A stretch of 64,000 nucleotides of DNA. It comes from Podarcis cretensis (Eukaryota). How positions within the stretch are numbered: the first letter of the stretch is position 1; each line of letters begins with the position of its first letter. The translations under genes and the position numbers were made by a program. The stretch is from NCBI GenBank assembly GCA_951804945.1, contig OX638150.1:44020001-44084000 (forward strand), given 5' to 3'. The notes below the pieces were generated by a model. That model was not told the origin of the DNA, searched no databases, and saw nothing but the letters and a program-made list of their open reading frames with translations. Below, in pieces: positions 1 to 64,000 of this stretch.

Positions 1-136
1 CCCAGTGGCCCTGCTGTCCTGGCCAGAGACAGAATGGGATTCTCTTCTGTTTTCTGGTCCTTGTATTACATGATCTCTGCCGAGATTGAAATTGGAATGT
101 GGTTGTTTCATATCCTGGTGGTGTGGGAAGTAATTA

Positions 137-660
137 CCGTATTTTTCGCTCTATAACACGCACCTGACCATAACACGCACATAGTTTTTAGAGGAGGAAA
201 ACAAGAAAAAAAAATTCTGAATGAAACAGTGGATGTATCATTTTTGAGCTTCATGCTGTGGCCACAGACATGTGATTTGATGGTGAGTTTGGGGTAGCCC
301 AATGCAAAAATCCTGAGAACCCATGTGGATCTGTGCTTTGTAACCACGTTTGTAACCACGTTTTTGCACCATTGTGGCCCTAGGGAACAGTGGGTGCGTG
401 ATTTTTTTGGTGCAGGCTGTAGCCATGGACATGCTATGTGATCTGATGGTGAATTTGGGGTGACCCAATGCAAAGATCCTGAGGATCCATGTGGATCCGT
501 GCTTTGTAACCACGTTTTAAGTGGGGAGGGAAGGAAAAACACAGAAGGGACAAGGAGCACGAGAGGGGTGTGCGGAAAAGCAGCTGGCTAACAATGCAGG
601 AGAGGGGTTTAACGGGAGGGAGGAAAGGAAGGCAAAAGTCTGCAAACTCCTTAACTTTGA
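137..660. mobile_element. Tc1/mariner-like non-autonomous element (TA|CCGTATTTTTCG terminus) with a diverged internal direct repeat (~269-351 vs ~437-517); right end not identified
   Basis: TA followed by a CCGTA-type terminal sequence; visible internal repeats. Confidence 0.45.
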
Positions 661-1444
661 CCACATGGGGAGAGTCATTGAACTAACCCCCCCACCCAGT
701 TGAACAACCATTTCTGATCTAGGCTTTCTAAATATTTATTCAATGTACTTCTGTTTAGTTCATATTCTGTCTTTCTGAAATCTTGTATGCTTACTTTTCA
801 CACATTTGTGTGAGGGAGATAGTGTTCATGAATGCCTAATAATGTACCCCATTAACTTTAAGAATGTTTACAAAATATTTCACAAGAGTGACAAGAGTCA
901 TGGTCCTTTCCTAATTAAGAAGCATTTCTTCAGTAAGAATAGATGCTACCTTCTTATATGGTATAGTGGAACTAGAACCAAGGTCTGTATCCTTCCTACT
1001 TTGTCGGATGATCCATAGCTATCTAACAGAGAAAATCTAATTTACCAGATCGTAGAGGTAGAGGAGGTTTTGTATTCATTTAAAAAGGACAAGACATACA
1101 CTTGGTTTCTCTAGTGGAATGAGACAAGGGTAGTGTAGGTGAGAGATTAAAAGGAGAAACAAAAGTTCAAATATGCTTTATGGAGAATCCAGATGCACCT
1201 CCAGGATTTTTGTTTTACACACTAGCCTCAAACTTAAGTGTAATGTGAGTCTTTCAGTATGCTTTATGCAGAATAAAAAGTTTTTATTGAAGGTGACTTT
1301 TCTGTTTTGTTCTGGGTAGTCCACAAAGGCAACAAAAAGCTATTATGTACTTGATGTTTTTTGCCGTACTCTCAAGCTTCTGATATAAAACTCCTGAATT
1401 CTACACTGCACTTTGATTCACATTTCAGGCTATCACATCTCATT

Positions 1445-2102
1445 TTGCATGTGGGTAACCTTTTAGAGAATGAAATTTGAGAATGACTTATGTGGCCATG
1501 TCTTCATAATTGCAGGCTTTTTGTAAGAAGCTGTTAATAGTAGTTTCTTGTAGAATATGTGTGACTTCTGGTTTGTGCTGTTGGGTGCTTATATGCCAGA
1601 TGTAAATGAACATGATGAAAATGGAGTGTTCGAAAGTTGCCTTGCTGAAATTAACTCTTTTAAAGCAGATCATGTTAATCCATTTTAACTTAATAATGAC
1701 AATTTAAGACATCTTTTAAAATTATTAGCATGAGGCAAGTAGAATTTTGACAAGTTGCTACATTGGTATAGACTTGCATGTGGGTATCCTTTTAGAGAAT
1801 GAAATTTGAGAATGACTTATGTGGCCATGTCTTCATAATTGCAGGCTTTTTGTAAGAAGCTGTTAATAGTAGTTTCTTGTAGAATATGTGTGACTTCTGG
1901 TTTGTGCTGTTGGGTGCTTATATGCCAGATGTAAATGAACATGATGAAAATGGAGTGTTCGAAAGTTGCCTTGCTGAAATTAACTCTTTTAAAGCAGATC
2001 ATGTTAATCCATTTTAACTTAATAATGACAATTTAAGACATCTTTTAAAATTATTAGCATGAGGCAAGTAGAATTTTGACAAGTTGCTACATTGGTATAG
2101 AC
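1445..2102. repeat. Near-perfect tandem duplication, 2 x 329 bp
   Basis: Identical ORFs at 1488 and 1817 (offset 329); only one mismatch seen (ggtaacc vs ggtatcc). Confidence 0.97.
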
Positions 2103-2564
2103 TTCTCATACTTATAATTCTTGTAACAATGCTCTTGTGTAAAAACACTTTTCAGTGATAATGTGATCATAGCAACTCTATAAAGTTGTATGTACCACTT
2201 TTAAGAAAGGGGCTGTAGTTTAGAGAGATTTGCTTCCCAGTGTCTCTTAGTGAACCCATGACTAAAATGAGGGAGAACGTAAAATGATGAGACATGGCTT
2301 CTTGATTTATTTTATTAAGATGGTGAGGATCAGTTCTTGTTTATTCAGGCTCTTACTTGCAAAAACAGAGTGGAAATTGGGATTTCTTATACATTTACAA
2401 TTAATATTCACAATAAATGGTGGCTTGAACTGGTTTTGAAGAGTATAAAAGTCCAAGAGAATATATTTGGAAGTACACCTAGGTTTTTAATGTGAATGAT
2501 GCCATCATTGGTAGGTTATAAAATTGATTTCATTGTGACAGAAGTCCTACCAAGTAATCCTTAT

Positions 2565-3043
2565 GGCACAGTTTTTCAACCATTTTGGTCCATGGCTCCC
2601 TTGACCAACTACATTCTTTGTGTGATACCCCTGTGGGGCTCAGGAGCCCAGTTATGTCATCCCTTGCCTGCCGAGCCGGCAGCTCCCTTGTGGAGGGCTC
2701 CCTCAGCCTCCTCTCTTCTCCCCATGGGAGTCCTCTGGGCATCTGCAGCTGCTGCCCCTGGTCTCTGAGCTGCCTCCCCTGCCCCAAAGAGAGGTGCCTC
2801 CTCTCACTGTCCCACAGGGGCCTGGGAAGCACGCCCTGGTCAGCTCCAGACACACCATTCACCTGGGAGCTTGTAGCCAAGGCTGCTGCAACAAACAGCT
2901 GTGCAGACCTTGTGAGGCAGAGATGTGAGAAAGCATCAGATGAAGGGAGGGAAAGAGGGACAGAGGCCAGTATTGCCCATGGCACCCCTGAACATCATTC
3001 AAGGCACCCCAGGGTGCCATGGCACACTGATTGAAAACCACTG
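2565..3043. mobile_element. Degenerate hAT-like non-autonomous DNA transposon
   Basis: GC-rich block bounded by cagtttttcaacc ... ttgaaaaccactg inverted termini. Confidence 0.4.
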
Positions 3044-4562
3044 TCTTATGCCTCAGTCTTCAAGAAGCAACACCAGAGAGCTTTTCATTGTATGTATATG
3101 ATTTGATGTTATGAGCAGGTGTACTTTGTTTGCTGTTCATATTGCTTATAACATTATGTATATCAGTAAGCCAGTTAATGAACCTCCATGTGTTACCATG
3201 AACCAAAGCAAGGAGTTCATATCCTGTTTCAGATCTTGTTCCCTTTCAGGGCATGTAGTGGTGGTCCAACAGAATGAAAGAATAAATAAGGTGATGGTTC
3301 AGAGAGTGGTGGTTTTCCTTTGATAAGCTAGAGTATGGGTGGGGAGCCTAAGGCCCTACAGAGGTTGTTGGAATCCAGTTCCCATCACCCCTGACAATTG
3401 GCAGTGCTGTCTGGGTCTCATGGGAGTTGGAAGTCTATTAACTTCTGGAGGACTCCAGGTCCTTCATCCCTGAGGTAGAGGCTGTTAGCAGAAGATACTG
3501 TTTTTATCAGTTGTTTTTTAACTTTCAAAAGTTGTTTTTTAGCTTTCAAAAGCAGGAGCAATCATTTCTGCTTCTACTTCTTGGGGATCAACTAAAAACT
3601 TTGTGAATTTTTTTTTACCTTTTATTTTTTCTTAGAGAATGGGCATATTTTATAACAAAAAAGAAATTACGTGCATCAGTTGGCGTGGAAGTCTTTTAGA
3701 AAGCAATTTTCAAGGGGAAATGAAGAGAAGTTATTAGCATCTGAGCACTTGGGTAAAAACTAGAACGTTTTGATACCTTAAAGTAGAAAATATTTCATGA
3801 GTTGCAGGGGCATAAGGTTTTGAATAAGGTGAGATGTTGCTTATGAGAGGTCTGTTTAACATAAATAGAATCAAGGAGCATAATTTATGTTATCGTCATT
3901 AGATTATCCTAGTCACCTCTTATGGTTTAAAATGCTGTTAGTAAACGTCATTTTGAGAGTATAGCAAGATCATGGTCTTTAAAGTAAGTCTTTATACTGT
4001 GATCAGACCTTGGAACATCACAGATAAAAGGTTTCCTAGGCATCTAGGAATATGAAATATTTGAACGGCATTGGTGCCTAAAAGAAGTGGAGTTTGATGC
4101 ACATAATATAGTCAGCCAGGTGCAATCTTGGAACATAGACATTTGATGCTGACTTTGAAAAATTAGAGCTTTGCCCCTGGGTACTTTAAGTACATTTCAT
4201 GTATATCTATGATTGTGAAGCACTGAGCTAGATTGTTGATGACGCCATAGTGAATGGGTTTTGCTTTCTGGAAGGAAGGAAGGCCATTGACCAGAACACT
4301 GCTGTGCAAGGGAATTGTTGACTAGCAGAACAAGAACCATAGCTGTTTTTCATGTTAGAAGCGCTAGGGATGTGAAACCTGTGGAATTGATTCCTTACTG
4401 TTTGACGCATCACATTTTCACCTTGTCTGTCCCCTTTGTTGGTTTCTTGCCACCTCCACTCTTTATCCTGAAATTGATTTGAATATGAGTTATTTTCATT
4501 TTGATGATTTGATTGTTTCTGTTGTGATTTATCGTGTTTTTTTCTTCCTTTTCCCAATCCAG

Positions 4563-4610
4563 TTATTGTGATCACTCTAAGCCCTGCTCCCGCTCCATCC
4601 CAACGTGCAG
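4563..4610 (+). CDS. MAP2K7: MAP2K7 alternative exon 2 (48 nt, gamma isoforms), [15 protein letters not shown]
   Basis: Polypyrimidine tract plus AG at 4561-4562 and GTACC at 4611; symmetric phase 1-1; peptide matches the 16-aa MKK7-gamma insert. Confidence 0.95.
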
Positions 4611-7533
4611 GTACCAGAACTTTTTATCATCGCAGCTTGGATTTCTTGCATCATTTATTTAATGCTTCCTTCAACTGCATAGAATTGCCACTTGTCTGCT
4701 TCTCTTCCAAGTGTGTGTCTGACCCTGCTTCCTTCCCCACTTTCGTATTCTCCTTTGCTATTGATCTTGCCTTACTTGCCAAGACTGGCTAGGCAAAGCG
4801 GTATGTAAGGCCATGCATGAAAACATGTTTTGATTGTCCACAGCTGCAGTAGTTGCTTAGCACCTTCCTTTCCTGATGATGTCAAAGCACTTTCTGAAGA
4901 CAGGTAACCATTAAATTTTCACTCTGATATTTTCCACTTTCTATCTTCCACCTTCCACTTTAATGTGCCAGAGCCCTCAAGTGGCAAATGGCAGAAATTC
5001 ATATTGCCATACATTTCCTTAGATTTTCCTGAGTGGAAAGGCAATGTCGAAATGTCAACCTGCATACAGCAAAATTAAGCAGGCTCTGCTCTTTGTGATG
5101 TGCAATTGCCTCTGAGGTAGAACCCAGTAGCAGACTGTCAGTGCTGTTGCACACTAGTTTGCTTTAGGGCAGAAAGTCAAGACTGTTCTTTTAGTCAAGC
5201 GCAGCTGCTGTAGGGATTTTAAGATGGGAACAGAGTAGCCTTCCTTAGAGTTGAGCAGGGCTCAGATTTCTATGAAGCTCCTAGTAGTGTCTGTTGCATC
5301 CCACAACGGTGCCAGACTATGTTTCTGATATAATCTCAGGAGGGCATATATTTATATGTATTTGTTACCTTTGTATGCCTCTTTCCCCCAAAATAATTTT
5401 GATTACTATTAACAGGTTTTCCATGCAGATTCCTGTCTAGGTATCTATTGGTCCCAAATATGCTAAGCTTCAGAGATGGACCTAAATGAGCTATTTCAGA
5501 CAATTCACTGGGGCTTTTATTGCACATGTTTTGGAGATGTGTGCTGTAAATATATAATTGCTACCTAAATAAGCTGTAATTGGATAATATAAGGTCAGGT
5601 GAGAGAGAGCTTTATTTTATTGTTTTAAGAACATCCATTAAACAGTTAATAAAATTCAGTGAAGCACAGATCTAATGCCATAGCCTACATGATATGGGGT
5701 GGGAGTCTACAGCAGAAATAAAGCTAGTTTCTCATTTTTTAGTTGCTGCTGTTGCATGGTGCTGGAATCTTCCCTGCCTCATACAGAGAGCTGTCCTTGA
5801 TCTTCTGGATGTTAAAATTATGCTCTGGAAGTTAAAAGGATGCTGTACTGTTGATATTGCTGTAGCAATATCTCTTACTAAGATTAATGAATTAATTAGG
5901 TTCTGGGCATATTGGTGCTTATAGAATCATAGGATCAAAAACTGTAGAGTTGGAAAGGAGCCTGAGGGTTATCTCGTCCAACCCCTTGCAATGCAGGAAT
6001 CTCAACCAAAGCATCCATGGCAGATTGGACGAGTCCATGGTAGTACATGAAGAGGGTTGCACTGTAAATGTTAAAGTCACAGCCTTGGCATAGCTTATCA
6101 TGCCAAGTGTTTTCTTTAGTTTATGCAAATGGGTTTCTTCACCTTCTACCCTGAGCTACTTTAGCTGTGCATTGTGAAATAGCTACTGCATTGTTTTTCT
6201 ACCCTAGAGGCAGCAGTCTTTGAGTAGTACAGAGACCAGTCTGCCATTTTATCTAGTGGGTGCTTGCCTTACAGTGCTTTGAAGCCTTTCAGGATGGGAA
6301 TGTGTTTCATTAGATTACCTTCCAATGCTTTCCAGTCTTGCCTACCACTAGCTCTTACCTGTGCTTTTGTGCTATGCCACTTGTTCTTTGCAGCTGCCAT
6401 CCAGCAGAATTTCTTACCCTTCCATTTTCAAGTAGTTATTATTCTAACACTTTCTTCTGAAAGCAGCAAATTGGTAGTTTGTATGATTATTAGGTTTAAG
6501 CATGTGTTACTCTTGACTTGCCAGTTCATGGCAGCCATCTGAAGTGCACATGGTACAGGCAACTCATTGTTGACCAAGGTTAACTATGCAACCAGAGCAG
6601 CTTGCGAGCAAGGTGGGTTAGTTTCACTTGAGTCTGCACACCTGATCAGGTACTGCCACAAAATCCCATCTCAGCTCCAACTTTTTGGCTTCATTTTTTT
6701 CAATTATTTATTGGAAAACTTAATTTTAGTTAATTTCTCTTATATTTGAGTGAATGGGAAGATTCCAGCTTTAACTTTGAATTGTTTTTTTTCTATTGTG
6801 GCTGTATAGAAAATATAACCACTGTGCATTTTATTGCCTAGAAGTCTAATGGCAAAGAACAATCCCACAAACATTATTTTGTAAGCTGTCTATTGAATTG
6901 GCAGATGGAGAAACTTAGGTGACACTTGCAAATATATAGGATTGGCAACTACCTGTATAAAATACATTAGCTGTGTCTCAAAAAAACATGTTGCTACCTG
7001 AAATTCTACATGTGAGAGACCACTGGGACTTTAAAAGTAGACATGCCTAGGATTTTTCTGTAAATGGTACACTTCCATGTCTTCTTTCTGGGAAAATGTA
7101 GTCAAAGAGGAACATGGTAGCTTGCTGCTTGAATTCCAAAGGAATTCATGGATCATATTGCTGGATAGTGAGTGAGACATTTTGCAGTTTAAATGGTGCA
7201 ATGCTACTTTTCCTCTCTGGTACACTTCTCCAATGATTAATGGACTATTTGTTTTAAAATGGATATTCAGAATCTTTATTCTTTTCATTAAGGTAGAAAT
7301 GAGAAGGCATATAAGCTATATGCATTTTGGGATGCAGGCAACAATATAGGCTTGAGTTATTTCACTAAGTACTGCTGTACAACCACTTTCTAAGCCAGGG
7401 TTGGGGGATCTTGTTGGATTCTAATGAGCCCCAACCAGCATGGCCAGTGGTGAGGGATGGTAGGTGTTGTGGTCCAGGAACATCTGGAGAGCCATAAGTT
7501 CTGCATTCTGTTCTGTGGGACAGCATTCTGCAT

Positions 7534-7583
<50 letters not shown>

Positions 7584-10500
7584 TTTATTTATACTCCACC
7601 CATCTGGCTGAGTTTCCCAGCCATTTCATTTGGAATAGGTAGTAGAATGCTTGGTGTTAAAAATGACCAGGTTTTGGAGGATGGGGAGATTAGGAAGATA
7701 GAATGCAGCTGCTAGAATTAAAATAAAACCATTTTTGTGCTTTGTTATGGAAGGAAAGTTTCCAGACCACAAAGACGGAGGCCCACATTTCTCAGCTTGC
7801 AGTTTCTGCAACCTGAAACTGCTCTTATCCCTCTACAGATGATTCTGTGTCATGCTCTAGTTAGCTTTTTCATTCAAATGCTGTCTTGGCCTTTGTCTGC
7901 TTAGCTTGTCTTCTCAATCACAAGAGGCCTGAGTTATGAAAGGCCTATAGATTTTTGTCTTTGGGGGGGAAAGATAGAGAAGCACTTGCAGTCCAGCAGC
8001 AGAACGGCAGGTTGGAGGTAGACATTATTAAAATGGCCCTTCTAGGCAATATTGTTTTTAAAGTCTCCTTGTGTGAAAAGAAGCTTTGCCTCCCATTGTT
8101 ATGGAAGTCCTGCCTACTGTCCACATCACAACCATTGGAGAATAAACAATTTCAAATATCCCCAAATGAAAAAAAAAATCCATACAAATTGAGTAATGAT
8201 GACAAATTATGCCACTTGACTTTATTTGCATACATTATTTCACAGGGATGAACTCTAGATTGTATTTTTTAAAGAAAATTAAGCACAGAATTCAAGATTA
8301 CTTGCTTATATAGAGACCAGCTTGGCCTTATATAGCAAAAAATCACTCCTTCGCAGAAATGTAACAGACCAATGATGCTTCACTGTATTTGTGACTCTGC
8401 AATGCTACCACATGCTACCACATGAAGGTCTTTTTAGTCACTAGAAGTAAAAAAAAACAACCCTTGAGATAACATGCTTTCTTCCTTTTGTCACTTCCGT
8501 TGCCAGGCCTATTTTTCTTTGTAAATTTTTTTTTTTAAAAAAATACACATTCAAATAGAAAGCTAAAAGGAAGTGTTAAGTCTAGTCTTCATTCTCATTC
8601 CCTGTGTGGGTGGTTGGCGTTCCTTGAACCTCACTCATAATCATATCTGTAATTTGCCTGGCACAGGATTAATTCAGTATATGCCAGGAAGAAACAGGAT
8701 CTAAGTGATTGAGTTTTATCCATTTACTTAGAACCATTGAAATTGGTCACCTTAAGTTGGTCAAATCCATTAATTTCAGTGATATGACTAACATTGGATA
8801 TAAATCACTGTCTCTAAAGTACCTTCCATAAAAAGGCAGCCTATCTCCATGGCCCATGAAGAATGTATGTTCAGAAGAATGCCAGTTTGTCTGGATAGCT
8901 GAAATACATTTGTATGTGGCTTCATTTCATCATCTCTTGAGAGAAAGTGATCTTAGAAGTGACTACATGGTTTGTGAGCCTTGAACTTCCAGGGTGGTGA
9001 AAGTATTTGGTTTAACTTCAGATTTTGAACAAGTGCTAAACCTATGAATATTGACTGGGTTTTTAAAATTAAAGGCATGGGGACTGACACAGAGCATAAT
9101 TAAATATAACCAAATATTTTTGGAAATATGAAGATTTCACAGTTATCTTTCTAATACTTCTGAAGGTCAGATATATTTCCCCCACCTAACCCAGCAGGAT
9201 TGTGGCTTTAGAAATTTGATTTCCATTAGTTTCAATTTTTGATGGAAATCTCTTTGCTAAAATGCAGGACTTTTTATTTATTATTGCATAGATAGACATA
9301 TTTCACTGAGAACATATCAGTAATACTAACTTTGTAACTCATTCTCTAGAAGCATCAGGGACTTAATTTCCTAGTTTATGACAATTTAATTTTAACCCTT
9401 TATCACATGTGTGGTTATTTCATGCATTCTTAATCAGAATATTAAATCACATTAAATCCACCGCTTCCTGGTTTAAAGTAACTAGTGGCTCACAAGCAGA
9501 GACAAAATGGAGCTATTTGAACTGGCTTTAGGGGAATGCCTTAAAGCTGCAATGTGGGAAGTTTAAGCAAAAGAAAACATTATTATGCCATGAAACTCCA
9601 GGTGCCTTTCCTGAGCAGTCAGGTATATAAGCTCTATCAGCAGTCTCAGTTTAGAGGTGATTTGCAAGAATAATAATTTCCATGACTAAAAATAATAAGT
9701 TGGGAATTTGCCCTTAACACAAGAGATCTATTTTTCAAATACATCTGGTACAAGTTTCTATCACATTTAATATGATTGGTACATTGAGCCTGGTTTCAAC
9801 TCTGGTTAAATTGCTGGTTTAAAGAAAAGCCTTGTATGGGCATGCCAGCAGCTGGAACTAGGTTGTCCTTTTAGCTTGGCTATCACCATTACAGTAATTT
9901 AAGCTGATTTATGAAGCTTGCAAAATGTGCAAGTCTGCTCTGCCTGCACTTCTGCCTCCCTGTTCCTAGCCATTGTTGTTCAAAGTAGAGTTCATGTTGA
10001 ATTCCGTCAGTGCTGGTCTGAAATGGCCATGTAGGGTTATGCCCCATAGCTGGCAAACCACATCATCTGAAGTATCTGGTGAATACTCCAATGTCAGCAG
10101 CCTAACTAGTGTTTCTCTTTTCCTCTGCTTCCATTCTGTGTGCAGTACCTGCTTATGCCCATCAACTGAACCTTCCTGCTTTGCTCTGCTTCTGTTTTGG
10201 CTTTCTTCCATGTCCTGTTCTTCCCACTACAACCGTTTTCTTCCCCTTTAATGTAACCTTTTCCAGTGCTGTACTGGATTGATTGACCATTTCTGCAGCA
10301 TGATTTTCTCCTTTTGGCAGACAGAGGCTGACAGGTTTGCATGATCAAGCTGTAGTGTAGCATGCAGGCTTCTTCGATTGAGAGCTTGAGCGGGGAGCGT
10401 GTTATAAGAATGGATTTCTCCTTTACAGACTATTACTATATTTGGATGCAAGGGGGAGGTGTGCAGTGCAGTAGGGTGTGATGGGGAGAATAGCAGCTAG

Positions 10501-13500
10501 ATTTGCCATACAGTATTTTCACAAGCATTAACGTTTCTGGGTTGCTGAATTGGTATATTGATATCTAGGATTAAGAGAGTATACCCTTTATCCTGTTCGG
10601 TGCAGCATGATTGATAATCCTCTACCTTCTTCATGCCCATCAGCTTCCAGGCAGAATTCTCTGCTGCTCTCCAGAGGGCCCCATCCAATGGGACCATGCT
10701 AGTCTGGGCAGTTCAGTTGAAACTTTGGTTCATATGCTTACCTTTCAAACTGCACATCAAAGAAAGCACGTGCTTAATCCAAGAAGATTAAGCCCTTTTC
10801 TGTTTGCAGAAGCATCCTGACTGTCCATTAAAGATGGCGAAACCAGAGGGAAGCTGGTGTCCTTTCATGATAGCTGCCTCTCTTTCTCTTTACTTCAACA
10901 AACGTGATTCTGCTACTGGTTCTGAAAACACTTTATTATGTTATATAGAAGGGTATAAGAAGAAGTTCAAGACTTCAGTAATGTGGAACCTGCAGATCTC
11001 AGAGATAAACAAATCCCAAGTTACAGTTGAATTGGGGGGGGGGAGTGGAAGCTGCCACTTCTGTCTGTCTTATGACATATGAACAAACCCCCAGATTAAT
11101 ATATGCTACTCCTCTTGCTTCAGTCAGGAGAGGCATATCACATAGTTCAGACCCACTAACAGGGGCCAAGCAAGCACAGTTGCATTGTGCTAGATATGGC
11201 ACATATGATTCAGATATAAGTCAGCCTGGTACAAAAACTCGTATCAGCCTAGATAATTGTGTGTGTGTCAAGGCAGCTGAAATGCAGTTTTTTGGCAAAC
11301 CATATTCCCAAATAGAATTACTCACTGCCAAACTGGTTTAGTCCCATGAGACTGACTGTATAAGAACCATTATGTTCCTAAGGAGGCAGGAGAAAACAGC
11401 AATGAATTCTGTAGAGCAGGGGTACCCAACATGTTGCCCTCCATATGTTGCTGGACTTGAATTCCCATCTTATCTGACCATTAGCCAAGCCAGCTGGGCT
11501 GGTGGGAGTTTGAGTCAAACAGCATTTGGAGAGCACTGCGTTTGCTACCGCTGCTGTAGAGGCTTCTGGAACACATTTTTAAATGGCAAAACTGCTGCTT
11601 CTTTGCCAATAAACTTTGCAGTGTTTGTCCATCACAATACTCTTATTAAGGTATTATTTTCACTTTATAGGTTTCACTCCCTCCAGGGTTAAATTATACT
11701 GCTTCATTGGTCACTGGCTTGCTTTTGTTAATAGAGATTCTTAAGCAACTTTAATCTACTGCTTGCAGTTGGTATAGGCACAATCCTATCTGTGCTTGAC
11801 AAATCAAAGTGTTCCCAATAGTAGGAAGCCCCAAACCACTTCTATAAAAGCATGCAGTAGAGAACCATTGGAGAGGTAAGACTGAAAAAAAACAAAAACC
11901 AAGTGAAGCCAGAAGAAAACTTTTGAGATTGTAGCTCTTATGACATTTGTAAATGTCTGCTCAGTGTGGGACTTGGTGAAATGATGATTTTCTATCCAGA
12001 AAAATCTTTGAAAATTATCATTTGCTTATAACTGCAGTCATTTTTGTTGTAGACATAATCCTGACTCACCCTTTTGGTATTTTGGCCCCTTTCAGAACCC
12101 TTGCTCTTTCAGAACCCTAAGGTACTCATAAAAAATGTTGTAGTAAAAGAAACAGATACAAAATGTAATTCTAAATCAAAAAATTGTCCCTGATTCTTTA
12201 ACTTATAAACAGAATATTGCCCGAAACTATCTACAGAAATGGTGTACATATTTACATGGCAGTCAAAAGTGTTTGACGGATTTGAACTGCGGAGGCTTAA
12301 AATACTATAGTGATAAGCACCTATGTCCAACCCAGAGTCCATTTATTTGAGAAGGTCTGTTCTGAGCATGACTAATGTTGAATATCAGCATATGTTCCAA
12401 GAAAACTTTGAAATGACATGGATCCTACCAGATGGGTTTTTAATGAGCTTAAGACCAATCTCTGTTCATTTTTGTAGTGTTGATTTTCAAAATGGATGCG
12501 CTGTCGTCTCAATGCGGAATTCTGTTAACTTCACTAATTGCTGTAGCACTTTGCTTATGAAGTCACTTGCAAAGTAATATACCCTTTATTTAACCTATGC
12601 ACACTGGTGTGGGAAGAAAAGCCAAATTATAAAAAGAATGAAAAAGCCAGTTAAAGGAATAAACTCATGATGAGTTTTTTTATTCTTTACATTGTTTCTG
12701 AGGAAACTTTTCCATAGCTCTCAGGGCAAACCAAAGATATGTTATGGTGCTGAAAAAGGTTTTTTGAAATGCTATGTGTGGCTCCTTTAAATCTAAAGCC
12801 TATGCCATTGAAAACTTTATGAAAAATTGTTGCCAAACCTGAGCTTTAATACAACATAGCTGTTCCATGAGCAAGACTGCAGTGTTTCTGAAAACTATGA
12901 GAGACCAGGAAAGAATATCACATTAAATAATGGTTTCTTAAATTAATGTAATTCAATAGTGTTTGAGACTTCATCAGAGTTGAATCACCCATTTTTGCAG
13001 CAATAACATTTCTACCTCTTTTAAATAGTTTTTATCCCCTAAAATAAGCAAATAGGTTAATGCCTTTCATACCTGCCAGGTGGAGACAACCTGGAGAACA
13101 GATGTTTGTATGATGACACTTACATTTCTACCATTGATCTGCCAGACTTGATCTGCTATTTGTGAAAACTAGGCCTCAGCTAGTTAGCTGCTTCTAAGAC
13201 TTAGCTAGTTAGGACCCACCTATATACCCCAGTCCTTGGATGGAAATTGAAGCACCATTAGATTATTTTGCTCCTTTGCCCACAGAACCAGTCCTACCAA
13301 CACATCCTCCAAACTTCTCATTAGAAATTTGTTTTACTGTCGCAACAGAAAACCTTAATAAAACCCATACTATTTCCTCTATGTTGTATTTATTGCATAC
13401 ATTGTAATTAATGCTTTAATCTGTGCCTTTCTGGTAATTGAATAAGTTTAGAGAAATTCAAGGTAGCGCTGAGCTCTATCGGTGCAAGCAGTTCCGCTTG

Positions 13501-16500
13501 TTTGATGAAACAACCTCTACACTCCCCCTGTGTCATTCTGGGGAGTCTCTAGAACATCTCAGCCCACCCCATCCCAGCCACTGGGTGGGCATTGGGGGAA
13601 ACTCGGTTGTGTGGTGGAAGCATTTGCATGGACTTCTGCTAGTGAGATCATTTAGCTGAATCTGGCGCCTTGTGCTTTTTGTCAACCTTGCAGAAATTTT
13701 CATCCATTTCCTGTATTTTCTTTCTTTGTTTTCAGGTTATACTAACTAGAAGCTCCTTTTCAGGGAATTTAAAAATCCTGCACTGGCCATTTTAGAATTC
13801 TCTTGTCCTTAGCAATAAAAATGATTATGCCTTTAAATATATACATATTTCAGAAATAGTCAGCTCTCCTTAATTCATTTTCTAGCTGAGGAAGCTTCCT
13901 TTTTGGATTTGAATTCAGATGACCTGTACTCCATTGGTTTGCTCCTATTCTCTGCCCCAAGGGATTATGTACAAGCATTTTGTGGTCACTTGCAAGAGAA
14001 GCAAGTATCACCTTTAGTAGTTTCCATGAACTGGTACTAATTGAGATGAACCACAATTTTAAAACCCCTTACTCTTCAATTGGGGGGGGGGTCTGTCTCC
14101 AAGATGTTGTCATCCTGTAAATCTTTGTAGCGTGGACCGCACTGCACATTACAATGAAACATATCAAGAATAAGCTCATCTGAGTGTTAAGACATCCCTT
14201 GTTACAATCTCACTTCATGACCTCTTTTGGCTAGCCTCAGTATCCCTTTCTCCACCTGTTATACTGATCTACCTTACATAACAGTTGTAAGGATTATAGA
14301 TGCAATATAAAGGGAGCTCTTTTAGCAGAAGACGTACATTTTGTTATCTTAATAGAGCTTCATTGTTTATATTTTAAAAAGTATTCCTATTTTATGCAGT
14401 CTCAGTCTTGAGGCCAGGAGAGTCCATGGGGACTTCTTACTTGCTTTCTTCAAACAGCAGCTCCTCTCTTTCCCCATGCCATACGAGACATTATTTTTGA
14501 AGCTGAGAAGAATTTCAAGAGCAGTTTGTGACTTTTGTGAGAATTAGTTGTTCAAAGAAAAGCAGTCAAAACATTTTACTGCCTCGCTATGAACTATTAT
14601 ACCTCTTTAGATCCCAGGACAGAATTCTAGCTAGCATGTTGCATTGCACGTTGATCTGTTATTCATGGCTGATGCAGCTGCTCTCGAAGTGGAAGTTGGG
14701 GGCTGCCCAAGCATTGAGAGTGGGTTCACTTGTTAAGTATTTTGTATAGAACCTGGCACAATTCTTCTGAAACATAATTCCTGCCTGAAATCATCACTTC
14801 TGCCCAAGTATCAGGAAACTGATACTTGAGAATCCACTTTAGTACCGGCAACCTATCATAACTAACTGACAGTAGCAGCACTTTTCTTTCTGCCTCTCCC
14901 ACCTTAATATTTGCAACCTTGGAGGGGATAGAAGTGTTGATGAAGGAAGTTGTGTGTGGCTGAGCTTTTTATTTTTCAAATGAGCAAGCAAATCCACTGA
15001 GGCCGGGGTGGGGAACTTGCGTCCTGCTAGACGTTGTTGAATTCCCACCTCCCGCCAGCATGGCCATTGATCAAGGATGATGCAGGTTGGATTCCGGCTT
15101 CTGGAGGGTCACAGCTTCCCCACTCCAGCACTACGACTTATTCACTCGTTGATTTAAGGGACACTCCTATTCCCATTTTTAGAAATAAGCCATATCACCA
15201 AGAATATGAGTTGCAACTTTGCTTGATCTCATGATGCACTGCTTAGCCTCTGAGCTAAGTGGAGGTGAGTTGGGATGTCTGTGTAGAATTGTTGTACTCT
15301 GGCTGTGTGCCTCGCTGTGTCTTCCTATTTTTGGATTAAAACCTATGTAGACACAGGAAACCAGGTAAAATATGAAAGGTTATGGGAAGAATTGCAGTAT
15401 CAAATAATTGTACACATTGTGCTGGAAAGATTAGATGTAACCATTCAGCTACTAACAGATGTTTCTAAAACCTGTGCAGCATGACTTCTGCTTGCCTGTG
15501 CTATTCCCAGGATACAGCAGTTTCTTGATCTAGGTGCCCTGAAGAATCCCCTCTTTTAGATTTGTTCAAAAATGGATAGTTGCCCTTAGAAAGCTCTCTT
15601 CAGGCTTAGCAGAGACCTCTGTCTAAATATGCTTGTGCTAAGACCAAGCAGGAAGAAAGTTCTTGGTGCTATCTCACATCACACTCACTGCACAAGCCCC
15701 TGGGCAGAGAAACTAGGCTTTATCTTTAGTTCCAGAAGCAGGTTCTTTCTAAAAATGGATTTAATTTTAAACCACACATACTCTCCCTCCTGGTTCTAGG
15801 CCCAGATTAAGCCTGCAAACAACTTGCCAGTATAATATCCACACAGTCATTGATCTGCCTACCAGGCAGGTCACTGGTGCCTACCAATGTAACATGAATA
15901 TGCCAGTTTATGGCTTATTCCCAGTCAACAGATGCCAACTGTTTTAATATATGCATAGGCACCAACAATCCAGTTTAACTTGCTGCATGGATCCTCATAT
16001 GAGTGAAGCCTGGCCATCCTCTCAGGAAAACAGGGGAAGACCCTGTTCATTGTGCCCAGATAGAGCTATCCCCAGGATGGTGCAGTTAAATGCTGTGGCT
16101 TCCACACAGATTTGAGAAGATGGGATTTTAGAACACCTTGGGAGTACAGTAGGGCTAAGCTGACACCTCAAAAGTCAAGGTAACAACTGACTTTTTATTG
16201 GAACCACAGGCTGGTTTTCTAGCACCCCTGCCTTCAAGACAAGAAACATTGTGGGCTTGGGCTGCAAAGGAACCTAGCTTGAACCTGGAGCCCATGCATT
16301 GAAGCCTCCCTGCCTGACTTTTCCTCTCCTCTCCTCTCAGCATTGCAGCTTCCCTTAGCCAACGATGGAAGTAGCCGCTCCACCTCTTTGGACAGCTCGC
16401 CCCAGCATCATCACACTCATCCGTCACGCCCCCGAAACTTTCTGGGCCTGCCTCCTCAGCCCCCCTTCCACATGAACAAGAGCATGGAGAGGTAAGCAGA

Positions 16501-19500
16501 ACTAGAGCAAATGAGGCAGGTTCTGGTGTGCTGTGCTCATCTTCACTGCTGTATTGAGACAGGAGGGACCAACTTGTTTTGAGAAAGGGAAGCAATTTGG
16601 AGCAAAGGTTTTATGTTGTGCTTGCCATTTGATCAGACAGGTCTGCGCACAATACATGAAGCGTTTGCTGTCCTTGTGCCTGTACAGCCGTGGATAATAG
16701 CGTGTTGGGGAACTGAATGTTCTCTAGGCACTTTAATCTTGTTGCTTATTGCTATTGCCACAGTCTAAACAGCTGCTTCACACTGTTCTTTTGATGTAAG
16801 AGGCAGAGCTTTTGAAAAGGGCTCCTGTCTCAAACCATCTTTGTTAGGTAGATATGGAACTTTCATAACCCCTAGTTGCCTTGAGTTGCATTTTTTTTTT
16901 GTAATATCATGTAATATCAGTAGCAGCCCATGCAAAGTTTAAACTCTCCTGTTTGTGAATTAACGTGCTAAGTTTGTCTGCTAAATGAGTGATTTATAGC
17001 ATGCACACAAAAAGATACAGTAATGGCCCTGGGAGTTAGTAGAAGACCTGCTGCTTTTTTGGGTTTCACCAGGTAATAAAAACTCATGATTTAACCTGCA
17101 CTGTTCTGATCTGCAGATTGAGGTGTCTTGTTATGTAATTGACTTGTGAGTTGCTGGCTTTGAATTCATATTAGAAATTCTCTCATGATGGAGATCTACT
17201 AGTTTGTAGGGCTGTCTAGATGCCCTTGTTGAGAAGAGAATGTGTGGTTCTCCATAGAGATGGAGCCCGTTTCTGCAGAGAGAAGGGTCTGAGATATTTG
17301 TGTGCCATGGCTAAATGGAAGCAAACACAATATTTTTCCTTTTTTCTCTTTCCCTTTCTAGTATAGAGATTGATCAGAAACTGCAGGAAATTATGAAGCA
17401 AACGGGTTACTTGACCATCGGAGGGCAGGTGAGCTGACTTGAGAGGTGCAGCAGTTCGAAATATATTGAAGCCTGATGTATATTAAGAATTAACCAAAAG
17501 CAACTCCCTACCCTTTTCAATATAAAATGGATTGATGAGTAGCTTCTCTATGTTCTCATCTTCTCACAGAGATACCAAGCAGAAATCAATGACCTAGAAA
17601 ATCTGGGTGAGATTGGAAGTGGGACGTGTGGACAGGTGTGGAAAATGCGTTTCAAGAAGACTGGACACATCATAGCTGTGAAGGTGAGGTAGATCTACTG
17701 GGTATTGAGTGGAAGATAGCTTAAGATGAAAGGAAATGGCAGAGTTGGACTTCTAGAAGGTTCATTGCTGGTGAAACTCTTAGGTGCCACAGATTATTTG
17801 GTTCCTGTGTCAGCTGTTGAGAGAGAATCCAGTTGGGCAGGATTAAGGGGGCCTTAACTTTCTTTGATGGAAAGTAGTGATGCTGTGTGAATTAATCATA
17901 AAACAGTTAAGGGCCATGAGGCCCTTTGTGGGTCAAAGCATTATCACCCGCGACTCTTTTGGCTCTTTCCACTTCTGCTCCTAATTTCCATTCTCTTCTC
18001 TGTTCAGCAAATGCGTCGTTCTGGTAACAAAGAGGAGAACAAGAGGATTCTGATGGACCTGGATGTGGTGCTGAAGAGTCATGACTGTCCTTACATTGTT
18101 CAGTGCTTTGGAACTTTCATCACAAATGTAAATGAAGACGATGCTACTGTTTTCTCAAGTCCGTCTGTATTTTTCAATGTATTTAGAACAGCCACATCAT
18201 AATAACCTTAATTTTTACTTTTTTTTTACTCCCCCCCCATCCCTTAGACTGATGTTTTTATAGCCATGGAGCTAATGGGCACATGTGCAGAGAAGCTGAA
18301 AAAACGAATCCAAGGGCCTATCCCTGAGAGGATCTTGGGAAAGATGACTGTGGCGGTGAGGTTTTTTCTTTTTACATTTAGATCTCACATTTCCCCCATC
18401 TAGACATTGGCCCAGTTCACATGTCATGCTAAACATGGAACGAATAGCATGCTGGTATAGGCTACTTAATAGTACTCCTTCCTTGCTCCAGCTGTGGCAG
18501 ATTCACAGATAAAACAAGCTATATATCTGGTCTGTCATGTCGCCTGGACTTGGGCTCATGGCTTGTTTCCTCCAAACTGATGAGTGGTAACAAAGGTTTA
18601 TTCTTGGGAAACAAGCCATGAGTCCAGGTCCACACAACATGACAAGCTAGAACCTGGCTTGTTTTGTCTATGACACAGAGGAGCCATTAATTGCTTCCAG
18701 GTTTCCATGATCATGGCTTTTAAGGAGATATGTTGTGCTTCAAACTCCTTCCTGCATATGGCATCCAGGTATTATTCTTTTTCAGCTGCATTTTCTGCAG
18801 TTTTTGAAGGCACAGCAATCATTTTCCACTTGTTATTTGTTATTTTATATACCATTCTCCATTTACTTGAGCCTCACACATCTGTTTCTCTTTTGGCACA
18901 CAAAAATGAGCTAAGCTTCCCTGCTTGGAGCAAAATGCTGTTGTGGACAGCAGAGGGAATAAGATTTTTTAAATAGTGACTGCACTGTTGGGCGGATTTT
19001 GGCAAAATTTGGAACCCAGGACTGGGCGCTCTGTTCTGCGCGGTTGTTTTGATTTCCTTTTTGCCATGTCCCCCCTCTTGATGCTGCATAATGAGTTGTG
19101 ATAAAATCTAGGGCTCGGTTGAAGAGTCTGAAGTATTATCACACCCCACTGAAAATATGAAGCCCAATATCTCACCTTAGGATGCCAAGAATAGTAACAG
19201 CATTTCAATAGTAACAACAGTTCATGAACATGCCACCTTTCTTTTCCCCCAGTGGTATCCCTGAAAACTGTTTGGTAATCTGCATGACTGAAGGGCTGTG
19301 CTGTAACGCTGTCTCCTCACAAGTTGTTGTGTATACAAGACGTTTTGCCCCAGATAGCTGAAACTATCTTTTCCAAGTATCACGAAAGCCTCAGACTGAT
19401 TGCTGAGTGCATAACCTTTGTTCTCTAAGCAGCAACATGTTTTTACAGGCACGTTGATAAAAGGGTATCATGAGTTCTAGACTAGTTCTGAGTTGTTTTC

Positions 19501-22500
19501 CTTATAGTGAGCAACAATTAATTCTTCCGCATTGTTTCCGATGTGTTGCTTTCAGATTGTCAAAGCGCTCTACTATCTGAAAGAGAAGCATGGTGTCATC
19601 CATAGAGATGTGAAGCCTTCAAATATCTTGTTGGATGAGAGGGGGCAAATCAAATTGTGTGACTTCGGGATCAGTGGGAGGCTGGTGGACTCGAAAGCCA
19701 AAACCCGGAGTGCTGGTTGCGCAGCATATATGGCGGTAAGAGATGGGCAGATGGTGAGAGAACAGCAGCAGGAATCTTGCTGTGCTGTGATGGAACTGAG
19801 CAAAAAAAAAAAAAAGTGACATTGTATGTTGCTCTTCCTACAAATTGCTCAGAATAGCTTGTGTATGATTTAATTAAATACTCTTTATTTGTTAAACTTT
19901 TATGTCATTCTTCCTCCAAGCTGCTTTGCATGGGTTGGGTATGATCCCTAGCAGTCTCTCATCCTAGCAGTGCTCTAGGCCAGACCCACTTTGTTGCAGC
20001 CGTTGAAATGCACCATGTGTCACGATAACTTCTCTGCAGGACTAAGAATTCCATCGCTTGCATTTTACTGTAGAAAGTTGTCACTAGATTTGGCCTGAGC
20101 TTTTGGGAAACTCTATGGCAACTATTATGCAGATGCTGTTACGGTATCAAAACAGCCTGCAATTTTGTCTTAGCAACATCCAGTGGGATTCAGCTAAGTT
20201 TTTGTGTGCACGGAACAAGGCCCACCCATGCAGTGAGACTCTCCCTCCTCTCCCCATTTACCCATGTGCTTCCCCCTAAATCTGCTCTGGAAGGTTGAGG
20301 GAACCCACAGAACAGGTTTAGGAGGATGGGGGAAGTCTTGCTGTGTGAGTGGCATTCATTCTGTGCACACCCACACCCACTTCGTGCTGCATTGAATTCC
20401 ACCCATGGTTTGGCTTCTGTAATTAGGGGAATCTTGCTAGGTGCAGATAAAGAGACCAGTGGCAAAGAGGTTTTATTTTTGACTGAATTTGTAATAATCT
20501 TTTTGTTTCCAGCCTGAGAGAATAGATCCCCCTGATCCCTCAAAACCAGATTATGATATCCGTGCAGATGTTTGGAGCCTGGGCATCTCTCTGGTAAGTA
20601 AAACCTGCTCCCCATTTTTAAGGAAATTTGTGTACCCTTGTTGGGATCTTCAAGTTCTGGATCATATCTCAATCATCCTTTAATGTATGCAGTCCTTAAT
20701 ACATGACATAAACAGCAATAAGCTTTGGGGTGAGTTTTTCTTCTCTTTTCTTCAGTTTTTTTTAATGGAGTTAACTGATTCAAAGGAGGCTGAATTCTGG
20801 CTATCCTGAACCCCATTTTTGTCTCTACTATTGAGGCTGGATAAGCCAAGTGATCATTCTGTTCTACATTTCTTCCCTTTCTTGCTCTCGTCTCTTTCTG
20901 TACAATCATTTAGAATTGTGTTGTTTGTATGGATTTTTATCTATTTACTTTTGTTGTAACTGCAAATAGTGGCATATACATCACTGAAGCATCATTGAAG
21001 AGATGCTGATGATAATTATGCTTTTTAGATTATTTCTGTTTTTAATCCCTTATTTTTCATTTCTCTACCACCCCTAATGCAGGTTGAGCTGGCTACAGGT
21101 CAGTTCCCCTACAAGAACTGTAAAACAGATTTTGAAGTCCTCACCAAGGTGTTGCAGGAAGATCCTCCCCTTCTCCCAAACAACATGGGATTTTCTGTGG
21201 ATTTCCAGTCCTTTGTGAAAGACTGGTGAGTGAAGTGCCTTAAATTCATGTTATGTAGAGCGGCTGCTTCAACATTTCTTACATAGACAGGAAGCCCTGC
21301 AGTTCCAGCTGGTTCCTCACTTTCCTGCTGAACTCTTGCACACCAGTTGCTTTCTCAGATATTGGCTAATGTTAATTCTAGGACACCCCATCTTCAGTAC
21401 TATTAATAGCGTATGTAAAAGAGAATTGGAACTGTTCTGCTTGTTCAAACTGGTACCATGCTCTTCTAAAGAAAGAACTCAACCTGTGCTGGTGATTTCC
21501 ACCTAGAAAGGAAATCCCATATCTGCCTCCAGGACAGCTGTGCTTAAATTCTGGGCTAGCACATCGTTGTGTATGACCTCTTATTGTCTACACATTCCTG
21601 GCTCTTACCTCTTTTCTGTGTCTGATGTACCGGTTCTAAAGGTGTAAGAAGTCCTTCATTGCCACGGAAATAAAAAGTAACATGTCGTAAGTTAGTTACA
21701 TTTCCCCATCTTTCCTTGTTTCCATTCCTTCCAACAATTAGGCAGCTGTAAATGAATTGCACTCCTTGCAACTGGCATTGACACTTCCACAAATGTTCAA
21801 ACAGAAAATCAACTTCTGATAGTGATTGTTTTGTTCCAGTTAACTTTGAGCTTATGTGTCCAACTTGCCACTCCTGGATTCCATCAGACAACCCCATGTA
21901 AGATTGTTGCAAACTGCCATAGGATACTGGGCATAGGAAGTTGACCCTGAAAGATTATTGGTACGGCAGGATAATGGACTTCATCCTGTTTGGCTGAGAG
22001 AGTTTGAAACTTAGAGTAGACCTATGTCAATATGAGCTCTGTTTGCAAAGATCCATTATGCATCAGGTAGTGGAAACATGCTGTGTTGGTTGCTCCATAA
22101 AATAAATTGGATCCTGTGTTTTGAATGTGTGTTTATGTTATTTCTAGCCTTACTAAAGATCACAGGAAGAGACCAAAGTACAACAAGCTACTTGTAAGTA
22201 TTGGTCACACCTCTTTCATTGTGAATATTTTAAAAAATCCCCCAGGGCTTGGAAAAAGGCCACAGTGGGTGCTTCTGCCAACCCTTAAAGTTTAGAAATA
22301 ACCAGTAACATTTACTGGAACTAGTTTGTGCCAACTGGCACGGAAGCTGAGATTAATAAAGTGACATCCTTTCTTTTCTCCACATAGTTTCTTTAAAGGA
22401 GAGGGAAAGTTCTTTTACTTTTTTATTTGACTTTGGTCAGATTTTTCCCTGCTCATGTTTGTTGCTGTTGTGTATCCTCCTTGTTGCTTAGCTATAGCTG

Positions 22501-22727
22501 ACAACTGTTGCTCACAGCTCTGTAGAAATAACACAGGTGGTGTGACTCCCTTGCTTATTTTCCATCTCGTTTTGCCTGTTCCTTTGCAGGAACATAACTT
22601 CATCAAGCGTTATGAGACACTGGAAGTGGATGTGGCGTCCTGGTTCAAAGATGTCATGGCTAAGACAGAGTCACCCCGCACGAGTAGCATCCTTAGCCAG
22701 CACCACCTGCCATTCTTCACCAGGTAG
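4563..22727 (+). CDS. MAP2K7: MAP kinase kinase 7 (MKK7), 5'-partial; exons 4563-4610, 16341-16491, 17362-17428, 17570-17683, 18008-18127, 18248-18355, 19556-19735, 20513-20593, 21083-21225, 22148-22193, 22590-22727
   Basis: All exons have AG/GT borders and compatible phases. The spliced product contains [21 protein letters not shown], the SKAKT activation loop and the C-terminus [10 protein letters not shown], matching vertebrate MKK7. Exon 1 is not in the window. Confidence 0.98.
5920..6025 (-). mobile_element. CR1 LINE 3' end fragment
   Basis: tagaatcatag..tagagttggaaagg..tcgtccaacccc resembles the reverse complement of a CR1 3' terminus. Confidence 0.5.
7536..7625 (-). repeat. (AAT)16 microsatellite attached to an L2 LINE 3' tail fragment
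   Basis: Pure AAT run 7536-7583, followed by sequence similar to the LINE end at 52300-52340. Confidence 0.8.
11417..11553. mobile_element. hAT-type palindromic MITE, degenerate, with 8-bp TSD CTGTAGAG
   Basis: TSD at 11409-11416 and 11554-11561; CAG..CTG termini; same family as 56089-56224. Other decayed copies near 3340, 7396, 15000, 43860, 48690, 49500, 50465 and 54692. Confidence 0.7.
16341..16491 (+). CDS. MAP2K7: MAP2K7 exon 3 (LQLPLANDG...RPRNFLGL...SME; JNK docking region)
   Basis: ctctcag|CA...AG|GTAAGC; translation aligns to MKK7 [13 protein letters not shown]...RPRHMLGLP. Confidence 0.95.
17362..17428 (+). CDS. MAP2K7: MAP2K7 exon ([22 protein letters not shown])
   Basis: AG/GT borders; peptide matches MKK7. 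Confidence 0.97.
17570..17683 (+). CDS. MAP2K7: MAP2K7 exon ([38 protein letters not shown])
   Basis: Gly-rich loop and VAIK-type lysine; AG/GT borders. Confidence 0.97.
18008..18127 (+). CDS. MAP2K7: MAP2K7 exon ([10 protein letters not shown]...GTFITN)
   Basis: ORF track 18011; AG/GT borders; 120 nt. Confidence 0.97.
18248..18355 (+). CDS. MAP2K7: MAP2K7 exon ([17 protein letters not shown]...MTVA)
   Basis: Hinge region with the conserved Cys; AG/GT borders; 108 nt. Confidence 0.97.
19556..19735 (+). CDS. MAP2K7: MAP2K7 exon (HRD, DFG, SKAKT)
   Basis: ORF track 19532; AG/GT borders; 180 nt. Confidence 0.98.
20513..20593 (+). CDS. MAP2K7: MAP2K7 exon ([27 protein letters not shown])
   Basis: APE and DVWSLG motifs; AG/GT borders. 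Confidence 0.97.
21083..21225 (+). CDS. MAP2K7: MAP2K7 exon ([10 protein letters not shown]...SFVKD)
   Basis: AG/GT borders; peptide matches MKK7. Confidence 0.97.
22148..22193 (+). CDS. MAP2K7: MAP2K7 exon ([15 protein letters not shown])
   Basis: AG/GT borders; 46 nt; phase 2-0. Confidence 0.96.
22590..22727 (+). CDS. MAP2K7: MAP2K7 last coding exon (EHNFIKRYE...HLPFFTR*)
   Basis: ttgcag|GAA; stop TAG at 22725-22727. Confidence 0.97.
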   Translation, partial: EHNFIKRYETLEVDVASWFKDVMAKTESPRTSSILSQHHLPFFTR

Positions 22728-25700
22728 CCATGTAGAGTGGCTATTGTGCCAAGGAAGGACCCCTTGGCAGACAGAGCTTGCAAGGTGGGGCAAGAGGAGA
22801 GAGCACCACAACAGACACCTGCCCTCACAGCAGCAACTCTTCAGTGGCATGAATTGTTTGCTTCACCTGCTCAAATCACCCTGGCCCATGTTGTCTTTTC
22901 CTTCAGTATTGCCATGAAGAGATGGGGTGGCTGTCTGGTCTTTCTGGAATGTGGGTGTGTTCTAGAGCCTTTGGCATTTCTGGCACCAGGCAGCCCAAGA
23001 ATACAAGGCCTTTTCCAGCCTGTGCTTGTTATCTTTCTGTGATAGAGCGCCTGCCATCCGGAGTTGCCACGAAGTGACAGCTGCTCCCTGCTTGTCTCTC
23101 TCTACCTTGTCTGGAGGCTCAACAGTGACCCTTGCTCACACACTGTGAACAGACACAAAACACACAAAAGGAAAAAGAAGATATTTTTTTTACCACTTAT
23201 TTATTAAGTTTGGACTTGTGGTGCTGCGGGCCGCCTGCTGCACCCATTCACCCATCCCTGCGTTATTAATGTCTGTTTTTGTTTTTTGTTTTTTCATTTG
23301 TGTTTTTGGGATTGTATTTGCTGAGGGGGAATGGGGCTGGACGTAGATGGGTCGTCTGCTGCTTTAGATTCTGAGCTTAGCTGTTGCTGTTGTCTTGGTT
23401 TCATTTTTTCTTAGGGCTTAGGTAGACAGGAAAGTGTAGGTTTGAGAATTATTCTCATCCAAGAGTAGCTCAGTTAAAGTGATTTTTTTCCCTCTTCAAT
23501 TCTTTTTGAACTCAGGGGTTCCTATCTTTTGTTTTGAGCGTGAACAAAGTTTTGTCAGTGGTGTTTTATTTACCAAAGTGTGTGTTTGGTGCTAGGATAA
23601 ATGCTTGTTCATTTTCTTCCAGTATTTAAGAAAAGGAAAAGCAGAACTTAAAAGATAATCCTGGCATCAAGAAAGCCATTTTTAAAAAAAGATTCAGCCC
23701 AAATGATTCTTATTGCTGTGTCTTAGGGATTCTTTAATATATTTAAATAGAAACACATTTATGCCCTATTGTGGACTTAATTGACTCGATTCTTAACTGG
23801 TCACAAGTGTGTATCTCCAGTTGAGAATTGGTCAGAGTTTGCTCTTTGGAAATCATGGGCTAGAATCTGCACTGTCTGTCTAGATGCTCAGACTTCATGG
23901 AATCTCAGAGGCGGGATTCTAAATTATCCAAAAGGCTTGGAGGATGAAGGCTGAGCACCCTCCTCAATCCTACTCTTTCAGAATAAAGCTTTTTTTCTGC
24001 TAGTGTTTTTAACAGGATAAGAAGCCAGAAGGGACAGAATTCCAGTCAACTCTAATTGACAGGCATTCCCAAAGTGTTGGGGCCATGCTGTAGGCACCAA
24101 GGTCTCTGGGTCACTGAAGTTGTCATATAAACCTTTAGGGGCAACAATTGCCACCATCAGCCTTGGGAATGAGCGGTGGTCAGAGACTTTGGGAATGAAT
24201 TGTGGTTTTCTTCTTGAGTCAATTCTGCCAATAACAATTGCATTTCAGGTAGTCCAGAGGTTAAAGCACAGTCCTGAAGCTCTGACTGTTAACCTGAAGG
24301 TGAGGCTTATTCCTGCTTTCTCTTGCTAGCAAAGGTTAGAGTACCATAATCTTAGCTCTTGTCTCAATCCTATGGATATTTGGGTTAGTGTGGTTACTTG
24401 TGGTGCAGGCATGATGGTGCACTGCACTGTCAGATGCCATACTATACTAGATGTATAGATCAACTTCATAAACCCAACACACACACACACACGCACACAG
24501 AAGTTTTAGACTAAAGTCATAACAGTACTTGGGATGTCCTGAAAAGGAGATGCTCCTGTGGTCATTGATGATGCTGGGCTGTCTGCTTAGTACAACTCCT
24601 TGAGACATGATTCCATCTATATTCTGGCTGTTTCCAAGGGGATCTCCTATATTGTATTATGTTTCCAAGGGGAGCCAAAATTAGGTACATTCAGTGGCAG
24701 AATTAGTGGAGGGAGGAGCAGTTATAGCATAATCCATGTCCAGGCATGTCCTACAAAGTGCTTGGGGGTGCTGGACAACCTGCCAGAAAGTCAGACCAGA
24801 CCAAGAGGGTCCTTTGAAAATGGGGCAGTGCACTTGCTTGACTTGTGAAGAAGTAGGTGGGTGTTTTCTGTGACTGATTAGATTTTTAGAGTGGATAGTT
24901 GCTAACAAAATGAGGCAAGTTACCAAAGAGCTTGGAGGACACGGAGAGTTCATTTCCTGAGAGGGTGGAGGTTTTCATTCCTTGTGACTGGGACATCGTT
25001 ACAACACACTGTGGAAGTTCAGTTATTCTGCTGACCTCAGTAGTGACTGTTAATGTGGCAGCATTTTTCGGAATATGAAGGAAGGCAATTTCATTTGCAC
25101 ACAGGCTTTATGAGTAGGTGGTTTTGTGCCTAAAAGAAAATGGATGGAGTGTATTATATGAAAAGACATTTGCTGTATGAGAGAAAGTTGGAAGTGAAGA
25201 GCTGGTGAAAACTAAAGGGCAGTGAGCAGAGAAAGCAAGTTTCTGATTTAAGATGCGTCCAAACAGTGAGTGAATATTAATGGTTTTATGGAAGTGGAGT
25301 AGGAAAAGCAATGAAGTTTACCTGTGGGTGTCTAATGAAAAACAGAAGGTGGTGCTGCAGTGCATGTTTAAGAGATGCTAGCCTCCAAGATGAATTCCTT
25401 TAGTATTGTGGAGGCTTCAGCAAGATGTTTATTTAGCCTCTTCTGTGAACTTTGGCTATGATGTCTTCCTAAACTCTCCAGAATTTTAAGAAAATCTGAG
25501 TGTTCCAAAGACATTATGCCACAGTTTGAAAGTAGCTTGAAAATAGTGTGCTAAACCATAGTTTGAGAACCAGGAACAAACAACAAACTCACACACTTAC
25601 CTTTCCCATTAGTAATCTGATCTTGTTAGAGTAAACTACAGTTTCCCATTGGATCTGAAATAGTAAACTGAGCTGTTACAGTTCTCTAGCAGTAATAATA

Positions 25701-26496
25701 AACCATGGTTTGATCCTGGTTAGTAAAATAACAGTTTGCCAATTCAGACACAATGGGGAATTGCAGCTGAAACTAACCAGGATCTCTGCACCAACACAGG
25801 GTGGGGGTAAAGGAGGAGAATGCATGCCTGATGTTTGCTGACTTCCTAAACTTTGATTTAGAGAGTCAGTAATGTACATCCAGACATGGTTTTGATTTCA
25901 AGATATTGAGTCGTGCTTTTCAAAAAAATAAATAAATGGGTGGTTCCGCATAGGCAAAAGACTTTGTTATTTTCAATAGCAAGATCTTTTTGCCATATTG
26001 GAAGCTCTTTGGGTAGAGGACAAACATAGTAGAAATGCAGTTTTGTGTTTCCTTTGAGCAAAATAACAAGAAAGCTCATATTAAGACTACTTGGAGATAT
26101 CATCTGTCGGGGTGAAGGGCATAGGAGATCATTTTGCCACAGAAATGTGTTTTGGTTAGGAATTGTTCAGGCCTCCCAACTTCAAATTGATACAAGAATG
26201 ATCCCATAAAGATGCAGATTTGAGATGTCACTTGCACACAAAAAGTGGTTTGGAGAAGAGTAAAGCATGCTTTCTAGGGCATCTTCCACAAGATGACAAG
26301 AAGAGCAGTACACTGTCAAAATATTGAACTGCCTAGAGAAGGAGTAGAGTGTCTGAAAGATATAATGAGAAACTCATAGGAGAACTAAAGCCCTGGTGAC
26401 CACTAGGACCAGTTGCAGTAGTCTTCTCCATGGATGATCAGGGTGGCCCGTCTATCTCAGTGATAGGCCCTCACCCTTCTGCTTGCTTTTGCACAG

Positions 26497-26557
26497 TCCA
26501 GCAATTGCGGAGTTAATCACCACTTTTGAGAATTCATCTTGGAAAGTAGGCTGGTAG
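26497..26557 (+). CDS. MAP2K7: Candidate alternative C-terminal exon of MAP2K7 (SPAIAELITTFENSSWKVGW*)
   Basis: Strong acceptor cttctgcttgcttttgcacag, in phase with a donor at 22723|22724 (CAG|GTAGCC). SPAI resembles my recollection of the mouse MKK7 isoform-2 tail. Confidence 0.4.
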
Positions 26558-29500
26558 TCATCAAAGGTCTGGGCGTGTTTTGTCGGGGAAGTGAAGCACC
26601 TTGGGTAGAGAATGCTGGCGCAGGTGAGGGAACAGAGGAGATATTGGAAGTGTGAAAAGTTGGACTCGAGATCCAGGTGGAAGAACAGCACGTGCAAGTT
26701 GAGAACGGCACTGGGCTGCGTGTAGAAGAAAGTGGTGTTTAAATTGGATGTCAAGTTAATGTGCGGAATGTACTGGGAAGTACAGAAGGTGTGGGAAAGA
26801 GATAAATAGAAAGGGTTAGTAGAAGCAGTCCAATGGGAGCCGTTTTATTGTCTTGTCCTAAAAGCTGGGTGTGCCCTCCTTTTGGCTCTACAACCTGTTC
26901 TTCCATTGGACTTCTATGAAATGTACTTTAGCAAATGAAGTATACTAGTTGGCAGAGAACTGGTGATACATAGTATGACAACTGGCGCTGGTACCTTTCC
27001 AAAGTGGCTGATATCTAAAAGTGGAACTAGGAGTGGATCTACCTTCTGGCTTGACCTAAAAACCATGGTTTAGCTTTAGAGCACAGAGCCTCTCAAAACT
27101 TTTTTATTAGCCATTGCCAGCATGAATTGGTTAGACGTGCACCACAGCCCTAATCTTTAGTGGCTGGCTAGGCCCTGGAAATCTTAAATCAAGAAGCATT
27201 GGTTGGAAGAAGATAGTTGAGAGTACAAGAATGTTATTAGAGCACTGGGTTTTCTAGTGCTAATGGAAAGCAGGTGCCCCTAATGATGGGATTGGCTTTG
27301 CAACGATGAGATTTTTCTCTTTAAAGATGGCTTTTGGGTTTTGTTTCTTCTTGGTGTTTAAGAATTTGTAGGTATCTGCTTTGCTGCTCCTAAAAGCTTT
27401 ATTCCGTTTGAGATTCCAAGTGATGGAACTGTCAGGTCCTATGAATAAGTGCCTCCTGTAATGTAACTCCTGAAAAGCTATTTTGTCCGTTGATTTTTTT
27501 AGTGGATATTTATTGAACATTTGTGTTGTATCTTGTGAACTTGGAATTTAAGAAAAGAGCCCTTAAAAAAAAAAAGTTGCTTAAAATAAGTAACTTCAGC
27601 CTTGCGCTGTTTTAACTTTCCATCTGGAAGCTTGTTCCAGCCATTAAATAAATATATAAATCTTTTGGCTCTCCTTTCTCTAGTGCCTCAAGACGTCAAG
27701 GTTTAGAAGTGCTCCTCCCACAAAGTTGTGAAATAAATTTGCCTACATGTTTGGAAATGTGACGTATGAGATTTTTCCTGCACATTTCATCATATGTACA
27801 GCAGAGCAGTAGCTAGAAGAGATACCAAGAGATTTCTCCAGGTGTCTGAGTTTGTGTTCTTGTCTTAGCAAGGCATAAGATACCAGCAAGGGTCTTCAAG
27901 GGAATTAGACTGTTTGCATGCAAGTACTTCAGTACATAGTGAAGTATGTACTTGAGTATTTATAAAATGACTATTAGATGAAACACAGTACAATGACTTG
28001 GTAAAGTCCCAGAACTAAATCAGATTTTTTTTGTTATAAAAAAAATAGAAGTTGTGCAAATGTCAATTAAGGTTAAAATTCAAAATTGAAAATATTTTTC
28101 ATGAACTGAAAATTTATCCTGATGGAGAACATGGCCGAAGTGTTTATAAAACATAATATTTACACAGGTTCAGAATTATTAGATTGTTGTTCAGCATTTG
28201 AAGCGGAAAGCTTCTGGGTTCACTTTAAAAAATTGCACATTTGTCCCTTTCAAGAAATGAGTTTGGATACAGTATTCTATTTCCCTTTGGACTTGAAGCT
28301 CTCAGACACGGCAGACCACCCAAAAACAATTGACCTCTTGAAGAGCCTGGTTCATCTTCCCTTTACTTCAAGAGAAAGCAAGAATAACCTCTTATCAGGA
28401 GATTGCCTAACTCTCAAATGTGGAAGGGTGTTTTCCATTCTCAAAAGAAGGTTATAATTTAGCTTGCCATGGTGGGGGGAGCATACAGGGGTGGGATAGG
28501 TTTGGGAAACGTTAAAGGTTTTTTCAAACGTTCAAAAACACGGGATGTCTTTTCAAGAAAAATTGAGGAAAAAAATGCAGTTTTATTGCATTTTTTAAAT
28601 TATTTTTTTAATGTATTAATTTAGAACAAATCTTTGTTAATGTTATTTTTAATCTGGATGGCTAAATGTTTACAATCGCCTGCCTGACATCTGCTCTTAA
28701 AGTGTGTGGGGATATTGGGGTGGGTGGGGCACAGGTGTGCAGCGTGTGGTGCATGCAATTCAAATGGGGGATTTTAAAACAAACAAAACTGTAAAAAAAA
28801 AAAATCATGCCAAAGGTAAGGCAGAGACTAGCTGGGTAGATGGTTATATTCTAGACATTAGCATTTCACTATATTCTCTATATACCATATATTATAAATT
28901 TGCATGTTAAAGTAAATAGAAGTAACTTCTATCTTATACAGAAAGGGACTTTAACTTTGGATTACTTGTAAATTTGGTCACTTGTCTTGATTCAGGACTG
29001 CCTGAACACCTTAAGCTTTAGGGGCTGCTTGATTTTGTTTTTGTATTTTGTTTTTTGTAGCCACCAAACTTTTGCTTTGCTGCCTTTTCATTAAAAAGGG
29101 CATGATCCAAAGTTTCATAGAGGGGTTTGAGAGCAGAGCTACTGAGTGGTGGCAGCCAAATTGACTTGAGTTGCAGCCACCATAGAACTAGTAGCCAATT
29201 TGCTGTATCTTCTCCAATGCTGTATCTTCCTTTGCTGACCTGTTATACTGAAATCGGCGTCATGGAAACACCTGGAAGCTTTGTATCATGGACATCCACC
29301 AGGACAATGCTGTACTCATGTGAGCAGTCAGAAGGTTTCAGACGGCCAGCAGTTTAGCTTTGCTTGCTCAACCAACCTCCCTCATGTTAGTTCCAAGTAT
29401 TCAAAGCTACACTTTTGTGCACATTTATTTATTGCCCACAGGGAACTGTGTGTGTGTGTGTTTAATTTATTTTTTAAAACTTCCCTTTCTTTGACTTCTT

Positions 29501-32500
29501 ATGGAGGGTGTATTTTTCATTTATAGTATTTGGTGAGTAGACTGTTTTCTCAAAGTGGAGGAATGGAGCATCACAAACAGATTTAATTTCAGGTTGCAGA
29601 CCACAGTCCAAATTAATTCCAGTGCTTGATTCTTCTCTAAGGGACTTGAAATGCTCGGGCTGTGGTTGGGCACGCGAAGTCTTGGAATCATGTAACTTTA
29701 AAATTCCCAGGATTCAATATCATAAGGCTAAGAGTCGGTGAAGTTGCTCATAGGTAATATTGGAAGAAGGACTGAGGCTGGAAATCAAGAGAATCATGAT
29801 TATGCAGATTGACCAAACTCTGTGTTGAAGAATTCATGAAATTTGCTTTAAAATGATAATGATAATTAAGCTGATAAGTTGAATATTTATGCTTGCCTGC
29901 TGGCTTCGGAATTTTAATTTAGAACAAATGCTAGTCAGTTACCTTTTAAGAATTTTTTTTTCTAATGTAGATCAAGCTGTTCTAGGTTATTTTCCAAACA
30001 CCTGATTCACAAGAGTTGCAGTCAAAAACATGAGAATTTATAGCCCTGTAAAATAGGAAGATTGACCAGGAGATGAGTTGGAGAACTTGCAGACACCCTG
30101 CCAATATTGAGTTTTATTCCCAAGTAGAGAGAAAATACTGTTCCTCTGTAGCTGTAGTGGATTTTGCCCAAATACAAGAACACAATATTTCAGAATGGTA
30201 GCACAGGAATTGGCATGCGACATGAACTGATGGGGTGTGCCTGTAGGTAGAGGAAGGGGACTTAGGAGAGACAGTTCACATTACTTGTTTCTGTCACATC
30301 CTAGTTTTAGAGATGGTTTGTACACTCACACAGTGAAGTTTGGAGAAATGGTTATCTCTGAGAACTTTGGGATCAGGTCTGGAGAGAAGTCCTGTTTTGT
30401 TTATCCTGCTTAAGGGGAGCTTCTTAGAAACAACAAAATTGTCACCATATATATATACTTACCTGTAGAGTGGTTCTTAATTTTTTTAAAAAAAATAATT
30501 TGGCTCTAGTTTCACATTGGTGCTGTAAACCAAACCATTTTAAAAAGAAAGTAATGCTCTATATACCAAAGTATTTCAGCTATTTGTTTGGAAGTTTGTA
30601 GAGTTTTTACATCTCCTTCCTATCCCCACAGCAGGCCATTTTATTAGTAGCTCTCCTTACTTACTTCCAGTTTAATGTCTGGTTAATGGATCCTCTTTAT
30701 CTTGTTGGAGGGTTTTTTCCCACCAGCACCAGCAGTTGTTCCCAGAGCCATTTGTCACAGGCAAGAAAAAGTTTAATGTGGCTTAGTATGCTAGATGTTA
30801 TAATGACGTTCAGAAAGCATGGAAATGGCTTATCCCAGGGATAAACATGTTGAGTAAATTCCAATAAAGTAAGTACTGGAGTTTGTCTCAGAAGAGGAAT
30901 GTTCTGATTTATGATTTAAATTTAAATGATTTCAGGCTTAGAGTGCCCTAGGCCCTCTGGCCAGTTTTGGGGGTGAGTGGACAATTTGCTGAGCTCATTG
31001 CTTTCCCTACATGCTGAGAAATCCCTTTTTAAAATATCAGTTGTACCTTGGATTTTAAAAGATAATAAGAGAATAGTATCTCCCTGGGGTGTCTTCAAGA
31101 GTCTTTGTGAAACACTCCTTTCTGTGCCCTATGGGACCCATCCTTGTAGGTTCAGTCCAGCAACATAGGACAGTTCAGTGTCACTTATTTCCAGTTATGG
31201 TTTGCTAGTCACCTCTCAGTGCGATTTCACTGTCCTAAATTTCACTGCCCACTACTTGGCATGCACCAAATTTTAGAGCAGAGACTTTCCTTTTCCTAGT
31301 CAGCACCCCACCTCCCTGTCAGCAGTCCAAACAGCTTGTCAGAAGTAGTTGCCTGCCTCCAAGCAGTGAGGCCAGTCTGATCCATTTTAGTGGAACTTTT
31401 GGATTTAGAAACATACCTACAATAGTATAAGGTAAATGACATTCTTGCTTACTTTTGAAAAGCTTTTTTTTTTACTCTGTTTGTAAAAACCCTCATAGAA
31501 GCTTAAAAATAAAACTCTCTTTCCCTAAATGTCTGTTTCTTTCCATTTCATGCACAATTTTAAAGCAGCTTCCTTCCCCAGAATGAATTTCTAAGTCATG
31601 AATCATTTTGTACTTGCAATCAACAAGAAGGGCATCCCGGCAACCTTAAGGGAGATGACTCCATCATGGTTTAAAATGGGTGGAGAACCTGAGGCTAAGG
31701 GGAGAACCTGAGGCTAAGGGGAGTCTCCAGGTCTCCCTCTTTGGCCTTCGGGACTCTCCCCAGTCCACACACACTCCGGCCCAGCTTCTCATCCTCCTCT
31801 ACTAGTTTTTGACTGTCTGAAATGTGTCCTTGAATTCTTATAGCCCCTCTTGCATGAATGAAGGACAGAGAGGAGCTGCATATATATGTGGAAGCTAGCC
31901 TACTGTCCAAAGGTAAAGTTCACATTTGTTGTTCCACCCACATTTTGCCTCTGCCCATTGTCTCTGCTGCCCATCCCCAAAGGTCGCCCAGGAGGGAATG
32001 ATGTGACCCACAAGCTAATAAAGGCTTCCCACTCCTGATCTAAAAGACTGATATTTCACAGGTAGGAAGTGCTGAGTTATCTGACAAACTTGAAGCTTGG
32101 AATAAGTAAGTATTATTATTAATTAATAAAATTTCTATACTGTCCTTCACCCAAAGATCACAGGGCAGTTTACAATATGAAAACACAAAATGTGTAACTT
32201 TGTAACAAGCAGAAGAGAGTAGCAAATGGTGAATGCATTAATTTGAGCAATATCTGTTTTGTCTTTCAAAGAAGAAGGGAAACATAATTTGAAGATGGAG
32301 GGAAAATCATATTTGGTCTTTGGGCTGTACAGAGGCCTCCAAGCAGTTTACAATTAAAACTAACGTAGCAGTTTCTGGGTGCAACATTAAATCATGCAAA
32401 TGGACTATTGGAATGTAATGTGCTGAATACATTTGCCACATGACATCTGTCATAAACTTGGGAAACGGTGACCTGTTGGCCTGTTCCCTGCATTTGTTTA

Positions 32501-33179
32501 ACATGTAGAGTAAAAATGCTAAAATTGTCATAGAGGTGAGACTCAACTTACATGGGGGTTATGTTCTGGGGATGGTGCGTAAAGCCAAAATCATGGATAG
32601 TCAATTTGCCTTATGTTGAGACAGCTGAAAATTGCTGAGGCAAACAGTGATGCAGCAGCAGAACCACTCACAAAATGGAAGCAGAGTTTGATAATTACTG
32701 GTGATGGTTTTTACTGATACCTAATCCATGTTAGAAAATTGACTAAATTCTTTGCTGAAGCATTTTTTGTGTGACTAGGAGCTCATCTTTCCTCAAGTTC
32801 AGTACATTTGCTCTGGAGGTTTTGTGACTCAGCCTGCCCATTTTAGGCAGAATTTGCTGAATCAGAATCAAAATGCAGAAAGCTTATTATTTTATGTCTT
32901 CCCCTCCCCACCTCCACATTCTTCTCAAAGTATTTTTACCCATCTCCTATAATTTCTTCCCCCATCATCCTTCAGCTTTCTTTTCAAACCAGCCAGTTAT
33001 TTCATTTCTCCTATCTGGGCCTTTTACAGTTGCTACGTCTTCCTATCACAGCCTTCCTCTCTTATCCTTTTTCTTTTCTGTTCTTGACTTGGAGTCAAAT
33101 CCCTGCTCAGCTGTGAAGCTCACTTAGAACACTTTCAAGAAGGATTGGTTTCTCAGCTTTACCTACTGCACCGGGTGCT

Positions 33180-33645
33180 AGAATCAAAGAGCTGGAAGAG
33201 CATCAAAGTGCATTTAGTGCTGATGAAGGGAACCCACAACAGCAGCATCTGAGATAGCGTAAAAACTGCTTTAAATTCTGTAATGGATGAGAGTCCACCT
33301 TCTGAGGCAGTCCACTGTCAAAACAGTTCAGGACATTCTTCCTAATGTTTGTAATTTAAACCCATTGTTTTGGGTCACACCCTCTGGAGCAACAAACCTG
33401 CTCCATCTATGTGGCAACCTGTCAAATACGTAATGTCCACTCTGCCCCACACAGCTAAACCAGCTCCTTCAACCTTCCCTCATCAGCCTTGGTCTCAGGC
33501 TCACTCATCATCTTTATTGCCCTCTTTCTTAAATTGTAGCGCCCTGTTCCTCAGGTGAACTGACCAAAGCATTCTAGAATAGTGCCATTACTCCTGAATG
33601 GGACACCGAAACTCCTGTTGATGCAGCCTAGGGTTGCATTATTAC
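33180..33645 (-). mobile_element. Degenerate CR1 LINE fragment
   Basis: tagaatcaaagagctggaag start; ttcttcctaatgttt, cccattgtt and gatgcagcctag motifs typical of reverse-strand CR1 3' regions. Confidence 0.45.
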
Positions 33646-34958
33646 TTTCAGATAAGCCTCAAGGCAGTTTGCAGTCATACAGTAAAAACAAAATAGATTT
33701 TAAAACAACATCCCCCCAGGTTTAAAAAAAATACAAATAAACCTCCAATGTACAGATCCATTTGCTTGTCGTTTTTTTCTTCAAAAAAGAGAATCTCAAC
33801 CCATTTGGAAACGCTTGTCTTTTTAGCCACTGCATTGAACTCTGACTCCAGTTTAGCTTGTGGTTTGCTAAAACCCTTGTTTGTTTTCCCATTTAGACTA
33901 AAATTCCTCTCTGGGCTCTTTGAAGACTGTTTTAACATAAATGCAGTACTGTATGTTAAAACGTTTACAATTTGTGGCGAGGCTAATGTATCTGATTTAG
34001 TAACAGTCTGAACCACATATTATTGAAGACAACACAAGCTGCCCTACTGAGCCAGATCATCCGTTTATTAGGATCTGATTCTTGTAGGCAGAAGGATGCT
34101 AGGCTGAATGGACTCAGGACAGGAAGACCTTGATCACATGATACAGATTCAATTATGCTAGCAAAAGCCAGTGCAAGGACTTGTCACTAGTACAACAGGG
34201 CTTTGCCCCACTCCTCTAGAACCTCCAGAACAGCAGGCAGGAGGAGGAGAGGAGACTGTTCCATTGCGCAAGCAGAACTCCTTACTCTGGATTGTGTGCC
34301 ACATGGCGCGCTCTCTCCTTCCTAACATGAGCTCTCTTGTTCACACTTCCAGCTAGCCAGTCAGCTTTGCCCTCCCTCCAGGATATGCCTTTCTTTGCTC
34401 CTCGCATATATTTCACATTTTTCATTTCCATCTGACAACAAGGGAGCACGCTTTGTCCTCACTGAGCTAAGTACTGATGGGGAAGAGGGGATCCCCTTTA
34501 GATTTTATATGTAAAGGATATTTTTGTACATCTGCAGATTTCAGCCGAGCACGCTCAACCTCCCTCTTGTTTCTTGGTCACTCTGCTTTGGTTCCCACCA
34601 TCTTGGATTCGTTATTCAGGACACAGATGTTAAGAATAAGAGCTTTAAATAAGTACCTGGGCTTTGAACACACCTGCTTCCGTGCACTTCCATGTGAGCA
34701 GTTCAGATGGTCCCATTCTCAAGTTTGCTTTTGAAAAATAACCTTGGAGCGCAGCTCCGTTTAGCCCATAACTTTGCAAAGGTACAAAGGTCCAGTTAAC
34801 ATGTTGCACTCCACCATTTACAATCAAAGATAATATAGTAGTAATTTGTTACACCTTCACAATACTTTTAAGACCCAGAGCCTTGTGTTCTTAGCATGTT
34901 AGTTATATGACATATATATCTTGGGAACTCTAGTTTATTCCTCGGTATTACAATACCC

Positions 34959-35322
34959 GGGGACGCAGGTGGCGCTGTGGGTTAAAGCCTCAGCGCCTAG
35001 GGCTTGCCGATCGAAAGGTCGGCGGTTTGAATCCCTGCGGCGGGGTGTGCTCCCGCTGCTCGGTCCCAGCGCCTGCCAACCTAGCAGTTCGAAAGCACCT
35101 CCGGGTGCAAGTAGATAAATAGGGACCGCTTACCAGCGGGAAGGTAAACGGCGTTTCCGTGTGCGGCTCTGGCTCGCCAGAGCAGCGATGTCACGCTGGC
35201 CACGTGACCCGGAAGTGTCTCCGGACATCGCTGGCCCCTGGCCTCTTAAGTGAGATGGGCGCACAACCCCAGAGTCTGTCAAGACTGGCCCGTACGGGCA
35301 GGGGTACCTTTACCTTTACCTT
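34959..35322 (+). mobile_element. Sauria SINE, full length and young, with 13-bp TSD TATTACAATACCC
   Basis: tRNA-like head with A/B boxes, (ACCTTT)n tail, TSD at 34946-34958 and 35323-35335, CpGs retained. Confidence 0.92.
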
Positions 35323-36327
35323 TATTACAATACCCAGTTCCCTTAAACTGCAGTTCCTAAGATTATTTGGGGGAAGAGTTATGTGCTTTAAATGTATGCT
35401 GTGTATGCCACCCTGTATGAGACGCCACAAAACTTCCTCTGTTCCACTACCACTGTATTGTCCAGCAATTTAGGTCAACTCTCTGCTTTCTGTCTGACTT
35501 AATATTTTCTCCTTCCCTTCCCTCCTTCCCTTCCATGTATGCAAATGAAAAGGCAAAGGCCAATGTAGCCCCACCCATCCGCGGACCCAGAAGTGTATCA
35601 GGCATTGGCAAGGAGGGACTGACAACTGTTTTTGCAAGAAAGGAAGGAATAGAGAGACTCCATGGCCAATTTGGGGGTGGGGGTGGGGGGAGGGAAGAGA
35701 GGCTATGAACCTCAATAATAAAAAGCAGGGCTGGCTTGACGTTTAATCTTCCATAATTAAACACCTCTGCAGTAGAGAACTCTGCTCACTCAGACATACT
35801 TTCCAGAAATGACTATGCCACATTCTTATGTACGAGTAGTAAACAAAGTTTATAAGAGAGAGAGAAATTCCATGGATGAGATAGAGGGGGAGGGAGTGAA
35901 ACAAATCATAACATGGGATTTCTAGTCTAATATAAAATGATTGTATGCAAACTAACCAGTTTTGGGTTACTGAGTTTTCAAAGGCAAGGAAGTTCCTGTG
36001 AAATTCTTTTCTCTAAAGGTGTTGAATTTATTATTAATCAAATTTATATACCGGTACTGCCCTAAACCCGCAGGTCTCAGGGAGTAATCCATACCGTGAT
36101 TCCCCCAAGAACAGACATGGCCAGTAAAAAGTTAATAGGAGTTTTGACCCCCTTTGAAGTGGCAGGGATCAGGTGAGCCCCTGTGGGAGCACCCTCGGGC
36201 CAGTCTTGAAAAGCCATGAGGCTACTTAACTTTGGGTGTCTGAGGAGTCTGCAACACTTACTGTAGGTTCTCATCTGGAAAATGTTTTATGTTCTATATT
36301 CAGTTGTAGGATGATGGGGATGATGAT

Positions 36328-36810
36328 AATTATTATTATTATTTATATCCCGCCATAACCAGGCTAAGGGCGGCTAACATCAAAATATAAATACATTAAA
36401 ACATAAAATTCAGCAATTGACTGAAATACAGCTTAAAATCGGATTAAAATCAAATAAGATCAGAAGGCAACCGGCAAATTATGACTATAGGGGTTGGGAA
36501 CCTTAGGTACACACCAGGTTCAGCTATTTATATGAACCGGTGAGAGGAATTAGAGAGACCTATTATATGTAGGGTCTTGTAGGAGGAGAGGGGTCAGACT
36601 GGGCCCTGACAAAAGGCCTGGCAGAACAGCTCTGTCTTACAGGCCCTGTGGAGAGATGTCAAGTCTTTCGCGGCAGGGTGTTCCACCAGGCTGGGGCCAG
36701 GGCCGAAAAGGCCCTGGCTCTGGTTCGAGGCCAGCCTAACCTCCTTGAGGCCCGGGTCCTCCCAAGATGTTATTGTTTGCAGACTCTAGGGTCCTCCGTA
36801 GGGCATACCA
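36328..36810 (-). mobile_element. L2-type LINE 3' fragment
   Basis: (TTA)n tail then tatatcccgcc; ttccacc..gaaaaggccct segment parallels the element at 52276-53210. Confidence 0.5.
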
Positions 36811-37083
36811 GGTACTCCTGTTGGAAATCTAGTGAATCTAGTTACAACCACTTGTGCAATCCCTTATCCAGACTTTCTCCAACCCAGTCTTAATGGTAAC
36901 CAAGCACTGCCCAGTGGTCTTCCATGCACCTTATGCAATGGACAGCATGCAACGTATAGTCCACAGCATGCTTATGCTACCCTTACATTGATTGCTTTTG
37001 CTACGACAGACTTCCGCAGCTGCTCTGTTCAGGAGGTGTAGGATGGGGCAGTGCATTCTGAGGCCTGCTGCTGCCTTTGTCTG

Positions 37084-37400
37084 TGGCCTTGGATGAATCA
37101 CCTGGGTTACGTTTATCCCTCCCTGCGTCAGGCTTGTTCGTTTTTTTCCAGAAGGCCTTGGAGTCTGCCAGAGCATCCTGGGAAAGATGAACATCTTGTA
37201 AACAGGCAGCCTGTGGCCTTGGAGCCGCGTGCAGCCCTCTCTGCCTAATTTCTACCCAGGTGCTTGACAGGCAGGTAGAAAGAGAGGCCTGCTCCTCCTG
37301 CTTTTTGGGTTCTGTCCTGTCCAGGATCTGACAGGATCTCTTGCAAAGGAGTAGCGGCACTTGACAGGCAATGATACCTTCCCTGCCTGCTGGTATAAAA
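37084..37400 (+). promoter_or_regulatory. Putative TGFBR3L promoter: TATAAAA (37394-37400) with SF-1/NR5A1 elements TGGCCTTGG (37084-37092, 37214-37222) and AGGCCTTGG (37153-37161)
   Basis: Motifs read directly. A locally GC/CpG-richer region follows, with a strong donor CG|GTGAGT at 37800|37801. Confidence 0.6.
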
Positions 37401-37424
37401 GGGCGAGTTACCTCAGGCCTCCTT

Positions 37425-37800
37425 GTCGCGACTGGAACTCCTCTGCTTCCCTGTTGCCTCTTCTCTGTCCCCTGGTTAGTGATCCGTTAAAGCCAGGACA
37501 GATACCCAGAACGTCTCCTTCCTGGCCCTACCTCACTGGGGTGGTAGGCAGGTCACGCTGACCCAGATTTCAGCACAGCATACCTGCCGGTGCCTCTCAG
37601 GAAGTCTCCTCCTCTGCCTGCGTTAATCATAAATCCACCCCAATCTCCTTGGTAACCCAAGCGGGGGCTTGCCTTGTGTTTCTCACTCTGTGGGACATCC
37701 TTCGGGGTGAAGGTCGCTTGCTTGATGGCTCCCTGCTTGAGGGGGGGGGGAGCCATCTCCCCGCTACGGGGAGGGGGGTGATGAACCTGCCACTCGCACG
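37425..37800 (+). other. TGFBR3L: Probable 5'UTR first exon of the TGFBR3L-like gene (TSS approximate); a second UTR exon is possible at 38233-38266
   Basis: Begins ~25-30 nt after the TATA; consensus donors at 37801 (GTGAGT) and 38267 (GTAAGT); acceptor before 39409. Confidence 0.45.
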
Positions 37801-39455
37801 GTGAGTTCCTGGGATCTGACAAGGGAGGAGAGACAGACAGACACACACACACACACACAAAGAGAGGGAAAGGGAGCGGATGCTTCTTCTTGTAAGTCTC
37901 TGCTTTCTTAATACCTTTCCTCCACTGCTGAATTCCCTTAGAAATAAACAGCTTGCCACATAAACCATGCCCTCCTCCCCTCTCACTTGTAACTTGACCC
38001 TCCTTGTGGGCTTAGAGTTATTTTTAACCTCCCATTGACCCGCATAACTTTTTTATTATTGTTGTTCATTAAACTATGCCAGTCTGGAGATAGGAGGCCT
38101 TGAATTGGCTCACGGTTTCTGCATCCCCTGGATTAAGCGCTGCGAGTCCTCCCACTTGCTTCCTGTCCTTCAGTTCAGGTAGAACTTTGTCCCACCTCCT
38201 CCTCCTCTATTTTTCTCCTAACCTGCATCTAGATCCACTGGCAGTGGGAGAGCTCTGCTGGGCAAGGTAAGTGTTCCTCTGGCATTCCCTCTCCACGTTC
38301 GGGAGCTTGGCTTGCTGGGAGGTGGAACATGTCCTGGAAACTTTTAATTACAGCCAGTCTAATCCTGTAACACTGAATCTTGCTGTCTCAATGCATCCTT
38401 CTTTTAAAACAGAGCCATAAAGGTGGGAGGGAAGTCTTTGTGGGAAACTTGAGACAGGAGGGAAGAACGCCTTTTTGACTGACAGAAGTTGGGACCAGAA
38501 GGTGAGGGAGAGTAAGTTGCCTTCAGAGAAAGATTGCAGATCGAGTCTATAGAACTGAGAAGCAAGTGTTGGGCAAAATCCTTCTGGCTAGAGACAGATC
38601 ATCACAGTGGATAATACTGAGCAAAGTGGACCGATGATCTGGATTAGGCTCACACATCTTCCCATTTTCAAGGAGTAGAAGCCATTAGATAGTAAACAAT
38701 TTGGAAGCAGGGTAAGCTCTGGGGTCCCCAATGTCTCACTCATGACCATCATAGTGCCCTCCTCTTGGTGCCAGTCAAGATCCCCTGACCCCATTTTTTT
38801 TTAAGAAATTGAGGCTTTTTGTGATGAGGAGGGGGGGTTTGCGGGGGAGACATTGCCTGCTTTTTGTGTCACATTTATTTCTTTTGAGTGGGTAGGTGTT
38901 TAGTCTGGTTTCTGGGGATGAGGGAGGGGTGTCTGAGCATCACCCATTTTTCTTCAGTGAAATGGGTATTCTTAGATTTCTGACTGTTTGCTCAGATTGA
39001 AAAGGTTGGAGACCCTGGCTATATGCTATACCCTTTCACTTTGTGGTGTTAATCGGAAGGGTGGCCACCACCTTCCCCTCTGCTTACAATTGCAGAAGCA
39101 CCCACTGCACCAAAATGAAGTCCTTCCACCACCCCATCCTGCTATGATTGCGCATATGACAGGATAGTTGAAGGAATGTATAATCCGTATTAAGGGAGAC
39201 TGAGTATGGTCTGTATGCTTGTTTCTGTAGCAGATAGATCAGGAACGGAGAGAGGAAATGTTGAAGTTCTGTCCCAAAATCCGAACCACAAATTGACTGG
39301 TATGAGGTCTTGAGGGCTGGAAAGTGTTTCCAAGTAGCTCAGAGGTCGTGCGACGGCATTCCCTTCAACTCCTGTGCTTTCTTGCCCTGGCTTTGCTTTC
39401 TTTCCTAGGGTGGAACAAGAGGGAAATCACAGCTTTTCTTTGGGTTCTGAACACC

Positions 39456-39540
39456 ATGCATAGAAACTGCCTGCATATTGATCACCTATGGAGACAGTAC
39501 CTCCTCCTGCTGTTTGTCGTCTGGGGGTGCTCTGGGACAG
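39456..39540 (+). CDS. TGFBR3L: TGFBR3L-like signal peptide exon (MHRNCLHIDHLWRQYLLLLFVVWGCSGT)
   Basis: ACCATG start context, hydrophobic core, small residues at the cleavage site, phase-1 donor G|GTAAAG. Confidence 0.75.
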
Positions 39541-42500
39541 GTAAAGTTTAACAGAGTGGCTATTGTAAACATTTAAATGGGCTGCACAATAATTATCCAC
39601 ACCAAAGGTGTAAAACGTTTTGCTAAAACAAAACAAAACAAAAACATTATTGTAGGGGAGCTGTCCAGGATACATTGCTGTATGTATCCTGAAGTGTACA
39701 TGTAAAAAAGAAATTAGCAGTCTTAAAATGCATTTTTCTTTGCAACCTTGAATGTAGAGCAGGTCTTTCAACTTTGCTAAATAGACATGTGTGCGCTCAC
39801 ACAGAGCCATTTGGACTTGTCAAATTTTCTTCCCTTGCAGCAGAATAGGTAGATGAAGTTGTCAGAGTATAAATGTATTCAATGGGGTTTTATACTAGGG
39901 GTTTGAGGGACGTGGGTGGTGCTGTGGTCTAAACCACTGAGCCTCTTGAGCTTGCCGATCGCAAGATTGGCAGTTCAAATTCACACAATCGGGTGAGCTC
40001 CCATTGCTCTGTTCCGGCTCCTGTCAACCTAGCAGTTCGAAAGCATGCCAGTGCAAGTAGATAAATAGGTACTGGTGCGGCGGGAAGGTAAACGGCGTTT
40101 CCATGTGCTCTGGTTTCTGTCACAGTGTTCCATTGTGCCAGAAACAGTTTAGTCATGCTGGTCACATGACACGGAAAAGCTGTCTGCGGACAAACGCCAG
40201 CTCCCTCAGCCTGAAAGCAGAGATGAGCGCTGCACCCCAAAGTCAAATTCGACTGGATTTAACCATTCATGGGTCCTTTACCTTTACCATACTAGGGGTT
40301 TCCCAATTCTGCATGATGCTTCTGATGCCCTTTGTCCTGCTTCTCTTTATTGGATGTACCTTCAGTGAGCAGCTTGGATTTACAGAGTGTCCATCATTCT
40401 GTACCTGCTTATTTTTCACAGGATGCAATTTCAGTTCCTTGATAACCAAGTACACACAGCTAAGGGCACTTTTAATCTCCAGCTCGGCACTCAGTATTTG
40501 TTTTTGACATTGATTACCATAGGGCAGGTAGATGCTGCCTGTGGGTTGTTTATAGCACAGAGGCTGTTAAGCTATCTGCTGAATTCATAGCCAGCCGACC
40601 ATGGTTGCTTCCTATAAAGAGAAGAGCCCAGGCTTCCAAAGTTGACCAGGAGTCATCGTTTCTGTTCTGAATGGTGAGGGGAAGGCACTCTGCACTTGCT
40701 GTAAGGTACTTCTGCTATTTCTTCACATTCCCAAATTGGGGGGAAAACATCCACGTTGAACACTCCTGCAGCTGTACTTTGGTATCTGGTACAGCTCTCT
40801 GTGGGACATGGGTGGCGCTGTGGGTTAAACCACAGAGCCTAGGACTTGCCGATCTGAAGGTTGGCAGTTCAAATCCCTGCAATGGGGTGGCTCCCGTTGC
40901 TTGGTTCCTGCTCCTGCCAACCTAGCAGTTCGAAAGCACATCAAAGTGCAAGTAGATAAATAGGTACTGCTCATGGCGTTTCCATGCGCTGCTCTGGTTC
41001 GCCAGAAGCGGCTTAGTCATGCTTAGTCATGCTGGCCACATGACCCGGAAGCTGTACGCCGGCTCCCTCGGCCAATAAAGCGAGATGAGAGCCACAACCC
41101 CAGAGTCGGCCACGACTGGACCTAATGGTCAGGGGTCCCTTTACCTTTACCTTTACAGCTTTCTCTTCCTTTCTCATGGTGCCAGAGCATATTCTTTCAC
41201 ATGGAATGTTAAGGCAGGTTGAGTTGGTAGAATCCTCATGTGCTAAATGGAATTGTACCATTTCAGGCTGCAGGTGGTGTGTGTGTCTTTTTTTAAACCC
41301 CTCCCCCCTAAAGCTGTCTGTGTGTAAAATTCTAGTACACTGAGGAGAAAGAATTAGCTCCCTGGGGCAACTTAATAACTCTGCCCAGAAGCATAGGTAG
41401 AAATGAGAGAGCCCAGGCCAGGCAGCTCCTGAGGTCACCCTGAGAATATTTGGTAGCTTTTGTTCCTTCCAGTATTTTAAATTGAAAATTGCCTTGGTAG
41501 AAAGGCAACAAACCAGCCCAGCGTGCTCCCTACTGTGTTAGCTTTCCTATTACAAGGAACTTTTTACATTGTAGTCTCAGAATAGGATATAGTCTGGTCT
41601 GCCACCACATTCTCACCCAGTCTTATTGTTGTGTATGTAATGTGTAGCCCCCGTGCAGGGCTAGCAGCTTCCCTGTAATTATTTAATTCGTAAAATGAAT
41701 GGTCAGTGGTTAGAGCACCTGCTTTGCATGAAGTAGGTCCCAGCTTCATTTCCCAGCATCTTCAGGTAGGACTGAGGTTGTCCCTAGAGAGCTGCAGCCA
41801 GTCAGTGCAAAAGACAATACTCTCATCTTCATAATGAAAACAGACTTTAAGTAATAATTCTCTAGGATTGAGTGCCAAACATGACCACTGAAAAACAAGA
41901 GGAGTGCCATCAACATGCCCAGGAGAAACGGGGGGGGGGGGGGGGAATGGAACTAAGAGGGAGGAACCCCCCCCCCAAAAAAACCACTTTCCCACCCAGC
42001 AAAGGCTCTCCATGCTGAGTATCCTTTGGAAAAGGAATTTAAAGGGAAGGAGGAGACTGAGCCCCTTACAGTTTATAGTATAGCTGACTGAAAAAGAAAC
42101 ACTTTTTTCCCTTGTACAACTTGTACAATCTAAAAATAAGCCAGTAAGCCATTGTTAGGAGCAATTCACAGTGACCCTCCCCCCTCAGTGTGGGGACCAT
42201 GAAATGCACACCAATCCATTTCTGTCCCATCATACCAGTTCCCCCAGAGTTTCCTTGTTTTATTTTTCCCTCCATCATCCTCAGTCATTGGCCAGATATT
42301 CCATATTTTTTGTTTCTCAGACACAGAATGAATTATGCAAAAAAGAAAAGAAAAGAAAAGTTAAGCTGGTGTATCATTTTGAGCTCAGGCACCTGAGCAC
42401 TTTGTGTTTTGGGAGAAAGGGGATGCCAAATGTACAGAGTTTTGGAAACTACTTTTCTGAAACCCCGTTTCTTCCAGCATTGCTCTTCTCCTTCCCCTGC

Positions 42501-45500
42501 AGCCGCCTGGCACCATCTTGCTTGCCTCCCCATGTCTGCCTCTACCCCACATCCCGTCCTCGGCTTCTGGGAATCACTGCGAAAAGGCACCGGATGTACC
42601 AGCCGGGGCCGCTCTACCCTGGGGCAAGAAGTCCATGTCATCAGCCTGAAGAAGGGATTGCCGGCAAATGGCCAGGTATGGGAGATCCCCATCCATACCA
42701 CCTTCCCATGTATGAGGCTGTATGATGGGTCTTGCTACAGCTCCATTGGATACCCAAACAAGATGGCCGTTCAGCTTGGCACTACAGTTCAAGGTGTGCC
42801 AGTCAGTCAAAAGGGCAAAACTCCATTTCAGTCACTTCTTCACAGTTGTCAGGGCCTCTCTTAAGTCACAGAAGTGTTAGGTTAGCCAAGTTGTGAGAAG
42901 CAAAGAGGAACACTCTTGCGCAGGGCCTGCTTAGTGCTGGGGGTGGGAACATGCCTCACCTGCTGAACATCCAAGGGGTAAGTTGCTAGGCCGCCTTTGG
43001 TGGTATATCCTACCTTCTCTGGTTCTTTTCCAATCCCTTCTCCATTTCGCTCTTTGATCATGCATGGAGAAGGTACCTGTCCCCTTGATCCTCTTTCAGG
43101 TAACTCTGATAACTCTGGACCCAGATCCCCACGACAGAGGCCCCATCTTTGTGCTGTATTCCCGGAAGCCTGTGCGCTGGGTGTTGCTGTCTCCCCCTGG
43201 AAAAAACTGGACCTTCCAGGTGAGATGGGATAGAGGGCCAAAGGGCCTAGAGAACATCATGGGGATCACTGAGAGGGTCGTTGGAGTCCCTGCTCTACGC
43301 AAGCATAGAAGATGAGTGGCAGCTATGGGAAGGGTGGATGGAAAAGCTAATTTGCTACCTCCACAGCACTTTTACAGAATACTTTCAGATCTAGCTCTGT
43401 TTGTCTTCAGAAGCATCTTGTGTAGTAAGTTCCTATTCTTCCCATTTTACAGATGGGGGAAATTGAGGCTGAGGGAGGCTTGCCTAAGGCCACCCAGTGA
43501 ATCTGTGGCTGAGGTGGAACTTGAACCCAGATCTCCCAGATTAAAGTGCAGAACTGTTCAACTTTAATGCACTCCCCAGCGTGGGGTGTCAGAGAGGGGG
43601 GAGGTTCTCCAGGCTAGTATATTTTACCTTTGCCTTCCTCCTATCTACAGGTCTCCCCTGGCTCTAATGTTTCAGCCCCGGGGCCAGTGGCTTCTGCTGA
43701 GACCAACTTACCAAAGACACCCAAACGCCTGCTGAAGTGGGCACGGAGGGAGCATGGAGGGGTCACCTCTCTGGCTGAATACCGTGGAGTCAACAGAATC
43801 TACACACGCCTGGGGGCTGGCATGGGCAATGAGGGTAGATATCGGCTCTGAGGGAAAGGGTGGCATTATGGCTGTGTGTCCTACAATTCCCCATCCCTGG
43901 CCACTGGCCACCCTGGCTGGGGCTGATTGGAGTTGCAGTCCAGCAACATATGGAGAGACACAGGTTCCCCACTTTCGCTACTGCAGTGTGATAAGCAGGA
44001 GGAGGGCAGGCAGCTGGTCTTTTGGGTCCTGGGCTAATGCAGTAACTTTGCAGAAGTTGTGCAGGTCTGGGTCTGGTCAGTGCCTGGAAGGGAGACCATC
44101 CAGGAAGGAAAGATCTGTGCACTGCAATCATAGAGGGAAGATGGAATATACCGGTATACACGGTACAGATAAATAAGACTCACCAGTATCAACTGGAGAG
44201 CAGTTGCCAAAGAGTTTGCATTGCTTGCAAAAAAAAAAAGAGTAAATCGCAGCAGCTCTTCTGTGACCATTCAGTCCAGATACTTCATTCCTTTCCTTCT
44301 CCAGATAGGATTGCCCCAGCCGCTTGCAGATTAAGTAGGAATTTCCTGACCCCAGTGCACTTTGCCTCCAAGTGCCAACTCCAGCCTCTGAGAGTTTGCC
44401 TGCATCCTGACCCTCCGCAAGTCCTTGAAGTTCACATCATCCTCTCCAAAGGAGTTGCACCAAGGTGCGTGCCAGGGAGGCATCGCCAGAGCTTCAGCAT
44501 GTGGCTGTTGAACCCGGGGGGGGGGAGCAGGGGGTTGGCAAAATGTTCATAATGAGATGCCATGTCTTGAACAGGGAGGTTGAAATTGTTCTTAGTGTAG
44601 ATGGGGAAGGGGGATGGTGAGGAAGAATGAAACCTATGCAAGAGGCTGCCTATGATAAGTGACCCTTGTGTTAAAATGGATAAGATATAATAAACAGGAA
44701 CATGGAAGCTGGTTCATCTAGCCTGGTACTGCTGACACAGACTGGCAGCAGATCTCCCATGTCTTTCTCAGCTCTGTCTGGAGATGATGGGGATCGAATC
44801 TCTGACCTTCTGCATGCAGAGCAGTTGCCCTGCCACTTAGCTACGGCACTTCCCCCGAAAGTCAAGGCCAGATGGACACTGAGCCAAAAACGAGTAGCGA
44901 CAGTGGCTGGTATTAGGCCTTGAATATTGGGCAGGGATCTGTGAGTTGGGGGACGGGTGGCGTGGGGCTTCACTGGCTTCCATCATGTGCTTAATCCTGT
45001 TGGGGGGGGGCAGCCTGCTCTCTTCTAGGCCCACCCTGGCTCATTTGACTGTGGAACTTCATGCTGTCCGAAGGCCCCCCCACTGGGGACTGATCTTGAT
45101 ACTGAAGAGTGAGGGAGCTGCTGAGTGGATGGTTCACACCCACCGCCTCACTGGCCGGCTGCACGTACTGGTAGGGGCAGGACCTGCTCTGGGTATAGAT
45201 CTGTAACGCTCTAGGCCAGCTAATACACTTCTCTCTCTCCCCCTCCCCAAGTTGGTGGCAGTGGCACACATCTGGAAGGGAGCAGGGCACACATGTGCTC
45301 AAAGCCAGATACAGTGGTACCTCGGGTTACAGACGCTTCAGGTTCCAGACGCTTCAGGTTCCAGACTCTGCTAACCCAGAAATAGTACCTCAGGTTAAGA
45401 ACTTTGCTTCAGGATGAGAACAGAAATCATGCGATGGCGGCGCAGCGGCAGCGGGAGGCCCCATTAGCTAAAATGGTACCTAAGGTTAAGAACAGTTTCA

Positions 45501-48500
45501 GGTTAAGAATGGACCTCCGGAACGAATTAAGCTCTTAACCTGAGGTACCACTGTATCGCCAAGTGTGTCATCAACATCAGTACAAAACTGGGTGGGATTT
45601 ATTCCTTAATTAACCTGAGGTACCACTGTAGATGCATTATGCAGAATTGCAACCTTTCCTAGTGGAAGCAGTTTGGTAATTTTAGATGCTTGGCTTCATG
45701 CTATTATAAGGGTTATATTATGGAGGGTTCATTCTGCTAACTCCTGCCTTCACAGGCCCACTAGTGAGCTTTACCAACCCTCTTCCATAAGCGTCCCCTG
45801 CATTCTCCCTATAACTCTAGGTTTGCCTCCTCCTCCTCCAGCCTTATTTTTTTTTTTTTGCTAAAGTGAGCCAAGGAGTCTTACTTCCTGGCTCCAACTC
45901 TCCACCCCACTAGGCTACTCCCTCTTGGGAGTCTGTCTCCATGCTGCCATTTGATTCCCCTGGACCGTCTCTTGTTTATGGTGTGCCTGTTGCTGCTGCT
46001 CTCCATGTCTGGGCCTTGTATTGTAACTCAGGCTGGGATTCCTTTCTAGGCTTCGCACAAAGTCACAGTCAGCAGCACAGAAATGGATCTGCCTCTGACT
46101 GTGACCCAGCGGACGTCCCCTCGGCTGATGACCCTCGACCCTTTGCAGTTTGCAACGGAGCAGAATCTGCCTGCCTTTACATCCTACGTTGAGGCTGAGC
46201 GGGTGAACAGGTTTCTCCTTTTTGTTGGGATGAATGGTAGGTTTGGAGGGATTCAATGGACATGAATGGGAAAAGTGCCCACCAGAGAGCTTAGAGGCAA
46301 ACCACTAGTGACCGCTGCAGTAGATTCCTGGCATTTATATTCCAGTTCCTCCTGCACCATTTTACCCTAGGGTATACAACCTCAGTTTTATTTTAGGAAT
46401 GCACCAAATCAAAACATTTTCAGCATGAAAAGTATGCTTCCAAGGGGGCTGAAATGGTACACACCCAGCCAAAGCATATATTTTGGTGCTTGTTAACAGA
46501 TATTTTGCTGCTTCAGTGCCATTTTCCCAAACCCTTTTGAGAGCTTATTTCCTAGTCGTTATGTGATCTCAGCCAATCAGGATTCACGTAGGGATGATAA
46601 ATGGCATCAAATAGGCAATCAGCTGTGGCTACAATGGTAAAATCAAGAAGGGCAAATGAAACTGCATTGCATTCTGAATGCTGAGCCCGTGGAAGAGAAC
46701 AGGAAGGCGTGCCATATTATGTCAGAATGTGCAGACCTTTCACTTAGGTAACAGAAGGAATAGATACAGGGTTGCCTCACAGGCCTCTGTGAGCTGGGCA
46801 CATGTGTCCTTTGGGGCCACACTGGTGATGCTTGGAATAGATCATATTCTGATTAACAGCAGCAGTGTATAAGGCATATGATTGCATCACACCCACACAC
46901 CTGTATTTCCTTTGTAGGGGCCACACCTCCTCTAGAAGAGCCAACACTCTTTTGGCCCATATTTCTGCATCCTCCCAGTTTCACAGCCTCTCAACAGGAC
47001 TTTGCAGAAGCCAACACAGCTGGCGGGGAGGTGACAAGGCAAGACTTTGGGGGAGAGGATGGTTCCGTTACCTACCCACCGTCTACAGCCAAAGCAGAGG
47101 GGACAGAATCTATCTTGTGTCTTGGGGACCGTAAGCCTATTCTTGAAAACCAGGACACTCAGAGAGTGAGTAGCCAAGGATGACATCTCCAGAAGGACAG
47201 AGGGAATCTATTTCCTACAGTGCCATTTCATGTGGATGTGGATGGATGGGTATTCTCTTGCCGTTGTACATCAATACCGCTCCACAGACCTGTTTTTCTC
47301 CTGCAGGTCTCCTGTGTTTCACCTTCTCCAACCCAGATATCTCCTTCAGAAGCCGCAACGGCCTTCCAGGATCCCCACCTTCACCTTGGCAATGCCCTCA
47401 TTAACCTAGAGCTCTACAACACAGAGGCTTTTGCCAAGCAACTTGGACCTTTTGTCGTCTCAGCCAACAGCCTTGTCTTTGTGGAGGTAAAGCGGACGAT
47501 GAATATGCAAGAGCTGGCATTGGACGCAGCAGTTACACGCCAGAATCTTGTCCCTAAGTGATTCCTCCTCTGTCCAGAGATCTGGTGGTTTGCAGCACTC
47601 CCTGTTTCTCTCAGAGCCTCAAACAGGGCAGTTGACCTGCTTGTTGCTTTATGGGGGGGTGATAAACTTACACTGTAGCTCTCAAAGGGACGAAGTAACA
47701 GGGGTGATTTGCCATCACGTTTTACCAGCTTAGAAGGGCAACGTGCATCCCAGGGAAGGTCATGATTTTGTAAGCAAAACAGCAAGGAATAGACTTAGCA
47801 GATTTCATACTGCGGCCCAATTCAAGGTCCAACTTTATGGTTGGTTGGCAATGAAAAAATAGGTATAAAAAGACAATTCCTGGATGCCAAGAGCCAAGAT
47901 TGGGGCAAGTATTCTTTGGTGAGAGAACCCCAGCAGAAATTTAAAACAACAAACATCTAGCAAAGAAAAGCATGGAAATATAGGTTGTTATTCTTAGAAT
48001 ATGACTTTCTAAGTTCCTTCCAAATTTCCCTCTTCTTCTGGCATAGAAAATACCATGTGTGTGGCAAGTTCAAAATGGTTTACTTACAGACTCTGCAATG
48101 ATCAGATTCATGTGCTTTTCAGTGCAGCATTCAGAAAACGTTGGCAGCAAAACTGGCACTTGTGTTTGCAGACTAGATGGTGTTTCCTTTTTCCTCCAGG
48201 CTTCCTTGGCAACCTATGACTTGTCTCTCAGCTTCACCATCCAGAAGTGCTTCATCTCTAGCTCCTCAGATGCTTCAGAGGCCTCAGCGTATCTGCTGGT
48301 CCAGCACGGCTGTCCTGTGGCCGCCGCCCAAGTCAGGCTGTGGAAACCCGAGCTGCCAGGCCAGGCCCAGGCGTTGCCTCTGGGGTACCAGGAACGCCAG
48401 CGACTGAGCTTTGTGTTGAAGCCACGGTCCAATGCCTCCATCCACTTCTTGCACTGCCGTCTGACGCTCTGCAGCAGGGGTTCTCAGGACTCCGCCAGAC

Positions 48501-51500
48501 CCAAGGGCGCAATCCCCAAGGTCTCTGGCTCCCTGGGCTAGGGAACCCTGTCTTCTAGCAGCTATCTGAGGGCCTGATAGCGCTACTGCTTCAGAATAGG
48601 CTCTCCTGATTGGGGATGCTTATGGAGGAAACTGATATGCCACTGCAAGCTCTCCACTTGGCCCAGAAGTAGCCAAAATGGTGCCCTCTGCTCAATGAGG
48701 ATGCTGGCTTCCCAATTGCCAGCACCTCAGCTAGCATGGCCATTGGCCAGGGGTGATGAAAATTGTAGTCAATTGGTATCTAGGGGGGCACCATGTTGGC
48801 TTATTATTATTGCCTCCTCTGAACAGCAATATCTCTCAAGTGTTTCAAGCAGAGGTATTTCCTTTGATGTTTGACTGGGGGTTGAATGGGGGCCCCTCTG
48901 TGTGCTTTGCCCCTTAGCTATGACTGGCCCCTTCCAGAAATCCTTGGTCCATCTCTGCTCTGAGGGTGGAAAGGGTGGTGCCTAAGAAAAGATGGAATAA
49001 AGAGGAAAGCGAAACCCCTTGGAGGGGTGAAAACCCTCTGGAATGGGTCTGTGCAAAAGAGCCTCCCAGTTAGCTGTAGAAATGAGCTGGCTGGGCTTAT
49101 GGAGAAGCAGGTGGGATTAACTGGGCCAAGGCCTAGCTCCCATTGCTGGGATGAGGCACTCTTCTGAGGCAGGTTTTTGTTTCAGTGTCAGTCTGAGAAC
49201 GAGGCCTGCAGGGGAGAAGAGGAGGCGGTCCCAAGCCGCTTCCAGCGCACCATCACAAAGCCTATGCTAGTGACTGTGGAGACTCCGCTCAGAGCTGCCT
49301 CTCCTGGCCCGAAACCAGGTACTTTCCTGTGGGTTCTAGATAGCAGCCAGGAGAGAGCAGTTGGCTTGAAGGCCTTGCAGTTCAGCACCCTGGCTCCATG
49401 CTGGAGAAAACTGTCCTGCAGAGTGAGTGAGGAACTGAAAGAAACTGATGGGGGAGTCCTGCTTGCTGGGGAGATGGAAGTGTCTCCTTGTGCATCTCTC
49501 CAGAGCAGAGGTGGTGGACCTGTAGCCCTCTAGATATTCTTGGACTCCAGCTCCCATCACCTCAAGCCACCATGGCCAATGGCAAGGGATGATGGGGCTT
49601 GTAGTTCACCAGCATCTCCTACCCAGGAGATGGATGCCTTGGATCTCACCATGCTACAAGCCCAGACTTTGCCAATGGCATCTTACATGTTCATCCTGAG
49701 TGAAGCAAAGTAGCAATGATGGGCAGAGTTATGCACTCATTTCTTTTCTCCCCCTTGCCACCCGGAGGCTATTTTCTTCAGACACTCCCTCAGATTATCT
49801 GTTCCTTCCTTGACTTTGGTGTCTTTTTCTGCAGCTAAGGTCCCAGACAAACAACAAGGAAAAGCACCAAAGGATGCAGCCCACAAGCGGAAGACTCAGG
49901 TAGTCCGAAGTAAGTAAACATCCCCATGCTCTCTTGCTGGCCTTGTTTCCCAGGGATTTGGGGACTGAAATTGGTTTTAGACTGGAATTCTACTCTTGGC
50001 TCTAGGGGGGGGGGGAGTGGAGTTGAGGATTCCTGCAGCTGTGGGCTAGAGCAAGAACTCTGATCCTCAGACTTTTTCATTCTGTATTACCCCATTTCGG
50101 GCCCTGGCCCATCTCCCCTTCCTGGACAGAGAGTGAGAACGAATTTTTGTGCTCCTTCTCCACACATCCTCCCCATATCCCGCTTCTCTGTAGCTGCAGC
50201 TGCGCCAGGCCAGACGGTCCCCGCAGTAATTGGGATAGCTATTGCAGCCTTCCTCATCGGCATCTGCCTCACTATTGGGCTCTGGTTCATTTACACCTAT
50301 ACAGGTAGGTATAGAGAGGGTCCCCTCACTGCTGTAGGTACCATCTATTTTACTTGAATGGTTGATTTTTGGCAAAGCCTGCGGAAGCACACCTTAGCAT
50401 TTCTGTAAAGGGAGACTGGGCCACATGTCCGAGATGGGAAAACTCTAAATTATAGATCATGACACCTTTCCTCAACCTATTGCCTTCCAGCTGTTTTGGA
50501 TTTTAGCTCTCATCACTAGCTAGCCATGCTTGCTGGGCCTGGAGTTGTTCTCTCAAGCATCTGGAGGGCACCAGGTTGGGGCTGGTTGGCTTTTGCCAAA
50601 TGTCTGCCTCCATCTCTTCCGTCAGAGCCAGAATATGCATTATGCAGTCACATGTACCAAGGTTGAGTTACAGTAGGGCATGGATCTTGGGGTGGAAGCT
50701 GGCAGCCAAATGATTCCCATTGCCGTTGGCTTCTAGGAAGGATCATAGAGTGGGAAACATGACCTTTAGGCGATCGAAGATGCAGCAGCTGAAATACATA
50801 TTGGAATCAATGTTACAAAAAAGTCTGGAGGGGGATTATGTGTCTAGGAAATTCACATCATTATTCATATTGGTCTGCTTTTGCACATTTGTACTTGTCC
50901 ACCCATCCACCATGGAAAAAATAAAGAAATAGAAACAGAACAAATAGGATGATAAAAAGGCCAGACAGCCAAAGGAGGAAAGTAAAGGTCAGAGGGGAGG
51001 GAGAGGGATTTATGTGCACATCCATGATATTGATCCCAGTCTGCTTTTTATTTCTGGTTATTTTTTATTATTAGACAGTGCACATGCATTTTCACACCTT
51101 TCTCTGAAATGAGGCGGTCTGAACAAAGCTTTAATTACTAAATTTTAATGCCAGCCTTGAACTTGTAGGTGAGTCGGCTTCCGGGAGGAGGAGCCAGCCT
51201 GCAGCTGAGACTGGTAAGGTGACACATTGGCTTTTGAGAAATCCTTCATTTGAGCAGAGGCTTTGATTCTGCACTCATTTCCATCTCTGGCTGTGAATGG
51301 AATCGGTGGTGCACACTTATAATAACTTTTAATTATTTTTCAATGTTTAATTGTTTCAAACTGGTTCTTTAGTTGATAATTTCAACATTATAAGCACCTT
51401 AGAGGTTTGACTACAACTAAACAGTATACAAAATTTGTTAAATAATAATGAATGCATATTGCATGTGTGTCCAGTTCAGCAACCACAGGCACATATGCAC

Positions 51501-52113
51501 CTGGAGACCTTCCTGGTGCCTGCAAGCCCCCTTCCCTCTGCTGAAATAAGGCTTCCAAAAAGTCACCTATTGTAGTTAATATAAGGCAGGGAGAGTTATC
51601 TTCCAGCTATACCTAGAGATGCTGGTGAACTGAACCTGGGACCTTCTGCATACACCTGGACTCGTTTGAAGCATCCATAATGCAAAGGCAGAGCCAGGAA
51701 TTCAAGAAAGCTGTCCTTACTAAAGCAGGTTGCTGTATTCAAGAGAGCCAGTTTGTTGCCTCCAGGATTAGCCAGTTTTAAATATACCCAAGCTAGGGCA
51801 GTTTTGCTTCATCTCAATACTTAAAAGTGGAACATTACAAATATGCTAAGACTTGGAGAAACTAACATATGCAAATAGGAAGAGGGTGCATTTGTTTACC
51901 TCTGGAAGGGGGTTAGTGTGGTGGTGAGATGGATGGTTGCAGTGCAATTGGGGGCGGGTGGGGGGCACTGCTGCATTTTCTTTCTTCCTCCTGCTAGACC
52001 CTGTAGGACCATCTGCTCCAAAGCGTGAAGACACTTTGTCAGCTCCAGCTGCAGCTGGCCCTGCACGTCGCACGTGGTGCTCTACCCTAAGAAGCCTCTA
52101 CCGAAGAAGGTAA
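39456..52113 (+). CDS. TGFBR3L: TGF-beta type III receptor-like protein (betaglycan/endoglin family), ~759 aa: signal peptide, orphan domain, vestigial ZP-N, ZP-C, TM, cytoplasmic tail; exons 39456-39540, 42503-42675, 43100-43219, 43651-43834, 44305-44464, 45029-45170, 46050-46236, 46918-47165, 47307-47486, 48200-48520, 49186-49318, 49835-49909, 50194-50304, 51169-51213, 51998-52113
   Basis: 15 exons with AG/GT borders and compatible phases sum to 2280 nt with no internal stop. Motifs align exon by exon to TGFBR3 (HPV..GCxSRG..QEVHV; LLKWARREHGGVTS; NFL; EVHII; LILILK; NLELYNTE; CFIS..CP; RLSFVLKP..FLHCRLTLC; TITKP; GIAIAAFLIG..LWFIY). The symbol comes from the position directly downstream of MAP2K7. 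Confidence 0.88.
39907..40288 (+). mobile_element. Sauria SINE with 13-bp TSD ATACTAGGGGTTT
   Basis: Homologous to the 34959 copy; ACCTTT tail; TSD at 39892-39904 and 40289-40301. Confidence 0.9.
40803..41154 (+). mobile_element. Sauria SINE
   Basis: Same head, body and (ACCTTT)n tail; short TSD-like tacagct. Confidence 0.9.
41697..41820 (+). mobile_element. Old tRNA-derived SINE fragment (a related reverse-strand copy lies at ~44730-44850)
   Basis: tcagtggttagagcacctgctttgcatg.. is a tRNA-like head without an intact cloverleaf. Confidence 0.45.
42503..42675 (+). CDS. TGFBR3L: TGFBR3L-like orphan domain exon (HPVLGFWES...GCTSRG...QEVHVISL)
   Basis: Matches betaglycan HPVQALMES..GCASRG..QEVHVLNL. 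Confidence 0.9.
43100..43219 (+). CDS. TGFBR3L: TGFBR3L-like orphan domain exon (VTLITL...PIFVLYSRKPVRWVL)
   Basis: Matches betaglycan VTLHL..VVFLLNSPHPLVWHL; phase 0-0. Confidence 0.85.
43435..43575 (-). mobile_element. MIR/CORE-like SINE fragment
   Basis: cccattttacagatggggaaattgaggct..gaacttgaacccagatctcc is typical of the CORE-SINE region. Confidence 0.55.
43651..43834 (+). CDS. TGFBR3L: TGFBR3L-like orphan domain exon (VSPGSNV...LLKWARREHGGVTSLAE..NRIY); 3' border 43834 (GT) or 43819 (GC)
   Basis: Matches betaglycan VSEGSVV..LLNWARKEYGAVTSFTE..NIYIKVG. Confidence 0.88.
44305..44464 (+). CDS. TGFBR3L: TGFBR3L-like orphan domain exon (DRIAPAACRLSRNFL...EVHIILS)
   Basis: Matches betaglycan DQVFPPKCNIGKNFL..EVHIIEL; phase 1-2. 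Confidence 0.88.
45029..45170 (+). CDS. TGFBR3L: TGFBR3L-like orphan domain exon (LILILKSEGAAEWMV..GRLHVL)
   Basis: Matches betaglycan LILILKCKKSVNWVI..GSLKII; phase 2-0. Confidence 0.88.
45312..45553. mobile_element. Tc1/mariner-type MITE with TIR CAGTGGTACCTC and TA TSD; an extra right TIR at 45611-45628
   Basis: TA|CAGTGGTACCTCGGGTTA ... TAACCTGAGGTACCACTG|TA. Confidence 0.85.
46050..46236 (+). CDS. TGFBR3L: TGFBR3L-like last orphan domain exon (ASHKV...FTSYVEAERVNRFLL)
   Basis: Matches betaglycan APNSI..ITSYTMAPVANRFHL; phase 0-1. Confidence 0.88.
46918..47165 (+). CDS. TGFBR3L: TGFBR3L-like linker plus ZP-N first strand (SILCLGDRKPILENQDTQR)
   Basis: Phase 1 acceptor and phase 0 GTGAGT donor; end resembles betaglycan SVKCDNEKMIVAVEKDSFQ. 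Confidence 0.7.
47307..47486 (+). CDS. TGFBR3L: TGFBR3L-like ZP-N last strand/IHP/ZP-C start (VSC...GNALINLELYNTE...VFVE)
   Basis: Matches betaglycan FNC..HGNITFNMELYNTD..VYVE; phase 0-0. Confidence 0.88.
48200..48520 (+). CDS. TGFBR3L: TGFBR3L-like ZP-C core exon
   Basis: FTIQKCFIS..LLVQHGCP..RLSFVLKP..FLHCRLTLC is the ZP-C signature. Confidence 0.92.
49186..49318 (+). CDS. TGFBR3L: TGFBR3L-like ZP-C end and external hydrophobic patch (CQSENEAC...RTITKPMLVT)
   Basis: Matches betaglycan CVPPDEAC..KTFTKPLAVI. Confidence 0.9.
49835..49909 (+). CDS. TGFBR3L: Probable basic stalk exon (KVPDKQQGKAPKDAAHKRKTQVVR)
   Basis: Good acceptor tttttctgcag and donor A|GTAAGT; 75 nt; symmetric phase 1-1; open frame. 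Confidence 0.6.
50194..50304 (+). CDS. TGFBR3L: TGFBR3L-like transmembrane exon (VPAVIGIAIAAFLIGICLTIGLWFIYTYT)
   Basis: Matches the betaglycan/endoglin TM [26 protein letters not shown]. Confidence 0.92.
51169..51213 (+). CDS. TGFBR3L: TGFBR3L-like juxtamembrane cytoplasmic exon (GESASGRRSQPAAET)
   Basis: Resembles betaglycan GETAGRQQVP; tag|GT..G|GTAAGG. Confidence 0.7.
51998..52113 (+). CDS. TGFBR3L: Probable last coding exon (DPVGPSAPKREDTLSAPAAAGPARRTWCSTLRSLYRRR*); may instead splice at 52109 to 53692 (ending ..RF*)
   Basis: Strong polypyrimidine acceptor; phase-compatible open frame; no homology support. Confidence 0.5.
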
Positions 52114-52275
52114 CTAGATTTCAAAAAGTTCATGGGAGGAATGAATTTGGAGAATTGGAAGGGGATTATTTATTGACTTGGATCCTTTGTGCCCCCTGCA
52201 TTTGCAGAGTTTGCCTCTGCAAATATGCAGGCTTATGCAAGTAGCGTGGTGATGTTTTGGGGTGATTTTTGTTGA

Positions 52276-53210
52276 TAATAATAATTCAATAATTTATTAT
52301 TTATACCCTGCCCATACGGCTGGGTTTTCCCAGCCACTCTGGGCTGCTTCCATCAAAATATTAAAATACAATAGTCCTTCAGATATTAAAAGCTTCCCTA
52401 AACAGGGCTGCCTTCAGATGTCTCCTAAAAGTCTGGTAGTTGTTTTTTCCTTTGACATCTGGTGGGACAGTATTCCACAGGGTGGGAGCCATTACTGAGA
52501 AGGCCCTTTGCCTGGTTCCCTGTAACTTTGCTTCTTGCAGTGAGGGAACCGCCAGAAGGCCCTCGGCGCTGGAGCTCAGTGTCTGGGCAGAATGACGGGG
52601 GTGGAGACGCTCCTTCAGGTATACTGGACCGAGACTGTTTAGGGCTTTAAAGGTCAGCACCAACATTTTGAATTGTGCTTGGAAACGTACTGGGAGCCAA
52701 TGTAGGTCTTTCAAGACTAGTGCTATGTGTTCTTGGCGGCTGCTCCCAGTCACCAGTCTAGCTGCCGCATTCTGGATTAGTTGTAGTTTCTGGGTCACCT
52801 TCAAAGGTAGCCCCATGTAGAGTGCATTGCAGTAGTCCAAGTGGGAGATAACTAGAGCATGCACCACTCTGGTGAGACAGTCTGCAGGTAGAAAGGGTCT
52901 CAGCCTGCATACCAGATGGAGCTGGTAAACAGCTACCCTGGACACAGAATTGACCTGCGCCTCCATGGACAGCTGTGAGTCCAAAATGACTCCCAGGCTG
53001 CACACCTGGTCCTTCAGGGGCACAGTTACCCCATTCAGGACCAGGGAGTCCTCCATACCTGCCCGCCCCCTGTCCCCCCAAAACAGTACTTCTGTCTTGT
53101 CAGGATTCAACCCCAATCTGTTAGCCGTCATCCAATCTCCAACCGCCTCCAGACACACTCACAGGACCTTCACTGCCTTCACTGGTTCCGATTTGAAAGA
53201 GAGATAGAGC
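52276..53210 (-). mobile_element. 5'-truncated L2-clade LINE carrying the C-terminal part of the RT ORF
   Basis: ORF 52379-53158: WMTANRLGLNPDKTEVL, SLGVILDSQLS, LDYCNALY, LQLIQNAAARL, LHWLPV; AAT-rich tail. Confidence 0.9.
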
Positions 53211-55089
53211 TTTCAGCACATTTGTTTAACTTTTAATGGATTTTTGTTGCATATTGTACTTTGTCTGTTGTCTCTGCAACTCACTTTGGGACTTGAAGCA
53301 ATACACCAGTTGAATAGATGGAATTGTTCATGGGATGCCTTCCATGTCTGTAACTGAGAGATGGAAGTCAAAACTAGTAGGGATCTTGTATTTGAAAATG
53401 GTCCTTTTCTGTTGTTCGTCTCATATTAGCATTCACAAATGAGATACTCCAGCCCAAATGGAAGGAAATTTTTTAGGGTCAGTTATAAAACCATCCCTCT
53501 ACAGGTTGAAACACTGCAACTGTTAGCTGATGAGTCTGTGGTGGTAGCACAATGATGAATATGTAAAATGTTTGCAGGACGAGAGAGGAATGGGGAGCCT
53601 GGGTCTGCAATAGGTTGGCAAGAGAGGCAGGCAAAGCAGGGCCAGTGGGGAAGTCTAGCCTGTCATCCGCACTGATTTATCTATCTTGTAGGTTCTAGGA
53701 TGTTTTTCCTGTGACCAAGCACCTGTTTCGGTGAATCCGCTTGCATTCCCCTGTACCAGCAACTCTTTCAGGCCACAACATCTTATGGCTTCAGTCCAGC
53801 AGCACAACCGATTCTGAATCAATACCTTTCGACACTGGAAAACCTCAGACTTTAAGCTTTAGCTTAAATAAGCAATTGTGTTTTCTGGCAGTTGATTTGG
53901 GTAGCTGCCTGGAGAGAGCTGTGCCTGCTTCTTCATTGAGTTTTGCTCTTCGTTTCTGCACTGCCGAGTGTGGACTAAAAGGCAAACTCAGGCTCAAATC
54001 TTCGCAGAATGTTTGCACTACTGCCTATCAGGTCTGCAGTTCCCCTCACCTTTGGGGAAGCTCTTAGCTACCATTGTGGCCTTGCAATCGCTCTTAGGCC
54101 TGCTTCAGCACTTTGGGAGAAGAAAACCATAATTGCATTTGGCTGACATTGCCACTGGTGATTTGGTTTTTGCTTCCTATCTGACTACAGTAATACCTTG
54201 TACTCTCTTTGTAGGAATGTTATGCTGTGATATAAATGCAAGTTTTCAAGCCATTGCCCAGCTTCACAAGGAAAAAAGCTGATTGCTCCACAAAAAGATT
54301 CAAATTCTGAAACCTTTTGGGTCTTTTTTTTTTTTTAGTTAACCACCTTGCAAATGATAGTTTCTCCAGTTTTATTAAACAGATGTGCAATAGAGTTGCT
54401 GAGGCACTTTCAATAGGCAGTCAAATGCCCCCATTGCCTTTAAACACCACTTGTTCCCTGCTTTTTCTACAGATGCCTGATTCAATAGGATAGATAACTG
54501 GAAAGCATGTACTTGAGAATTTGGCTGGAGACAGAGTAAACAGCCTCTAAATCTTATGTGTGATCATAAGTGTGGAGAGAAAAGGTGAATGTTGCTTTTG
54601 GTATATTTTCTTCAGCAAATACAGAAATAGCATGCAATCAATTCCACCCATAAACTGTGCTATTGTAGGGAAGGAAACGCTGTATTTTGGGCAGGGATGG
54701 TGAACATGTGATCCTGCTGGACTCCAACTCCCATCTCCTCCAGCACCGGTTACATGGACTGGGGTTGGTGGGAGTTGGAGTCCAACCTCCCTGATATTGC
54801 CAGATATTTCGCATGAGGCTTGGGAGTCTTGTGTTACTTAGGAAAGAGCCATTGCTTGTGTTGCAGAGCTTTCAGCCTGATATGCTGTTGTGTTTGTGAG
54901 TTTTGTGAATTAGGTGGATACCATGATCTAGGCCTCCACACAGCAAATGTAACCCAGAACTCCCACATGGGCAGGTAGTACAAGTCTTTTGTAGAAGAAA
55001 CTATGCGCTGGGCACCCACCCAATGCACGCAGGTGTTGTTTTCTCAGTGACTAACACCCACCATCACCACTAAAGTCGGAGACAGAATT

Positions 55090-58000
55090 ATTAAGACAGT
55101 GTAAATAGTTTATTTCGTCGTTTTTTTGAAAGTACAGATATTATTTTGTACAGCAGTATTTGTTTTAAAATGGGTGTGGGCTGAAAAGAATGGCAGTTTA
55201 TATTCTGAGGAGCAGAGAAGGGACACTGGTACATAGTTACACTAAACGCATGACTTGAGGAACAGTTGGGGACTATGGGGAGAGAAAGATTCCTTCCAAC
55301 CTGGAAAGCCCTAGCACTGCAATGTGCACATTCCCTTTGGATAGATGCAGCTGTGGGCTAGTACTGGAGCCGTGCAGAATACAGGGGCTTTCAACCACAT
55401 AGTCATTTCACACTGTTCCACAGGATGGTATAAAATTGGAGCTGGATTTTTAGCTAAAGGTGTGGCAAGTGTGTACCACTACCTCCAATGCTGCTTTATA
55501 TCAGCTGGGCAACTGCTCCCACTGGATTAGAGCAATTCTGGATTTTAAGGTGAACTTCAGAAACTACCACACAAACAGCAACAATATTTTACATTTTTTT
55601 TACACACCCAGCAGAAGTCTTTTTCTGAAACAGTGGCGACATAGGGGTAGAAGGAGGAGCATCAGACTCACTACAGAAAGCCCTAAGATAGTAACCAACC
55701 TTTAACACGTGGTGTTTGTGTAATTATGACGTCTGCTAATACTTTTCAATGCTGAAAAAGAGTGCAGTGCTCAAATAAAACTCCTCAGCTGTGCTACCTT
55801 CTTAGTTCACTGTTCCTTTCTTTTAAGGACTACTAACCTGTCTGGATGCATTGCTCCTCCTCATAGCAATGTCTGATGCAAAGTCACTCTGGTCAAGCTT
55901 AATTCTGGTACCACTAAAAGCACCCTTCCATCATAACAACATCACCATGGTTTGTGTGTGGGCATGTGTGTCGAGTCAGTGCAACAGGCCAGGTCCTAAG
56001 TGAGGTTTATTACCAGCTCCCACAGAGATCATGAATGTGTGTGTGGGTTAAATAGTTGTTGCAGATTGATGTAACATTCATTCTAAGGCAGACATGGCCA
56101 AACTTAGCCCTCCAGCTGTTTTGGGACTATAACTCCCATCATCCCTAGCTAACAGGACCAGTGGTCAGGGATGATGGGAATTTTAGTCCCAAAACAGCTG
56201 GAGGGCCAAGTTTGGCCATGCCTGTTCTAAGGGCACTGGCAATGGATCTGTGGACTCCAGCTCTGCAGCTTGCATTACACATACATAGCAGCAGCCTTAA
56301 TGTTGCAGCAGAAAAATGTGTCTTACTCTCACTCTTGCCCTAGGGCCAGACTCTCTTACTACTTTTTAAAAAAATGGCACATGTGTGTTTTATGCATACA
56401 ATTTTTCCACCATGTGGAAAAAAAATATCAAACATTAAAAAGCAACACAGCAAACCATTTCAGGGGACAATGTGTGTTGGCAATTTCACAGGTGCTAACC
56501 AAGTGGGACCCACAAGCACTAACTTGGTCCATCCATGTTCCAAACATAACCAGGCAGAGCCAGTTTCCACTTTCTCTAGGACAGAAAATGTACAATTAGG
56601 TGGATGGCAGTGCTGAAACTCTTAATTTAACTCTGCTCCTCACTGTTATTCTTTCTAGAATAACAAACTAGAATCTGGGGAGCACACACTCATTCCTTCA
56701 ATCCTCTAGTTCTGCTTTGTCTCCAGCAGGATACTGCCTTTGCAGCTTGTACACTGGGACGTAGTCTGAGAAGCCAAGTTCTGTTTAGTATAATTAACAA
56801 AGGGCCACATGATCTATTCACAAGAGTACACTCGGCCTCTCCCGCTTCTGTAGAAGGGAATGCTGTGGTGCACAAGAAGGGGATGGATGCATTCAAGGTA
56901 GAGAATAATTAGAAGTCAAGTGTCAGAGGTGGGAGAACAGAAGCAGCACTCCCAACCCCAGTCTAAACACAGCACCACGTTGTTTTCCCTCGATGATGAA
57001 GGGAAAGAGCTACTATTAAAGTGCAAATTGAACCTTGTCAATAGCTAGTAAAGATCACACACAGGCACCATCTCCAGCCTACCCGTCCCAGGAGAACAGA
57101 CTGGAGCAAGACATAACCACCTGCTCTAGGATATTGGTTTTTCTGCAATGGTGGCACCACCGTTTGCTGGTACGTAGTATAGGAATCTGTAGGCGATCAA
57201 ACACAGAAGGCCAGATTCCTGATAACCTGCTGCTGTTATAGATACAGGAGGGTCACAGAGAAGAGAAAAGGTCTGTGCAAGCTTAATTTAGGGTAGAAAT
57301 AGGTATGCAGCCCCCCCATCCTTTAAAATCCATTCACAATATTTAGTGTTATAAAAATGTAATACAAAAGTCAAAGCAAGATTGTGAGGGTGGCAAAGAG
57401 AGAAGGGGGGGGGGCAGGCGGCTTAGCATGGTCTTTCTATGCCTCTTGCAGCACAAAACCCTTGCTCCAAGACACCAACACAACGCTGCCTGAGAGGGTT
57501 TTGGGGCAGCCAGACCGAGGGGCTTCAAGTCTTCTCCTATCCTCTATGCCAAGGCAGAAGCTTGCTTTGTAGTCTGTGTGTGGATAGTATGCAGAAGACC
57601 AGCACTTCCAATATGCAAGTATCCATCACATGAGCCCCCCCAAACACACCATTACCTTTTAAGCCAATGATTACCACAAGAAATAGGAAAATCCCTTTGA
57701 GATCAATGCAGTACTTTTTTTTTTTTTTGTTAGCTTGATTTAAAGGGATTGTTTTTAATGACCTTAAGTAGATGTGCATGAGAAGTAAATCACTTCAATA
57801 TAAGCAATAAGGTTAGGGTTGTTTTTTTTAATAAAAAAAATCAGCTACATGACGTAATGTTATTCAGCTCACTGGGGATTATCCTCACCTAGCAATTAGC
57901 CAAACTCAGTGGGGAGAAACAGGCTGCATCAGCTTGAAGCAGTAGATTGAGTCCCTTGTGCTCAGTCACAAATCATAGCAAAGTGAGAATTGCCCTTGCC

Positions 58001-61000
58001 CTTAATGCTTGTCATTCTTCCATGGTACCAAGGAATCAAATTAGGCTTTCATTAAAAATAAACTACTGTTTTTAGAGCTTTACTGCATGTTATTCAAGAT
58101 AATTATTTCATCATATGGTTGTATGTTGCTCGCTCTGAGCATCAAAAGGATATAAATAAATATCCCTTGCCAGAGTGCTTGTCCCTTACTCTCCTGTTGT
58201 TGCACGGATCTAGTCTGAGAGATCAGACAACTCTGGGAGAAACCACTTATTTTGAGCACACTGTGATTTCTTTTACAGTATGGAAGGGAAAACGCAAATT
58301 TCTTCTTAAACTCTTGTGTGTTTTGCAGATAAAGCAGCAGTCAGAGTTATCAACTATGTAGCAACTTTTGGTAAAACATATTGCCCTGTTCTACAGCCAT
58401 AGTCTCGAAACCACTGCAACAGGGGTGACAGAAAGGTGAATAATTAATGTAGTATTACCAATGTCACTTCAGGGAAAGTCATGCTAGAACAAACTTAAAA
58501 GTAAGGCCTGAACATCCAAGTGAATTCCATATGCAAAACAAATCCCAAACCCTGACAAAAACAGGCCAAAGAAGCCGCTTGGATTCAATTCTAACAAAAA
58601 TATTCTCCCATTTACTCCAATGTAAATCTGAAACACTAAAGTCCACGGGGTTTTACTCCAGATTTAGAAACAGCAGCGATTAATGATCTTCCTAACATGT
58701 AGCCTTGGAGGCAGCGAGCATTCGGGTAGCACTACACAAACAAGTATCAACAACAATTGCTAGGAATTATGATGCACAAACCGGCAAACAGTTTCACAAG
58801 CCATCCAAAACTGCAAACATGTGCCCACTGCTAGCAAAAAAATGAAATCAGACTGACACAAGGAGATCAAAGCAACAGTTTGGGCTGAACTCTTGTTTGG
58901 ACCACATACTATGCTGCTGGACTGAGGGGTTGAGGGGAGACTGAAAAATGGTACAGAAAATCACAGAGATTTGGCAATACGGTGCAGCATGTATATATAG
59001 AATACATCTATTAAAATATGCAAGGTTATACCAAACTGGAGCCTTTCCCCCAGGCATATTCATATAAGTACATACATAATACTTCAGGGCCACCCAAGTG
59101 ACAGGCTGGGCCAAGTGGGTGCAGGTTTGTCCTCCTGCTTCTGCAGTGTAAATGCTGGGTTAACCTCACTAGAGGAATCCAGAGTTGGGGAGGTAAAATG
59201 ACCAACAAGGCTTGCCTGTAGCTAAGAGGCATGCAGCATAAAATTTGGGGAGAAAACCAAAGGAACTCCTCCTTCAACTATGGACCAAATATATTGCAAA
59301 TCCATGCCAAGTGAAAAATCATGGAGACCTCTTTCAGAAAGAGAGGCCCATGCATCTCATACAGAACCTTCATTAGATTTATTGTTGCAGGTTTTGGAAA
59401 TTAGGCAAAATCAAATGGAGCATAAATTTGTACAAGCTTGGTATAAGGAAACAGATGAAAAGTATGCCCATGACAACAAATGCTTCTCCTTCCCTAAAAG
59501 CAGACGCATCCCACAGTTTAGGAACTATCTGGTACTGTCCAGGGAACATTCTCTGTAACCAGGGATGTTGCCTGATGAAGCTGTCTACCTCCTCGGCAGG
59601 GTGGAAATCCTACATCTTCAGAATTCGGCATCCTTCACCGCCTCCTTCACAGACCTTCTGTGGAACCCCTCCTAACACCAGCTGGTCTCCACCTTCATTT
59701 GCAACAATGCCTTTATTCAGACACCTTGCAAGACAAAATACATTTCGCACACCAGCACGTTCTTGAGATCTCTCCGTCACCAGTGGAAAGAAAGTGTGAC
59801 ACGAGAGAGGCCTTGCTGATTTTAATCTTGGACTCTATTGTTAAGAGGGGAAGGATCCAATTATCAGGCTTCCTCCCCGTGTTGAAAACAAAGAGAAGGA
59901 CCATGAATTGCAAATACAGAGTGATTTTTGGCTGGACCAAATCAGCACCATGCTGTTTCCCAAAGCATTGCTCCACGGGTTACCTCTAGCTGGTGTGGCT
60001 ATGTCAGCACTGGCCATGGTAAGTGTTCTTGTTGAGAAATCAATGTTTCTACCCCCAACACCCCAAACAGATGTCTGCTTCTGTGGAGCAGAGCTACACA
60101 TTAGCGTGTCTGAAGGTTCACGTACGTGCAGAGGCAAGAGTGGAAGGGGCACCTAGGGTTAAGCACACACCTCCCACTTGATCTCCCCTGCAACCCTCCC
60201 ATCCCCGACCCAATAGTGTTAGGAGGCAAACAGTGAGCTTGGAGCCTCATGTTTGCTTCATATGTAGTTCCACTACAAGAGTCTGTGCATTTTCACTAAA
60301 ATAAAAAAAGATTTTTTTAAAAAAGGGCAGAACCTGATGTCCAAGCAGCCCATGTTTCTCATCTCTTTGTTTGCCAAGAAGAAAATACTCTTTAGGCAAT
60401 TCGCTCAGGTGCCAAGAAATTCAGCCACTTGCACTGGCCTTGTAAATCATGAACAGACTAAAAGTCCAATAATGGACCCTTCTTTCCTTAAAAAAACCCC
60501 TAGGGTTTGGGTGCTTTGATGGACGGCCACCCCCCCTGAAGTAAGCCAGGCATTGGTAGGAACTTTGCAAGAACCAATGTTTGAAAAGATAGCCATAAAG
60601 GTGGAATTGAGAAAGAATACTGCATCAGCTCACACAATTCCAGGCAGGGAATTCTGGAGGAACTGTCACTGACCATATGGATTAAGGCAGCGCCTAAACT
60701 CCTGTAATGGTTGCAGCAGAACAGAACTTCAGGCAAAGTGAGACACAGAAGTTACCAAGGGGAACCTTCCCTTACCACAATTAAATAGAAAAGATGTCAT
60801 ACCTTTAGCTACAAAAGCAGTTCTGGCTGCTCCTTAAAAGCCCTCAAGATAATTGAACTTAAAGCTTTATGCCAAGCCTCCTCTAAGGGAGACGGATTGG
60901 CATTGCACAGTATAAATAAATAATATACACAGAAACAAAAATAAAAGCTCTCTCTCTCGATCCAAGCCACCTCTTCAGAAGCACTCTCTCTATCCATCCT

Positions 61001-61564
61001 TCCCTGGGCTGAAAACCACAAACTAGTGTGGAGGCATCCAATCTTCTTACCTCTCTGCAGAACAGCAGGGTAGGGGATCACATATAAATAAAAGGAAGAC
61101 AGACCCCTCTCATCTCTCCAAGCACAGCAAGGAGACAGAGGTTAATTACTACTGGACTGCATTTTATAGAACCAGCGGCCTGGTTGCTTCTGCTGTCCCT
61201 TCAAAGTTCTCAAGTGTGCAAACCTTTGTGTGTAAGGAGGAAGTTTTTTTAAAAAAAGGAAAAAAAAGGTGTGGAAACGGTGGGTGGGAGATGTGAATGA
61301 GGTCAATACATGGATTTGAACTACCAGTGACAACAGAGCTGGAAAAAAAGGCAGTGCAGACAATGATCAACGGAGGTGGCCCATGTAATGCAGGCCAGCT
61401 GTAGGACTGTCCGTCCCCCATGCCATCTCGGGGGCACGGTATTTGCTGGGTAAGGGGGCCCTCCGCTCCATCTTGCGTGATCTATGACCTCCACACCCTC
61501 AGTACAGCATGGCCAGAGGGACCTGGTGCCTTCCAGACAGACTTGGGACGGCAGCCCCACTTCC
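55090..61564 (-). other. EVI5L: Probable ~6.5-kb EVI5L 3'UTR, poly(A) signal AATAAA at 55109-55114 (minus strand)
   Basis: Follows the stop codon. On the minus strand, TGTA motifs and AU-rich sequence directly precede the AATAAA. Confidence 0.55.
56089..56224. mobile_element. hAT-type palindromic MITE (136 bp) with 8-bp TSD TTCTAAGG
   Basis: Near-perfect ~57-bp inverted arms; TSD at 56081-56088 and 56225-56232. Confidence 0.9.
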
Positions 61565-63619
61565 TCATTTGCTCAGGGCTTCTTCGAAGATGATCTCGCC
61601 ATTGGGCTCGGTGGCAGAGGCAGGGTCGTCCACATCGCTATCCGTGGTACCGTCGCTCTCCTTGCCGGAGCTCTCAGCCCCCCGTAGAAAGTGCGTGTTG
61701 TGGGGCGACAGCGGATACAAGACATCCTGCAGGGCACCTACCACCATGGGGCTGGTCAGCAGCTCCTCGTCGGAAGAGTGCAGCGAGTCGTCATCCACTG
61801 CCAGGTGACTCACAATGTGGATGCCGTCAAAGCCCATGGAGTCCTCAAAAGGCTTCTGTCCCTTCATCAGCCGAATCTGCAGGGAGAAGGCGTTAGGGCA
61901 AAGATAGGGGGGGGGGTCCTGCGAACCCTCAGAGTACAACTCCCACTGTCTCTGACCCTTTGGCCATGATGGTTGGGGCTGACAAGAGTGGGGAGCCCCA
62001 ATGTATCCAGAGGGACGCAGGCTCCCCACGACTGCACTGGGACAGCCATGATGGACTTGGCACTCTGCCTAATGGGACCGTTAGATGACATTAACTCTGA
62101 TGCAGAGAAAGAACCCACGGTGGAGAGGACGCCTCACGCAGAACATGCACAAAAAGCTCCTGAAAACAGTGGTGATCCTGTGCTCAGGGAATAAGTTGAA
62201 ATGGAAGCCGCGCCCCAGATCAGAGGGTTATCAAACAACATATACAGTCTCCACCCTGGTTGGAACAGAAGAGCACATTTGTCTGTGTTACATGAACATC
62301 CCATCCCAGGGTTGGCAAGGAATCTGGGCTGTGAAAATGAATAACTTTTGAGAGGGAAGACTTTTCCGCAGGTGTGCGAGAGGCAGAGATGGCTAGCTTT
62401 ACAGCAAGAAAAAGGGGTTGTTGTTTTTTACATCACATAGGCGTGGGGGGTAACTTACTCTGCACCTTCCATCATTACCCTAGTTCTCGCCCACTGAAAT
62501 CTCCTTCCTATGCCCTGGTGAGAGTCTTTGGAGCTCCTTTGCAGTGAGTTCCAACTGGTAGCCAACCACCTGGTTGACTCGCACCTTAAAAGCTGACTTC
62601 TGATCTCTATCAGCTCCTGAGGAAATCAGCAGTTTTGTAAGCCCCAGTCGCTTATGTCTGTTCTCCAGCTGGAGGCCCTGCACAGAAATAGGCAGCTGGG
62701 GAGAAGGAATGGGGACACAGACGGAGGCGTATTTGTATTCTTCGATTGCAAACAATAAATATTAAATCTTCAAAAAGAAAAACAGGCAGCCGTGACTTGA
62801 TGCAGGGTGCTAACGGAGGCCAGCAGAGAAGACACCAGAAGTCACACAACCCCAACCCCTTGGTGGATTCCTCCTCCCTTTCTCCTACTAGTTTGGGCTC
62901 ACCTCTGCCTTGAGCTCATCAATCTGATCCTTGAGTTCACGGATGTACTGGGAGGAGTCGGAGTTGTTGAGCTGGCCCTGAATCATCCCTTCTTCCCTCT
63001 GTGTGGAAGAAAGAAGAGATGGGAATTTACAAGGGTCAGATGCTTGGCAGAGAAGGAAGTGGAGAGAAAGCACATTTGCTGTTTCCTCCTCCCCTTTGTA
63101 TGTATTATTTCACAGACTGCACAAATGAGCAAGCACTTTGTCTACACTATACAAATTTGACACAGTCCATGTGGCTGATTGTTTACATTTTGAAAAAGGG
63201 AATTGGAGAAACAAGACAGTCTGTATTTCATGTACAGAATTCCTTATGTAAACAAAAGTTGAATGCTTGATCTTCAGGTCTCTTAAAAAGAAACACAAAA
63301 CTTGTAAGCTGTGTAAGCAGAACTAAATAAGGGGACCAACACTGGCTACCCCTGGTTTAAACAATGACAAATAAAACATGTTTTTAGCCCCCAGACCTCT
63401 CAGCTAGCTGCAGACACAAAAGGAACAACAGTTCATACAACAAGAAACAAATACTCCTGGGAGGAAAATGCTGCTTTAGGTACAAGGCAGGTTCATTGCT
63501 CCTTATCCTCCTTGCTCCCTAACCTGGATCTCCAGCTCAGCAATCCGCTGCCGCATCTCTGCCACTGCAGCCATGCTGTCGGCTTCTCGCAGGCGCACAG
63601 CCATCACCTCTTCTTTGCT
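61565..63619 (-). CDS. EVI5L: EVI5-like Rab-GAP (TBC/coiled-coil), last three coding exons: 63524-63619, 62903-62998, 61565-61876
   Basis: SKEEVMAVRLREADSMAAVAEMRQRIAELEIQ / REEGMIQGQLNNSDSSQYIRELKDQIDELKAE / IRLMKGQKPFED..DDDSLHSSDEELL..ALQDVLYPLSP..SDGTTDSD matches the EVI5L C-terminus; AG/GT borders, all phase 0. Confidence 0.93.
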
Positions 63620-63924
63620 CTGAAACAGAAAATGCAAGCCAGTGGCAGCAGCCCAGTGGAGTGCAAGCAACGAGGTCAGCCAATGGGGGCGGTGGGCAGT
63701 ACATTGGGGGCTGGGGGGAGGACCACCTGCAGTTTCTTTTGGCAGCTGAAGATCTCACGAGACCCACAATGAGTCACTAAACTACCTGGAATTCCCAGGA
63801 ATACACACAGGACACTGAATAAAATCCAAGACAGCGGCTAAAATCAAAGATGTCAGACATGCAGGAGCCCAGTCTCCTCTTCAGAATAAACAGACAAAAT
63901 CTGGGCTCTCCATGGATGTGTTTA

Positions 63925-64000
63925 GGGACGCAGGTGGCGCTGTAGGTTAAAGCCTCAGCGCCTAGGGCTTGCCGATCGAAAGGTCGGCGGTTCGAATCCC
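63925..64000 (+). mobile_element. Sauria SINE 5' end, cut by the window edge
   Basis: Near-identical to 34960-35035. Confidence 0.9.

Follow-up and report, generated by a model that had tools for sequence, protein, structure and literature searches.

The window analysed here, a 64,000-nucleotide stretch of Podarcis cretensis DNA (contig OX638150.1), carries a 15-exon gene on its plus strand at positions 39456-52113, and upstream of it, on the same strand, are the exons of the MAP2K7 kinase (Table 1). Counted from the start codon in exon 1, the coding sequence comprises 2265 nt, encodes 754 amino acids and contains no internal stop codon, and the splice sites are canonical GT-AG with compatible phases across all 15 exons. 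Exon 6 has an alternative in-frame acceptor at 45014 instead of 45029, which is used by the Podarcis RefSeq model and would add 5 aa to give a protein of 759 aa. The preliminary description had proposed six orphan-domain exons (42503-46236) that are spliced in frame to the ZP-C and transmembrane exons of a protein of about 759 aa. Exons 2-7 have identical outer limits, open frames and canonical splice sites, and the predicted length and compatible frames are likewise in agreement with that proposal. RefSeq proteins from Podarcis and Zootoca mirror the exon structure. Where translation starts is ambiguous: the RefSeq models of relatives begin further upstream, their open reading frame being extended in the 5' direction through exons that match 38115-38180 or 39215-39304 plus 39408 onward. 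Skipping of exon 12 would preserve the reading frame.

Table 1. Exons of the TGFBR3L gene model and the neighbouring MAP2K7 exons in the window.
Feature	Position	Strand	Content	Evidence or remark
MAP2K7 kinase exons	17543-20680	+	MAP2K7	best PDB match MAP2K7, E=4e-35 (MAP2K4, 4e-23)
Exon 1	39456-39540	+	start codon and 28-aa signal peptide, core YLLLLFVVWGC	donor CAG/gtaaag
Exon 2	42503-42675	+	orphan domain start, HPVLGF...QEVHVISL; conserved Cys 36 and Cys 60	PDB betaglycan orphan chain 7-63, E=2e-5
Exon 3	43100-43219	+	orphan domain	93% to Podarcis
Exon 4	43651-43834	+	orphan domain	betaglycan orphan chain 123-165, E=2e-7; endoglin E=0.03
Exon 5	44320-44464	+	orphan domain; Cys 190, Cys 214, Cys 206 (SKCQ); OD2 loop NFLTPVHFAS	betaglycan orphan chain 173-212, E=0.13
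Exon 6	45029-45170	+	orphan domain; counterpart of betaglycan TGF-beta binding loop, LAHLTVEL	betaglycan orphan chain 239-269, E=0.007
Exon 7	46050-46236	+	orphan domain end, QFATEQNLPAFTSYVEAERVNRF	alignment of Podarcis orthologue
Exon 8	46918-47165	+	linker and first strand of former ZP-N; ZP-N Cys1 (model Cys 413) kept	alignment; orthologue predicted disordered here
Exon 9	47307-47486	+	ZP-N Cys4 remnant (VSCVSP) and ZP-C start (INLELYNTEAF)	mammalian TGFBR3L homology begins here
Exon 10	48200-48520	+	ZP-C core	PF00100 E=1.5e-8; betaglycan ZP-C E=1.7e-13
Exon 11	49186-49318	+	ZP-C end (last two conserved Cys) and membrane-proximal stalk	alignment
Exon 12	49835-49909	+	basic juxtamembrane insert, 75 nt	in reptile TGFBR3L, not in TGFBR3
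Exon 13	50194-50304	+	transmembrane helix	hydropathy
Exon 14	51169-51213	+	cytoplasmic tail	comparison with RefSeq relatives
Exon 15	51998-52113	+	cytoplasmic tail and stop TAA at 52111-52113	comparison with RefSeq relatives

The encoded protein is arranged as a signal peptide, an orphan domain of ~320 aa, a ZP-N remnant of ~110 aa, a ZP-C domain, a transmembrane helix and a short tail. The signal peptide was assigned by visual inspection of the hydrophobic N-terminus encoded ahead of the orphan exons, while the single transmembrane segment (residues ~675-699) is the only one with a Kyte-Doolittle value above 1.6 and is followed by a tail of 53 aa. When the exons were searched individually against PDB sequences, orphan exons 2, 4, 5 and 6 matched the betaglycan orphan-domain chains in collinear order; exons 3 and 7 had no match in these single-exon searches, and both are covered when the whole Podarcis orthologue is aligned. 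With a profile constructed solely from TGFBR3 orphan domains, the joined model scored 120 bits and covered profile positions 2-344 of 349, and in the alignment Cys 36, 60, 190 and 214 (model numbering) were invariant across TGFBR3 and TGFBR3L. The collinear matches, profile score and four invariant Cys bear out the full betaglycan/endoglin-type orphan domain of the preliminary description. The extra Cys in SKCQ that it had mentioned beside the four expected ones is also seen in the alignment; this residue (Cys 206) is common only to Podarcis, Zootoca and Rhineura besides the window gene. Pfam searches with single exons yielded no orphan-domain match, a null that carries no meaning because the Pfam copy used has no PF26060, and true TGFBR3 is unmatched as well. 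Both PF26060 and PF00100 are listed as precomputed domains for reptile orthologues.

The ZP-C exon matches the ZP-C domain of betaglycan in the PDB as well as Pfam PF00100. A complete ZP module consists of ZP-N plus ZP-C, and in the lizard protein ZP-C is present and the ZP-N core is deleted. According to the alignment, the Cys2/Cys3 core of ZP-N is missing and Cys1 and Cys4 alone survive; the glycosaminoglycan (GAG)-attachment segment found between ZP-N and ZP-C of betaglycan is also deleted, and past the signal-peptide region the ectodomain has no Ser-Gly GAG motif. Pfam ZP-N was not detected in three squamate orthologues, whereas it was detected in the TGFBR3L proteins of turtle, newt and lungfish and in TGFBR3; turtle orthologues thus retain a Pfam-detectable ZP-N that is reduced to a remnant in the lizard.

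In the Pfam, whole-protein PDB and AlphaFold work, the window protein was represented by the Podarcis RefSeq protein, whose orphan domain is 98% identical. This orthologue matched human betaglycan (E=2.5e-54) along two stretches that leave a gap at the place expected for ZP-N. Its AF2 model has high confidence in the orphan and ZP-C parts, and residues 401-508 have a pLDDT below 50, so the ZP-N remnant is predicted to be a disordered linker. The top Foldseek matches of the model were the orphan domains of betaglycan (1e-23) and endoglin (1e-14), and its ZP-C matched that of betaglycan at 7e-13 with a TM of 0.84-0.88. The structural modelling, which the preliminary description had suggested as a check, is therefore consistent with betaglycan-type orphan and ZP-C folds in the orthologue.

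In mammalian gene order, TGFBR3L adjoins MAP2K7. Two turtle proteins (P0103 and P0115) that were mis-named "MAP2K7 isoform" are consistent with a MAP2K7-TGFBR3L neighbourhood. A maximum-likelihood (ML) tree was built on the columns from ZP-C to the C-terminus, for which the mammalian TGFBR3L sequences were collected by an exhaustive representative search and cluster look-ups, as a search from a short turtle TGFBR3L missed the mammals. In this tree the window gene falls inside the tetrapod TGFBR3L clade with 98/98 support, together with four mammals (marsupial and placental), and the true Podarcis TGFBR3 (P0158, 844 aa) sits in the sister TGFBR3 clade. In a tree of the orphan domain only, the window gene lies outside the starred TGFBR3 clade, and endoglin (ENG) is the outgroup in both trees. 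Given the upstream MAP2K7 and the placement in the ZP-C tree, orthology to TGFBR3L holds, as the preliminary description had proposed for this locus; in the phylogeny that it had called for, the gene groups with TGFBR3L and with neither TGFBR3 nor ENG. As a whole, the lacertid orthologue of TGFBR3L is the best explanation of the gene, with a probability of roughly 0.85.

Conservation was measured as protein-level identity per domain. Between the window and Podarcis muralis (P0086), identities were 98, 96, 93 and 100% in the orphan domain, middle, ZP-C and tail, respectively. The orphan domain is 71-73% identical to those of skink and snake and 55% identical to that of turtle (~310 aligned residues). 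Among reptiles it is the best conserved region of the protein, and each comparison places its identity level with or above that of ZP-C, whereas identity to the orphan domain of lizard TGFBR3 is just 28%. The domain likewise occurs in models from turtle, tuatara and lungfish (partial), and a full-length sturgeon protein with this domain is sister to the TGFBR3L clade. The low identity to TGFBR3, the position outside the TGFBR3 clade in the orphan-only tree and the presence in turtle, tuatara, lungfish and sturgeon support an orphan domain that would be ancestral and not re-acquired, in line with the ancestral architecture put forward in the preliminary description. A recent capture of TGFBR3 exons was rejected on the same identity and tree placement. 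Absence of the orphan exons would be a secondary loss in mammals and perhaps also in amphibians; how the losses are distributed is uncertain, because the alligator and amphibian models that lack these exons may be incomplete annotations.

That the gene might instead be an orthologue of TGFBR3 or endoglin, or a recent duplicate, is suggested by many RefSeq names ("TGF-beta receptor type 3-like" or even "type 3") and by a domain architecture that resembles betaglycan. However, Podarcis has a separate TGFBR3 (P0158), the orphan domain of which is 80% identical to that of turtle TGFBR3 and merely 28% to that of the window gene, identity to endoglin is 21-26%, and both trees and the adjoining MAP2K7 point the other way; this reading was rejected, and we give it hardly any weight. 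The loss in mammals is the precedent, and nothing beyond it, for regarding the orphan exons as decaying relics, part of a unitary pseudogene that is open by chance in the lizard. Such a reading is contradicted by the conservation of the domain, from 98% within Podarcis to 55% with turtles and higher than that of ZP-C, as well as by the open frames and canonical splice sites of all six exons, the invariance of the four structural Cys and the confident fold prediction for the orthologue, and it was rejected as extremely improbable.

A further alternative is that an internal promoter drives the chief product of the locus, a short TGFBR3L of the mammalian type, that the orphan exons are carried by a distinct or minor transcript, such as a soluble orphan-only isoform, and that the 754-aa protein is chiefly an annotation construct. 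None of the sequencing runs for the stretch is on record as RNA, the runs being DNA or small libraries whose kind is uncertain, and RefSeq contains isoforms with an orphan domain but without ZP-C in Eublepharis and Anolis carolinensis (P0092 and P0096), and short ZP-C-only models in some turtles and the alligator. These observations are outweighed, in our judgement, by the fit of the phases at all junctions between exons 7, 8, 9 and 10, by the failure to see an in-frame, ATG-led hydrophobic exon upstream of exon 9 and by the positions of the sole signal peptide, which precedes the orphan exons, and the sole transmembrane helix, which follows ZP-C. Moreover, the orphan and ZP-C parts are connected in over 30 independent species models, and the orphan domain is as strongly conserved as ZP-C. 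A locus that chiefly makes the short form is thus unlikely, while a minor short isoform may exist alongside the long form. That orphan and ZP-C exons are joined in the long TGFBR3L is a prediction from frame compatibility, conservation and the models of other species.

In pituitary gonadotropes, mammalian TGFBR3L acts as a co-receptor for inhibin B (Brule et al., 2021, PMC8673766), and its description as a single-ZP-domain protein, which the preliminary description had also given, is confirmed by the same source (PMC8673766). Like the lizard protein, it has a ZP-C with all six conserved Cys, a single transmembrane helix and a short tail, and the two share a clade in the ZP-C tree, with ZP-C identities of 37-39% between the lizard and the horse and marsupial proteins. 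Homology starts in exon 9: mammalian TGFBR3L is ~280-380 aa long, whereas the lizard protein adds the ~320-aa orphan domain, the ~110-aa ZP-N remnant and a basic juxtamembrane insert of 25 aa. The ectodomain of the lizard protein therefore differs from the single ZP-C of mouse and human TGFBR3L, and the extra domains bear on the description of the TGFBR3L family, not on orthology.

Betaglycan (TGFBR3) resembles the lizard protein in its domain order, four orphan Cys and predicted orphan fold, and the two are 28-35% identical. Betaglycan has the ZP-N core with Cys2 and Cys3 and the GAG-attachment segment, both of which are absent from the lizard protein; its loop PNSxxSAFQVD corresponds to a shorter ..LAHLTVE in the lizard, where L210 is replaced by P, its fifth orphan Cys (LKC) is Ser in the lizard, and its Ser/Thr-rich ...SS(T/A)A C-terminus is missing from the lizard tail. 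Endoglin, the other family member with an orphan domain and a ZP module, is ~21% identical in the orphan domain, for which the fold match was noted above.

In zebrafish betaglycan, the orphan residues that bind TGF-beta are F49, L208, L210, L213, F250 and D253, and there are five betaglycan residues whose mutation abolishes binding (PMC11865472). When these positions were mapped onto the alignment, L208 was kept in the lizard, and the others were replaced (F49 by L, L210 by P, L213 by F, F250 by H and D253 by V), such that three of the five residues at which mutation abolishes binding are substituted non-conservatively. Because key contact residues are replaced (L210 by P, F250 by H, D253 by V), the orphan site would be unlikely to bind TGF-beta in the manner of betaglycan. 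Together with the conservation of the substituted motif in both squamates and turtles, these replacements make a ligand range different from that of betaglycan plausible, and they lend indirect support to the separate ligand range suggested in the preliminary description. By analogy with mammals, ZP-C is probably an inhibin co-receptor in the pituitary, and the orphan domain is probably a second ligand-binding site on a flexible tether. We tentatively suggest, with slightly less than even confidence, that the orphan domain, which has stayed conserved throughout squamate and turtle evolution and has a LAHLTVEL version of the ligand-binding loop, would bind a ligand other than TGF-beta1-3, e.g., inhibin/activin or a BMP-class ligand, and that mammals would have reduced the protein to an inhibin-B-specific ZP-C stub.

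Work on TGFBR3L since 2021 has treated it as a minimal inhibin B co-receptor with ZP-C only, and as a possible target for fertility drugs. RefSeq already includes predictions of the long form from over 20 squamates and over 10 turtles, some of the entries being named TGFBR3L. Examples among the reptile RefSeq/UniProt predictions are the proteins of P. muralis (P0086, 808 aa), Tiliqua scincoides (XP_066469001.1, 757 aa), Varanus komodoensis (P0089) and Carettochelys (P0104, named TGFBR3L protein), which are counterparts of the window gene that differ from the present model in their N-termini and exon-6 acceptor. We found no paper discussing a reptile long-form TGFBR3L, and the database entries are automatic predictions without a published description; novelty is confined to the interpretation, because the sequence is already predicted in many reptiles. 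If the interpretation is correct and the ancestral form that reptiles retain is a complete paralogue of betaglycan under strong constraint in its orphan domain, the family has three orphan-domain co-receptors instead of two, and mammalian TGFBR3L is a truncated derivative, which would help to explain its narrow ligand range. The reptile proteins would then provide a natural system for the contribution of the orphan domain to the handling of inhibin and other ligands and for the evolution of ligand selectivity among betaglycan, endoglin and TGFBR3L. Given that non-avian reptiles are reported to have no LH receptor (PMC12360902), it may be speculated that inhibin control of FSH weighs more in these animals. 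The SF-1-like motif CCAAGGCCA, which is not enriched in the window, occurs at two sites, 37084 and 37214.

The three-frame reading of the window predicted a 15-exon gene on the plus strand, whose exon limits were compared with tblastn matches of the RefSeq proteins of Podarcis muralis and Zootoca vivipara. All of the junctions carry AG/GT and are compatible in phase, and the joined coding sequence of 2265 nt encodes 754 aa, with the sole stop at its end. The limits of the six orphan exons (E2-E7) in the preliminary description are identical to the exon 2 acceptor and the exon 7 donor, and its length of ~759 aa is obtained with the in-frame exon 6 acceptor used in the Podarcis model. The pyrimidine tract is better at the other acceptor (see the table), and either of the two may be used. 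Translation could start at the first position of the gene model or farther upstream, as in the RefSeq models. The preliminary observation of a long-form gene is confirmed, and this gene is both real and intact. Exon 12 (75 nt), whose skipping preserves the frame, encodes a 25-aa basic juxtamembrane insert (KVPDKQQGKAPKDAAHKRK) before the transmembrane (TM) helix. Such an insert is found in squamate, tuatara and turtle TGFBR3L but not in TGFBR3, and is typical of reptile TGFBR3L.

Positions of features in the window
Feature	Position	Strand	Remark
MAP2K7 kinase-domain exons	17543-20680	+	
MAP2K7 GxGxxG motif	17615	+	synteny marker
MAP2K7 11-residue stretch	19601-19661	+	synteny marker
MAP2K7 DVWS motif	20567	+	synteny marker
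CCAAGGCCA, site 1	37084-37092	-	exact; SF-1/NR5A1-like
CCAAGGCCA, site 2	37214-37222	-	exact; 130 bp spacing
TGFBR3L	39456-52113	+	start codon candidate at 39456
Orphan exons E2-E7	42503-46236	+	
Exon 6 acceptor, Podarcis model	45014	+	
Exon 6 acceptor, other	45029	+	
ZP-C Phe at GPC.. Cys site	47420-47470	+	residue ~476
ZP-C Ser at ..DLC.. Cys site	48215-48235	+	residue ~496
Exon 12	49835-49909	+	
259-aa open frame	52379-53158	-	
Long open stretch	61568-62068	-	
Long open stretch	62891-63109	-	
Long open stretch	63506-63754	-	

Upstream of this gene and on the same strand lie kinase-domain exons whose top PDB match is MAP2K7 (4e-35 vs. 4e-23 for MAP2K4). In turtles, P0103 of Mauremys reevesii and P0115 of Eretmochelys are named "MAP2K7 isoform" but are actually TGFBR3L-like or fused models, an artefact of naming or model fusion which indicates that MAP2K7 and TGFBR3L are adjacent in turtles. 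Exhaustive HMMER searching, for which the ZP-C exon was the query, and subsequent cluster look-ups identified long reptile proteins, short mammalian TGFBR3L of marsupials, guinea pig and horse, and proteins of amphibians, lungfish, coelacanth and sturgeon, while lungfish TGFBR3 as the query retrieved the true TGFBR3 of many vertebrates, including Podarcis. The ZP-C search also found P0003 and P0016 of the pipefish Dunckerocampus dactyliophorus, proteins of 1970-3058 aa with 6-9 tandem betaglycan-like ZP-C units. In the maximum-likelihood tree of the columns from ZP-C to the C-terminus (42 rows, LG+C20, rooted with fish endoglin), the window gene fell within a tetrapod clade shared with mammalian TGFBR3L (support 98/98), whose branching order approximates the species tree and whose separate sister clade is TGFBR3. 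In the orphan-only tree, the reptile TGFBR3L sequences fell outside the well-supported TGFBR3 clade. The TGFBR3L-locus identity claimed earlier is supported by both the upstream MAP2K7 and the phylogeny; the window gene is the orthologue of TGFBR3L, and its orphan domain is under constraint.

When exons were queried singly against PDB sequences, betaglycan orphan-domain chains were matched collinearly by E2 (chain positions 7-63, E = 2e-5), E4 (123-165, 2e-7; endoglin, 0.03), E5 (173-212, 0.13) and E6 (239-269, 0.007), and no PDB sequence match was found for E3 or E7 alone. The ZP-C exon matched betaglycan ZP-C (1.7e-13) and Pfam PF00100. The joined model scored 120 bits against a local profile of eleven TGFBR3 orphan domains and covered profile positions 2-344 of 349, so that the orphan domain is complete, as had been proposed. 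The P. muralis RefSeq orthologue P0086, whose orphan domain is 98% identical, was used as a stand-in for the window protein. Its match to human betaglycan (7lbg_D) at E = 2.5e-54 falls into an orphan stretch (82-401) and a ZP-C stretch (501-679), and ~220 ZP-N residues of 7lbg_D had no counterpart. In its AlphaFold2 model, the orphan domain and ZP-C are confident, residues 401-508 are disordered and a single TM helix is present. Foldseek matched this model to betaglycan orphan domains over about 340 columns (E = 1e-23), to the endoglin orphan domain (1e-14) and to betaglycan ZP-C (7e-13, TM 0.84-0.88).

By per-domain identity, the orphan domain is the most conserved part of TGFBR3L among the reptile orthologues (orphan/ZP-C identities of 98/93% with Podarcis, 73/66% with skink, 71/60% with snake and 55/50% with turtle); outside lacertids, the middle linker and cytoplasmic tail are 28-50 and 23-54% identical, respectively. 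The four expected orphan-domain Cys are unchanged throughout TGFBR3 and TGFBR3L, and the extra SKCQ Cys is confined to Lacertidae and Rhineura. Two additional ZP-C Cys (GPC.. and ..DLC..) occur in the TGFBR3L of most other squamates and are Phe and Ser in lacertids, including the window gene; a lineage-specific ZP-C disulphide may have been lost in lacertids.

The canonical ZP-N has a Cys1-Cys4 disulphide. Compared to betaglycan, all lepidosaur TGFBR3L rows lack the ZP-N core (Cys2, Cys3) and the GAG-attachment segment, and their aligned ZP-N is reduced to Cys1 and Cys4. No Ser-Gly site was found in the window TGFBR3L ectodomain beyond the signal-peptide region. Mutation of certain residues in the orphan domain of zebrafish betaglycan abolishes TGF-beta binding (Wieteska et al., PMC11865472). 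Of these residues, L208 is unchanged in the window TGFBR3L, and F49, L210, L213, F250 and D253 are replaced by L, P, F, H and V, respectively. The betaglycan binding loop PNSxxSAFQVD corresponds to a shortened ..LAHLTVEL in lizard TGFBR3L, a motif kept in every squamate and turtle TGFBR3L examined. The orphan binding surface of reptile TGFBR3L would thus be maintained yet different from that of betaglycan. The expression and ligands of TGFBR3L in the lizard can be predicted by orthology only.

A recent capture of the orphan domain from TGFBR3 is ruled out, because the window orphan domain is only 28% identical to that of Podarcis TGFBR3. A full-length sturgeon protein (867 aa) is sister of the TGFBR3L clade (support 90/84), and the turtle orthologues possess orphan, ZP-N and ZP-C regions. 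The simplest reading of these sequences is that TGFBR3L started out as a complete betaglycan paralogue, in agreement with the ancestral architecture suggested in the preliminary description.

In RefSeq/UniProt, long forms (690-870 aa) whose precomputed domains are PF26060 and PF00100 are present for >20 squamates and >10 turtles, and some of these proteins (Varanus, Carettochelys, Malaclemys and Chrysemys) bear the TGFBR3L name. Among 116 open-access and bioRxiv papers naming TGFBR3L, four also refer to the orphan domain; three of them portray TGFBR3L as a ZP-C-only protein, and the fourth is a preprint version of one of these three. Long-form TGFBR3L differs from these published descriptions, and its sequence is already in public annotation.

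The CCAAGGCCA pair lies ~2.2 kb 5' of the TGFBR3L ATG, and such sites are not enriched window-wide (3 found vs. 4.4 expected). The 259-aa open frame right after the TGFBR3L stop had no Pfam match at E ≤ 0.1 and resembles the C-terminal portion of a retrotransposon reverse transcriptase. The three long minus-strand stretches, which had no Pfam match, are coiled-coil-like and acidic Ser-rich, and are probably exons of the next downstream gene.

What the first reader, a model, noticed from the sequence alone, without database searches (positions are those of the whole stretch)
46918..47486. ZP-N domain hollowed out by loss of two whole exons, including the GAG-attachment exon
Seen: the exon ending SILCLGDRKPILENQDTQR (phase 0) is only 141 nt from the exon starting VSC...NLELYNTE (phase 0). 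Known (from recall): in betaglycan the equivalent exons (..SVKCDNEKMIVAVEKDSFQ and FNCS..NMELYNTD) are separated by two exons. These encode the ZP-N core with Cys2/Cys3 and the acidic DSSG/ESG glycosaminoglycan sites. Inference: only the first and last ZP-N strands survive, with the Cys1-Cys4 pair. That gives an orphan + ZP-C receptor without proteoglycan chains, a possible intermediate on the way to the minimal mammalian TGFBR3L.
Basis: partly seen in the sequence, partly recalled or inferred. Interest (0 to 1): 0.75.

Follow-up and report, generated by a model that had tools for sequence, protein, structure and literature searches.

The report
Lizard TGFBR3L lost its ZP-N core
This lizard gene for a hormone co-receptor (TGFBR3L) lacks two exons that turtles, salamanders and fishes keep, leaving what is predicted to be a floppy linker in place of a domain; frogs, birds and mammals likely lost the same piece separately, so it is likely a parallel trimming rather than a step towards the mammalian form.

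Summary
In this lacertid TGFBR3L, exon 46918-47165 splices to 47307-47486 across a 141-nt GT-AG intron, phase 0 to phase 0. Spliced contigs from three studies show the junction, and a DNA contig spans it, so the assembly is not collapsed. Turtle orthologues carry 84 extra residues exactly here (54 + 30, the ZP-N core); 27 of 27 squamate models and the tuatara model lack them.

The remnant is predicted disordered rather than two surviving strands. Both cysteines persist in only 13 of 27 squamates. The betaglycan GAG motifs are already missing from most TGFBR3L proteins that keep the exons. Turtles keep the core, so the amniote ancestor had it and the lizard state is not ancestral to mammals.

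The larger result: TGFBR3L is an old full-length betaglycan paralogue. On the accepted species tree it likely lost the ZP-N core four times (frogs, mammals, lepidosaurs, birds) and the orphan domain three times. I did not find this described in eight literature searches. Ligand binding is untested.

The parts
39456..52113 (+). TGFBR3L coding span, 15 exons, 764 aa: signal peptide, orphan domain, linker, ZP-C, transmembrane helix, tail
   Evidence: only junctions within 46000-48560 were checked in RNA contigs
42503..46236 (+). Orphan-domain exons 2-7 (42503-42675, 43100-43219, 43651-43834, 44305-44464, 45014-45170, 46050-46236)
   Evidence: E 2.5e-29 to human betaglycan orphan domain; Foldseek E 2.6e-23 to 9FDY_C
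46918..47165 (+). Exon 8: linker ending in the decayed first ZP-N strand with Cys1 (residue 423)
   Evidence: profile score reached by 1 of 1000 shuffles; matches turtle exon 8, 0 of 200 shuffles
47166..47306 (+). 141-nt GT-AG intron at the place where turtles have two exons of 54 and 30 codons (ZP-N core)
47307..47486 (+). Exon 9: Cys4 remnant (residue 441), interdomain linker and start of ZP-C
   Evidence: (0 of 1000 shuffles)
48200..49318 (+). ZP-C exons 10 and 11 (48200-48520, 49186-49318)
   Evidence: (PF00100)
50194..50304 (+). Transmembrane exon 13
19556..19735 (+). MAP2K7 exon, upstream neighbour used as synteny evidence
   Evidence: E 2.5e-35 to MAP2K7 structures

Best explanation
[quoted passage not shown] Shown: the junction, the absence of the core, its presence in turtles, salamanders, caecilians, lungfish, coelacanth and ray-finned fishes. 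Inferred mechanism (about 0.8): both exons are phase 0-0, so skipping or deleting them keeps the frame; ZP-N does not bind ligand in betaglycan, so skipping was tolerated (turtle isoform models skip exactly these exons) and the DNA was then deleted or eroded. An intron remains, which argues against replacement by a spliced cDNA. The same loss likely recurred in frogs, mammals and birds (about 0.7). Inferred function (about 0.5): inhibin co-receptor as in mouse, without GAG chains and probably without betaglycan-type TGF-beta binding.
For: Junction in 3 of 3 RNA-like runs and a contiguous DNA contig. 19 of 19 squamates gapped over the 84 columns that 5 full turtle forms fill; 2 turtle isoform models have the same gap. 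A third isoform model skips only the 54-codon exon and fixes the 54 + 30 split. The linker matches turtle exons 8 and 9 but not the core exons (P0001: 0/200 and 0/200 against 67/200 and 161/200 shuffles). AlphaFold2: lizard 404-508 unstructured; turtle ZP-N strands at pLDDT 72-89 over 381-460. Across 22 squamates the remnant is 51-54% identical, like the plain linker (50%), against 74% for orphan and 72% for ZP-C. Turtle core groups with TGFBR3L cores, apart from betaglycan (99/98). Loss-only count on the accepted species tree: 4 core losses, 3 orphan losses. In the tailed frog Ascaphus the Cys1 strand is still recognisable (0 of 1000 shuffles), 16 residues before the next Cys. ZP-N and GAG chains do not contribute to ligand binding in betaglycan (PMC11865472, introduction passage; PMC2119924, abstract). 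Betaglycan's TGF-beta contact residues F250, D253, L210, N82 and the FG helix (PMC11865472, sections 8 and 9) are replaced in the lizard. Sheep gene order MAP2K7; TGFBR3L (PMC13238802, table passage) matches the window.
Against: The ZP-C gene tree alone does not prove independence: it needs only 2 unordered changes, and the AU test did not reject a lepidosaur + mammal clade (p = 0.0575); it also joins birds with mammals (94/84), probably from composition. Tuatara, frog, bird, salamander and caecilian architectures rest on database gene models, not on genomes or reads that I examined; the tuatara model is partial and its Cys4 match is not significant (566 of 1000). Cys remnants in three other frogs, two birds and marsupials were not significant. 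With one turtle in the alignment MAFFT laid the core against the lizard's exon 8 (48-54 columns); argues against that, though tuatara against exon A reached 10 of 200. Low pLDDT is absence of a prediction, not proof of disorder. The RNA contigs come from related organisms, of unrecorded tissue. No ligand binding was tested.
Confidence: 0.75

Rival explanations
1. The lizard form is the ancestral amniote intermediate from which minimal mammalian TGFBR3L descends; turtles would have regained the core or carry a hidden paralogue.
For: AU test does not reject lepidosaurs + mammals as one clade (p = 0.0575), and the gene tree needs only 2 unordered changes. Marsupial models keep a Cys just before ZP-C at the Cys4 position.
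Against: Turtle core is of TGFBR3L type, not copied from betaglycan (99/98; 48-54% identical to amphibian cores in exon A against 36-42% to betaglycans). Turtles group with lepidosaurs in the free tree (94/91). Several turtle models are filed under the MAP2K7 name, which points to the same locus.
Confidence: 0.07
2. The remnant is a selected mini-module: a Cys1-Cys4 disulfide loop that positions the orphan domain or, where one Cys is left, links two receptors.
For: Cys1 is kept in 25 of 27 squamates and both cysteines in 13 of 27 plus tuatara; four frogs keep two cysteines 16-18 residues apart, as in this lizard (423 and 441).
Against: Cys4 is absent in 14 of 27 and both are absent in two Anolis; remnant identity equals that of plain linker; no structure predicted.
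Confidence: 0.2
3. Assembly collapse or mis-annotation: the core exons exist but are missing from this assembly, or a donor at 47131 gives another structure.
For: None found.
Against: A DNA contig with its own variants spans the intron; three studies' contigs splice 47165 to 47307; the 47131 GT is not conserved; 27 of 27 squamate models lack the core.
Confidence: 0.01
4. The lizard protein works like betaglycan, presenting TGF-beta with orphan and ZP-C across a flexible tether, just without GAG chains.
For: Both ligand-binding folds are present and conserved; in betaglycan they sit on opposite ligand monomers with no ordered ZP-N (PMC11865472, section 6); a 116-residue linker remains.
Against: Key contact residues of both domains are replaced; mouse TGFBR3L ZP does not bind TGF-beta2 (PMC8673766, discussion passage).
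Confidence: 0.12

Closest known systems
Mammalian TGFBR3L (inhibin B co-receptor; PMC8673766)
   Same: Orthologous lineage in the ZP-C tree, downstream of MAP2K7, ZP-C + transmembrane helix, no ZP-N core, no GAG motif
   Different: Mouse protein is 297 aa with one ZP domain; the lizard protein is 764 aa and keeps the whole orphan domain and a 116-residue linker. Ligand and pituitary restriction are untested in lizards.
Betaglycan / TGFBR3
   Same: Orphan, ZP-C, transmembrane order; folds match; exon 8/9 flanks carry Cys1 and Cys4
   Different: No ZP-N core, no Ser534/Ser545 equivalents, TGF-beta contact residues replaced, separate clade (99/97)
Turtle TGFBR3L (database models)
   Same: Orphan + ZP-C, same flanking exons; isoform models P0028 and P0035 skip the same 84 residues
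   Different: Full forms keep a folded ZP-N
Nematode standalone ZP-C proteins (PMC7456536, passages)
   Same: Repeated loss of ZP-N with ZP-C kept under selection
   Different: Cuticle-type proteins of another lineage with whole-domain loss; here an exon-exact internal loss in a signalling co-receptor

Membership tests
TGFBR3L orthologues | ZP-C groups with mammalian TGFBR3L, not with betaglycan | tested here: met
   tetrapod clade with mammals 99/97; betaglycans apart 99/97
TGFBR3L orthologues | Lies downstream of MAP2K7 | tested here: met
   sheep order in PMC13238802. SNAPC2 was not seen downstream in the window
TGFBR3L orthologues | Type I membrane protein with signal peptide, ZP-C and transmembrane helix | tested here: met
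   (signal peptide judged by eye, no predictor run)
TGFBR3L orthologues | Single extracellular ZP domain only, as in mammals | tested here: not met
   full orphan domain present
TGFBR3L orthologues | Binds inhibin B selectively; gonadotrope-restricted expression | not testable with these tools
   tissue of the runs not on record; a Pogona embryo sex-determination study lists TGFBR3L as differentially expressed (PMC8049264, passages)
Betaglycan (TGFBR3) | Orphan domain OD1/OD2 | tested here: met
Betaglycan (TGFBR3) | Complete ZP-N with four cysteines | tested here: not met
   (PF23344 in 0 of 19 squamates; it also missed one full-core turtle)
Betaglycan (TGFBR3) | Acidic Ser-Gly GAG sites in ZP-N | tested here: not met
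   no Ser-Gly in 26 of 26 parsed lepidosaur linkers (5 rows not parsed) nor in the window's printed linker
Betaglycan (TGFBR3) | TGF-beta contact residues (F49, L210, F250, D253; N82, I161) | tested here: not met
   against PMC11865472 sections 8 and 9; sequence comparison only

The most novel reading that the evidence does not exclude
TGFBR3L began as a full-length betaglycan twin and was stripped convergently in four tetrapod lineages through the same frame-preserving exon pair, first skipped and then deleted; reptiles and fishes keep an orphan domain under selection but with a rewired ligand loop, which binds a TGF-beta-family ligand other than TGF-beta, a second receptor function that mammals, birds and amphibians lost.
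Probability: 0.3. Interest if true: 0.75.

Novelty: new variant of a known kind. Interest (0 to 1): 0.5.

Why it matters
TGFBR3L is known from mammals as a one-domain inhibin B co-receptor and a fertility target, and what makes it inhibin-B-specific is stated as unanswered (PMC8673766, discussion passage). The natural series found here (full length in fishes and turtles; orphan + ZP-C in lizards; ZP-N + ZP-C in salamanders and caecilians; ZP-C alone in frogs, birds and mammals) gives ready constructs to ask when that specificity arose and what the reptile orphan domain binds. It is also a clear candidate case of repeated, exon-exact domain loss. The lizard deletion on its own is a modest, tolerable loss of a domain already known to be dispensable for binding.

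Tried and rejected
No whole genome is held for this window, so the lizard's own betaglycan and all non-window exon structures were not read from DNA. No RNA holder is on record as RNA; four of 22 runs were laid, on 46000-48560 only, so junctions outside that stretch rest on GT-AG fits and homology. tblastn for core remnants in the window found nothing credible. No crocodilian or monotreme orthologue was among the named hits or the 30 of 150 representatives looked up by name; these searches are word-limited, so this is not absence. Profile tests for Cys1/Cys4 remnants were not significant in Xenopus (74 of 1000), Rhinophrynus, Engystomops, two birds, three marsupials and two placentals. In one search the exon 8 cut for one of four turtles (P0219) was mis-parsed at 396 aa; it dilutes but does not create the signal. 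The Atlas did not name the downstream gene and added only betaglycan-type clusters for the linker + ZP-C part. Left out of the squamate count: P0005, P0024, P0027 (second models of species already counted). Literature searches gave no paper on TGFBR3L architecture outside mammals; subscription papers are not covered, and the supplements of PMC8673766 (fig. S3 alignment) were not read. Earlier scan findings: none.

Full report
What the window holds. The region is a lacertid locus with MAP2K7 upstream (exon 19556-19735, E 2.5e-35) and a betaglycan-like gene at 39456-52113. Fifteen exons with AG/GT borders give one open frame of 764 codons, 735 of 763 residues identical to Podarcis muralis TGFBR3-like P0001. 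It has an orphan domain and a ZP-C domain by sequence and by fold. In a ZP-C tree of 50 proteins it falls in a tetrapod clade with mammalian TGFBR3L (99/97), apart from betaglycans (99/97). Sheep have the order MAP2K7; TGFBR3L (PMC13238802, table passage). I treat it as the TGFBR3L orthologue.

The observation. Exon 8 (46918-47165) ends in phase 0 and exon 9 (47307-47486) starts in phase 0, 141 nt apart; the intron has a stop in each forward frame. Contigs of three RNA-like runs from three studies and two related organisms join 47165 to 47307 with GT..AG ends and no depth in the intron. A DNA run of the organism that best holds the stretch covers 46798-47908 in one contig, with five other letters and a 16-nt intronic deletion. 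The GT at 47131 is AG in the three RNA-like runs. Only 4 of 22 runs were laid, and only on 46000-48560.

What is missing. Five full turtle forms have 84 residues at this junction that 19 of 19 squamates lack; two turtle isoform models (Trachemys X7, Mauremys X8) lack exactly the same 84. A Chelonia model that skips only the first part fixes two units of 54 and 30 residues, which implies phase 0 at all three borders. The first unit holds Cys2 and Cys3. The second aligns to the human betaglycan segment with Ser534 and Ser545 (PMC10870443, passages). One alignment with a single turtle laid the core against the lizard's exon 8 instead. A direct test rejects this: seven lepidosaur linkers match turtle exon 9 in 7 of 7 cases (0 of 200 shuffles) and exon 8 in 6 of 7 (at most 3 of 200), while core matches ranged from 10 to 166 of 200. 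Betaglycan's exon borders were not read from DNA.

What is left. AlphaFold2 on P0001 gives confident orphan and ZP-C domains and pLDDT under 50 without secondary structure over 404-508. The turtle control folds ZP-N strands from 380 to 489. Among 22 squamates the two remnants are 51% and 54% identical, the plain linker 50%, orphan 74% and ZP-C 72%. Both cysteines occur in 13 of 27 squamate models, Cys1 alone in 12 (all six snakes, two anguimorphs, two phrynosomatids, one gecko, mostly through a start about ten residues further into exon 9) and neither in two Anolis. So the strands have likely decayed into a tether, and the Cys pair is not required across squamates, though Cys1 persistence in 25 of 27 leaves some role open.

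GAG chains. No Ser-Gly occurs in 26 of 26 parsed lepidosaur linkers or in the window's linker, so the receptor likely lacks chains there. But 11 of 18 TGFBR3L-lineage proteins with a ZP-N also have no Ser-Gly between Cys1 and ZP-C, and of the other seven only a coelacanth model resembles a betaglycan site, whereas 4 of 4 fish betaglycans with that segment have the DGSG motif. The motif was likely lost long before the exons.

Where it sits in evolution. Named hits, alignment and Pfam give this series from database models. Orphan + ZP-N + ZP-C: sturgeon (second core exon absent from the model), bowfin, gar, teleosts, turtles, and partial models of lungfish and coelacanth. ZP-N + ZP-C without orphan: two caecilians, two salamanders. 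Orphan + hollow ZP-N + ZP-C: squamates and a partial tuatara model. ZP-C only: four frogs, two birds, marsupials, placentals. Frogs keep two cysteines 16-18 residues apart before ZP-C; the Cys1 strand is significant in Ascaphus only (0 of 1000). The turtle core groups with TGFBR3L cores, not betaglycan (99/98), so it was inherited. Counting losses only, on the accepted species tree (my own knowledge), the core was lost four times and the orphan domain three times. Against this: the ZP-C gene tree alone needs only two unordered changes, and an AU test did not reject lepidosaurs + mammals (p = 0.0575). The independence argument thus rests on the species tree, single-copy orthology and gene models. 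Crocodilians and monotremes were not found among named hits.

How it most likely works. Shown: splicing and domain content. Inferred: both exons preserve frame, and ZP-N with its chains is not needed for ligand binding in betaglycan (PMC11865472, introduction passage and section 6; PMC2119924, abstract), so skipping was tolerated and the DNA was later deleted; a retained intron argues against replacement by spliced cDNA. A 116-residue tether remains, against 176 in turtle. Residues that betaglycan needs for TGF-beta (PMC11865472, sections 8 and 9) are replaced: F250 and D253 of the binding loop, L210, N82 and the FG helix. Mouse TGFBR3L binds inhibin B and not TGF-beta2 (PMC8673766, passages). 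I therefore put inhibin co-receptor through ZP-C at about 0.5 and betaglycan-like TGF-beta presentation at about 0.12. The orphan domain is as conserved as ZP-C yet lacks the TGF-beta loop, which is unexplained.

Novelty. The proteins are in databases as TGFBR3-like. Eight searches gave no paper on their architecture outside mammals; the library lacks most subscription papers and I read no supplements. Repeated ZP-N loss is known in nematode ZP proteins (PMC7456536, passages). A Pogona study lists TGFBR3L as differentially expressed in embryos (PMC8049264, passages). Interest 0.5.

Noticed in passing
window 44464 to 45014/45029: Two AG acceptors 15 nt apart add or drop five residues exactly in the loop that binds TGF-beta in betaglycan; squamate models differ in which they use.
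   Followed up: partly
window 47334-47337: An in-frame AG 30 nt into exon 9 matches where snake and anguimorph models begin this exon, which drops Cys4; the contigs laid here use 47307.
   Followed up: partly
window 47450 region and start of exon 48200: A ZP-C cysteine (GPC motif) kept in most TGFBR3L from fishes to marsupials is Phe in lacertids and absent in the placental rows; most other squamates have a further Cys ten to twenty residues on that lacertids lack.
   Followed up: no
window 61565-63754, minus strand: Coiled-coil exons of a convergent gene that I recall as EVI5L, which lies upstream of MAP2K7 in sheep; this would mean a local rearrangement. The Atlas did not confirm the name.
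   Followed up: partly
window 52379-53158, minus strand: A 259-aa stop-free frame resembling the end of a LINE reverse transcriptase (recalled likeness, L2/CR1 type) just after the TGFBR3L stop.
   Followed up: no
window 47850-48140: A high-copy repeat in intron 9: DNA depth up to about 92,000 against about 59 in flanks.
   Followed up: no
proteins P0029, P0035, P0036, P0037, P0042: Turtle TGFBR3L models are filed as MAP2K7 isoforms, suggesting read-through or merged annotation at this locus.
   Followed up: no
proteins P0052-P0057, P0063: Ray-finned fish TGFBR3L-lineage proteins are often named plain TGFBR3 and carry long acidic inserts inside ZP-C.
   Followed up: no
window 39215-39450: The P. 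muralis model extends 44 residues upstream of the Met at 39456 through an extra short intron; other squamates start at the equivalent of 39456.
   Followed up: no
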